A model generated the notes under the pieces. That model was not told where the DNA came from. It ran no database searches and worked only from the letters and a program-made list of their open reading frames with translations. Shown here one piece after another: positions 1-41,063 of a DNA stretch of 41,063 nucleotides. The translations under genes were made by a program, and so were the position numbers. The DNA comes from a virus (taxonomy: Duplodnaviria > Caudoviricetes), in IMG/VR virus record IMGVR_UViG_3300021142_000073, positions 1 through 41,063 of that record. One strand, 5' to 3'. Numbering within the stretch: the stretch's first letter is position 1; each line of letters starts with the position of its first letter.

Positions 1-127
1 ATGGAAGCAACAATTACATTGCTTCTTCTACTTATTCTGGAAGTCCTTATGGAGTTTATCTTGCATTTAAAGATGGCTCTGGAACTTGGCATCAATGTCC
101 AATTAATTTTGCTTAATATAATTTATG
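1..127. repeat. 127-bp terminal direct repeat (identical to 40937-41063); circular assembly overlap
   Basis: Bases 1-127 equal 40937-41063. The length matches a common assembler k-mer, and the repeat runs through the end of a tail gene into the ATG of the next gene. Confidence 0.95.
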
Positions 128-406
128 GCTGACCCTACACCAAATTCTAATCCTGCACCTGTTAAAGTAATTCCAAAGCCAGTACCCCCTCCTGCACCTA
201 CTGGTCCATATTCATATTCTATTGCTGCTGGCAAAACAGTTGTGCTTGTAAACGACAAAAATGTTGTTACTATGGTAAATAGTCCAGTTAAAGATATTCG
301 CATCTTTACCCAATGGAGCGTAAATACGTACGCTGACCAAGCAACTGCTATGGCAGACATTACTGCAAAGGGCTGGACTTATACACCACCTTCTCCCACT
401 AAATAA
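125..406 (+). CDS. small Pro-rich virion/tail-associated protein (hypothetical)
   Basis: 93-aa ORF directly after the tail fibre gene across the circular join. Confidence 0.6.
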   Translation: MADPTPNSNPAPVKVIPKPVPPPAPTGPYSYSIAAGKTVVLVNDKNVVTMVNSPVKDIRIFTQWSVNTYADQATAMADITAKGWTYTPPSPTK

Positions 407-407
407 C

Positions 408-551
408 ATGATTATCTCGATTATCGCTTCGTTTGTTCTTGGTTTTATTACTGGTGCATTGATTTTCCGAAACAATGCTACTAAGGTTAATACTGCCATT
501 TCCAACGCAGAAACTAAGGTAGAAAACGTAGTTACTGAAATTAAGAAGTAA
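408..551 (+). CDS. 47-aa single-TM membrane protein (not in ORF track)
   Basis: MIISIIASFVLGFITGALIFRNNATK...KK*; fills the gap and its stop overlaps the next ATG (TAATG). Confidence 0.7.
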   Translation: MIISIIASFVLGFITGALIFRNNATKVNTAISNAETKVENVVTEIKK

Positions 552-2170
552 TGCCTGTCCAATGGCTTAAAGATGGAGATTTGTCGTTCATTGGCTTAAA
601 CAGCCGTGACAATCCTGCCGCTTTGCCACAAGGATACGTTAGTCAATCCCAGAACTTTAGATTTGATAGAGGTGTAGCCGCTTCTAGATTAGGACTTAAA
701 AGATGTACTAGTCCTGCTCTTGTAGGGCAGACAGTCTATGGTTCTGGGTTTTTTGTTGATGATGATGGTCAAGAACACATCATTGTAATTGTTACAGATG
801 GTTTATACCATTATAACCCACAAAATCAGGAATTATCTGCTAAGGTTAATTTTCCAACTGGGGAAATTATTACAACTGGTGATGGTTGTGATGTAGTTCA
901 AGCCAGAAATAAAGTGTTTATTACAAGAGGATATACAAAGCGTCCTCTTATGTGGGATTTAAATGTAACGATTGTTGCATTAAGCACATCTCCAAGCGGT
1001 TATGCACAGCAATTTCCAAATTGTTCACAATTGATTTATTATTGCAACCGATTGTTTGCCCAAGGTGCTTATTATTCTAGCACAAACCCATTAGATAACA
1101 ATTATACAGTCTGCGTATCTAATTACCTTGATGAAACGCAATGGGATGTTTTAGACGCATTTACAATCAATAACGGTGGTAATGACCATTGTACAGCAAT
1201 GGCTACATGGACAACCAACTGGATTACCATCTTTATGCGTAACAGCATCTACCAGTTAGGTGTTGGCTACGGCAGACAGGCAGTTTCAGCCCCTTTGCCA
1301 ACTGATACATCATTACAGTCACTTGTTACAGATATCGGCTGTATTGCAAAAAGAAGCGTCATTTCTGCTAATGGTGGTATTATTTTCCTATCTGATAATG
1401 GTGTTTATGCTTTAAACCCTTTAAGTGGTATTGGCACTAATGATTCGGTAAAGTTGATGAGTACGTCTCAATCTTTATCTGCTCCAATTCATGACGTAAT
1501 CCTTAGAATCAATAAAACTTATGCTTATCGTGCCGTTGCTACCTATTGGAATCATAGATATTATCTTGCTGTTCCTCTGGACGATAGCACAGTTAATAAC
1601 GCTATTCTTGTATATAATTTTACAAACCAAGCGTGGGAGTCTGTTGATACTTACCCTGCTGGTTTTGATGCGTTTAATTTTATAATCGCTAAAGTCGATA
1701 ATAAGCGAGAAATCTTTGCGATTGATACAAATCAAGGGATTTTTATGATGGAACAGAATCCATACGATGAATTTGGTGCTTCTACTGGTATTCCTATTCT
1801 TCCATTTTATATTCCTAGCATTTTATCGCCATCTGCGTTCCAAACTAATCAAATCAATTCAGTATTGACAACTAGGAAATATACCCTAGGAAATTACCAA
1901 GATAAGCGGTTTTCTAGTTGCGAAATAGATTATCTATTCCAATCAGGTTCTGCGGTTGATGTTTATGCTATTGTGTCAAACCCTGATGCAACAGATAAAC
2001 TTGAGTCTTATGGAAGTGCGTTAAATAATGATGAAACACGCAGAAATCCAATTAGAAAATTTGGGACTGGAATTCAATTACAATTCGTAACAAAATCTTT
2101 AACACCTTACATTAGGGCTATCTTTATTCATGCCTCACAAACTGTAAGAAATATCATTTCAAAGAAATAA
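551..2170 (+). CDS. tail nozzle / DNA stabilisation protein (tail tubular B / P22 gp10-like, probable beta-propeller)
   Basis: 539 aa, beta-rich; motifs FIGLNSRD..QNFRFD near the N-terminus and IGCIAKRSV..IIFLSDNGVY; podovirus synteny. Confidence 0.7.
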   Translation: MPVQWLKDGDLSFIGLNSRDNPAALPQGYVSQSQNFRFDRGVAASRLGLKRCTSPALVGQTVYGSGFFVDDDGQEHIIVIVTDGLYHYNPQNQELSAKVNFPTGEIITTGDGCDVVQARNKVFITRGYTKRPLMWDLNVTIVALSTSPSGYAQQFPNCSQLIYYCNRLFAQGAYYSSTNPLDNNYTVCVSNYLDETQWDVLDAFTINNGGNDHCTAMATWTTNWITIFMRNSIYQLGVGYGRQAVSAPLPTDTSLQSLVTDIGCIAKRSVISANGGIIFLSDNGVYALNPLSGIGTNDSVKLMSTSQSLSAPIHDVILRINKTYAYRAVATYWNHRYYLAVPLDDSTVNNAILVYNFTNQAWESVDTYPAGFDAFNFIIAKVDNKREIFAIDTNQGIFMMEQNPYDEFGASTGIPILPFYIPSILSPSAFQTNQINSVLTTRKYTLGNYQDKRFSSCEIDYLFQSGSAVDVYAIVSNPDATDKLESYGSALNNDETRRNPIRKFGTGIQLQFVTKSLTPYIRAIFIHASQTVRNIISKK

Positions 2171-2171
2171 C

Positions 2172-3203
2172 ATGGCACAAATTAACAAAGGCGATACTTT
2201 TGCTGACGGACAACAAGTTACTGGAGCAAGACTTAATCAATTATTAGACTCTGCAACGTTGTTGGCTGGGGCTATTACGTCTCAACCACAAGTTGCTACT
2301 AATGCTTTAGCGGCTGGAGATTATGTACTTGTAACGCAAGGCGGTGTACTTTCTAAGGCATTAATTTCCGACTTATTAACATCAACTGGAATTGGTGTTA
2401 TTAACTTATTCAGTATTAATCAAATTAATGGTCAAGTTGGAAGTTCTGCTAATTTGCAAATTGGTAGTCTTGGTGTTATTTGTAATTTAAGTACTTATGG
2501 TAGTTATACCCAATGGTCATCTACTACAAATACTAATCCAATGGTTGGAGACTATCAAGTTTCTTTAAATGAAAATGCTTTAGTTTCTGGTGCTAAATCT
2601 AGTTTTTTGTGCAATTACGCTGGTTTATTTAATATTCCTAATGCAGACGCAAGATTTGCAACAAGTCTTACAATTCCAGTTGGCACTACTGGTGCTAGAC
2701 CTAGTTCTCCATTAACAGGAAACATTAGATACAACACGGATTTGGCAACTGTTGAGTTATATGACGGCTCAACGTGGATTAACTCTATTCCACCAAGAAC
2801 GTACATTAAACGTGGAATTACAACTGGTGCGACAGGTGCTGGCGTAGAAAATCTTATCTATCAAACTCCTACTATTCCAACGATTCCATCTATGGAAACT
2901 TGGACATATAAAGTAGAAGTATTTGTGTCGGCTGGTTATACTACTGGTAGCACACGTCCAGATGGTACTGTTCCATTTTTAAACGTTTATAAAAATTCTT
3001 CGTTACAAACTAAGATTCAAGCCACAACTAATGATTACGGCTCGTTTAATACTACCTATATTTATTCTTTTACGGCTTCTTCTGGGGACGTATGGGCATT
3101 TAAACACTACGCTGGAAGTACTTTAATTTCAGAGCCTTCTTACGTTGTTACCTTAAACAAGGTTCAAACTGCTACTATTTCTGACGCATCAACTTGCATC
3201 TAA
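2172..3203 (+). CDS. tail fibre/spike protein
   Basis: N-terminal VTGARLNQL anchor-like segment; IPVGTTGARP..G.IRYNTD...E.YDG.TW motif common in tail fibres; rich in G/T/S. Confidence 0.65.
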   Translation: MAQINKGDTFADGQQVTGARLNQLLDSATLLAGAITSQPQVATNALAAGDYVLVTQGGVLSKALISDLLTSTGIGVINLFSINQINGQVGSSANLQIGSLGVICNLSTYGSYTQWSSTTNTNPMVGDYQVSLNENALVSGAKSSFLCNYAGLFNIPNADARFATSLTIPVGTTGARPSSPLTGNIRYNTDLATVELYDGSTWINSIPPRTYIKRGITTGATGAGVENLIYQTPTIPTIPSMETWTYKVEVFVSAGYTTGSTRPDGTVPFLNVYKNSSLQTKIQATTNDYGSFNTTYIYSFTASSGDVWAFKHYAGSTLISEPSYVVTLNKVQTATISDASTCI

Positions 3204-3634
3204 TGAATATTTTTGACCTAATCAATTTCATTCGTAACGAGCGAAACAAGTCAAAAAGACCTGTTTTTCAGTTATTTGATGGATTAGAGTTAAAAGTTTT
3301 CTTAACTTGGGCTGATACATTTAAATATCTTTTTGTAAATTTTAACGACAAAAAGCAAGTTGATGGCGTATTAATTACTTATCCTATTAATGAAGAATAC
3401 AAAGGCGATGCAGATATGTTTTTCAAGTACTCAAAAATCGTGCCATTTAATGAAGAATTTAAACACGAATATTTTGTGGCTGAGATTCTTGCAACGAATC
3501 ACCAAGCCAGAGTAGGCTTAATTAAGTCTGCTTTAATAAGATTTCCAGAATTAAAGACCAACAATGTGTGGTCCACTCAATACGGCAGAGTGAAAAAAGT
3601 GCCTAACAAACTAATTACAAATTTAACAAAATAA
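3203..3634 (+). CDS. hypothetical protein preceding the ejection genes (possible GNAT-like fold)
   Basis: ATG at 3203 overlaps the previous stop; position matches the small assembly proteins found before ejection genes in podoviruses. Confidence 0.45.
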   Translation: MNIFDLINFIRNERNKSKRPVFQLFDGLELKVFLTWADTFKYLFVNFNDKKQVDGVLITYPINEEYKGDADMFFKYSKIVPFNEEFKHEYFVAEILATNHQARVGLIKSALIRFPELKTNNVWSTQYGRVKKVPNKLITNLTK

Positions 3635-3638
3635 TACT

Positions 3639-4511
3639 ATGGGCGGAAAATCTGTTCAAACACCTACACCTAGAGACTATCTTGGAGAAATGCAAGGTGC
3701 ATTAAATGCACAAGCAGGAATTCAAAATCAATTACTTGGCTTACAAGGTCAATATATGCCTCAATACCAGCAACTCATGCAGACTGGTATGCAAGGTCAA
3801 TTAGGGGTTACTAACAATTTATTTGGTACTGCTATTGGTCAATCTGCTGGATTGCAACAACAGCAATACAATGCCAACGCTGGTTTATATAATCAGATTG
3901 GTGCTGGCTCGGCTAATGCTTATAATAGTATGCTTGGTGCTGGTGGTGCTAATTTAATGGCATCCCAAACTGGTGCGGCTAATCAAGCATTGGCTCAAGG
4001 GTCTAATCTTAGTCCACAAGGAATTCAAGCGGCTCAACAATCGGCTAGAGCGGCTATGGCTGGTAGGGGTCTTGATTACAGCAATAATCAAGGTATTGCT
4101 CAAGAAGTATTTAATAACTATGCTTTAGGTCAGCAACAACTTGCTAGTAATCGTGCTTATGCTGGTCAAGTTGCTGGTCAAAACCTTCAACAAGCCAATT
4201 CTGCTTATAGTTCATTCGGTCAGCCTCAAATTGCATCCATGCAAGGTCTTAATGCAAGCAATTTACTAGGTCAATCATACAGTATGTATCAGAATCCTAC
4301 GGCTGGTATGCTCTTTAATCCTGAATCGCAATATAACTCTCAACTTATTTCTGCTAACCAACAAAATGCAATGCAAGCACAAATTGCAAATGCACAATCA
4401 AGTGCTGGTTTAACAAGTGGATTGCTTGGAATGACTGGACAACTTGGTGGTGCTATTGGAAGTTACATGGGAAGCAGTTCTATTGCTGATGCACTTATGT
4501 TTGCAGCATAA
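3639..4511 (+). CDS. DNA ejection/pilot protein 1
   Basis: MGGKSVQTP start, Q/A/G/N-rich helical body and Gly-rich hydrophobic C-terminus; first of three genes of increasing size. Confidence 0.65.
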   Translation: MGGKSVQTPTPRDYLGEMQGALNAQAGIQNQLLGLQGQYMPQYQQLMQTGMQGQLGVTNNLFGTAIGQSAGLQQQQYNANAGLYNQIGAGSANAYNSMLGAGGANLMASQTGAANQALAQGSNLSPQGIQAAQQSARAAMAGRGLDYSNNQGIAQEVFNNYALGQQQLASNRAYAGQVAGQNLQQANSAYSSFGQPQIASMQGLNASNLLGQSYSMYQNPTAGMLFNPESQYNSQLISANQQNAMQAQIANAQSSAGLTSGLLGMTGQLGGAIGSYMGSSSIADALMFAA

Positions 4512-4519
4512 TAAAATTT

Positions 4520-6754
4520 ATGTCTTTATTTCAACAATACACAAATGGTGTTCAACCTGTAACTGGAGTTTCAGAAGCAGGTGCTAACATTGGTAAGATG
4601 TACCAACAAGGTCTTACAAACTTTGGACTAGGCATTGCAGGTGGCGTTAAAGATTATAGCAATGACATGGTGGAAGCCACAAAAGAATACGTTAAAAACA
4701 AACGTATGTCTGATTCTGCTGATGCTGAAAATCAAGGATTATTAACAACTGCTCAATCTTATGCTAATTTAGCAAAAAATAATCCAGATTTAGCACCTTG
4801 GGCAGATTCTTTACAGCAACATATGTTAAACCATCAAGATTTTAACAAAAAAGGTCTTGGTGCAAAACTTACATCTAATGCTGAATTGAAAGATTTTTTA
4901 GGTCGTTTTGATGATTTTAATAAACAACAACAAGTTGTTAATGCTGATAGAAATTTTTCTCAATCAGCACCATTAATGGCTCAGTCTGTAAAATCTCAAC
5001 TTAATGCTAATTTAAATTCACTTCAAGGAATTCAAGGTACTGAACAGCAACAAGACGTTATTAAAAAGCATCTTGGAATGTTAGATGGAATTGAAAATCT
5101 TCCAACTTCTCAACAAAGAATAATTCTTGGTCTTACATCTAATGTAGCAAATAATTTTAATGCAAATCTTACAACAAGCCAAGCAACAAATGGTTTATTG
5201 CAAAATCAACAAAATACAGACGAATTATTATCTCAACATAAGAAAAATTTACAACAAATTCAAGATAGTAATCCTAAAAACGAATCATGGAAATACATTA
5301 ATGATGCGGCTAGCGATTTAATCAATAAAATTGACAAAGCAAAAACACCATCCGAAAAAACTTCGGTTTTGCAAGGCGTTGGTGCTTTTATGACTACTTA
5401 TCCAGCGTTAAATCAATTGGCTGGTCAAACTGAACAAAGAAGAACTTATAGCGATATTATTTCTGGGTTAAATGACAAGAATTTAACATCAACTATTTCT
5501 CAAAAACCTGCAATGACGGAATTTAATTCATTTAATTCTAGTCAAACTCCACAAGAGTATTTTAATGCAACTGAAAAACAAGCAGAATCTATTTCTAATT
5601 TATTGCAAAAATCACATGGACAACCTGTAAATAAAGATGAATTAGTTAGAAACATTATTAATTCTAATATTAATTCTTTGGAAAAAAGCGGGATGCCAGC
5701 AGAACAAGTAAGTAGATTTATTAGTGCTGCAAATGCTTATGACAGAACTAAACAACATTATGCAAATGGAGAAGAACAAGACCCAACAGATGAGTCTATT
5801 TTAAATAATCCATTAAATGAAAAACTTGCTGAATATGGTGGAAAATTACCTGCTGGAACTACAAATCAGCCATTAAGCAATATAATGCTTCCTCCTCATA
5901 AATATAATGTTGGAACAATGGAAGGTCGTGCTAATTTAGATGAAAATGAGATTAAAAACAATGTAATTAACGCAATTAAAGCCAAAAATAATGGCGAATT
6001 ACCACCTTCTTTTGCGTCTAATTGGGCGGCTTTATTCCCAGAATCTCAATTCCATACTGTTACTGCTCCAAATGGTGCTACGTTGGTATATGAACCAAAA
6101 GACCAATCTTGGAAAGAAATTAATCCTCCTAATGCTGAAATTCAAAATAAAATCAAAAATTCTCAGTTTTATGAAAAAGATGACCAAGGAAATGTACAAA
6201 GAGACAAAAATGGAAATGCTATTGGAGAACGCCTTGGAGGTCAAAATAGTCCTTATGTTGCTTATGGAACTTATACAGGAAAAGATAGTGAAAAAACTAG
6301 GGCTGATTTAAATGGTATGGCTGATGCTATTAAAACCATTAATAGATTGAAAGAGATTACTAATATGCAAGGAAAGTCCTTATCTCCAGAAATTAGAGCA
6401 GAAGCACAAAATTTAGCCGTTCATTTACAATCTGTTGCAAGAAATGCATATTTTCCATCTGGACGTGTTGCTGAATGGGAACAATCTAGAATTGAACAAG
6501 TAGCCAGAAATCCTGCTGTTATTTTCTCGTTAGATTCAGCATCTAAAAAATCTTTAGATACATTAAAAGATGACTTAGAAAGTCGTCTAATGAATTATAA
6601 TAAAGGAAATGGAATTAGGATTGAAAAACAAGAAATTCCCAAAAATAATCCAGAGTCATCTATTTCTGAATTAAGAAAACAAAATAGATTAAATCAACAA
6701 CAATTTAACAATCACCTTCTAAAAGGATATACAAGCCAACCTTTAACTCAATAA
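4520..6754 (+). CDS. DNA ejection/internal virion protein 2
   Basis: 744 aa, Q/N-rich and helical; lies between the pilot protein and the giant internal protein. Confidence 0.6.
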   Translation: MSLFQQYTNGVQPVTGVSEAGANIGKMYQQGLTNFGLGIAGGVKDYSNDMVEATKEYVKNKRMSDSADAENQGLLTTAQSYANLAKNNPDLAPWADSLQQHMLNHQDFNKKGLGAKLTSNAELKDFLGRFDDFNKQQQVVNADRNFSQSAPLMAQSVKSQLNANLNSLQGIQGTEQQQDVIKKHLGMLDGIENLPTSQQRIILGLTSNVANNFNANLTTSQATNGLLQNQQNTDELLSQHKKNLQQIQDSNPKNESWKYINDAASDLINKIDKAKTPSEKTSVLQGVGAFMTTYPALNQLAGQTEQRRTYSDIISGLNDKNLTSTISQKPAMTEFNSFNSSQTPQEYFNATEKQAESISNLLQKSHGQPVNKDELVRNIINSNINSLEKSGMPAEQVSRFISAANAYDRTKQHYANGEEQDPTDESILNNPLNEKLAEYGGKLPAGTTNQPLSNIMLPPHKYNVGTMEGRANLDENEIKNNVINAIKAKNNGELPPSFASNWAALFPESQFHTVTAPNGATLVYEPKDQSWKEINPPNAEIQNKIKNSQFYEKDDQGNVQRDKNGNAIGERLGGQNSPYVAYGTYTGKDSEKTRADLNGMADAIKTINRLKEITNMQGKSLSPEIRAEAQNLAVHLQSVARNAYFPSGRVAEWEQSRIEQVARNPAVIFSLDSASKKSLDTLKDDLESRLMNYNKGNGIRIEKQEIPKNNPESSISELRKQNRLNQQQFNNHLLKGYTSQPLTQ

Positions 6755-6757
6755 AAA

Positions 6758-9700
6758 ATGGGAGAAATCTTTGAATCTAATTCTGGTGCATTTCATAATG
6801 ACCCAGAAACAGGCAATAAAATTCCAGTTATTACTGGCAATCAAGATGTTGATGCTAAGTTAAATGGAATGACAAATGATGAAAGAGATGAATATTTCAA
6901 ACAATTAAACGCTCCACTAAAAGGAGAAGAAATTGCTGATTTATTACAAAATGCTGGTCAAAATGGATATAAGCCAACCAAGGAAGAATTTCAAACGTTT
7001 AAAGCATACAGAGATACGATTGCTACTGATTATTTAAAAAATATCAATGATGCGGCTACTTATATGTATGGTGAAGGTCTTTATGGTTTAAAACATATTG
7101 CGACAGCAGGAGCTGGAAACCCCGAAGCCTTATTAATGGGTGGAATTAGTCCTTATGAACTTGCTGAATCATTTGCACGTGGAACAAGAAATTTAGGCGG
7201 TATGCTTCTTGAATCAGAGGACCCTAATAGTATCTTTTTTAAATCATCTAAAATGTGGAGAAGCATGAATGAAAGTGCTTACCCTTGGATGCAACAATCA
7301 AATAATCCAGATGATTTAGAGTATAACACTTTTTTAGATGCTCTTAATTTTAGACTTGAAACCGAAAAACTAGCAAATGGAGACGAGACATTATTAGTTG
7401 GAAAAAATCATATTGACAATAGGTTTGTAGAAGCGGCTTCTACCATTACAGACCCATCATGGTTTGTAAATGCTGAAGAACTTACAATACCATTAAAATT
7501 ATTAACTAAAAGTGTTGTTGGTGTTGAAAATTTACAAAGATTCAACAATGTAGTTGGAAAAGCAGGTGCTATTACAAACAAAATTAAAAATGGTGTTTTA
7601 GGTGGTGCTTTAAAATTTGGAGGTATGCCAATTGAATTCATTGGTAATGCCGTAAGGGGAAGTATTGATACAGCAACAGAACTTGGAGGAAAAGCATTTA
7701 ATGGATTAACTGGAGTGCCTATTAATGATTTTAAGGCTACTGCTAAACTTGGAACTATTGGTGCAGGAGTTTCTGGTATTGATGTTCCCTTAGTAGCAGG
7801 TGCTGGAAAAACATATTTAGGTGCTTCTTTGGCTATTGGTGTAGGAGAAGCAATGCAAGCAATAGGAACTCAAATCATGAAAGGTGAACGTGGTTTTATG
7901 AGTTATGCAGAAATGGCTTTAAAAGAATCTGTGGAAAATGGAGTTAAATTAACTGAACCAGCAAAAAATATTCTTAAATTAATTCAAAGTGCTGACCCTT
8001 TATTTTCTTATGCTTCAAACTTTGGAAAAGGTGCTTTACATGGTGCTATTGTTGGTGGTGCTTTGGGATATTTAAGTGATGAAGAAGAAGGTTTATCTAA
8101 AGGTATTGGTGCTGGTTTAGCAATGGGAAGTATGGGTGCTTTAGTAAGTTCAACCGCTGGAAGTATTTCTGATGCTTCTGTAAATGCAAGAGCCGCTACG
8201 CAAGCAAAACTTGTAATGGAGAGTCTTAAAGAACATAATCCAGACAGGTATAATTTTTTTAAGGCTTATTATGATTACATTGAAACAAAGCGTAATAATG
8301 ACCCAAGATTAAGAGCATTAGCAGATAAGATGGTGTCTGGATTAGACCAAATTGCACCAGATGTTGCATTGCATTTATTAGACCCAAAAGGTTATCTTGA
8401 AGTTGCAAATAGACTTGGATTAGATGAAAATGCACGAGTTCGTGATGCCACTATCGGAAGCCTATCAAATGCTAATCCAAATGAACGTGCCATTATTTTA
8501 AGTTTATTAAGAGATTATTCTGGAAGATATGCTGGCAGACCAGAAGATTTTCAAAGAGAAGCAGAATCTGACGTAAGAGAACTTAGTCCTAAACAACAAG
8601 AATTGCTTAAAACTAAGGTTGAGCCTAGACCACAAGAACCTGCTCAACTGCACACAGATTTACCCTATGGCAGTCAAGAACGTATTGATTCTTACAATCA
8701 GAGTAGGGCTGTAAAAGAATGGGATGCTAAATATGATGAAACCCATTTTAGAAATGGTCATGCAAAACCAGCATGGATGCTTAAAGATGTTGAGGCTAGA
8801 CCTACTCAATATCAAATGCCTTACGACCAATGGAAGCGTTTAAACCCAGAGGAACAGCAAAAAGTAAGCAAGAAACAGCAAGATTCTAAGTGGGATGTTT
8901 CGGAGTGGGATAGAAAATATGCTGATACGCATGATTATACAGGTAAGCCATTAAAAGGTGAATCTTTGTACTTCCCAGATACCCCAGATAGATTAGCAAA
9001 TGTAAAAAGCCTTGAACAAGATGCTGTCAATAAGCATGAATCCCAATTAAGAGAACCACAAGGTCCAATTAAATTACAGGCTATTAAGCAAAAATGGGGT
9101 AGTCTTTCTGAAACAGGAAAAAGAACTTTTTTAGATATCCTTAAACAACATAGCGAATTATTTAAAGAAAAAACAAACAAAGAAGCATCGGCTTATTATG
9201 GTGATTTATTAGCCGCTGAAAACGCAAGAAAAGCCGTCCTTAAGGCTCATAATGGGAATATAGATACAAACCAAGTTCCTGATACATTAAAGGCTCAAAA
9301 ACTTGCTAAGGACTTTTTAGACGCTGAACGTAATCCTGATGGCAGTTTAACGCAACGTGGCAAAATGATTAAGACTAAGTTGCAACATGAAGGATTTGTT
9401 GATGAAAACGGAAACATAATGCAACGCCGTGAGGCTCAAAGATTACCAATCACTCTTGCTGATTTGAAATCTGCAAAAGGAATAACTCCTGAAAGAGATG
9501 CAAATGGTAGAGTTCATATTTATCTTAACTCTGATAATATGACTAGGGATACTTTCCCTCATGAATTATTTCACGCTATTATGCGAGAAACTGCTATGCG
9601 TGATATGTTTATTAAACCACTTGTTGATAAATTGTTAGGTACTTGGAAAGATGGAAAACAAGTTTCAAAACCAGTAGTAAATCTTAATGAAGTTTATCAA

Positions 9701-12700
9701 TTTTTAGACAATTATTACAAGAGACTTAATAAAGCAATATATTCAAATAGCAATAAAATTTATACTCCAGAGGCACATCAAGCGTTCATGGAAAACATTA
9801 AAAACGCTATTGATGAATACAAAAACTGGGATAATTCAAAAACCATTTCTAATAAAACTTTAGCATTATTACACAATGCCGTTGAAGAATTCGGTGCTAA
9901 TTACTTTAGCCATTGGCTAGTTGATACACCACCAGATTATTTATTTAGAGGCGGTGATTTAACAGGATTAAGAGGTATTGTTGATGATGTTAAATATGCT
10001 TGGGCTGATTATTGGGAATCTAAAATGAAATACGAAAATCCACAATTTGATTTTAGTGGAAACTTGGAACGTGGTTTTTTTGATAAAGCAGGAAATCGCA
10101 TTAAAAATGCTTCTTTAGATTACATGATGCGTGATATTCTTAGGGCTAAAGCAAATATGAATAAAGGTGTTTGGAGTCCATTAAGAATGTCTCCAGATGC
10201 TGTTAAGGCATACGTTCGTGGCAATGGTATGGCTAATGTCATTAAAACTGATGTTGCTGGCAGACCTAAATTATTAAAGGAATCAGAAGCAGAAAAACTC
10301 AATAGAGCCGCTGGTATTGCTATCAACAAGATTATTGAAGGGTTACCCCCAGAAGATAGAGTTGGTCTTAAAAAAGATGCTGATGGTAATTGGACTGGCA
10401 GATTAAACTCTAAAATCCTTGACATGATTGTTCAGTCTGGCTGGAGAGACAGAGCATGGGCTGACAAGATTGAACACGCTTATCGCATCATTGATGGCAA
10501 TGCTGAGAACGTTGTAGAAGCAGGTTATCTTGGTGCTACGGCACAAATTACTGATGCTTCATGGCCTCGCCTAACAGGAAAAGATGTTCCGTTCAAGAAC
10601 AGAAAATTCTTATTGTACGATGCAACAACAAAAATTGGACCTGATGGCACTTTCCATGTCTTGCTTCATTCGCTTGATATGCACGTCATTGAGAACAGAG
10701 CCAATGCTTTGTGGTCTAATCAAGAGTACAGAGATTTATGGTATGGCAACAGAGGTGCTATGGAAGCGGACTTCTTTAAGTACGTTCAAAACGCTTCTAA
10801 GCCTAGTTCTGAAAGATTGCAGTCTGCTAACTTGTTAAACAATGGTGACGGCAAAGGTGCTGAACGCCGTAATGTGCTTCACCAGATGCTTGGCATGGCT
10901 AAGACGGATGATAATCCATACTTTAACAAACCTATTGCCGAAATTCCACAGGGTTGGAGACAGTCTATCACTACATTTAATATTGATAGAATGACGCAAA
11001 TGCGTACCAGAGCAGGAGAACGCTTTGATTATAACCCAGAGAACGCTCATATTGCGTTATCGCATAACTGGAGTCCTGCTGATATGGAGTACGAAAACAC
11101 CAGTAATGGTCAAATTCTTAAACACGATTCTGAGTTTAAGTTTATTAGAGTAGGCAATTCTACCCAAGCATTTGATAATTTAGGCAGAAATTTAGGGTCT
11201 TTCCGTACGGCTGAAGAAGCCGCTAAAGCATCTAAAAAACTATTTGATACTAGAGTTAATAATCAAGAACAAGGTGGTCAAAAACTATTAGAACAAAACT
11301 ACGAAAGAATCGTTAAATTTTCACCTGCTTTATCTGATGAAGGAAAAGATGAGGCTTTTAAAAAAGGTGATGTTTATGATACTGATGAAATGAAGGCTTT
11401 TGTTAAAGGCAGACCACTTGTTGCTGGAGGATTAACTAGACAAGAATTAATTAAGAATTATTGGCATAATTTAATAGATTCAGATGGAAGTAAAATTAAA
11501 ACCTTTATTACACAACGTTATAAAGAAATTAAAGTTCAAATTAATAACAACAATAAACAAATTTCTGTTTTAAGGAAAAAAATAAATAATTTAGATTTTG
11601 GTTTTAGAAGCAGTGATGATGCTCAAAGAATTCTTCAAAATAAAGAATATATTTCTGCTGATGATTATCCATCTGAACTTAAATCTCAAATTAAAAATTT
11701 AACTGAACAATTAAAACTTTTAGATTCAAAGAATGATTTGTTTAGTGAGTTTATCAATACTTTTGAATCATATACTAATAAAAATGATAATTATAATGGA
11801 GGATTTATATATGATAAATCTTTTATTGTTAATATGTTAGAGGAAAGTAATCAAAGTATTTTATTTGGACACCTTTACGATGACCAAATTCAAACAGGAA
11901 AACCATTTGTTACTACTGCAACGCATGGTACTTCTTCTATTAAATTATTAACAAATAAAATTTTTTCAGAGGAAAGTTTAGGAAACAATACGCTTTGTTT
12001 ATCTGCCGAAATGGGAACATTTTTTGCTGGTTCTCAAGAAACTAGCACAGCATATGCTGATAAAGTAAAACATCAATTAAGGGCGGCTATTGCAATGGAC
12101 AATCCTCTTGTAGTTTCATTTCCTAGAGCATATGATGAAAGTTTTTTATCTCAACATATTCAAAGAGCCATTAATGGTGGATATGATGGAGTTGTATTTA
12201 AACAATTAGCCGACCCTGCTTATCCTGATACGATTTTTTGCGTATTAAAAGGAAAAACAAACGACAATATTAAAGTAATTGAAAGTTCCATTGATAAAAT
12301 AAACAGAGTTCCAAGAGGTAAAATGCCAGATGGCTCAAAGCCAATTAGCATATATCAAATGAACAATGGAAATACATCTCATTATCATGAATTCCTTGCA
12401 TTTAGTCCTAATGAAGAAGAACCTTCTCAAGAAGTAAAACAAAGAGCAAAAGAAGCAGGATATAGACCTACTGTTTATTATCATGGCACTAATAGGGATT
12501 TCAATGTATTTGATGCTAATGCAGAAAGACAATACGGTGAAAAAAGAAATGCAGGTATGTTTTTCTTTACTCCAAGATTAGATGAAGCAACTAATATTCA
12601 TAATGACACAAGTAAAGTAATGCCTGTTTTTCTAAAAGCAGACAATCCATTTAATACAGATTTAGGAAAATCTCCAAATTTTAACGTTTCTGATACTAAA

Positions 12701-15700
12701 AAAATTAAAGATTATTTTTACAAAAATGCCAATTATAGTGGCGATAGAAATTATTTAATGGATGTGCTTGATGGTTATTTAGAAAGAAATGAATTTGGAA
12801 CAGCAATTCAAAAATATCTTTCAAGACCACAAAGAATTGAACTTCTTGAAAGTTTAGGATACGATTCGTTACTTGATAAAGGAGAACATATTGTTGTTTT
12901 CCATCCAGAACAAATTAAATCTGCAAAGAGTTTTACTTATGATGACAAAGGAAATGAAATTCCACTAAGTCAGCGTTTTGATAAAAATAATCCAGACATT
13001 AGATATAGTCCTGCTAATAATAATTATCGTGGCGGGGATGATTATTGGAAACCTAGAAACCCATTTGAGGATAAAGATGAACAAGGTTTTAGAATCAGAA
13101 ATGTTCTTGTAGATAATAGTGTATTAAAAAATGACCCAGAAGCACGAGGTGGAGAATTTCATCCAGAATATGTAGATTGGGAAGATATTGGTCATTATCC
13201 ACAAACAAGAGCAACACGTGAAGAGAATTCACATGAATGGAAAAATTCTGGATTATGGGTTGATGACAAAGAAAAAGGTATTCTTACAAAAAACCCAGCA
13301 AGTGAAAGTGATGATGTTGGATATACCCATGCGGAATGGTTTGATTCACCAAGATATAGACATGACGAATATCCAACACCAGATTCTTATGGTAGATATG
13401 AAAAACCAAGATATGATAAAAATGGAAAATTAATTGACAGAGGACGCATCAGTATTGCTCACAGAGGTTATGAACATTTTGAAGGAGCGGCTCAATTACA
13501 TGATATTAAAAAACGTGTTGCTGATAAACTTGGTGTACCTGTTAATCATATTGACGCTTATGCTTTTGGTTTTGGTAAATGGAAAAACGACTTTGGCATT
13601 AGCAATGAAGATAAATTGCCAGTCAAGTTTAGTCCTGCTGATGAATCTTCTGCTAGACAGCCAATTAAGATTAAATCTGAACTAGAAGATTTAGTTAAAG
13701 ATGTATTTGGTAAATATAAGCATCTAAATGCTAATGGATTTGCTAATAAACTTCAACAAATGGGCGGTGAACGTGGCTATAAAGGGTTTAAAGAAGCACA
13801 AGCCATTGGACTCATTGACCATATTTCCAGAAAAAAACCTAATGAAAATTTAGACCCTCAAGAAATTCTTCAATTTATTAAAGATAATGGTATTGATTTA
13901 AATGTAGAAAGACATGCAAAAAGTGTTGATATTCCAGACACTTCTAAATATGTTTCTGCTGGAACTAGAAGTAATTATGAAGATATTGCTACAAGAATTA
14001 ATGAACAACATGCTCATGGAATTGAAGGTCACTTTGGTGGAGGCGATGTAGTTGTTCATACAAGATTAGATGACCGTATTAATTCTGATACAGGCGAAAA
14101 ACATACTTTAGTGCATGAAGTTCAAGCAAATAATGTAGATAAAAGTAACAAAATTGCAACTCCAGAAGAAATTGAAAAAGTAAGAAAAAAACTTGCAGAA
14201 CATGAAGCACTTAAATCTCATTTTATTAAATTAGGAATTTTTAATGAAAAAAATGGTCATTTAAGAAATGATATATTTAATTATTTACACGACAATGATG
14301 CTTCAAAAATTATACGGCAAAGATTTGATTGGTCAAATCCCGAAGGAGAACATGAATTAGATTGGAAAGAACATGAAATTATTTTAAAAGATAAAATTAT
14401 TGGAAAGTATTATAAACTTCTTTTATCTCAACGTTTTCCAAAAGAACTTGCTGCTGAATTTGCTTTTAAAATTGCGTGGATTCAAAATAGAGAAATTAAA
14501 AGATTTTTAAAAAATAGTTATGAATCACAATCGCAGATTAATAAAACACAATATAATAATGATACATTTTCAAAAGATGAAGTTTTAAAAACTGCTATTA
14601 AAGAATATTCAAAAATCAAAAGACCATCTAAGGAATTGTTTGAAACTCATTTTAGTCCTTATGTAACTAATTGGTTTGAAAATAACAAAATAGGAGATGA
14701 AATTTCTTCAGAAGTTAAAAAAAGAATTATTGATGAATTAAATTCAAAAGAAATTAAACCTCATCTTCAATTTGATGATGAAGTAATTGATAAACTTGCT
14801 GACATTTATAAATTATTAGCAGACAATCCTTTAAGTAGTTCTATATATAAAAAAGAAGATTGGAAAAATGGAAAAGCACAAAATAAAAATGGGGCACAAA
14901 GTTTCAATCAAACATTATATGATGATTTAAAAAATAAAAAATTAGAATTTAAAAAATTACATCCAGAATTAGATTTTAATTATAATAATAGAAACGGTTG
15001 GGATGGGTTTGATGATTGGTGGAATTCAGCAATTACTAATTCAGCAGATTTTTCTGATAATATTACTAATTTAAAAACAACCTTAAAACAATTAGAAAAT
15101 TCTTTAAACCCAAAAAAACTCCCTTTATCTGATGTTAAAGAATGGTCTATTATTTCATTAAAAAACACTATTGAAAGAGCGATTGAAAGTGGAAGTCAAA
15201 ATGTAACTTTAACACATCCGTTTGATTCACCTCCGCACTCATTCATGAAACCAAATGCGGCTCAAAGACTTTACGGAGAAATTATTCCTAGTGCATGGAA
15301 GGAATGGCTTAAAAAATACAACATAGAAGTAAAACAATTAAATCCTGATGCCAAAATTGATATTCCTTGGGATACAAAAAATAAAAATACATTAATTAAT
15401 TTAAAAAATGAATATTCAGACCTTGCAAAAGATACAGAAATAAAAAGAAGAAAATTAAAAGGAACTTTTGAAACTGTTGTTGATAATGAAGAATTAAAAT
15501 CAAAAGAACATCCAGATATTATTCATGCTATTGAATCTTGGATGAATGTTGGATGGGAACATTTTGAAAATATAAATGTATATAGAGATAGAATTATAGA
15601 TTCAATTCAAACTCCAGAATTAAGAAAAACAATAGAAGCATTTTTTAAATCTGTTGAAAAAGAATACGAATTTATTTTGGGAAATTGCGATGAGGATAAA

Positions 15701-16024
15701 TTAAAGCAAATTATGACTGATACGGCTCTTAATCGTGGCATGACGTTTAAGATTAATGACAAACTTAGAAATGATTTTGCTAACAATAATATTAGTATTT
15801 ATCGTTCTCCAGCAGATGAAACGCCTAGAAACATTACTTGGCAGTCTGAAAACACATCAGCAGGTAGCATCATAAAAAATACTGCTGGTTATGTAATTAT
15901 GAAATCAATGAGTAAATATAGGGTTTATAATCCATACAAAGCATTAGTAGGCGTTTACGATGATGAAAAGACGGCTATGGGTAAGATTAACAAACTAAGC
16001 CGTACACCAAATGAACTCAGATGA
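6758..16024 (+). CDS. giant internal virion (ejection) polyvalent protein with zincin metallopeptidase and ADP-ribosyltransferase-like modules
   Basis: 3088 aa. Gly/Ala hydrophobic N-terminal region; HELFH plus downstream EEFGA (about 9560-9900); two HGT...G.FF...NP...GYD modules (about 11920-12250 and 12470-12920); modules delimited by [FYWR]SP motifs. Confidence 0.8.
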   Translation: MGEIFESNSGAFHNDPETGNKIPVITGNQDVDAKLNGMTNDERDEYFKQLNAPLKGEEIADLLQNAGQNGYKPTKEEFQTFKAYRDTIATDYLKNINDAATYMYGEGLYGLKHIATAGAGNPEALLMGGISPYELAESFARGTRNLGGMLLESEDPNSIFFKSSKMWRSMNESAYPWMQQSNNPDDLEYNTFLDALNFRLETEKLANGDETLLVGKNHIDNRFVEAASTITDPSWFVNAEELTIPLKLLTKSVVGVENLQRFNNVVGKAGAITNKIKNGVLGGALKFGGMPIEFIGNAVRGSIDTATELGGKAFNGLTGVPINDFKATAKLGTIGAGVSGIDVPLVAGAGKTYLGASLAIGVGEAMQAIGTQIMKGERGFMSYAEMALKESVENGVKLTEPAKNILKLIQSADPLFSYASNFGKGALHGAIVGGALGYLSDEEEGLSKGIGAGLAMGSMGALVSSTAGSISDASVNARAATQAKLVMESLKEHNPDRYNFFKAYYDYIETKRNNDPRLRALADKMVSGLDQIAPDVALHLLDPKGYLEVANRLGLDENARVRDATIGSLSNANPNERAIILSLLRDYSGRYAGRPEDFQREAESDVRELSPKQQELLKTKVEPRPQEPAQLHTDLPYGSQERIDSYNQSRAVKEWDAKYDETHFRNGHAKPAWMLKDVEARPTQYQMPYDQWKRLNPEEQQKVSKKQQDSKWDVSEWDRKYADTHDYTGKPLKGESLYFPDTPDRLANVKSLEQDAVNKHESQLREPQGPIKLQAIKQKWGSLSETGKRTFLDILKQHSELFKEKTNKEASAYYGDLLAAENARKAVLKAHNGNIDTNQVPDTLKAQKLAKDFLDAERNPDGSLTQRGKMIKTKLQHEGFVDENGNIMQRREAQRLPITLADLKSAKGITPERDANGRVHIYLNSDNMTRDTFPHELFHAIMRETAMRDMFIKPLVDKLLGTWKDGKQVSKPVVNLNEVYQFLDNYYKRLNKAIYSNSNKIYTPEAHQAFMENIKNAIDEYKNWDNSKTISNKTLALLHNAVEEFGANYFSHWLVDTPPDYLFRGGDLTGLRGIVDDVKYAWADYWESKMKYENPQFDFSGNLERGFFDKAGNRIKNASLDYMMRDILRAKANMNKGVWSPLRMSPDAVKAYVRGNGMANVIKTDVAGRPKLLKESEAEKLNRAAGIAINKIIEGLPPEDRVGLKKDADGNWTGRLNSKILDMIVQSGWRDRAWADKIEHAYRIIDGNAENVVEAGYLGATAQITDASWPRLTGKDVPFKNRKFLLYDATTKIGPDGTFHVLLHSLDMHVIENRANALWSNQEYRDLWYGNRGAMEADFFKYVQNASKPSSERLQSANLLNNGDGKGAERRNVLHQMLGMAKTDDNPYFNKPIAEIPQGWRQSITTFNIDRMTQMRTRAGERFDYNPENAHIALSHNWSPADMEYENTSNGQILKHDSEFKFIRVGNSTQAFDNLGRNLGSFRTAEEAAKASKKLFDTRVNNQEQGGQKLLEQNYERIVKFSPALSDEGKDEAFKKGDVYDTDEMKAFVKGRPLVAGGLTRQELIKNYWHNLIDSDGSKIKTFITQRYKEIKVQINNNNKQISVLRKKINNLDFGFRSSDDAQRILQNKEYISADDYPSELKSQIKNLTEQLKLLDSKNDLFSEFINTFESYTNKNDNYNGGFIYDKSFIVNMLEESNQSILFGHLYDDQIQTGKPFVTTATHGTSSIKLLTNKIFSEESLGNNTLCLSAEMGTFFAGSQETSTAYADKVKHQLRAAIAMDNPLVVSFPRAYDESFLSQHIQRAINGGYDGVVFKQLADPAYPDTIFCVLKGKTNDNIKVIESSIDKINRVPRGKMPDGSKPISIYQMNNGNTSHYHEFLAFSPNEEEPSQEVKQRAKEAGYRPTVYYHGTNRDFNVFDANAERQYGEKRNAGMFFFTPRLDEATNIHNDTSKVMPVFLKADNPFNTDLGKSPNFNVSDTKKIKDYFYKNANYSGDRNYLMDVLDGYLERNEFGTAIQKYLSRPQRIELLESLGYDSLLDKGEHIVVFHPEQIKSAKSFTYDDKGNEIPLSQRFDKNNPDIRYSPANNNYRGGDDYWKPRNPFEDKDEQGFRIRNVLVDNSVLKNDPEARGGEFHPEYVDWEDIGHYPQTRATREENSHEWKNSGLWVDDKEKGILTKNPASESDDVGYTHAEWFDSPRYRHDEYPTPDSYGRYEKPRYDKNGKLIDRGRISIAHRGYEHFEGAAQLHDIKKRVADKLGVPVNHIDAYAFGFGKWKNDFGISNEDKLPVKFSPADESSARQPIKIKSELEDLVKDVFGKYKHLNANGFANKLQQMGGERGYKGFKEAQAIGLIDHISRKKPNENLDPQEILQFIKDNGIDLNVERHAKSVDIPDTSKYVSAGTRSNYEDIATRINEQHAHGIEGHFGGGDVVVHTRLDDRINSDTGEKHTLVHEVQANNVDKSNKIATPEEIEKVRKKLAEHEALKSHFIKLGIFNEKNGHLRNDIFNYLHDNDASKIIRQRFDWSNPEGEHELDWKEHEIILKDKIIGKYYKLLLSQRFPKELAAEFAFKIAWIQNREIKRFLKNSYESQSQINKTQYNNDTFSKDEVLKTAIKEYSKIKRPSKELFETHFSPYVTNWFENNKIGDEISSEVKKRIIDELNSKEIKPHLQFDDEVIDKLADIYKLLADNPLSSSIYKKEDWKNGKAQNKNGAQSFNQTLYDDLKNKKLEFKKLHPELDFNYNNRNGWDGFDDWWNSAITNSADFSDNITNLKTTLKQLENSLNPKKLPLSDVKEWSIISLKNTIERAIESGSQNVTLTHPFDSPPHSFMKPNAAQRLYGEIIPSAWKEWLKKYNIEVKQLNPDAKIDIPWDTKNKNTLINLKNEYSDLAKDTEIKRRKLKGTFETVVDNEELKSKEHPDIIHAIESWMNVGWEHFENINVYRDRIIDSIQTPELRKTIEAFFKSVEKEYEFILGNCDEDKLKQIMTDTALNRGMTFKINDKLRNDFANNNISIYRSPADETPRNITWQSENTSAGSIIKNTAGYVIMKSMSKYRVYNPYKALVGVYDDEKTAMGKINKLSRTPNELR

Positions 16025-16319
16025 TAAAACCCTACTTGCTATTGTTGATGAGTTTAAGCGTGGAGGATGGGTTATGGGAGTCCTTGGTGCTTTGGGAATG
16101 TTGGCTAGGCTTATTCTTACGAACGAGAAGTTTATTTTATTCATCTGGATTCGTAAAGGCATTGCAGGTGGCATTGTGGGTGTTCTAATGTACCTATCCC
16201 TTTATGGTCTAGATATGTCCCCTATGTATAAAAGCGTTTTATGTTCCATGTCTGGTAGTTTTGCTCCAGAAATCTTTGAATCCATTAGATTACAAATTAT
16301 CAAAAAACTTAAACTATGA
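16011..16319 (+). CDS. holin
   Basis: 102 aa with about 3 TM helices and a basic C-terminus, at the end of the late operon. Confidence 0.65.
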   Translation: MNSDDKTLLAIVDEFKRGGWVMGVLGALGMLARLILTNEKFILFIWIRKGIAGGIVGVLMYLSLYGLDMSPMYKSVLCSMSGSFAPEIFESIRLQIIKKLKL

Positions 16320-17050
16320 AATACCTATTTTTACTGCTAACTTCTGGTCTTGTCGGGTGTTTAAGCACACAAGAACCTATTAAGCCAATTATTATTGATA
16401 ACCCTGAAAAAGACGTTTACATCAATAAACTTGAATCAGAAATTAAAGAAGCAGGTGCTGTATTAACCATTATCAATGAATCCCAAGAAATCACAAACCC
16501 TGCCGTCAAAGAACTTACCAAAGCAGAAATCCAGCGTCTTATGGCGTATTGTAAACCAGATTCACAAAGGGTTGATGTACTGCGTAAGACTGTTGCTCAA
16601 AACGACATTCAAACCATTAAAGCGGAAGAAACAAAAACTGCCCAATTGGTCAAGGATGTTGAAACGACAAGAGCGTTACTTAGTGAAAAGGAAAAGCAGA
16701 TTGCCATAGCCAAGGCTGATGCTGATATTCAGAAGGCTAATGCTTTGGAGGCTGATGCTAAGGCTTCAAGAGCATTTAAAGACAAGGTACTGTGGATGCT
16801 ATCCTGCGTAGGTGCTGGTTTAGCCGTTACTGGGCTAGCCGTAGCCGTCTTTACGCCATTTAAGACTAAGGGACTATACCTGTGTGCTGGTGGTGCAGTC
16901 TTTACTGCCTCAGCGTGGATTCTAGACTCTAAATGGATGGAGTACGCTATTGCGGCTACTATTATTGTATCCTGCTTAGACCTGCTTTATATCCTAGTTG
17001 AAAAGACTATTGTATATCTTCAATCGAAAAGCCGTTCCAAAACTCTTTAG
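16316..17050 (+). CDS. spanin-like lipoprotein (possible unimolecular spanin)
   Basis: Signal peptide with lipobox LVG-C, long coiled coil and about 3 C-terminal TM segments; overlaps the holin stop (ATGA). Confidence 0.55.
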   Translation: MKYLFLLLTSGLVGCLSTQEPIKPIIIDNPEKDVYINKLESEIKEAGAVLTIINESQEITNPAVKELTKAEIQRLMAYCKPDSQRVDVLRKTVAQNDIQTIKAEETKTAQLVKDVETTRALLSEKEKQIAIAKADADIQKANALEADAKASRAFKDKVLWMLSCVGAGLAVTGLAVAVFTPFKTKGLYLCAGGAVFTASAWILDSKWMEYAIAATIIVSCLDLLYILVEKTIVYLQSKSRSKTL

Positions 17051-17303
17051 GAATGTAGTTAAGGAATAAAGGGGTACGTGGACCAACGTACGCAGAACTA
17101 ATATTAAAATCAATGTATTCTTCTGCTTCTTCAATGGTCATCCCCTTATCCTCCATTAGTTCTACTGCCACCAAGTCAATTTGGTAAACGGCAACGATAC
17201 CATCCTTGGTGTTGGCTAGACCTACAAAGGCATTGTCAAATCCATCAGCGACTACAATATTTTCATCAATATCAGACAGGAATTGTTTAAGTTTAGTTTT
17301 CAT
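17007..17303 (-). CDS. conserved acidic phage hypothetical protein
   Basis: Pattern ADGFD.AFVG...VAVY...A.EY..FNI..AYVG..TP, recalled from a widespread uncharacterised phage family. Confidence 0.7.
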   Translation of the reverse strand: MKTKLKQFLSDIDENIVVADGFDNAFVGLANTKDGIVAVYQIDLVAVELMEDKGMTIEEAEEYIDFNISSAYVGPRTPLFLNYIPKEFWNGFSIEDIQ

Positions 17304-17539
17304 TTGAAAAAATAGTGGTTTACAGGATAACGGCGGTTACGTGCTGTTTGAATATAAAACGTTTTAATTTTAATCAAGTGCGGAGTTTCTTCTAATGCTG
17401 TACGCATAAGGCGTTCAGTTTTACTACGACCCCAACCGCATTGTTTAGCAATTTTGTCAATCGTAAGCCAACCTTTAGGAACTTCATCTGGTTTTCCTTT
17501 AAGAATGGATTCAATGTTGAGCAATTTTTTATTCGTCAT
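17300..17539 (-). CDS. small HTH-like protein
   Basis: WLTIDKIAKQCGWGRSKTERLM; overlaps its neighbours. Confidence 0.55.
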   Translation of the reverse strand: MTNKKLLNIESILKGKPDEVPKGWLTIDKIAKQCGWGRSKTERLMRTALEETPHLIKIKTFYIQTARNRRYPVNHYFFK

Positions 17540-18290
17540 AAGAGTAAATAAATTTGCTACCTACTTTATGTGCTTGCCAAACTTTCCAGTTATTACCTTC
17601 AACGTAGCCATAAAGCCAACCAGTACCCCATGTGCTGGTGTTAAGACGATTTTTGGAATAGCCCATAATGTCTTTCATGCAAAGGCAACCGCCACAAAAA
17701 CCAACAGTACCCTTATAACGGCGAGCATTTACCTGCATGATTAAATGAAGGTGTCCAATAAGGACAGCACCGCCTTCTAATCCATAATGTATAGCGTGTT
17801 CTTGAACTGCACGTGTTCCGCAGGTATAGCCATGACAGGTACGAACAGGACCAATAGAATAAACCCCTTTTTCTGCGTGATATGGTAAAATCTTTTTGCA
17901 ACCATATTTACGCAAGTAACGGTTAATGTCATCCATTAAGTCTTGGCAAGCATCTCGCTCAAGAGCATTAGTTGTAGTTGAAATAATTTGTTCTAACCTA
18001 TCTTCGTGATTTCCATTTAGGAAAACGTCTGGCTGATAATTCCTAATAAACCATTTACCAGCATCTACATCTTCTTTTAGAGATTCATTTCGCTCATTAC
18101 TATTAGCGTTTTTGCGAATACTGCGAAGGTCAAAACAATCGCCTCCATGAATCTTTATGTCTGGTTTAAACCATTTACAGAATTTAAATAACTCTTTAGC
18201 CGCTTCTACATCAACCATGTCTCCGTGGTTGTCAGATGCAAACACGAAATAAATACGTTTTTTATTCTTACGCTTTTTTAATTTTTTCAC
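17529..18290 (-). CDS. calcineurin-like metallophosphoesterase
   Basis: Complete motif set SDNHGD, GGDCFD, GNHE, HG and GHLH. Confidence 0.9.
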   Translation of the reverse strand: MKKLKKRKNKKRIYFVFASDNHGDMVDVEAAKELFKFCKWFKPDIKIHGGDCFDLRSIRKNANSNERNESLKEDVDAGKWFIRNYQPDVFLNGNHEDRLEQIISTTTNALERDACQDLMDDINRYLRKYGCKKILPYHAEKGVYSIGPVRTCHGYTCGTRAVQEHAIHYGLEGGAVLIGHLHLIMQVNARRYKGTVGFCGGCLCMKDIMGYSKNRLNTSTWGTGWLYGYVEGNNWKVWQAHKVGSKFIYSYDE

Positions 18291-18471
18291 GGCGTTGTCG
18301 TGGGTTGGATGGGAATTTCATAAGCATAGCAGATGCTCGTTGGTATAAATAACTTTTGGAAACCCCTAAGCACCTACTTAACTTCTGACAAGTTATACCA
18401 TTGTCAATAGCAAAGATAACCATCTCTTTGACATATCCACTACTGTATGCTTTTGTTTTGTGAATCAGCAT
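18268..18471 (-). CDS. small HTH DNA-binding protein
   Basis: ITCQKLSRCLGVSKSYLYQ. Confidence 0.55.
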   Translation of the reverse strand: MLIHKTKAYSSGYVKEMVIFAIDNGITCQKLSRCLGVSKSYLYQRASAMLMKFPSNPRQRREKIKKA

Positions 18472-18710
18472 ATCAATTTTGTGTACAATGGTTCTGCTTG
18501 TCCTGTCATAAGATAATTATTTTTGTTTGCAAAAGTGCAAGAAGATTTCCTGCAATCACAAGTAGAAAAAGAGTAAGGAATTGAAGTATCATCATTTCCA
18601 ATGTAAATGATTTCAAAACAATTCATACAACGCCAAGCAACAATTTCGTACTTAATCTTTGGACGTGTATTGTGCTTACGTTTCTTTACAGAATTTTTGT
18701 TTTTACCCAT
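18465..18710 (-). CDS. small Cys-rich (Zn-binding) hypothetical protein
   Basis: CMNC...CDC; likely start is the ATG at 18710 (MGKNK). Confidence 0.5.
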   Translation of the reverse strand: MGKNKNSVKKRKHNTRPKIKYEIVAWRCMNCFEIIYIGNDDTSIPYSFSTCDCRKSSCTFANKNNYLMTGQAEPLYTKLIC

Positions 18711-19057
18711 TCTCGGATAAGAGGATGACCTTCTGGAAGATGAGAACAAATCTTATCTCCAATTTCCTCTAATGCTTTTAACTTGGTTTTAATTTCAGCA
18801 ATATCTGACAATGATTGATTAGGGTGTTTTCCGTTTAAGCGGTCACACATTTCCTTTGGGGAAACTCCAATTAGCAAAGCGGCTGCTTTTACTGAATTAG
18901 ATTTGACATTAAACGGACGAACTTCCGTGAATCCTTGAGATTGTTCCATGATTTTTCGTGCTACTGAGATTGGTATGCAAACGTATTTATTTTTAGGACC
19001 AAGTCTTGCAACTGAGTACCTTAAATACGTAATGCCATCAGTTTTGACTTCCTTCAT
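18686..19057 (-). CDS. hypothetical protein (HTH-like segment)
   Basis: 123 aa, AAALLIGVSPKEM; part of the tightly packed minus-strand operon. Confidence 0.55.
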   Translation of the reverse strand: MKEVKTDGITYLRYSVARLGPKNKYVCIPISVARKIMEQSQGFTEVRPFNVKSNSVKAAALLIGVSPKEMCDRLNGKHPNQSLSDIAEIKTKLKALEEIGDKICSHLPEGHPLIREWVKTKIL

Positions 19058-19235
19058 TTAATTTATTGTACAATTCAACAATGTCTTTAACATTAACACG
19101 CTTCATTTTCTTATTCAGAATTAGATTAATGTATGTTTGATTGTGAATTTTAGTAGGCTTTAGGATTCGTGCTACGTTACCATCTTGTAAGATGATATAC
19201 TGAGAATCTGGATAGTTGATGTAGGATTTAGACAT
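19038..19235 (-). CDS. small hypothetical protein
   Basis: 65-aa ORF in the operon; loosely resembles a NUMOD4-like beta domain. Confidence 0.5.
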   Translation of the reverse strand: MSKSYINYPDSQYIILQDGNVARILKPTKIHNQTYINLILNKKMKRVNVKDIVELYNKLNEGSQN

Positions 19236-19246
19236 GGTAGTTAGGA

Positions 19247-19972
19247 TTAAAAGGGATTAGATTCGGTTTGTTCAGATTTTTCAGACAGATTCCAAAGACG
19301 TACGGCTTCGGCTTTGATAGCCAAATCCTTGTCGCTAGGTACTGTGTTTTCACCAAAAGGCTTTGGAGTCCAGCGATTAGCAAAGTAGTTTAAATCACCA
19401 AACTTTACTTCACGATTGGTTTCAATCTTGGGAAGGCTAGCCAATGGCTGACCCTTTCTGTCACCAAATGGAACTAGAATAGGTTTGCCAGATGGAGAAT
19501 TGCTAATGAAAGGCATAACTTCTTTAACAAATGTTTGAGCAACAGCAGGTGCTGGAGCAGAAGGCTTAGGCTTGTTAAAGTTGCTAGGCTTCTTTTTCAT
19601 AGACTGTGCTAAGGCATCATCATCTTCCGTAGCCACACCAGCGACAGAAGCCAAAGCATAACGACGAAGGTAGGTAATTAAAGCACCAGCATCTTGTCCT
19701 GTGGTGTCATCACCGCAAGGAATAAGAATGTCACCCGATACTTCATCACCTTGGTCATTAAAGATAATAGTGCGGACACCAACAGCGTGTTCAGTACCAA
19801 TAGGGAATTGCAAGATGGACAAACCATGTTTAGCAAAGATTGGTTTCAAAACTTCTAGGTGCTGTCCTAGGCTTGCGTATGTACTTTCATGATACGGATT
19901 AACAGAATCCGCTTTAATGTCCTTGGTTTCAGCAAGAACTTTGATTAACGATTGAGCGATGTTTTTATTCAT
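19247..19972 (-). CDS. erf: ERF-family single-strand annealing protein
   Basis: NPY..S.YASL, KHGL..LQ and Q..GA.ITY.RRYAL....G...EDDD motifs. Confidence 0.9.
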   Translation of the reverse strand: MNKNIAQSLIKVLAETKDIKADSVNPYHESTYASLGQHLEVLKPIFAKHGLSILQFPIGTEHAVGVRTIIFNDQGDEVSGDILIPCGDDTTGQDAGALITYLRRYALASVAGVATEDDDALAQSMKKKPSNFNKPKPSAPAPAVAQTFVKEVMPFISNSPSGKPILVPFGDRKGQPLASLPKIETNREVKFGDLNYFANRWTPKPFGENTVPSDKDLAIKAEAVRLWNLSEKSEQTESNPF

Positions 19973-19977
19973 GGGAA

Positions 19978-20118
19978 TTATTTTGTGTGAACGTTGATAA
20001 TAAATTTAATGTACGCTGAACGACTAAGTCCAGCAAATTTTGCGTTTTTATTTAATGTTTTAAGCATTTCTTTAGTAATTCGCAAAGTTAGCATTACTTC
20101 GTTTTTAGATTGATTCAT
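19978..20118 (-). CDS. 46-aa ribbon-helix-helix (Arc/CopG-like) regulator (not in ORF track)
   Basis: MNQSKNEVMLTLRITKEMLKTLNKNAKFAGLSRSAYIKFII; ATGA overlap with the upstream stop. Confidence 0.75.
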   Translation of the reverse strand: MNQSKNEVMLTLRITKEMLKTLNKNAKFAGLSRSAYIKFIINVHTK

Positions 20119-20588
20119 TTGTTAAAATAGAAATCTGCACGATTAAAAATGTGGCGTATTGATGATTTTAAAAACTTATGATTAGGATTAAATTCAAACG
20201 CTTTACCACCACGAAATCCCATATTGTAAGCCATGTAAAGACTTAATTTGGTAACATCATATCCTTTATTGTGCATTTGTAATTCTAAGTACTTTAAATA
20301 CCAAGTGCAAATTAACTTTGAGAAATCATAATCATCTTTTAAAAGATAATAACCTTTGTGAGAAACATGACACCAATTTTTGTAATCATTTAATTGACCA
20401 TATTCCATTGCATCTTCAAACGCGGCTCCGCTGATTTGAAATCCGCTGATGCTTTTTCCGTTATCACCAACAGCATGAGGGTTTCCGCTAGACTCAATTA
20501 AAAACACCCGATTGACGTAATCATCCGTAACAATCGAGCCACAGAGTTTAATGCAAAGAAGTCCTAATGCGTATAACTTTTTGTTCAT
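20115..20588 (-). CDS. SLT/lysozyme-like lytic transglycosylase (candidate endolysin)
   Basis: IESSGNPHAVGD.G...GFQI and AYNMG motifs; hydrophobic N-terminal signal. Confidence 0.8.
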   Translation of the reverse strand: MNKKLYALGLLCIKLCGSIVTDDYVNRVFLIESSGNPHAVGDNGKSISGFQISGAAFEDAMEYGQLNDYKNWCHVSHKGYYLLKDDYDFSKLICTWYLKYLELQMHNKGYDVTKLSLYMAYNMGFRGGKAFEFNPNHKFLKSSIRHIFNRADFYFNK

Positions 20589-20595
20589 TTCAGTA

Positions 20596-20624
20596 AGTGT
20601 TTACTATGTATTACTTAATGTCAA
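20596..20624 (-). promoter_or_regulatory. sigma70-like promoter, probably giving a leaderless mRNA
   Basis: TTGACA-17-AACACT, 7 nt upstream of the ATG at 20588. Confidence 0.55.
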
Positions 20625-20630
20625 GAGGTA

Positions 20631-20670
20631 AAAGAAAAAGGGAGAGAGTTTTTTTAGGACTCCCTCCCCC
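20631..20670 (-). terminator. Rho-independent terminator
   Basis: GGGAGGGAGT-loop-ACTCTCTCCC followed by TTTTTCTTTT on the minus strand. Confidence 0.7.
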
Positions 20671-20723
20671 AACCAATTACCAATGCTCAACCATGAGAGA
20701 GTGTTCCTATTTTTTTAAGTTTG

Positions 20724-21392
20724 TCAAGTGATTCCTACAATGTGGTAGTAGTCCTTTAAACGGCGAATCATTGCAACACCTGTCTCCTTATCCTTTGCGT
20801 CAAACCTGTCAATCAAAGTAGAGCCTGTAAAGTTAGTTGAAATTATGGTTGGACGGCGAGCAATACTACGCTCATCAATAATTGCAAACAAGTCCGTAGC
20901 CATGCGAGAGGTTAGGCGTTCCTTGCCTAAGTCATCCAGCACTAATAACTCTACATTAATCAATCCATCAATTTCCTTTTCATGTGTTTGGTTAGCAAAC
21001 GAACTAGAAATCTTAGCCTCTAATTTACGCATGGTTAGGAAGTTGTACTGAAGGATTTTATCCTTCTGGATTTCTGCTAACCACATCTTACGCACTATCT
21101 CCCAAATACCCCTAGTCTTTCCTAGTCCTGTCGTTCCGTGAAAAATCAATCCACTTTTGTCACCATCTGGTTTCCAATTTAAAGCACTTTGTACTTTAGG
21201 GTGGAGCAACTCAATCTTAGTGTCGTGAAAGACTTGAGGCATGGCAGTAGGGAATGTAGGCTCAGACATACCCTGTGACTTGGCGTAATTCCAATCTACG
21301 CACTTACGGCACTTGTTCCAGCGATATAACTTAAAATCGCTTCCAGAAACTAGAATAGGTTTTGAACCGCAATCGCAATAAATGTCGCTCAT
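20724..21392 (-). CDS. DnaC/IstB-like AAA+ helicase loader
   Basis: Walker A GTTGLGKT, Walker B LLVLDDLG, R...RPTIISTN and N-terminal CxC/CxxC; likely start 21392. Confidence 0.9.
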   Translation of the reverse strand: MSDIYCDCGSKPILVSGSDFKLYRWNKCRKCVDWNYAKSQGMSEPTFPTAMPQVFHDTKIELLHPKVQSALNWKPDGDKSGLIFHGTTGLGKTRGIWEIVRKMWLAEIQKDKILQYNFLTMRKLEAKISSSFANQTHEKEIDGLINVELLVLDDLGKERLTSRMATDLFAIIDERSIARRPTIISTNFTGSTLIDRFDAKDKETGVAMIRRLKDYYHIVGIT

Positions 21393-21763
21393 TGTATGTC
21401 CTTTCCGTCCTTCGCGGCTTGCCATCCCTTAAGCGTCATTGCATCTACTTGACCGAATTGGTCAAACGATTCATAGATTGCATCCCCTGCCTTGGTCAGC
21501 CTTTTAATCTGTGCTTGCAGTTCCTTATTCGGGATGATGGTGCAAGTAGCAAATGCCCTCAGCCGCTTGACCTCTGCCTCTGCCTCGTTTCGTTCTAAAA
21601 TCGTCTCGACTTGAAGATGAATCAGAAACTCAACCTGTGTTTTAAGTTTAGTGTAATCATTAAAACTAATAAATCCATCGCCTTTAATCTCCGTCATTGT
21701 CGGATGCTGAAATCCATCTTCGTAGGTCTTAATCGAAGGAATCCAAAACTTAATGTCGCTCAT
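21389..21763 (-). CDS. hypothetical coiled-coil protein between initiator and loader
   Basis: 124 aa with EVKRLR and QIKRLTKAGD segments. Confidence 0.6.
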   Translation of the reverse strand: MSDIKFWIPSIKTYEDGFQHPTMTEIKGDGFISFNDYTKLKTQVEFLIHLQVETILERNEAEAEVKRLRAFATCTIIPNKELQAQIKRLTKAGDAIYESFDQFGQVDAMTLKGWQAAKDGKDIQ

Positions 21764-21767
21764 GGTA

Positions 21768-22451
21768 TTAGAATTGGCTATGGTCTTTGTTTGTCAATGT
21801 CTTTGATTGCATTACTACAACACTTTTCTGTGGAGGGAATAAACCCTGCCAACCATTTTTGATTGATTGGTGGATTGACGCAATAGCATTGTCCTCCCCA
21901 AGTTTGGATAGGTCATCTAGTTGCATAGTAATCGTAGATGGTTTTAATGGACGCTTGATTTCCTTTCGGTAAGCAATCCATTGCTCCCAAGCCTTACTAA
22001 ACGCATCTCCCATGTATGGCAATAGCGTCAAAATAGGCTCTTTTTTCTTTGGTGCTAATGTATCTTTATCTTCTATATTATCTTCTATATTATATGGAGG
22101 AAGTTTTTTTCCTCCCCCTGCGGAAGTTTTCTTCCTCCCCCTAGGCAATTTATTTCCTCCCCCCATGATTGCTTCATTTAGGGCGATATGGGATACAGTA
22201 CGCAACACACGACCATTGTTCTGACCCTCCAGCCGTTCCACCAAGCCTAGTTTCTCAAGTTGTGAGACTAGTAACCGCACTTGACGCTCAGAAAGTCCTA
22301 GATTGGACGCTAGGAAGCCATTTGAGGCATAGCAACCCTCCTCGTTATCTAACGCATCAATGATTCCGTAAAGGAACTTTGCATTAGGGGACAAATCCTT
22401 ATGAGTGAATACCTCCCTAGGTATCCATACTCCTACAAAGTTTGGAGACAT
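21768..22451 (-). CDS. replication initiator (winged HTH, lambda O-like organisation)
   Basis: N-terminal LSPNAKFLY...CYASN..LA..LG.SERQV HTH; C-terminal AW..W..YRKE...SI.NGWQGLF domain; internal iterons; upstream of the DnaC-like gene. Confidence 0.85.
   Translation of the reverse strand: MSPNFVGVWIPREVFTHKDLSPNAKFLYGIIDALDNEEGCYASNGFLASNLGLSERQVRLLVSQLEKLGLVERLEGQNNGRVLRTVSHIALNEAIMGGGNKLPRGRKKTSAGGGKKLPPYNIEDNIEDKDTLAPKKKEPILTLLPYMGDAFSKAWEQWIAYRKEIKRPLKPSTITMQLDDLSKLGEDNAIASIHQSIKNGWQGLFPPQKSVVVMQSKTLTNKDHSQF
22099..22164. repeat. three 21-bp iterons (probable replication origin)
   Basis: GGAAGTTTTTTTCCTCCCCCT (22099), GGAAGTTTTCTTCCTCCCCCT (22122) and GGCAATTTATTTCCTCCCCCC (22144), next to AT-rich TCTTCTATATTA repeats. 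Confidence 0.8.
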
Positions 22452-23284
22452 TAGATTGAGATTACTTGTTTTTCAGAACTGTATCCACGCCAATTACCTT
22501 CTGCCTGACATTTGGTGAACTCAACAATAGCATTGTGCCATAAATCAAATGGAGTATTTTGTTTATACTTCATTCTTTTGTTAATGTCAAAAGAGTAAGA
22601 ACCAAATCCATGCGGTGCATCACCTTCAATCGGAATATAAACAAAATCTTTAATGTCCAATTTGCAAGCAGACGCTAATGTTTGGTACATGGCATTTTGT
22701 AACCAATAACTACGCTCACGCACCATTTTTTCAAACTCATCAGCAGAAGCGTCTTGGCACTTTTTGAAATCCCAGATAGTTCCAGACTGTTCATGGAATC
22801 CATCTAACCGTCCTTTTAGATGAACTTCTCCGTATGGCGTAGTAGCAAGGCAGAACAAACTTAACTCACGAAGATTTTGACTAGTTTCGTTATAAAGTTT
22901 AGTTGCAAAAGAATCTGATTCTAAAAACGATTTCCGCATACCCCAGATTTTAAACTCTTGTTCCTCATTAATAATAATTTTACCTTGGTTCTCAATTTCA
23001 AATTCAGCATTGTACTTCTTTCCTTCCGTGGTTCGACCATCTACCTTTTTCTTAACTACATAACTTGGTTCTTTCTCCAGCATCAGGCTATGGAAAGCCA
23101 AGCCTAGAAGCATATCTGGTGTTGGTTCGATTGGATTCTCGCAAGCATGAAGGTAATGCTTTGGAGATTGAATGAAATGTGAAAGCATTGATTGTGAAAG
23201 ACCCTTTGCTTGACGATACTCAGCGTCTGGCAGGTTTTTTACTACAATGCAGTTCGTTAGTTTTATTAGGTTGGATGTTAGCAT
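22451..23284 (-). CDS. PD-(D/E)XK exonuclease (RecE/exonuclease VIII, DUF3799-like)
   Basis: LSQS....F..SP.HY, G.AFH...LE, KGRLD...I.DFK and Y.LQ.AMY motifs. Confidence 0.9.
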   Translation of the reverse strand: MLTSNLIKLTNCIVVKNLPDAEYRQAKGLSQSMLSHFIQSPKHYLHACENPIEPTPDMLLGLAFHSLMLEKEPSYVVKKKVDGRTTEGKKYNAEFEIENQGKIIINEEQEFKIWGMRKSFLESDSFATKLYNETSQNLRELSLFCLATTPYGEVHLKGRLDGFHEQSGTIWDFKKCQDASADEFEKMVRERSYWLQNAMYQTLASACKLDIKDFVYIPIEGDAPHGFGSYSFDINKRMKYKQNTPFDLWHNAIVEFTKCQAEGNWRGYSSEKQVISI

Positions 23285-23314
23285 GGCAAGTACTATACTG
23301 CCTAATGTATTACT

Positions 23315-23689
23315 CTACGCAAGCCTAATTTTTCTTTTTTTTCGTGCCTTCGCATTTCGTGCCAAACGCTTCTCATCTTTTGTCTTGTGCTTTGGATGAA
23401 TCAATTTGTTTGGTTCTGAATTGTGAACAACCCAATAGCGTAAAATCGTGTTTAGGTAATCAAATGGAGTACGCTCTCGCTTACCTCTACGGCAAAGGTT
23501 GTAAATCTTGCCTTCAATACCATTGCAGTTCTGGCATAGGACTGAACGAATAGCACCTGTTTGATGGTTGTGGTCTAAGCAAGCCTTTTGTTCGCCACCT
23601 AGTTGAATTGAACAAATAGCACACTTTCCTTCTTGTTTGGTTAGGATTTCATCCCTAACCTTTTGTATATCCTTGACTTTTAACCGCAT
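23315..23689 (-). CDS. endonuclease VII-like Holliday junction resolvase
   Basis: Q.GKCAIC, LDHNHQTG.IR.VLCQNCNGIEG; likely ATG at 23689. Confidence 0.9.
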   Translation of the reverse strand: MRLKVKDIQKVRDEILTKQEGKCAICSIQLGGEQKACLDHNHQTGAIRSVLCQNCNGIEGKIYNLCRRGKRERTPFDYLNTILRYWVVHNSEPNKLIHPKHKTKDEKRLARNAKARKKRKIRLA

Positions 23690-23707
23690 ATAGTTTCTAT
23701 ACAAGAT

Positions 23708-24199
23708 ATGGAATACAAGTCAAGCGAAGAAAGATTACCTGTAAATGTTAATCAAAAAAGCAATGGAAATGGAATTGACCCATTGGTTCGGAACAAAATT
23801 ATTGATATGCTCAAACAGGGTGCTGGGATTACTCATATTCAAAGGCAAACAGGAGTCAATAAGCATACTATCATAGCAATTAGAAATGCAGCACAAGATG
23901 CTGGTATGTTTCCGCATGGTAGTTGGAAAAAGCATACAGCAGAAACCTTTAGCGAAATCGTTAGTCGTGGTGCTGATAGGCTTTTGAATGAGATTGATGA
24001 CCTACCTGTTGGACAGTTACCTGTTGCTCTAGCCATTATGACGGACAAGGTATTGACCTTACAGGACGCTCCGACAGTCGTAGTTGAGCATAGGCTTAGG
24101 GTATCGCATGATGATATAAACGCTATGCTGAAGGGTGAAATCATTGATGTAAATCCTAAACAAGAAAGACACTTGACAGATGGTGATACAACTGTATGA
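23708..24199 (+). CDS. HTH protein, candidate terminase small subunit
   Basis: N-terminal HTH (GITHIQRQTGVNKHTI), helical middle and beta-strand tail (TVVVEHR...IIDV) as in TerS. Confidence 0.5.
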   Translation: MEYKSSEERLPVNVNQKSNGNGIDPLVRNKIIDMLKQGAGITHIQRQTGVNKHTIIAIRNAAQDAGMFPHGSWKKHTAETFSEIVSRGADRLLNEIDDLPVGQLPVALAIMTDKVLTLQDAPTVVVEHRLRVSHDDINAMLKGEIIDVNPKQERHLTDGDTTV

Positions 24200-24477
24200 C
24201 AAAAGATGTTATGCAAATCTATCGGTTTAAAAACCTAGATATAAAGCACGAAGGAAAAGATTACCTAGTGAATGGGTTGGCTTCCTATTCAATCGAGGAC
24301 TACGAAGAGGACGGCAAACAGGCTTGCTTTGAATCAGCAGAGGCTTTTGACGCACTTGGTTACTCTGGGTTAATCATAGATAAAGAAAAACTAAAAACCT
24401 TTACCGATTCTATCCTGTTTGTTTTAAACAGAGACAGTCACCTGTGTAGGGTATTAGGTTCTAAATCTATTTTCTAA
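24196..24477 (+). CDS. hypothetical protein
   Basis: 93 aa with an ATGA overlap; alternative start at 24211. Confidence 0.55.
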   Translation: MTKDVMQIYRFKNLDIKHEGKDYLVNGLASYSIEDYEEDGKQACFESAEAFDALGYSGLIIDKEKLKTFTDSILFVLNRDSHLCRVLGSKSIF

Positions 24478-24689
24478 CTTGCTTTAGTTTCTCGGTAAAC
24501 ACCATTAGTATCTTCTACATACAAGGTAGGTTGTCCTACCTTTGCATTAGTGTTTTCACACCAATCAGTCCTTGCTAGCATATCATTAAACGCTTGTTCA
24601 GATTCAGCGATAGCGTCAGCAGGACTAGTGGCTAGTGTTTCATATTCTAGGCGTACTAACCTAGAAATCTTGTATTGTTTATTACTCAT
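24474..24689 (-). CDS. small early hypothetical protein
   Basis: 71 aa; pattern Y.....A.S..DA...... common in small phage proteins. Confidence 0.6.
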   Translation of the reverse strand: MSNKQYKISRLVRLEYETLATSPADAIAESEQAFNDMLARTDWCENTNAKVGQPTLYVEDTNGVYRETKAS

Positions 24690-25140
24690 GTTTATCTTTG
24701 GTTGCGAATTTAATGAGTTGTTTTAACGAAGTTTCAATAATTAAATTGGTTACTTCATCACGACCATTTAAGTTAATAAGGTAATGTAATCGGAAGCATG
24801 AAAAATTACTTTTATGCGTGGTGTAGAATTCCTCTAAGAAGTTTAGAGCGTCAATAGGCGAACGGAAATCAAGCAGGTGAATTCCACCTTTATTGATTAC
24901 ATCATAGTGCATTGCAATAGTGACAATAAACTTAGATGCGTACTCGTTTATGCTGTTTCCTTCTTTTACTCCAATGTGATTTAAAGATTGCTGAACAGCA
25001 TCTAAATCTTCTAGACGCTTTTTATCTAGCAATAGGTTTTGTAAGTTAGGAATGTTTAGCATTTTTGGTTTGGTTTGTTTGGTTGGTTTGGTTGATTTAC
25101 TCATTTTGGTTGGTTTAGTTTGGTTGGTTTGGTTACTCAT
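24682..25140 (-). CDS. early hypothetical protein (start uncertain: 25140, 25104 or 25062)
   Basis: Three in-frame ATGs, each preceded by an AACC-rich tract. Confidence 0.55.
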   Translation of the reverse strand: MSNQTNQTKPTKMSKSTKPTKQTKPKMLNIPNLQNLLLDKKRLEDLDAVQQSLNHIGVKEGNSINEYASKFIVTIAMHYDVINKGGIHLLDFRSPIDALNFLEEFYTTHKSNFSCFRLHYLINLNGRDEVTNLIIETSLKQLIKFATKDKHE

Positions 25141-25423
25141 GGTTGGAAACAATGGTTGGTAAGAATTCGCATAAGTCATATTCAGCATTTAATCGGTCTT
25201 GTAAATAACTTTCTACGAATTTTTTGTCTTGTTCAGTTAATTGATGTTCAAAAGCAGAACTTGGTTGTTCCCAATTGGTTACTTTTACAGATACGAATTG
25301 AGCAAAGTTGCCGTCTGGTGTTTGGTTTAATTTCCATTTAGCATAACCAGACACCAATAATGGTGCTGGTGATGTAATGAAGTTATTAAAAAATGGCATT
25401 GTGAAAATCTCTAGTGGTTCCAT
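25133..25423 (-). CDS. early hypothetical protein
   Basis: 96 aa with an AACC-rich leader. Confidence 0.6.
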   Translation of the reverse strand: MEPLEIFTMPFFNNFITSPAPLLVSGYAKWKLNQTPDGNFAQFVSVKVTNWEQPSSAFEHQLTEQDKKFVESYLQDRLNAEYDLCEFLPTIVSNHE

Positions 25424-25457
25424 TTGGTTGGTTAGTTATTTTGGTTGGTTTGGTTGG

Positions 25458-25658
25458 TTAAATTGTTTCGTAATCAAAACCTAGTAGGCAATAGCCATAT
25501 TGGTCACTCAAATAGTCTGCAATATAGTCATCAAAATCGCATTTAATCATATCCCAAGTATTTTCGGACAAGTTAATTGTTACTTCAATAGGAAGTCCCA
25601 AAATCTCTTTTTCAGATTCTAAAACATCCCAATTTATATTATAAATAAAAAATGTCAT
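25458..25658 (-). CDS. small very acidic early protein
   Basis: 66 aa, INWD...LP..V...DYIADYLSDQYGYC..GF; AACC leader. Confidence 0.65.
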   Translation of the reverse strand: MTFFIYNINWDVLESEKEILGLPIEVTINLSENTWDMIKCDFDDYIADYLSDQYGYCLLGFDYETI

Positions 25659-25688
25659 TTGGTTGGTTTGGTTGGTTTGGTTGGTTGG

Positions 25689-25922
25689 TTATTGGTTTCC
25701 GTGAATCAATTCGTCAGGCTCAATCAGGATTCCGTAAATCTTGTGCCAACTTCGGAACTCTTTATTCTTTTTTAAGTCTGGAGGAACTGATGCAAGCCAA
25801 TAATTTTGCCCCTCCAGATTGGTTGCAAGGCGTAAAATTGACCCTTTAGGGATAACAAAACGCTTGTTTTGCCAACCCCAACAGCGATAAATGTCAATTT
25901 CAGTTTTGATTCGTTTTTTCAT
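25689..25922 (-). CDS. small basic early hypothetical protein
   Basis: 77 aa, IPKG....A.N....YW. Confidence 0.6.
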   Translation of the reverse strand: MKKRIKTEIDIYRCWGWQNKRFVIPKGSILRLATNLEGQNYWLASVPPDLKKNKEFRSWHKIYGILIEPDELIHGNQ

Positions 25923-25927
25923 TTGGT

Positions 25928-26026
25928 TTATTGGTTGATGATAAAGTTGTAAATGTCATGACCCTTTGCAAGTACCAAGTAGAGGTAAATTGCAATAAAG
26001 GTTAATGGTATTAGTATATATTTCAT
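25928..26026 (-). CDS. 32-aa membrane microprotein
   Basis: MKYILIPLTFIAIYLYLVLAKG...; the longer ORF-track start runs through the tRNA-like RNA. Confidence 0.5.
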   Translation of the reverse strand: MKYILIPLTFIAIYLYLVLAKGHDIYNFIINQ

Positions 26027-26038
26027 GATTGAGAAAAG

Positions 26039-26145
26039 GGGATGACTCAGGAATCGAACCTGACACCTTGGGATTTCACCCGACAACCCTTGCGGGATGC
26101 CATGGTCTTTAAACCATTTGCCAGCAGGACACCAGCCCGTCATCA
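26039..26145 (-). ncRNA. non-canonical tRNA-like RNA (about 106 nt)
   Basis: Acceptor-like GATGAC/GTCATC; perfect T arm TCAGG-TTCGATT-CCTGA; D-like GGGC-TGGT-GTCC; three hairpins in place of the anticodon and variable arms. Confidence 0.7.
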
Positions 26146-26174
26146 AAAATTAATCTACTTTCCAACCACCAAAC

Positions 26175-26194
26175 AAGGGGAATTGCTTCCCCTT
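26175..26194 (-). other. GNRA-tetraloop hairpin after the first leftward early gene
   Basis: AAGGGGAA-GCAA-TTCCCCTT on the minus strand, with only a weak U-tract. Confidence 0.6.
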
Positions 26195-26200
26195 TCCTGC

Positions 26201-26602
26201 TTAAGATAACGATAGTTTAACCTTCGATAAGATTTCTGGTAATGAGTTTTTGACCTCATCTTTAATCTTATCTGAGATTTCACCTGCAATTTCATCCATG
26301 ATTTCTGATTTGATTTCGCTGTTATCAAGTCCCTGAAGTTCTTCAGAAACATGTTCACGAACGAAATCTTGGGATGCAATGTCATTGGAATAAACACAGT
26401 CATCAAAGTGACCTTCAAAGTCATCTTCATTTACCTTGTTTTCCAATTCGCTTTCTAAACTGTCTTTTAGTTCTTCTAGTTTAGATTCTAACTGTTTAAT
26501 TTCCTCCCTTAGTTCGCCAAGTTTTACCTTGGTCGAAAGTAGAGATTCTAGTTCGGAAACTAGTTCAGTTAGTCCTAGCAGTTTTAATAATAACTTCTTC
26601 AT
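26201..26602 (-). CDS. acidic coiled-coil early protein
   Basis: 133 aa, about 34 D/E against about 17 K/R by hand count; first gene of the leftward transcript. Confidence 0.75.
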   Translation of the reverse strand: MKKLLLKLLGLTELVSELESLLSTKVKLGELREEIKQLESKLEELKDSLESELENKVNEDDFEGHFDDCVYSNDIASQDFVREHVSEELQGLDNSEIKSEIMDEIAGEISDKIKDEVKNSLPEILSKVKLSLS

Positions 26603-26675
26603 TTGGTTTGGTTTGGTTTGTTTGGTTGGTTGGTTATCCCACCCTAGGCATTGGTTGCCTTGGTTGGAAAGTAGA

Positions 26676-26741
26676 TTTCAAAGAGCGTGTTAGGTGGTTG
26701 CCTAACATCAACAAAGGTACTCATGGCTGGTTCGGTTGCAA
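26676..26741 (-). promoter_or_regulatory. leftward early promoter + hairpin + boxA
   Basis: TTGCAA-16-TACCTT, then TGTTAGG-CAACCA-CCTAACA, then CGCTCTTTGAAA. Confidence 0.7.
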
Positions 26742-27140
26742 GAGTATTTATATCCTATTAGGAAATCTAATAATGTATCCAAGATTTACTTATCATGGTT
26801 TAGATTTCGTAGTTAGGATTAAAATGCTGGTTAGAACAAATGAAATAAGAAAGTAAAGCAAATATAATCAATAAATAAATCAGTAGATGACCTAATAATG
26901 CTGATTAGATTTATTAATCATGACAAAACTACTCAAGATTAGCACTCTAATCATGACTGATTTACTAATCATTACCTAGTCAAGCATGATTAAAGTACCT
27001 AAGATTAAACTAATCATGTAATCATGAGTAAACTAGTCATATTTCACCGCTAAGGGGTCTAGATTGCCTTTTAAGCCATCTTTATAAAAGTCCTTACCAT
27101 ATCATGGACCTTTAGGGGTTTTTCAGGAAAATCATAAAAC

Positions 27141-27149
27141 TTATTCACA
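27141..27149 (+). promoter_or_regulatory. DnaA-box-like site
   Basis: TTATTCACA fits TTWTNCACA; single copy. Confidence 0.35.
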
Positions 27150-27159
27150 TGCGTCTGAC

Positions 27160-27176
27160 TTGGCATGGTTACTGCT
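27160..27176 (+). promoter_or_regulatory. sigma54 (-24/-12)-like site
   Basis: TTGGCATGGTTACTGCT with GG-N10-GC spacing. Confidence 0.45.
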
Positions 27177-27528
27177 TACAATGCCATTTACAGGTAATCA
27201 TGATAACATTAGTAAACTACTCATGATTAGTTTTTGAAACTGAGACTCAATCTCAATTCAATTTAGAATCATTCTAGGAAATCGTCAAAAAACTGTAAAA
27301 TCGCATTAGAACCATCTGGAAGGCGATTCTAGAGGGGGTTTGTAAAAGTCCTTACCATATCATGGACTAGGCATGAAAAGGGTCTTTACAGGCAAATGTG
27401 AGGGACAGCGATTTCGACCAATGTTTATAGGGGTTTTATGACTTTTCCTGACATGTAAAGCAAATTGTTGTTTTTAGGTAAAAAAACCACCTGACTGAAA
27501 AATAATTACCTAAATAGGAAAAAATGTG

Positions 27529-27596
27529 TTGAACTTGTATAATTCCTAGTCATATTCGATGTTGTCAGCGGTTCACCTGCTGACTGTTCTTTCAGA
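27529..27596 (+). promoter_or_regulatory. rightward early promoter + hairpin + boxA-like element
   Basis: TTGAAC-16-CATATT, then GTCAGCGG-TTCAC-CTGCTGAC, then TGTTCTTTCAGA. Confidence 0.65.
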
Positions 27597-27714
27597 TAGG
27601 TTTCCCTCGATTTCCTGCCGCCCCCTATGGGGTTTCACGCTGCGGTCAAAGTCTGGTTCATCCGCTCCCACGGATTTTTAAAAACCTTTCCTGTTCCTTC
27701 TCAGTCCAAAAAAA

Positions 27715-27784
27715 CCACCTGATGAGTCCTAGACGGACGAAACAGAGGTAAACTTCGCTATATGCGAATCAGACTCTGTAGTGG
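27715..27784 (+). ncRNA. type I hammerhead ribozyme
   Basis: CCAC-CTGATGA-GTCC(TAGAC)GGAC-GAAA-CAGAG...CTCTG-TA-GTGG; full catalytic core, predicted cut after GUA at 27780. Confidence 0.92.
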
Positions 27785-27818
27785 CTATATTGCCCAAAAA
27801 ACCAAACAAACAAAACCA

Positions 27819-28700
27819 ATGCGTAACAACCAAAACCCTAACTTCTCTACTGAACTAGTAGATACAAACATCCGCCAATCCTGCGAAGCGGATTTCCAAG
27901 TTGAAATCGTTCCGCTCTTTCAAGCGGACGGATTGCCAACAGGACTGAAAGCAACCCGCCGAACTGATTTAGGCAAAGTTTTTGCCTCAGTAGGCAATCA
28001 ATATGCTGTGGTGCAAAACAGCGAATTGATGAACAAAGCGGAACCTCAGTTTATCCAAAAACTAGGTGATTTTAATAAGAAAGTTTACCTAGTCGATGAA
28101 GGTCAGCGGACTTACATTCGCTACGACTTCAAAAACTATGGTTTCACGAATAAGAAAGTTGGAGACCATCAAATCCGCTTTGAACTTCGCAATTCGTTCG
28201 ATGGCTCTACCAAGGTTTCCCTTGCGTTAAGCCTACTGCGAGTGGTTTGCAGTAATGGAATGACCATTACAGAGGATGGATTCAATCTTCAGCAAAAACA
28301 CAACCAATTAGTCTCGATTGATAAAATCGGCGACTCAATTGACTTAGCAATCGAACTGTTCGCTAAGAAGCATGAGCAGATTATCCAAGCAGGCGAAACT
28401 GCGATTAGCCAATTGGAAGGTCATAAAATCCTGAACGGACTTGTTACCCGCAAATTAGTGGCAGAGCGGGTTGCTAATGAGATTCGAGAGTTGTGGGACA
28501 AGCCAACCTACGCTGAAGATGCTGACCGTAATTTGTACAACCTGCAAAACGCCATTACTCAGCATTTAACTCATGGCATGGAATTAGGTCGAAACAAGTT
28601 TGAGTTAGCAAATCGCTTGTCCGCTCGACTCAACGCAACCATCTTCGCCGAGATGACCAGAGGCAATTTAGACTCCCTCATGGTAGAATCGCTTAACTAA
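27819..28700 (+). CDS. DUF932-family protein
   Basis: V...Y.VVQN, RNSFDGS, LRVVCSNGM and NLYNL.NA.T motifs; start at 27819 after an AAAC-rich leader. Confidence 0.85.
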   Translation: MRNNQNPNFSTELVDTNIRQSCEADFQVEIVPLFQADGLPTGLKATRRTDLGKVFASVGNQYAVVQNSELMNKAEPQFIQKLGDFNKKVYLVDEGQRTYIRYDFKNYGFTNKKVGDHQIRFELRNSFDGSTKVSLALSLLRVVCSNGMTITEDGFNLQQKHNQLVSIDKIGDSIDLAIELFAKKHEQIIQAGETAISQLEGHKILNGLVTRKLVAERVANEIRELWDKPTYAEDADRNLYNLQNAITQHLTHGMELGRNKFELANRLSARLNATIFAEMTRGNLDSLMVESLN

Positions 28701-28724
28701 GAACCAGAAAACTAATTCGACAAA

Positions 28725-28752
28725 GGGGATAGCAGGAGAAACCTGCTTCCCT
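28725..28752 (+). other. intergenic RNA hairpin
   Basis: GGGA-T-AGCAGG-AGAAA-CCTGCT-TCCC with no U-tract. Confidence 0.55.
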
Positions 28753-28785
28753 AATGTCATTAAAAACTAACTACAAACTAATCAC

Positions 28786-29136
28786 ATGAGAAAAACATAT
28801 CTAATCGTAACTCAGTTTTATGAGGACTATGAAGTTCGCTTCACGCCGAAAGGTGGTTCATGGTTTCTTGTTGAAGCAGTAGATTTCGGAACTGCGATTT
28901 CGCTGGTTCAGAAATACCTAGTCAGGAAAGAAGTTGAGTGGTTAAAGAAAGGTGAGAACCATGCAATCTCGATTGAGTTTCCTATTATTCCAGATGACCA
29001 AAACACCAACATCTTTAATGGGTTCTCGCAAGCGTTGGAGGCGATTCCTGCGTGGGAAAGAGATTCGTACAAGCATCTTGTACAACTTCATAAGAAATTG
29101 GACTACCAAGAGGTTTACCAATCCTGTAAAGACTAA
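28786..29136 (+). CDS. early hypothetical protein
   Basis: 116 aa, TQF.E.Y....PKGG motif; repeated leader. Confidence 0.65.
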   Translation: MRKTYLIVTQFYEDYEVRFTPKGGSWFLVEAVDFGTAISLVQKYLVRKEVEWLKKGENHAISIEFPIIPDDQNTNIFNGFSQALEAIPAWERDSYKHLVQLHKKLDYQEVYQSCKD

Positions 29137-29149
29137 ACTAATTACAAAC

Positions 29150-29326
29150 ATGACCACTAACGAACAAATCGAAAAACTGAAACAGGAGTCTAACAAACTC
29201 CTGCGTACAGCATTAAACTGCCAAGCAGTAGACAAAGGCGGTTTTAGTTTTGCGCAAACGGAGGCATGGATTGCCTATGACAATTCCCTTGCGGAACTAA
29301 GCAAACTGATGTTATCCAAAAACTAA
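29150..29326 (+). CDS. small early hypothetical protein (58 aa)
   Basis: ATG at 29150 after a CTAAACTAATTACAAAC leader. Confidence 0.6.
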   Translation: MTTNEQIEKLKQESNKLLRTALNCQAVDKGGFSFAQTEAWIAYDNSLAELSKLMLSKN

Positions 29327-29338
29327 CTACAAACTAAT

Positions 29339-29620
29339 ATGCTAATCAATAACTGCGAAGATTTCCAAACAGCATTAGACCACGGTGAGTACACGGAACT
29401 AGGCTGCTATCCGTGTTATTTCACGACTAGTGACGGTGACTGCCTGTGTTTTGAAACTGCTGTGAAGGAAAAGGAAAGAATCATGGAGGCGATTAAAGAG
29501 AAATCTAAATGTGGCTGGAGAGTAGTAGCGTTTGATGTGAATTGGGAGCATTGGTTGCGTTGCTGTCATTCCAACAAACTAATTCCCTCAGCATATCCTC
29601 CGCTAGATGAATCGTTCTGA
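29339..29620 (+). CDS. small Cys-containing early protein (widespread phage family)
   Basis: G.YP.YF.T.DG..LC...W.VV..DVNWE..L.C......I.SAY pattern. Confidence 0.7.
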   Translation: MLINNCEDFQTALDHGEYTELGCYPCYFTTSDGDCLCFETAVKEKERIMEAIKEKSKCGWRVVAFDVNWEHWLRCCHSNKLIPSAYPPLDESF

Positions 29621-29639
29621 GTAATTAAATAATCAATAC

Positions 29640-29669
29640 AACCCTAGACTAACCCTCTAGGGTTTTTTT
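29640..29669 (+). terminator. Rho-independent terminator of the rightward early operon
   Basis: ACCCTAGA-CTAACCC-TCTAGGGT followed by a T-run. Confidence 0.85.
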
Positions 29670-30189
29670 GTGCCTGTTTGGTTTTCTGGTTGGTTGGTTT
29701 GTTTGGTTCGTTTTATTAAATCGTGTATATAAATAGTCCTTACAAATCGCGGGACGCTAAATCAAAAACGAATGGTTTGTAATGATTTTCTAATTACAAT
29801 TTGGTTTGGTTGAAATGTAAATGGGATTGAATGGGATGGGAACCTGTAAGAACTTTGCACCTACAAAAACCTGATTGGTTTGATTGGTTCTGTTTGTATC
29901 CATATTTCAATTACAGACTTTGTAATGGCTTTGTCATTACAGTCGCGTAGTTAGTTTTCAATTACATTTTCTATATCAGGCCTGACCTGCCCCCCGAGGG
30001 GGGGGGATGCCTTGGTTGGCATACGGCGGTCAAACCCACCAATCCAATCGCATAACTTTTTTTTGCCAAAAAGCGTTATACCAGTAATTTTGTGCTTGAC
30101 AGAATGGGGGATTCTCCCCCCTAATAACCCCCCTATCTTAACCCCCTCACTCCCCCTAAGTATTAGGGGGACGAGAATTAACTACTTAC

Positions 30190-30234
30190 TTGACAATTAA
30201 ATAATATCAATGAAGATAAGGTAGTTCTTTGATT
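30190..30234 (+). promoter_or_regulatory. tRNA-cluster promoter with boxA-like element
   Basis: TTGACA-16-GAAGAT, then AGTTCTTTGATT. Confidence 0.5.
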
Positions 30235-30237
30235 TCT

Positions 30238-30309
30238 GGTCTGGTAGTTCAATGGCAGAACACTTGTTTTGTAAACAAGGGGTTGTCGGTTCAATTCCGA
30301 CTCGGACCT
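30238..30309 (+). tRNA. tRNA-Thr(TGT)
   Basis: Cloverleaf; anticodon arm CTTGT-TTTGTAA-ACAAG; T arm GTCGG-TTCAATT-CCGAC; no encoded CCA. Confidence 0.9.
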
Positions 30310-30315
30310 TACTTT

Positions 30316-30387
30316 TGCAGGGTACAGTTCTGGGAACTGGTGTGTCTCATAAGCACTTATAGGTGGGTTCGATTCCCACTCCTGCGA
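30316..30387 (+). tRNA. tRNA-Met/Ile2(CAT)
   Basis: Acceptor TGCAGGG/TCCTGCG; loop CTCATAA; T arm GTGGG-TTCGATT-CCCAC; lacks the three initiator G-C pairs; no encoded CCA. Confidence 0.8.
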
Positions 30388-30558
30388 CTTGACAGTACCC
30401 CTAACGACGCTAACGCTCGCACCATAGGGGGCAAACTTTAGTTGGACCTGTAAGATATAATTAATTTTAGAGGGGTATAAAGGTTTTACTATCCAAACAT
30501 AGATAAATATAGTTTACAAACCATACTTGGTCTAAAAAACCATCCAACTTCCACTTTA

Positions 30559-30630
30559 CGACCATTAACTCAACGGATAGAGTAACCGCCTTCTAAGCGG
30601 TCTATCTAGGTTCAATTCCTAGATGGTCGA
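30559..30630 (+). tRNA. tRNA-Arg(TCT)
   Basis: Acceptor CGACCAT/ATGGTCG; ACCGC-CTTCTAA-GCGGT; T arm CTAGG-TTCAATT-CCTAG; no encoded CCA. Confidence 0.92.
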
Positions 30631-30672
30631 ATCTACTTGACAAATGTAAATTAATTTATTATTCGTCAATAA

Positions 30673-31071
30673 ATGAGCGAAAAAGAACTTTGCATTGCAT
30701 TAGGCATAACACGTGAGTTAATGAAGAAGTTAAGAAGTTCTTTTGAAGAATTTAAGCATTGGCAAAGAATCCCATCAAGAAAACCTGAAAGGTTATGGGA
30801 AATTGAATGGACGCTAGAAGGCATTTCATTACTTAAAAACCAACTTGGATTAAAGAAAGAAGAACAGATTGAACCTCCAAAGATTATTACAGGCAAAGTT
30901 TACGCTAAGTTTAACAACAAACACGTTATTCAAGTAATGGTAGATGGAAAGAAAGAAAACGTTATTTGTAAAGATAACAGCAAGTTTATTCCTAATATGG
31001 AAGTTAAAATTCGCTGGGACGGAACTAGATGGTGCGTAATTCGTCATCCTAAATATCAAGGTAAATACTAA
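30673..31071 (+). CDS. hypothetical protein with N-terminal winged-HTH-like region
   Basis: SEKELCIALGITRELMKKLR...W; first gene of the late operon. Confidence 0.65.
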   Translation: MSEKELCIALGITRELMKKLRSSFEEFKHWQRIPSRKPERLWEIEWTLEGISLLKNQLGLKKEEQIEPPKIITGKVYAKFNNKHVIQVMVDGKKENVICKDNSKFIPNMEVKIRWDGTRWCVIRHPKYQGKY

Positions 31072-31078
31072 TTTTTTT

Positions 31079-31510
31079 ATGAAACAAAAAACCCCTAAAA
31101 ATCTTCTCGGTAAGTATAATAGTCTTATGCGTGAAGAACGAGCAGAAAGCAAGGCTAACCCAGAAGCAGAAGGTTTTTATCACGACAATAAGAAAATCCG
31201 TGGTGGAAGAGATTATGCTGATGGTCATGGCATGGCTGATGGTCATCAAAAGAAAGATGCCAATATGCCAATTTCTAATCAAGCATTATTCGGTGTAAGT
31301 AATATTCCTACTAAAAAGAATAAGCAATCCGAAAACACTTATCATCATCCCATGAAAAGCAAGCCTAGTAAAATCAGCGGTAGTCACGAATTCAAAGGCG
31401 TGACTTCTAAGAAAACCCCTACCACTAAAGGCGAAGGTCCTTCGTATAATCCTCGTAGCCATATTGGTAAGCCACGCACTAACTATAAGGGTAAATCTTT
31501 CGGTTGCTAA
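31079..31510 (+). CDS. basic, probably disordered protein
   Basis: 143 aa, rich in K/H/G/S. Confidence 0.6.
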   Translation: MKQKTPKNLLGKYNSLMREERAESKANPEAEGFYHDNKKIRGGRDYADGHGMADGHQKKDANMPISNQALFGVSNIPTKKNKQSENTYHHPMKSKPSKISGSHEFKGVTSKKTPTTKGEGPSYNPRSHIGKPRTNYKGKSFGC

Positions 31511-31821
31511 TGGCTTTCCCCAAACGCAAGATGCCAGCCCCATCTAGCATGCCACAACCTAATGGTATGTCTATGATGGGTGGTATCCCAAGTCAAAACG
31601 CTCAAGACCAAAGTATGGGTGGTGACGCTCAGGCTATGCAAGGCGAAGTAGGTAGCGATATGTCCTCGGCAGCAGAAGGCGGTATGCCTCCTATGTCTAT
31701 GCCAGCACCTAAACTTCCTTCTCGCCCAGCAGGTCGTAGATTGCCGCACGAAAACAAGGCAATCAATCATAGAGCGTACAAGTCTCCTAAAGGTCAAAAT
31801 TATAAAGGTAATAAATTTTAA
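31510..31821 (+). CDS. Met/Pro/Gly-rich disordered protein
   Basis: TAATG-coupled to its neighbours. Confidence 0.6.
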   Translation: MAFPKRKMPAPSSMPQPNGMSMMGGIPSQNAQDQSMGGDAQAMQGEVGSDMSSAAEGGMPPMSMPAPKLPSRPAGRRLPHENKAINHRAYKSPKGQNYKGNKF

Positions 31822-32000
31822 TGCCTTTAAAGAAATCCGCATCTAAGGAAGCCTTCACCAAGAACCTTAAAACGGAACTTGGTGTTGGTAAGCCTAAAAA
31901 GCAAGCACTTGCTATTGCTTATTCTGTTCAGCGTAAAGCGGAGCATAAGCGTCCAGAAACCGCTAGGTATAAAACCCTAGGTAGGGGTAGAGCGGAATAA
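31821..32000 (+). CDS. 59-aa conserved small basic phage protein (not in ORF track)
   Basis: MPLKKSASKEAF.KN.K.E...GKPKKQALAIAYSVQRKA, a pattern recalled from packaging modules of many phages. Confidence 0.8.
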   Translation: MPLKKSASKEAFTKNLKTELGVGKPKKQALAIAYSVQRKAEHKRPETARYKTLGRGRAE

Positions 32001-32076
32001 TGCCTAACTGCTTCATCATTCCAACGGAAGAAGGGGATGAAGTAGATTATGATGATTTAGAATTTCACGAACAGAT

Positions 32077-33699
32077 ATGGCTTTTTTGCCCACACCACAT
32101 CCAGTCTTAATCACTCCTACTAAAGAGGATATTAAAAGACTTGTTGAAACGTTTGGTGATGAAAAGACAATCGAAATTTTAAATCTAAGAGAAGATAAAA
32201 TTAAGGCTGAAAAAACAGACCCATATCGCCATGGGTTTGACCTTCCGCATTGGAAGGAAGCAGACGATGTACTTAAAGCCAATAATGAACTATTGGTTCT
32301 TGGAGGCAATCGTGCATCAAAAACTGAATGGGCGGCAAAGCGTGTAGTCCAAACGCTTATCAACATGAAAGATGCTAGGGTATGGTGTTTGCATACTACT
32401 AACCAATCTTCAATCCAGATGCAACAAAACGTTATATACAAGTATTTGCCATCTGAGTACAAGGAATTAAAGAAGAACAAAATCCAGAACGTTCAATACA
32501 CTCAAAAGAACGGCTTTAGCGATAATACCTTTATTCTTCCGAATAAGAGTCAATGTTTCTTCATGAATTATGCACAGAAACGAGATGTTATTGAAGGTGG
32601 CGAAGTGGACCTTATCTGGTGTGACGAACTTGTACCATTGGATTGGCTTGAAACACTCCGCTATCGTCTTGTTACTAGAGGTGGTAAACTTATTATCACT
32701 TTTACACCTATTAGTGGTTATAGTCCTGTCGTTAAAGAATATGTAAGCGGTTGTAGAATTCTTGAAACAAAGCCAGCATCATTATTGCCAGATACTGTAA
32801 ATGTAGTCGGCGTTAAAAAAGGTGAAATGCCTTACAAGGCTAAATGCTATGGCAGACCAGCGGCTATTATGTGGTTCCATAGCCAGTTAAACCCTTACAG
32901 TTCATTTGAGCAGTTAAAAAAGACCATTGCTGGCAAGAAGTCTTACGAAATTAAGATTCGTGCTTATGGATGGGCTGACAACGTAAGCGGAACGCAGTTT
33001 CCAAGGTTTGACCCAGAAATTAACCTTATCTCAGAAGATTTTATTCCTAGTTGGGGAACTAACTATATGGCTATTGACCCAGCAGGTTCTCGTAACTGGT
33101 TTATGCTTTGGGCTAGATTAGATGAAGATAACAATATTTACGTATATAGAGAATTTCCAGATGAATCAGAAGGCGAATGGGCATTACCATCATCTGACCC
33201 AGATGGAAAAGCAGGTTCAGCCCAGCGAACTAATGCTGGTAGAAGTTTAGGTGAATATAAAGAACTTATCCTTAATCTAGAAACCATTGATGAGGATAAC
33301 AAAGAAGAAATTTTTGAACGTTACATTGACCCTAGGGCTGGTGCTAGCAAAGCGGTAACAGAAGAAGGCGGTGTAACGCTTATTGATATGCTAGATGATG
33401 GTGAAAACCCTATGCACTTTATTCCAGCGGCAGGAATTAGGATTGAACAAGGCGTAGCAATGATTAACAACTTATTCGCATATAACACGGAACTTCCGTT
33501 ATCATATGAAAATAAGCCTAAACTTTACATCAGCGAAAAATGCCAAAATTTAATCTTTGCATTGAAAGAATGGACAGGACAAGATGGGGACAAGGGAGCA
33601 ACGAAAGACCCAATAGACGCATTGCGTTACCTAATTGTCATGAATCCAACGTACATCAGCCGTTCAAATATGCAAGGCTGGGGTGGAGGAAGTTACTAA
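32077..33699 (+). CDS. terL: terminase large subunit
   Basis: Walker A GGNRASKT, Walker B IWCDE, TFTP, nuclease motifs IDPAG, YVYRE and D.IDALRY. Confidence 0.95.
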   Translation: MAFLPTPHPVLITPTKEDIKRLVETFGDEKTIEILNLREDKIKAEKTDPYRHGFDLPHWKEADDVLKANNELLVLGGNRASKTEWAAKRVVQTLINMKDARVWCLHTTNQSSIQMQQNVIYKYLPSEYKELKKNKIQNVQYTQKNGFSDNTFILPNKSQCFFMNYAQKRDVIEGGEVDLIWCDELVPLDWLETLRYRLVTRGGKLIITFTPISGYSPVVKEYVSGCRILETKPASLLPDTVNVVGVKKGEMPYKAKCYGRPAAIMWFHSQLNPYSSFEQLKKTIAGKKSYEIKIRAYGWADNVSGTQFPRFDPEINLISEDFIPSWGTNYMAIDPAGSRNWFMLWARLDEDNNIYVYREFPDESEGEWALPSSDPDGKAGSAQRTNAGRSLGEYKELILNLETIDEDNKEEIFERYIDPRAGASKAVTEEGGVTLIDMLDDGENPMHFIPAAGIRIEQGVAMINNLFAYNTELPLSYENKPKLYISEKCQNLIFALKEWTGQDGDKGATKDPIDALRYLIVMNPTYISRSNMQGWGGGSY

Positions 33700-33896
33700 T
33701 GGAAATCTATCTACCAACATTATTGTCCAGAAAACTGGCTATTTATTTATCTGGATTTTCCAGAACAAAACTAAAACAACTCGCAGATAACAAAGTAATT
33801 AGAACCACAAAAACAAAAGGTGGTCATTCAAGATATTTCCGAGACGATATTATCAATTATTTAAATGAGCATTGTAAAAAACAACCTATCAACTAA
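33699..33896 (+). CDS. small excisionase/MerR-like HTH protein
   Basis: Start at 33699; LLSRK.A....G.SR..L......I....TKGGHSRY.R.DI. Confidence 0.7.
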   Translation: MEIYLPTLLSRKLAIYLSGFSRTKLKQLADNKVIRTTKTKGGHSRYFRDDIINYLNEHCKKQPIN

Positions 33897-36072
33897 GTAC
33901 AATCCAAATCAGGATAAGATTGTATACGCAACGCCAGAACCAGATGTACCTTACCTCTGGATGGAATACAATCGTGCTAACCAACATGGTGGCAATACCG
34001 CTAACATCATGCAAAATGACGATATTCGTCTTGCTAGATGGAGTGGTCAAACATCTGATGGAAAAAAACATTCAGAAGAACTTAACGAAGGCACAGGTGC
34101 TTTTCCATTTGAAGGTGCGTCTGACGTGCGTTGTCGTTTAGTAGATAAAACCATTAATGAAATTTCGGCTATGTTGATGACTACATTCGACAGATGCCAA
34201 GTAAAAATTAAAGGCACTAATTTGGGAGATTACGATATTGCCGCTCCAGCAAATACGCTAATGGAGTGGTTTACGCAATCTAAACAAAAGGCTGAGTTAA
34301 GAAATGAAGCAGAATTATTGGCTCAATATACGCTTCAATACGGATGGTCTGGTTTGCACATTGGCTGGGAGCGTGAATATGCAACCAGAAATCAATTACT
34401 TAGACTTGATGAGTTAAACGGCGTTGTGCAGATGGCTTTACAGCAAAATCCTAATTCTGCCATTAAAGATTTAATTAGTTCTATTCAAGATGAGTCTAAA
34501 GAAGATTATGCGGCTAGCCTTTTAGGTATGTATGCTATTTCTGAGGATAAAAAGACCTTAAAGAAGGCAATCCGAGATTTGCGTGAAACAGGTAAGGCTG
34601 AAATGCCAGAAACTTATATTTCTAAGAATTGTGCTGTTGTAACTGCTTGCAAGCCTTATGATGAAATTTCTTTCCCACCAGAAACCATTGATGCTCAAAA
34701 CGCACGTGTAATCTTTAGACGTGTATTTATGACTGAAATGGAGATTCGTTCTCAAGCCGCCGTTGAAGGCTGGGGTGAAGATTTCGTAAATCAAGCCGTA
34801 AGCATTGCTGGTTTACGTTCTAATTACAATGACCCTAACATCTTGCCAGCCGCTTCGTTAATCAATTATCAATTGAATAGAAATATGCACCTTATTGAAG
34901 TGGTGTACGCATATTCTAGAATGATTGATAGTAATGGCGTTCAAGGCATTTATTGCACAGTATTCTGCCCACGTGCAGGTAGCGACATTTATGGTAGTCA
35001 TAAATTGTTAGGTTACGCTCAAAACAAATATCCGTTTGTTATTTATCGCAAAGAACGACTTCGCAGACCTATTCAGGAATCTCGTGGCGTTCCTGAGATT
35101 GCAATGACTGACCAGCAAGAAATCAAGGCACAGCACGACTCTATCCGTGACCGAACAGCATTTACTACGTTGCCTCCTTTAATGGTTAAGAAACGTTACG
35201 GCATGGTAAACAAAATTGCTCCAGCAATGAACTTACCAGTCACATCTCCAGATGACTATAAGTTCCTTCCTCCACCTCAAAGCGAAACTCAAACAGCATT
35301 TGCTCTTATTGAACGTGTGACTCAAAACAATGCTGAGTACTTTGGCTTATATCATCCAGCCGTTCCACCACAAAAAACCCAGATGATGCAACAAGCAACA
35401 GTTAATGTATGGCTTGATGTATGGAGCGAAACATTCCAGCACGTATTTGCTATGATGCTTCAGTTTATGGACCCTGAAGAAATTAAGAGCATTACTAATT
35501 ACGACCTTCCTCAAAACATATCCAGTATTTCCAATATGTATGATTTCTCGCTGCGTTTTGATGTAAGAGAACTTGATACGGATTTTGTGATGGAAAAACT
35601 TAAAGCAGTTATGCAGTTTGTATTGCCAATGGATACTGGTGGCGTAATTGATAAAAATAAATTAGTAAAAGCGGCTGTTGAAGCAATTGACCCAGATAAG
35701 GCTAAAGAATTGCTAGTTGAAACTGGAAGTGAATCTCAATTGCTTTATCGTAACGTTCAAAGTGATATTGGTCTTATGATGCTTGGCAATGAAGCCAACT
35801 ATGTTGAAAATGACCCTACTGCTCAATCTAAGTTGCAATTCATGCAAGATATTATCAGCAAGAATCCTAAAGCACAGCAACAAATGCAACAAGACCAGCA
35901 CTTTAGAGCATTGCTAGATAATTATGTTAAGAATCTTCAAATGTCTGTAATGCAACAGCAGAACAAACAGATTGGTAGAACTGGGGTTACGCCTATTGGT
36001 CAGCAAATCGCACAGAACGTAAGGGGTGCTATTCAACAGGCTGATAAGACGCAACAATCTCAGCAACAATAA
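33865..36072 (+). CDS. portal protein
   Basis: 735 aa after TerL; PFEGASD, YPFV...E......SRG.PE and a Q-rich barrel-like C-terminus. Confidence 0.85.
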   Translation: MSIVKNNLSTKYNPNQDKIVYATPEPDVPYLWMEYNRANQHGGNTANIMQNDDIRLARWSGQTSDGKKHSEELNEGTGAFPFEGASDVRCRLVDKTINEISAMLMTTFDRCQVKIKGTNLGDYDIAAPANTLMEWFTQSKQKAELRNEAELLAQYTLQYGWSGLHIGWEREYATRNQLLRLDELNGVVQMALQQNPNSAIKDLISSIQDESKEDYAASLLGMYAISEDKKTLKKAIRDLRETGKAEMPETYISKNCAVVTACKPYDEISFPPETIDAQNARVIFRRVFMTEMEIRSQAAVEGWGEDFVNQAVSIAGLRSNYNDPNILPAASLINYQLNRNMHLIEVVYAYSRMIDSNGVQGIYCTVFCPRAGSDIYGSHKLLGYAQNKYPFVIYRKERLRRPIQESRGVPEIAMTDQQEIKAQHDSIRDRTAFTTLPPLMVKKRYGMVNKIAPAMNLPVTSPDDYKFLPPPQSETQTAFALIERVTQNNAEYFGLYHPAVPPQKTQMMQQATVNVWLDVWSETFQHVFAMMLQFMDPEEIKSITNYDLPQNISSISNMYDFSLRFDVRELDTDFVMEKLKAVMQFVLPMDTGGVIDKNKLVKAAVEAIDPDKAKELLVETGSESQLLYRNVQSDIGLMMLGNEANYVENDPTAQSKLQFMQDIISKNPKAQQQMQQDQHFRALLDNYVKNLQMSVMQQQNKQIGRTGVTPIGQQIAQNVRGAIQQADKTQQSQQQ

Positions 36073-36075
36073 CTT

Positions 36076-36336
36076 ATGGAACAATTAGACCAAACAGTAG
36101 TTCACGGATTGGGGTTTCACGCTCCTAATGAATTATGGCAAGCCGTTCATATTTTATTGGACGCTTCTATTGAAATTGAGGTTTCTTATGCGTTAAGCAA
36201 GGAAAGCCGTGGCGAAGATAGAGCCTATCACGCTGGTAGGGCTGAAGCATTAAGGTCTTTTAAAATGGTGCTATTACAAACCAGAGATATCGTGCTAATG
36301 GACATTGGCAGACCCCCAGAAAGCAGTAAATCGTGA
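36076..36336 (+). CDS. small helical protein between portal and scaffold
   Basis: R.Y..GR.EAL motif typical of post-portal proteins. Confidence 0.6.
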   Translation: MEQLDQTVVHGLGFHAPNELWQAVHILLDASIEIEVSYALSKESRGEDRAYHAGRAEALRSFKMVLLQTRDIVLMDIGRPPESSKS

Positions 36337-36449
36337 AGAAATGGTAATTTTAAGCACTAGGTATTGCTAATTGTAATAAAGTAGTATCTAAGTGCTAATA
36401 GTTCTGGGACTATCAAAAACCCTGTTAAAAGGACTTTAGACCTAATCTA

Positions 36450-37466
36450 ATGAATACAAATGAATCAGCCGACCTTGGAACGGCACAAAACAACCCCACG
36501 CAAACACAGAAGGATACTGTACCTTTTGAAGCAAAAAACTTTGTTGATTTAGTCAGCAAGGTTCTCACAGACAGTAGTGAGAGAAGTGAGTCCCCCGACT
36601 CAGAAGAAAAAGATGGGGATGCTGTTCAAGCGACAGCAGAAAAAGAAAGTCCAGTTGATGAAACTGAACCAGAAACAGAAATCGGTAAGGAAGAAGAATC
36701 AGACTCCGAGGAAACCGAAGAAACCAAGTCTGATGACGAAGAAACCGACCGAGGACTACCAAAGGGTGTAAAGAAACGCATTGACAAACTCTCTGCAAAA
36801 CGGAGAGAAGCGGAGGCAGAAGTTGAACGGCTTAAAGGTGAAATGGAGCGACTTACGCAAGAGGCTAACAAGCCAGCGAGGACTCCTATTGCTAATAATC
36901 CTTACAGCAATCTGAATAGTGCTGACGAAGTTAATCGTGAGATTGAACAAGCCAAGCAAATCCGCAGATGGTGTGAATTAAACCCTGATGGTGCGGTAGT
37001 TAGAGATAGTAAGGGAAATGAAACAGAATATTCTGCTGAGGATGTACGAAGCATCAAGATTAAAGCACTTGACGCATTAGAGGAACACCTTCCAAAGCGA
37101 CTTAATTATTTACAAAACTTTAACCAGTTTGAAAATATTGTAGGAAAAGAATATCCTTGGTGGAAAGATAAGACTTCTACTGAAAGAAGAATCGCAGATG
37201 CTTTCCTTCAACAGTTCCCAGAAATTACTAAATTTCCTGACTACAAAATGGTATTAGGTGACTACATTCGTGGCGTAAAATCCAGAGAAATGGCAAGCAA
37301 GAAACAACCTGCCTCTTCTAAAGAAGTACCACCACAACCTAAAAGAACTACTACGCCAGCCTATGTTCCACCCAAGGAAGCAAAGGCTCAAGCCTCTAGA
37401 AACAAGTTCGCCGCAACTGGAGATGTAACTCACTTGTCTGATATTATCGCTAACCGATTCTTGTAA
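36450..37466 (+). CDS. capsid scaffolding protein
   Basis: Acidic N-terminus, GVKKRIDKL..KRREAE coiled coil, located before the capsid gene. Confidence 0.85.
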   Translation: MNTNESADLGTAQNNPTQTQKDTVPFEAKNFVDLVSKVLTDSSERSESPDSEEKDGDAVQATAEKESPVDETEPETEIGKEEESDSEETEETKSDDEETDRGLPKGVKKRIDKLSAKRREAEAEVERLKGEMERLTQEANKPARTPIANNPYSNLNSADEVNREIEQAKQIRRWCELNPDGAVVRDSKGNETEYSAEDVRSIKIKALDALEEHLPKRLNYLQNFNQFENIVGKEYPWWKDKTSTERRIADAFLQQFPEITKFPDYKMVLGDYIRGVKSREMASKKQPASSKEVPPQPKRTTTPAYVPPKEAKAQASRNKFAATGDVTHLSDIIANRFL

Positions 37467-37478
37467 TCTCCTACTAAC

Positions 37479-38516
37479 ATGGCAAATTTAACAGAACCCT
37501 CTTTTACGAGCGGTAAGCGAGAAGAACTCGCTGACCTTATCGCTCTCGTTGATGCTAAGGACACCCCAATTACCTCTATGGCTAAGAAGGGTAGCAAACC
37601 CGGCAATACTCTTTTCAGATGGCAAGCCGACTCCCTGCCCGCCGCTCGTACTACTGGTACGATTGATGGTGCTGACGTTACAACGTATGAAAACTACGTT
37701 AAGGACGGCTCTAACACCTATCGTGCTGAACTGTCGAACTACATTCAAGTTTTCCGTAGAGCAGTTCGTGTTTCGCCCCTCACTCAAGACATCGCTGTTG
37801 TGGCTGGTGTGCGTGATGAGTTGGCTAACAACGTTGCTAAAGGTATCCAAGTCCTAAAGCGTGACATGGAAGCCACAGTATCGTCTTACAATGGTGCTGT
37901 GCTTGATAATGGCTCGGTAGCATACCAGACACGTGGCTTGTTCAAGTGGACGCTCGCCTCTGGTGACTCCAACCAAGACGCAGTTCTTCCTATCAATGCC
38001 AAGTTCCAAACTCCTGCATCGAATCGTTCGACTGTTGGTACGGCTAACTTGACTGAAACGGAAGTTCAGAATGTCCTTACTGGTATTTATACCCAAACTG
38101 GTCAATTCCGTGATTTCGACCTCGTTTGCGGTTCTGCCTTAAAGAGAGCGTTTACGAACCTCGTGTTCACTACGCCTTCGTCTGGTAGCACAAATACCCA
38201 AACTGCTATTCGTACGCTAAATCGTGAATCTGACCTTAGCCAATACATCTCGTCCGTGGACGTGTTTGAAGGCGATTTCGGTAAGATTCGCTTGCACCCC
38301 TCGCACTTCCTTAACGTTGATAGCAATGGCGTTGGCGATACCCATAAGGGTCTTGTCATTCCCTTTGACCTTCTCGAAATCCGTTATGGTGGTGACGTTG
38401 CTGGCGTAACTGCTCTGCCTAACTATGGCGGTGGTGAAGCAAGAATGATTCAGGCTGTGGCTGGGTTGTGCGTTTACAATCCTCTCGCTTACGGCGTGTT
38501 CGATTACGCTTCGTAA
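37479..38516 (+). CDS. major capsid protein (DUF5309/SU10-like)
   Basis: RE.L.D.I...D..DTP, W..D.L, NY.Q.FR, KRD.E and DFG motifs; higher GC than the tail genes. Confidence 0.9.
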   Translation: MANLTEPSFTSGKREELADLIALVDAKDTPITSMAKKGSKPGNTLFRWQADSLPAARTTGTIDGADVTTYENYVKDGSNTYRAELSNYIQVFRRAVRVSPLTQDIAVVAGVRDELANNVAKGIQVLKRDMEATVSSYNGAVLDNGSVAYQTRGLFKWTLASGDSNQDAVLPINAKFQTPASNRSTVGTANLTETEVQNVLTGIYTQTGQFRDFDLVCGSALKRAFTNLVFTTPSSGSTNTQTAIRTLNRESDLSQYISSVDVFEGDFGKIRLHPSHFLNVDSNGVGDTHKGLVIPFDLLEIRYGGDVAGVTALPNYGGGEARMIQAVAGLCVYNPLAYGVFDYAS

Positions 38517-38522
38517 TTCATA

Positions 38523-38885
38523 GTGTCAGACCTATTTCAAAGTCTGGCTGATGCAATCCCCTCCGACATTCGCAAGAGTGTCGAGAGGGAACTCATCAAT
38601 GGTTTTAATAAAGAGCGTATTGCCGCCACTATTAAGGCAAAGCAGAACGCTATTTTTGAAAAAAATAATCCGCACACGTCATCCAAATTTGGGAGAAAGA
38701 TTGCGTCAATTCCTCCTGAAGCGTATTATTACTGGAGTACTAGATTAGGTCCAGATTGTTGGAAAGATGACCAGTTCCTTAAAGAGTTCATGCGTGACAA
38801 CCCAGAAGTGGTTGCAAACAACTACCAAAAACGGACTCGTATTAATGGTTCTGTATTTGATGCTAATGGTAGAATCGTACAATGA
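38523..38885 (+). CDS. conserved post-capsid hypothetical protein
   Basis: A.IP...Y..W....G..CW.D..F...F.RDNPE; GTG start. Confidence 0.65.
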   Translation: MSDLFQSLADAIPSDIRKSVERELINGFNKERIAATIKAKQNAIFEKNNPHTSSKFGRKIASIPPEAYYYWSTRLGPDCWKDDQFLKEFMRDNPEVVANNYQKRTRINGSVFDANGRIVQ

Positions 38886-39649
38886 GAACACAAGATTTCA
38901 GTCAAATCATCCTAGATGCCATTCAATATTCTGGCAACGATAGGAACAATATTACGCCTGAAACCTTTGCTCAATTCAGAGATTTTGCTCATGCACGTCT
39001 GCGTGAAGCATGGGAAACTGTGCTGTGGACTGACATTTGCAGAATCGCCCCCTTTACTGCTACTTTAGATTCTAATTCGGTTAATACGTTTACTCCAGAC
39101 CCTAATGCGGCTGAGATTGTTGGCGTATGGAATAATAACCCACAGAATACTACAAGAGCCAAAAACCTAGATTACCAGTTATACGACAATGGTACTGGTA
39201 TTGGAGTTATTCTTTCTAACATTGTTACAACAGGGTACTATATGTATCGCCTTAAATGTCCAAACTTGGTAGGTGATGCTTATGACCCAACGCTAGTATA
39301 TTTTCAGGACGCTCAATGCTATTTTGATAGCGGTTCTGGTACTGGTGCTTTAATGCCTGTGGCTGGTAAGCCATATAAGGCTAACTTATACAACTGCGTG
39401 GTAAATAGCACCACAGTAGGTCAAAATCCTAACAATAGCCCATCTAATTGGCAGATTGTTCAGATTCCCTACGTATTCGCACCTTTCATGTCTTGGGGTG
39501 CGGCAGCGGCTTGGTGTGCGTCAGAAGGTTTACTAGAAAACGCACAACTGTTTGAAGCCAAAGCAAAAGAACTGCTTGAGCAAGAGTACGACAAGTTACT
39601 CCGTCAGCAAGGTCAGTTCGGCAAGATTTTCATGGATTTTACATACTAA
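38882..39649 (+). CDS. head-tail adaptor (tail tubular protein A-like)
   Basis: Synteny; helical N- and C-termini with a beta middle and a short Trp-containing carbohydrate-binding-like insert. Confidence 0.55.
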   Translation: MRTQDFSQIILDAIQYSGNDRNNITPETFAQFRDFAHARLREAWETVLWTDICRIAPFTATLDSNSVNTFTPDPNAAEIVGVWNNNPQNTTRAKNLDYQLYDNGTGIGVILSNIVTTGYYMYRLKCPNLVGDAYDPTLVYFQDAQCYFDSGSGTGALMPVAGKPYKANLYNCVVNSTTVGQNPNNSPSNWQIVQIPYVFAPFMSWGAAAAWCASEGLLENAQLFEAKAKELLEQEYDKLLRQQGQFGKIFMDFTY

Positions 39650-39650
39650 A

Positions 39651-39965
39651 ATGTCTAGAGTACACATCTCATCTCCGTTTATTCGCTCGTTTTCGCAGAG
39701 CGATACCACAGTTGGCACGTCTTTTGTTGAGGTGCTTACTGCTATGCCTCCAGAGGGTAAGTGCATTACCACTATCATCCAAAACAAATCTTCGACTGCT
39801 ACGATTGAAGTTATCTTTGGTGACACAGGTACTGTAAATAACCCTACCAATGGTGTTATTCTTCAACCACTTACAATCTTTTCTTTAGATAATTACAATG
39901 GTCCTGTTCGTGTTCAAGCATCTGCAACTGGAACTGTTGTCCATGCCGCTAGAGGGACTGTTTAA
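39651..39965 (+). CDS. small beta-rich virion protein
   Basis: Start at 39651; IIQN.S....I...FG......G..L.P pattern. Confidence 0.6.
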   Translation: MSRVHISSPFIRSFSQSDTTVGTSFVEVLTAMPPEGKCITTIIQNKSSTATIEVIFGDTGTVNNPTNGVILQPLTIFSLDNYNGPVRVQASATGTVVHAARGTV

Positions 39966-40005
39966 TGAAACACTTTAGAGTATTCCTAAACACCCCTTAT
40001 AACAC

Positions 40006-41052
40006 ATGGCTTTCAAAGTCGGTCCGAATTTACCTTCAACAGTAATCCAAGCAGGAAACCAGATTTCGGTTAATGCTCTTTCTGCATTAGCCGCTGGTGA
40101 TACTCCTAGTTCTACTAATCCATTTGTAACTGTATCGTACTTCAATTCGCATGGTGGCGGTGGAGGAGGTGGCGGTGCAAGTTGGGGTTCTATTTCTGGT
40201 ACAATCACAAACCAAACGGATTTAATTAATAAATTCAATACATACCTGCTGTCCAGTACAGCCGCTGGTCTATATTATAGTAAATCAGATTCAGATAATA
40301 GATATTTACAACTAACAGGTGGAAGTGTGTATGGTCAAATTGTTGTTAATGACGAAGGTTCTAATTATCTTTATTTACAACCAACTGGAATTCAGTTCCC
40401 AGATAGTACAATTCAAACAACAGCCGCTACTGTATTTAATGGAGGTACTATTAACAATACAATTTATGTTACGGATGGAACTAATACTTTTACTATTGGT
40501 GCAGGAGGTATTCAGTTTGCTAATGGAACATCTCAAGCAACTGCGGCTTATGTATTGGGTTCTGGTAATTTAGACCTAGATGGTTATTCTATTACTGATG
40601 GCAATTTTGATGCACCTGCTGGACAAGTTACGGCTCAAAACGTAAGTATGACAGATGGAGGTGTATTAACGTTTGGAGATGGCTCAGTTCAGACCACGGC
40701 GGCTACTGGCGGTTCTTCTGGATTAGATGCTTTTGGTGCATTTTACGCAGGTATTTGTTCCACCCTTTATGGTTTGCTTCAAACTTGGAACTATTATTAT
40801 AGTCCAATGCAGTTTGTTCTTCAGAGTAGCGGAAGCGGACAACCATTTTCTGGACCAAGTTTTGCTTTAACAAGTGGAAATATTGGAATTACATCTGATG
40901 GTGTAAATTTTTATCCTATTGACCAATATCAAAGTTATGGAAGCAACAATTACATTGCTTCTTCTACTTATTCTGGAAGTCCTTATGGAGTTTATCTTGC
41001 ATTTAAAGATGGCTCTGGAACTTGGCATCAATGTCCAATTAATTTTGCTTAA
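40006..41052 (+). CDS. tail fibre protein
   Basis: WG.I.GT...QTDL motif, poly-Gly linker, three F.D/N.T/S.Q.TAA repeats and an aromatic-rich C-terminal tip. Confidence 0.75.
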   Translation: MAFKVGPNLPSTVIQAGNQISVNALSALAAGDTPSSTNPFVTVSYFNSHGGGGGGGGASWGSISGTITNQTDLINKFNTYLLSSTAAGLYYSKSDSDNRYLQLTGGSVYGQIVVNDEGSNYLYLQPTGIQFPDSTIQTTAATVFNGGTINNTIYVTDGTNTFTIGAGGIQFANGTSQATAAYVLGSGNLDLDGYSITDGNFDAPAGQVTAQNVSMTDGGVLTFGDGSVQTTAATGGSSGLDAFGAFYAGICSTLYGLLQTWNYYYSPMQFVLQSSGSGQPFSGPSFALTSGNIGITSDGVNFYPIDQYQSYGSNNYIASSTYSGSPYGVYLAFKDGSGTWHQCPINFA

Positions 41053-41063
41053 TATAATTTATG

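Follow-up and report, generated by a model that had tools for sequence, protein, structure and literature searches.

The early genes of the phage described here and of its relatives are organized, as judged by sequence comparison, in conserved and co-varying cassettes, in which a boxA word, an RNA arm, a gene, a hairpin and a trailer complementary to the arm follow one another in the order of the parts around 16S rRNA. We consider it somewhat probable that the phage uses the rRNA antitermination complex and RNase III of its host to make single-gene early messages. The analysed stretch of DNA (the window; 41,063 nt) is a complete phage record with direct terminal repeats and contains terminase, capsid, replication and recombination genes and three tRNAs. 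It also encodes a protein of 3088 residues (6758–16024, + strand) with an ART-PolyVal ADP-ribosyltransferase domain (E = 8e-19). Relatives were found through the terminase and by alignment, and 80 of the 462 terminase relatives among viral contigs were taken into the analysis; in a direct search with the DUF932 protein described below, the copy in the window was the sole match. Terminase relatives among MAGs are located in contigs titled Pedosphaera (52%), Verrucomicrobia (46%) and Opitutae (34%, in a 400-kb contig). The host phylum is probably Verrucomicrobiota, an assignment that we infer from these MAG contigs and that is to be read together with two closer terminase matches (77%) in short contigs of other phyla. 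All three candidate-host genomes contain nusB and RNase III (rnc) genes.

Every part of the order originally predicted for the left arm is present on the − strand of the window where it had been placed: a promoter, a hairpin, a boxA, a 17-nt arm, an acidic gene, a second hairpin, the complementary arm and a tRNA-like RNA. The predicted promoter (26714–26741) consists of TTGCAA (26741–26736), a spacer of 16 nt and TACCTT (26719–26714), and a 16-bp spacer is also found in relatives. A hairpin in the boxB position (26688–26707, −7.4 kcal/mol) directly precedes the boxA CGCTCTTTGAAA (26676–26687), which is matched exactly in relatives. The leader arm (26661–26677), which forms the 5′ strand of a long-range helix, is complementary over 17 of 17 nt to the trailer arm (26152–26168), the 3′ strand, so that the two constitute a perfect inverted repeat. 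The resulting duplex has an energy of −29.0 kcal/mol, and 16 of its 17 pairs have predicted probabilities of 0.81–1.0 in the read-through RNA of the window. Six more perfect inverted repeats of at least 15 nt occur in the window, all with arms more than 3 kb apart. No rRNA is found in the window, and the leader–trailer helix instead encloses an open reading frame (26201–26602) for an acidic, all-helical early protein of 133 residues (34 Asp/Glu versus 17 Lys/Arg) of no named family. Homologs of this protein are present in the early arrays of relatives; a database homology search returned none, Atlas gave only leads below 0.9 and the structure model is of low confidence (pTM 0.29). Past the stop codon and inside the loop lies a hairpin with a GCAA loop (26175–26194), which is terminator-like with a weak U tail. 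A predicted fold and one homolog give the tRNA-like RNA (26040–26144) an acceptor stem of 6 bp and a T arm, with four further hairpins in its interior. A scan for consensus promoters found 12 sites compared with 13.2 expected and passed neither the left promoter nor its divergent counterpart on the right; both promoters therefore rest on conservation. An antisense promoter inside the arm was ruled out by eye, as the inverted −35 element is absent.

The left arm of relatives is made up of successive cassettes, each with a boxA, a pyrimidine-rich arm, a leader hairpin, a gene, a hairpin and a trailer, after which the next boxA follows. The design, initially thought to be confined to the first mRNA, is thus repeated for successive genes. 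The hairpin behind the gene is conserved as GGGGRRGNNACTAACCC followed by a U run and occupies the place of the GCAA-loop hairpin of the window; the GNRA loop, which had been listed among the parts, is not conserved. We collected 26 distinct cassettes from 14 loci (25 from 13 loci and that of the window), which were chosen by motif and not by pairing. Cassettes with other hairpins fall outside this count, and two such cassettes (in L005 and L012) show helices of 11 bp. In these related loci, which the original prediction had named as its check, the order of the elements is conserved, and arm and trailer co-vary through cassette-specific pairing. The mean duplex energy of a trailer is −15.1 kcal/mol with its own arm, −7.8 kcal/mol with the arm of the next cassette and −9.2 kcal/mol with dissimilar arms. 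The own arm is better than that of the next cassette for 24 of 25 trailers. It also exceeds the average over dissimilar arms in all 26 cassettes and each single dissimilar arm in 16 of them; 19 of the 26 beat at least 95% of shuffles and seven do not. Because the cassettes are related, they were collapsed to seven arm classes, for which the true pairing was equalled by 34 of 200,000 random pairings, with the own arm being the best in only four of seven rows.

The predicted duplexes start inside boxA in all 26 cassettes, with the first paired base 5–10 nt from the boxA G. This would fit a helix that forms and stays uncut, either as a panhandle that protects the ends of the message or as a switch, in which pairing of the trailer with bases in the 3′ half of boxA displaces NusB/NusE and resets antitermination gene by gene. 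Four of the 26 helices are only 11 bp long, which is short for RNase III and also speaks for an uncut helix. We nevertheless consider this reading unlikely, as 21 of the 26 helices measure 16–23 bp (median for all 26, 17.5 bp), which is the geometry of the host 16S leader–trailer helices, and in E. coli such 16S helices are cleaved by RNase III (PMC10250234). Cleavage by RNase III thus remains our preferred fate for the helix. Alternatively, the arms could function at the level of DNA, where they would serve the shuffling of cassettes as inverted repeats, form cruciforms or bind proteins, with many trailers lying in the spacer of the next promoter. The strand test on the 26 cassettes does not separate pairing in RNA from pairing in DNA, since the sense strand pairs better in 12 of them and G–U pairs make up 28 of 446 pairs compared with 32 of 425. 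In favour of a role in DNA, 13 of 25 trailers are in a stretch long enough for a promoter, and both the order and the cargo of the cassettes vary between phages. The arms are, however, cassette-specific, contain bulges and G–U pairs and are tied to an RNA signal, and in the 12 of 25 cassettes that have no room for a promoter in the trailer the pairing is as strong (−14.7) as in the other 13 (−14.5). A role in DNA is therefore very unlikely in our estimation, and we continue with the helix as an RNA structure. Since a terminator-like hairpin precedes the trailer, formation of this helix would need read-through.

Other elements accompany these arrays. A conserved gene of 64 residues (L012:4975–5166, − strand, and relatives; alignment A3) is located in early arrays and is absent from the window; it has no clear match in Pfam and one weak match in the PDB (9f2c_A, E = 0.2), and we take it to resemble a prokaryotic histone. 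The early array of the same relative contains an ArdA anti-restriction gene (L012:4231–4551, − strand; PF07275, E = 1e-14). Structured RNAs that were not called are carried as early-array cargo in the right leaders of L182, L183, L188 and L194, in the third leader of L043, behind the second gene of L012 and at L292:1150–1430. A GGGGAAGTYACTAACCC hairpin is also found without a U run upstream of genes of other phages (L084, L086, L089, L101, L104, L112, L119 and others), which suggests a possible function in binding or processing beyond that of a terminator.

The similarity to rRNA leaders extends to the individual signals. Across all of the phage loci taken in, there are 17 distinct YGCTCTTTGAAA sites, one of which is the copy in the window and one of which is from a distant phage. 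A hairpin closes within 2 nt of boxA at all 17 sites, compared with 554 of 3000 random windows, and its sequence differs widely among them; a promoter spacer of 16 bp scores best at 16 of the 17. In the 16S leaders of genome G001, the word GCTCTTTGAAA stands behind a hairpin (L261) and is the same as the phage first-cassette word, and a second leader (L260) contains TGTTCCTTGAAA, which equals one internal phage boxA word. The promoters of these 16S leaders have 16-bp spacers by eye, and one begins with TTGCAA-CCGAA, like the left promoter of the window. In a sample taken across the phylum of G001, this boxA type is present in 22 of 31 16S leaders, two of 33 having been left out as too short. 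It is also present in 13 of the 18 loci with a whole 16S gene, and at all 13 the arm after boxA pairs with its own 16S trailer above the mean of other arms, being the best of all in seven. At one host locus (L279), the 16S trailer runs directly into the spacer boxA. The predicted geometry of the host 16S leader and trailer is that of the phage cassette. The rRNA-type layout that had been proposed is supported at the level of sequence: the hairpin–boxA unit, the 16-bp promoters and the leader–trailer helix are kept and co-vary in relatives, and they match the 16S leaders of candidate hosts. Separately, the promoter of the tRNA cluster in the window (30190–30232, + strand) has a boxA-like word, GTTCTTTGA, at about +1, as in many relatives, and GTTC is found at the start of host rRNA transcripts; some of the internal boxA words may for this reason be start motifs.

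The right arm is encoded on the + strand. Its predicted promoter (27529–27556; TTGAAC at 27529–27534, 16 nt and CATATT at 27551–27556) resembles by eye the TTGAA(C/T)-16 nt promoters of relatives, and is followed by a hairpin (27564–27584), a boxA-like word TGTTCTTTCAGA (27585–27596), a C-rich leader (27597–27691) that may carry a small RNA as cargo, a type I hammerhead ribozyme (27715–27784) and the DUF932 gene (27819–28700; PF06067, E = 3.2e-13), the first of this arm. The parts of the predicted order (boxA, leader, hammerhead and DUF932) are thus present, with reservations for the first two. The boxA-like word is degenerate and weak when taken alone, because the loose pattern matches 12 times in the window, and the fold of the leader exceeds that of shuffled sequences by a small margin only (z = −1.7). 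A second boxA-like word, TGTTCCTTCTCA (27692–27703), had been missed; it is the same as the internal-cassette word of relatives. The right arms of relatives have other RNAs at the position of the leader, and in four of them the arm has its partner some 130 nt further downstream, so that the two enclose a small RNA; the best partner for the arm in the right leader of the window falls within the hammerhead. Between the two divergent promoters, the region 26850–27500 contains many repeats of the TAATCATG type and a 29-nt direct repeat (27081 and 27339), and is possibly an origin or genome-end region.

The hammerhead of the window has the full core (CUGANGA, GAAA and NUH) and stems I–III of 4, 4 and 5 bp, with a predicted cut after A27780. 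A type III reading was ruled out, as stem I is unable to form. Its score of 26.3 bits is below the Rfam gathering score (48.5 for RF00008), and Rfam likewise calls no hammerhead in four relatives that have a type II form. A strict hammerhead finder missed type II copies with a mismatch in stem III, and a looser finder was used. Among the best-scoring 26 of 80 DUF932 loci, one of which is that of the window, a type II hammerhead lies upstream of DUF932 in 11 of the other 25, so that the hammerhead predicted at this site recurs there in another permutation; in L192, which has the same divergent layout, none was found before DUF932. In ten aligned type II copies 93% of cells are paired, seven of 18 pairs show compensatory changes and none of 500 shuffles reaches the score; the type I hammerhead of the window has no variant. 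The presence of a different hammerhead permutation at the same site suggests selection on cutting before DUF932. A small hairpin (27783–27794, + strand) begins 3 nt behind the predicted cut, and by eye its CUA could pair with loop II as a short pseudoknot.

The tRNA-like RNA on the left arm is called neither by ARAGORN nor by Rfam 15, in which it matches no family. It has no canonical anticodon arm and no encoded CCA, and thus does not form a cloverleaf with D and anticodon arms; the acceptor stem and T arm are present (in two sequences only). In this it is like P1 C4 RNA and similar tRNA-like processing substrates, which have an acceptor stem and a T arm, and is distinguished from them by its four inner hairpins and by the missing canonical anticodon arm. 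Alone, it folds weakly better than shuffles (z = −1.3). Searches of GenBank phages gave T-arm fragments only, and among viral contigs the copy in the window was the sole match. One homolog was found, at positions 1435–1546 of the metagenome contig L292, which belongs to the same group of phages. When the two sequences are compared by eye, compensatory changes preserve the stems of the acceptor and of the T arm as well as two of the inner hairpins. A model made from both sequences found no third copy among 100 sources (2/100 in all), and in L292 the RNA lies about 500 nt past the last trailer. The tRNA-like RNA is thus, on comparative grounds, a real but rare and optional element, and the analogy to a fixed spacer tRNA, as originally drawn, fails because the RNA is rare and in L292 does not adjoin the helix.

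Such irregularities raise the question of whether the parts are independent, with boxA only shielding early and untranslated RNA from Rho, the ribozyme and tRNA mimic being mobile cutting marks, and the likeness to rRNA reflecting no joint design. The rarity and variable place of the tRNA-like RNA, the lack of a hammerhead in L192 and the boxA-like words that head the tRNA cluster would all agree with this, as would the known hammerheads that flank prophage genes (PMC3088659). Independence of the parts would not account for the start of every arm at boxA, for its covariation with the trailer of the same cassette or for the same coupling of boxA and helix in T5 and K1-5. The first 10.5 kb of T5 contain one boxA-type site with a 27-bp helix directly behind it, and the first 4 kb of K1-5 contain three such sites, at which the helices measure 15, 20 and 10 bp; the trailer of the 20-bp helix runs into the next boxA. 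We therefore regard the reading as independent parts as quite improbable, and return to a joint, rRNA-like use of these signals.

In the mechanism that we propose, host RNA polymerase would start at the rRNA-like promoters with 16-bp spacers. With NusB/NusE bound to boxA, the modified polymerase would then pass the hairpin and the U run that follow the gene. The arm would be held at the RNA exit channel and anneal with the trailer on its emergence, RNase III would cut the helix of ∼17 bp to release an mRNA clamped at both ends, and the next boxA would reload the complex. Cleavage by the hammerhead would leave a 5′-OH end on the DUF932 message without the help of a protein, and the tRNA-like RNA would be an optional cargo that is cut out by RNase P and RNase Z. 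In published work, boxA suffices to assemble the rrn antitermination complex, which, according to a published model, keeps hold of the leader at the exit channel while the trailer is still to be transcribed (PMC8632103; PMC10250234). In some leaders, boxA can also promote Rho termination (PMC12360218), and in E. coli rRNA the effect of boxA is only twofold to threefold (PMC10250234).

Among known systems, the rrn leader and spacer, with boxB–boxA(–boxC), the rrnTAC and the RNase III-cut 16S helix as described in PMC10250234 and PMC8632103, share with the phage cassettes the hairpin followed by boxA, the 16-bp promoter spacer, the helix that starts from boxA and encloses a unit, and the passage from the trailer to the next boxA, which is also seen at host locus L279. 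The cassettes differ in that they enclose protein genes or small RNAs, repeat gene after gene with cassette-specific arms, hold a terminator-like hairpin inside the loop and have a helix of about 17 bp, compared with more than 30 bp in enterobacteria. They work like the rrn leader–trailer system but are not a member of it, since the enclosed unit is no rRNA. The prophage-flanking hammerheads of types I and II (PMC3088659) resemble the present ones in the complete core, the three stems and the position directly before an early gene; here a single site, downstream of a boxA-like leader, is occupied by a type I hammerhead in the window and by type II hammerheads in relatives. The nut sites of lambdoid phages and their N protein (PMC10250234) share a phage boxA and host Nus factors on early transcripts, the use of Nus factors being proposed for the present phage; the order of hairpin and boxA is here that of rrn, and nut sites have no gene-enclosing helix. 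No N-like match was found among the 42 open reading frames of the window. In T7, the early region of which carries a boxA-like word, host RNase III splits the early polycistronic RNA into messages at local hairpins between genes, whereas here the two helix strands flank the gene. A literature search, the scope of which excluded supplements and most subscription and older phage papers, returned no description of boxA-led helices around phage genes in the parts of the texts available.

Taken at its broadest, the pattern could mean that, in several bacterial phyla, lytic phages present every early gene in the guise of an rRNA precursor. The rrn complex would then serve for read-through and also, as an RNA chaperone, for the closure of gene-specific loops, which would give end-clamped, self-contained messages and swappable cassettes, with the new anticodon-less tRNA-like RNA and the two ribozyme permutations as extra cutters; we put this forward tentatively and hold it to be rather doubtful. 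More narrowly, it is likely, from the comparisons presented, that a known rRNA system has been redeployed on phage mRNA. If this is true, the machine that transcribes and processes rRNA has a second client in phage mRNA, and the long-standing model of leader delivery to a distant partner by Nus factors could be tested outside ribosome assembly, on small dispensable genes of T5 and K1-5. The swapping of early genes as complete expression units would then also be explained, and the succession of boxA, arm, gene and trailer would constitute a compact part for stable single-gene messages.

Follow-up and report, generated by a model that had tools for sequence, protein, structure and literature searches.

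A conserved small RNA family of tailed phages with tRNA-like ends and a three-hairpin insert

Phage RNAs that carry tRNA-like ends have been described in T4 (RNAC and RNAD) and in T5, and their function is given as unknown in the parts of the literature available for them (PMC3014915, PMC9697503); T5 RNA1 and RNA2 are annotated as 'tRNA-like stable RNA with unknown functions'. For the YrlA RNA, a protective role of its tRNA fold has been proposed, and the RNA is cut by RNase P and tailed with CCA, according to the accessible portion of PMC4201824. A precedent for a tRNA chassis loaded with a cargo is provided by the engineered tRNA scaffold, as described in an excerpt of PMC3753655. Here we analysed a window, meaning a whole stretch of 41,063 nucleotides, which makes up the complete record of a 41-kb tailed phage, has direct terminal repeats and carries a tRNA-ended element on its minus strand. 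Judged by the sequences of the element and its relatives, it represents a real, conserved and uncatalogued small RNA family, the scope of which is five sequences from uncultured phages. In the open-access literature searched, this family was not found to be described.

Fold of the element and its conservation in relatives

The initial annotation had read the locus as a tRNA-like RNA in which three hairpins replace the anticodon region, and all of the parts that it named were recovered on the minus strand, among them the T arm, the 6-bp acceptor, the UGGU D-like hairpin, ATGGT-TTAAAG-ACCAT and GGG-TGAAAT-CCC (Table 1). The GCAA hairpin was present as well, but the 3 bp assigned to it were wrong and its true length is 8 bp with one U.U (26101-26082). 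Likewise, the locus itself was right, but its ends had to be moved from 26145 and 26039 to 26144 and 26038/37. In the window copy, GATGAC (26144-26139) was found to pair with GTCATC (26046-26041), the D-like hairpin stands flush with this acceptor, positions 8-9 being absent, and a 4-bp P3 of TGCT/GGTG (26126-26123 with 26067-26064) is possible. The window copy does lack an encoded CCA, as had been observed, its 3′ end being C-CC-T; however, this means little, because the genes of the three true tRNAs of the window likewise lack CCA and those of all four relatives of the RNA include it. These N-CCA ends of the relatives fix the acceptor length at 6 bp (7 in L017). In L017, moreover, hairpin 1 is a GCAA tetraloop hairpin instead of one with the UUAAAG loop.

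Table 1. Coordinates of the window copy, its parts and its immediate surroundings
Feature	Position	Strand	Basis or remark
Upstream 133-aa ORF	26201..26602	-	phrog_3550, E 1e-4; also present in a relative without the RNA
Terminator-like hairpin, between upstream gene and RNA	26178..26192	-	consensus match only
Complete gene of the tRNA-like RNA (108 nt, counting discriminator C and the CC(U) tail)	26037..26144	-	R1 model 123.9 bits, by construction
Acceptor 5′ strand GAUGAC, 6 bp (7 bp in L017)	26139..26144	-	double-sided change in 2/6 pairs
D-like hairpin GGGC-TGGT-GTCC, 4 bp, NGGU loop	26127..26138	-	double-sided change in 3/4 pairs; GGU invariant in 5/5
P3 5′ strand YGCU, tentative insert-closing helix	26123..26126	-	one covarying pair (UA x3, CG, UG)
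Conserved linker GG(C/A)AA	26118..26122	-	homologue comparison
Hairpin 1, ATGGT-TTAAAG-ACCAT, 5 bp, UUAAAG loop	26102..26117	-	1 compensatory pair
Hairpin 2, 8 bp in 5/5, GCAA loop (UAAC in L017)	26082..26101	-	2 compensatory pairs, 2 one-sided, 1 mismatch in 2/4
Hairpin 3, GGG-UGAAAU-CCC, UGAAA of T-loop type	26070..26081	-	invariant
AA and P3 3′ strand GGUR	26064..26069	-	homologue comparison
T arm UCAGG-UUCGAUU-CCUGA	26047..26063	-	homologue comparison
Acceptor 3′ strand GUCAUC, discriminator C, CC(U); N-CCA in relatives	26037..26046	-	homologue comparison
Downstream 32-aa hydrophobic ORF	25928..26026	-	also present in a relative without the RNA

A descriptor made of a T arm, a flush 6-bp acceptor and a flush NGGN hairpin, which was drawn from the element itself, had a single match in the window and none in 200 shuffles. 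The folding energy was unremarkable (z -1.38, with 18 of 200 shuffles equally good), and the strong evidence for the element is its homologues, not its folding energy.

When viral and metagenome contigs were scanned with patterns, five distinct sequences were obtained, namely the window copy, L017 (in G001), L024 (in G003), L034/L020 (in G002) and L036; they represent only about three independent lineages, so that the counts overstate independent events. In one viral contig scan, four of nine loci were members, including the window phage, and the other five were tRNA-Phe; in a second, four of 23 were members and the remainder were ordinary tRNAs or chance matches, and further scans (four of 13 and four of 40) gave no additional members. 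The 40-locus scan left a clean gap in model score, with members at 82-129 bits and all others at or below 25.6. The metagenome scan returned eight loci, of which five were members (three identical to the G002 type, L036 and the window phage) and three were chance matches. No member was found by pattern scan among 185,579 prokaryote genomes, and nothing in cultured phages matched the window region; when L024 was the query, 61 records of cultured phages gave partial matches, none of them over more than 80% of the query. Pairwise identities ranged from 82 to 106 of 108 positions, with 99 shared by the window and L036 and 106 by L024 and L034.

A single model of 35 pairs accommodates all five sequences, none of which has more than one mismatch to it. 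A model-fitted alignment (A3) gave 20 of 35 compensatory pairs, but the 6/7-bp register shift and the unrelated hairpin 1 of L017 make this count too high, and our covariation figures therefore rest on a gap-free alignment of four sequences (A2). In A2, 98.6% of the 140 cells pair as against 33-51% in slid controls, and 10 of the 35 pairs are changed on both sides, spread over six of the seven helices; ten or more compensatory pairs were reached by 14 of 500 shuffles. When the window was compared with L024, 22 of 26 differences fell in stems, and pairing was kept in 20. RNAalifold recovered the same fold minus P3, and P3 is treated as tentative because it holds a single covarying pair and is thermodynamically weak. 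The single-sequence pair probabilities (ViennaRNA) were 0.00-0.07 for P3, 0.00-0.53 for the D hairpin and 0.00 for the T arm of L024. A covariance model of the homologues, as the initial annotation had proposed, was built from four of the five members (R1) and separated members (82-129 bits, with the unseen L017 at 82) from tRNAs (27 bits or less). Furthermore, the T loop and the D-loop GG occur in five of five sequences, which together with the compensatory changes supports the tRNA-elbow mimic first proposed. The same changes in A2 refute the decaying pseudo-tRNA that had been considered beside it.

No change was seen among the five sequences in the T loop, in the GG of the D loop, in GCUGG or in GGG-UGAAAU-CCC-AAGGU, and the core can be written as GCUGG / UGAAAU-CCCAAGGU. 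The acceptor varies freely in sequence and in length (6 or 7 bp), as do the discriminator (C, U, A, A, U) and the hairpin 1 and 2 caps. The letters with the strongest invariance lie in the inserted domain and not in the tRNA half, a point that the earlier reading had overlooked. Two viral scans each freed one core motif, and the four viral records that they returned were identical; the invariance of the core is therefore not only a search artefact, but every search pattern held part of the core, and members with both core motifs changed would thus be missed. In the FMN riboswitch, the T-loop reads UGAAA and accepts an intercalating base in tertiary contacts, as stated in an excerpt of PMC3764141. 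By this analogy, the loop of hairpin 3 would be a T-loop, and the conserved linker As are candidates for intercalation into it.

Genomic settings of the element

The window carries the terminase, major head protein and scaffold genes on the plus strand and the recombination and replication genes (exonuclease VIII, Erf, a DnaC-like loader and endonuclease VII) on the minus strand, where the element heads the replication block. Three ordinary tRNAs were called by ARAGORN at 30238-30630 on the plus strand; the element therefore does sit away from the real tRNA cluster, as first described, being 4 kb distant and on the other strand. From this gene content, the element and its neighbours are presumed to be early. 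The sequencing runs that contain at least half of the words of the region are freshwater metagenomes (8 of 22 rows), and three of them were flagged as a possible source. The exonuclease profile gave two genome contigs as host candidates at 37% identity, too distant for naming a host, and matches to the major capsid protein were all below 35% identity.

Other features of the window were recorded as well. A hammerhead-ribozyme core (CUGAUGAG...GAAAC) at 27699-27748 on the plus strand scored 26.3 bits with Rfam Hammerhead_3, under the cut-off of 48.5; it directly precedes the DUF932 gene at 27762, and its stem I is not evident. The tRNA-Met(CAT) at 30316-30388 (plus strand, 35.5 bits) has a weak D arm and is possibly degenerate or initiator-like. 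A 3088-aa ORF at 6758-16024 (plus strand) had no PHROG match, and the PF05588 match of a 65-aa ORF at 19038-19235 (minus strand), at 20 bits against a cut-off of 21, is likely due to chance.

In two relatives, the RNA is preceded by a promoter-like cassette consisting of an A-rich tract, a TTG/TCG hexamer, 16-18 nt and a -10-like hexamer; these cassettes are motif matches and not mapped starts. G001 holds 21 of them on the plus strand between 20556 and 44145, compared with a mean of 0.1 and a maximum of 1 in 100 base shuffles. For 20 of the 21, an ATG follows within 31 nt; behind the remaining one, it is the RNA that follows, at a distance of 26 nt, and 15 nt past the CCA of the RNA another cassette begins. 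In L036, one of three cassettes ends 23 nt ahead of the RNA, and TTGACA follows directly after it. The window copy has neither a cassette nor a promoter-like site just upstream, and it would thus need to be cut from a longer transcript. The G001 cassettes each head a small early gene, and the same type occurs three times in L036.

In G002 and G003, the element comes last among the tRNA-ended members of an RNA array. ARAGORN called no tRNA in this array, which also contains RNAs of about 215 nt and about 160 nt with 7-bp acceptors, T arms and multi-hairpin middles. This structured-RNA array of about 1.4 kb (290-1700 in L024, and in L020) lies between the terminase and head genes, and no Rfam or ARAGORN match was obtained for its RNAs. 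The longer of these two RNAs combines its 7-bp acceptor and T arm with a 6-bp D stem (CUGGU loop) and an insert of several hairpins, and the shorter one bears a CUUAAAAA loop. The array also holds a still longer RNA ending in T arm-ACCA and, after the element, a closed-stem RNA of about 100 nt.

Block replacement was observed at the same slot. In X19, a relative with about 90% identity on either flank, exactly 26039-26145 (107 bases) is replaced by 79 other bases. A related replacing sequence was found at the same edge in X22, from the same study as X19, and in X4, from another study, which holds both alleles of the slot. The 79-base replacing element is probably another small RNA gene. Its last 30-36 bases at the 3′ side are partly conserved between the two studies, with an acceptor-like strand at the end and without a T loop, and its motif was found in no viral contig. 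Among 25 related phage records found by the exonuclease profile, 12 of them at least 90% complete, none carried the RNA; one weak match proved to be a tRNA-Ser. Block replacement and this absence from related phages mark the RNA as an exchangeable accessory gene. The carriers do not form one phage group, since the terminase and head type of the window differs from the lambda-like terminase, portal and protease of G001 and G002, although G001 and the window share some early genes. With carriers from different phage groups, the RNA appears to move between phage lineages. Taken together, the own cassette in two relatives, the array end in two others and the exchange at the slot fit a stand-alone accessory RNA rather than a processing signal.

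Candidate functions of the RNA

We tentatively favour the explanation that the element is a stand-alone gene, likely early, whose RNA would be matured by tRNA enzymes and would sequester a host protein through its three-hairpin module. The element would be transcribed early in infection, and the host tRNA-maturing enzymes would trim the RNA (RNase P) and add CCA. The tRNA half, with the acceptor, the T arm and the mini D-loop with its GG, would be a chassis that defines the ends precisely and resists nucleases. Around the UGAAA T-loop, the invariant junction may, through a putative tertiary fold, form the working surface, by which the insert would bind and tie up a host protein. In favour of this stand the conserved sequence and fold, the free acceptor beside an invariant core, the CCA of the relatives, the cassette in two of them, the place at the end of an array in two others and the block replacement in close relatives; among the points against it are the small number of independent lineages, the low single-sequence pair probabilities, the missing cassette of the window copy and the 6-bp acceptor, which falls below the 7 bp named as a major RNase P determinant in the accessible portion of PMC4201824. 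A wider version of the idea, which seems improbable to us, would be a natural tRNA-scaffold system in which a chassis with exchangeable cargoes supplies RNA-only counter-defence or host-takeover effectors from early promoters, the element, the 160-220-nt RNAs of G002 and G003 and the 79-base element being alternative cargoes for different host proteins.

The main rival reading, which is possible though doubtful, is that the RNA acts as a decoy, with the acceptor/T-arm/CCA half soaking up tRNA-end enzymes (Cas12a3, CapRel-type pyrophosphorylases, RelA) and the insert only propping up the shape. The T arm and the D-loop GG are kept, CCA is encoded in four of four relatives, and the promoter cassettes are of early type. 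According to an excerpt of PMC12851939, Cas12a3 grips the T arm, the acceptor stem and CCA and tolerates the loss of other loops, and viral tRNAs cannot easily evade it in the view of its authors; CapRel pyrophosphorylates tRNAs against phage, as stated in part of PMC9712102. However, the invariant three-hairpin core is not needed for a decoy, and neither the acceptor sequence nor the discriminator is constrained, whereas the acceptor stem is read by FaRel2 in the excerpt describing it. A decoy for anticodon nucleases is unlikely because there is no anticodon arm, and one for CCA-end enzymes is possible.

A cis processing signal, at which RNase P and 3′ nucleases would cut to split an early polycistronic mRNA, is unlikely. 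The window copy lies between two ORFs without its own promoter, so that its excision would cut that transcript, and the replacing element of the relatives could be another such signal. Nevertheless, the RNase P/Z signal put forward in the initial annotation is unsupported as a conserved role, because G001 and L036 provide the RNA with its own cassette, followed by a separate one for the next gene in G001 and directly by TTGACA in L036, and because the RNA stands at the end of an array, as the last tRNA-ended member, in G002 and G003. Furthermore, an encoded CCA and an elaborate conserved insert would be superfluous for a cut signal.

We see only a slim chance that the element is a working but unusual tRNA-Phe, in which the GAA of a GUGAAAU loop decodes and the extra hairpins are an expansion or an intron removed later. 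Such a 7-nt loop can be drawn at tRNA spacing, contrary to the first reading; its distance to the T arm is the one seen in G32-bearing tRNA-Phe genes of phages (L001, L007, L008), some phage tRNA-Phe genes carry this very loop, its GAA is invariant, tRNA-Phe is among the best partial BLAST matches, and L017 forms four of the five anticodon-stem pairs. On the other hand, and in line with that first reading, a canonical anticodon arm (5-bp stem, 7-nt loop, Y32-U33) is absent: only three of five stem pairs form in all four aligned sequences, the bases that would complete the stem are engaged in hairpin 2, and position 32 is G. The acceptor branch is 6/5, with neither linker nor U8. As for an intron-containing pre-tRNA, the five sequences were seen to hold no conserved Y32-U33-anticodon or half-anticodon on the 5′ side and no splice motif of the bulge-helix-bulge type, and there was no ARAGORN or Rfam call for a tRNA-Phe. 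Descent of the 3′ half of the element from a tRNA-Phe is possible.

The reading as a small protein gene, translated from an ATG inside the acceptor (MTG...), is largely refuted and very improbable. The frame is open through the element in three of five sequences (window, L034, L036), and in L036 the ATG lies 18 nt after the promoter cassette, but L017 and L024 share a stop at the same codon, and the changes are even over codon positions (for example 9, 8, 8) and mostly non-synonymous (for example 5 synonymous, 13 non-synonymous), yet keep base pairs. A decaying pseudo-tRNA left by recombination, to which the missing terminal A of the CCA in the window copy and the absence of the element from most related phages could be ascribed, is just as improbable given the compensatory changes in six of seven helices and the retention of the element in phages with different head modules. 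A small share of the weight is left for roles beyond those listed.

Comparison with known RNA families

The element was called by neither ARAGORN nor Rfam, both among the searches recommended at the outset. No Rfam family was found for the whole window at gathering thresholds, for 25000-31000 at E<=10 or for the relatives, and a strong match to a known family, the outcome that had been set against the reading, was thus not obtained; this includes the canonical tRNA (RF00005). Of the usual tRNA features, the T loop and D-loop GG occur in five of five sequences, CCA in four of five and a 7-bp acceptor in one of five. As in tmRNA (RF00023), a 5′ acceptor and a 3′ T arm/CCA flank an inserted domain, and the relatives scored 14-24 bits with the tmRNA model from their ends alone (cut-off 47), the window giving no match. 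The element differs from tmRNA in its 108 nt, in having a D stem and in lacking both a tag frame and G3.U70, pair 3 being U-A or A-U. It resembles the YrlA Y RNA (RF02553), which also occurs in phages, in joining a tRNA-like D/T/acceptor module to another domain, but it has no Rfam match, no GNCGAAN0-1G Ro-binding motif and no permutation; a Ro60/TROVE gene was found in none of the five carrier records, three of which are incomplete. With tRNA-Sec (RF01852) it shares a 4-nt D loop with GG, the tRNA-Sec D stem being 6 bp with a 4-base loop in the accessible portion of PMC7609411, in contrast to the 4-bp D stem, the 6/5 or 7/5 rather than 13-bp branch and the lack of a UCA anticodon arm in the element.

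Several other tRNA-ended genes were encountered. L065 (372-446) and Microbacterium phage Juanyo (ON526972, 28569-28641) hold an unannotated tRNA-like gene of about 75 nt with a 7-bp acceptor, a T arm and a conserved GAUGCAGACAGGCAAUCGCAUAGG middle, without an anticodon arm and upstream of a DNA polymerase gene; it belongs to a family of its own, of which a cultured phage carries a member. The 75-nt gene of L065 contains GGG-TGAAAN-CCC-AAGGT but was rejected as a member (R1 22.6 bits), its Juanyo relative lacking the TGAAA loop. In L115 and L124 (about 17700-17800 and 18100-18220, respectively, counted on the minus strand), both from window-related phages, a long tRNA-ended RNA with a T arm and CCA sits inside tRNA clusters. 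Long-insert tRNA-like genes were seen in L087, L088, L094, L101, L108 and L109 (records of 135-476 kb), and in L103, L106, L107 and L074; their inserts end in TGAAA before the 3′ anticodon strand, and the genes resemble tRNA genes with introns from jumbo phages and giant viruses. In L083, L096 and L102, tRNA genes are adjoined by short elements that bear a T arm and an ACAGCAA motif. The core motif was not found in the supplementary files of Fremin et al. (PMC10690425) that were searched.

The favoured reading as a chassis with a cargo has its closest engineered parallel in the tRNA scaffold of the Ponchon/Dardel type, which keeps the acceptor, D and T arms and replaces the anticodon stem-loop by the cargo (PMC3753655, in the excerpt); that scaffold is artificial, and the element may work in the same mode. 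The early-type cassette in two phages and the presence and replacement alleles at one slot make the family testable, and its free acceptor and invariant T-loop core lend themselves to separate mutation. Binding of a host protein by the core would mean that phages use tRNA bodies as carriers of RNA effectors; if the ends matter, the RNA would be the missing viral answer to immunity that targets CCA ends.

In kind, the element belongs with T4 RNAC and with T5 RNA1 and RNA2, in that tRNA ends enclose a non-anticodon insert in a phage genome. T5 RNA1 and RNA2 (AY543070, 30501-30644 and 32959-33083) and the T4 RNAC/species 1 RNA (NC_000866, 70908-71046) are, like the element, RNAs of 105-145 nt with acceptor/T-arm ends and a structured insert. 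They differ from the element in sequence, scoring 8-11 bits with R1 compared with up to 23.6 for the tRNAs of the same genomes and 82-129 for members. Their predicted insert is a long rod with one hairpin, whereas that of the element is a three-hairpin junction, and the element is therefore a separate family. Furthermore, its 4-nt D loop stands flush with a 6-bp acceptor without a linker, and it is found either with early genes or in RNA arrays that contain no tRNA, whereas the T4 and T5 RNAs lie in tRNA clusters. The family is a small, well-bounded addition to the long-unexplained RNAC/RNAD of T4 and tRNA-like RNAs of T5.
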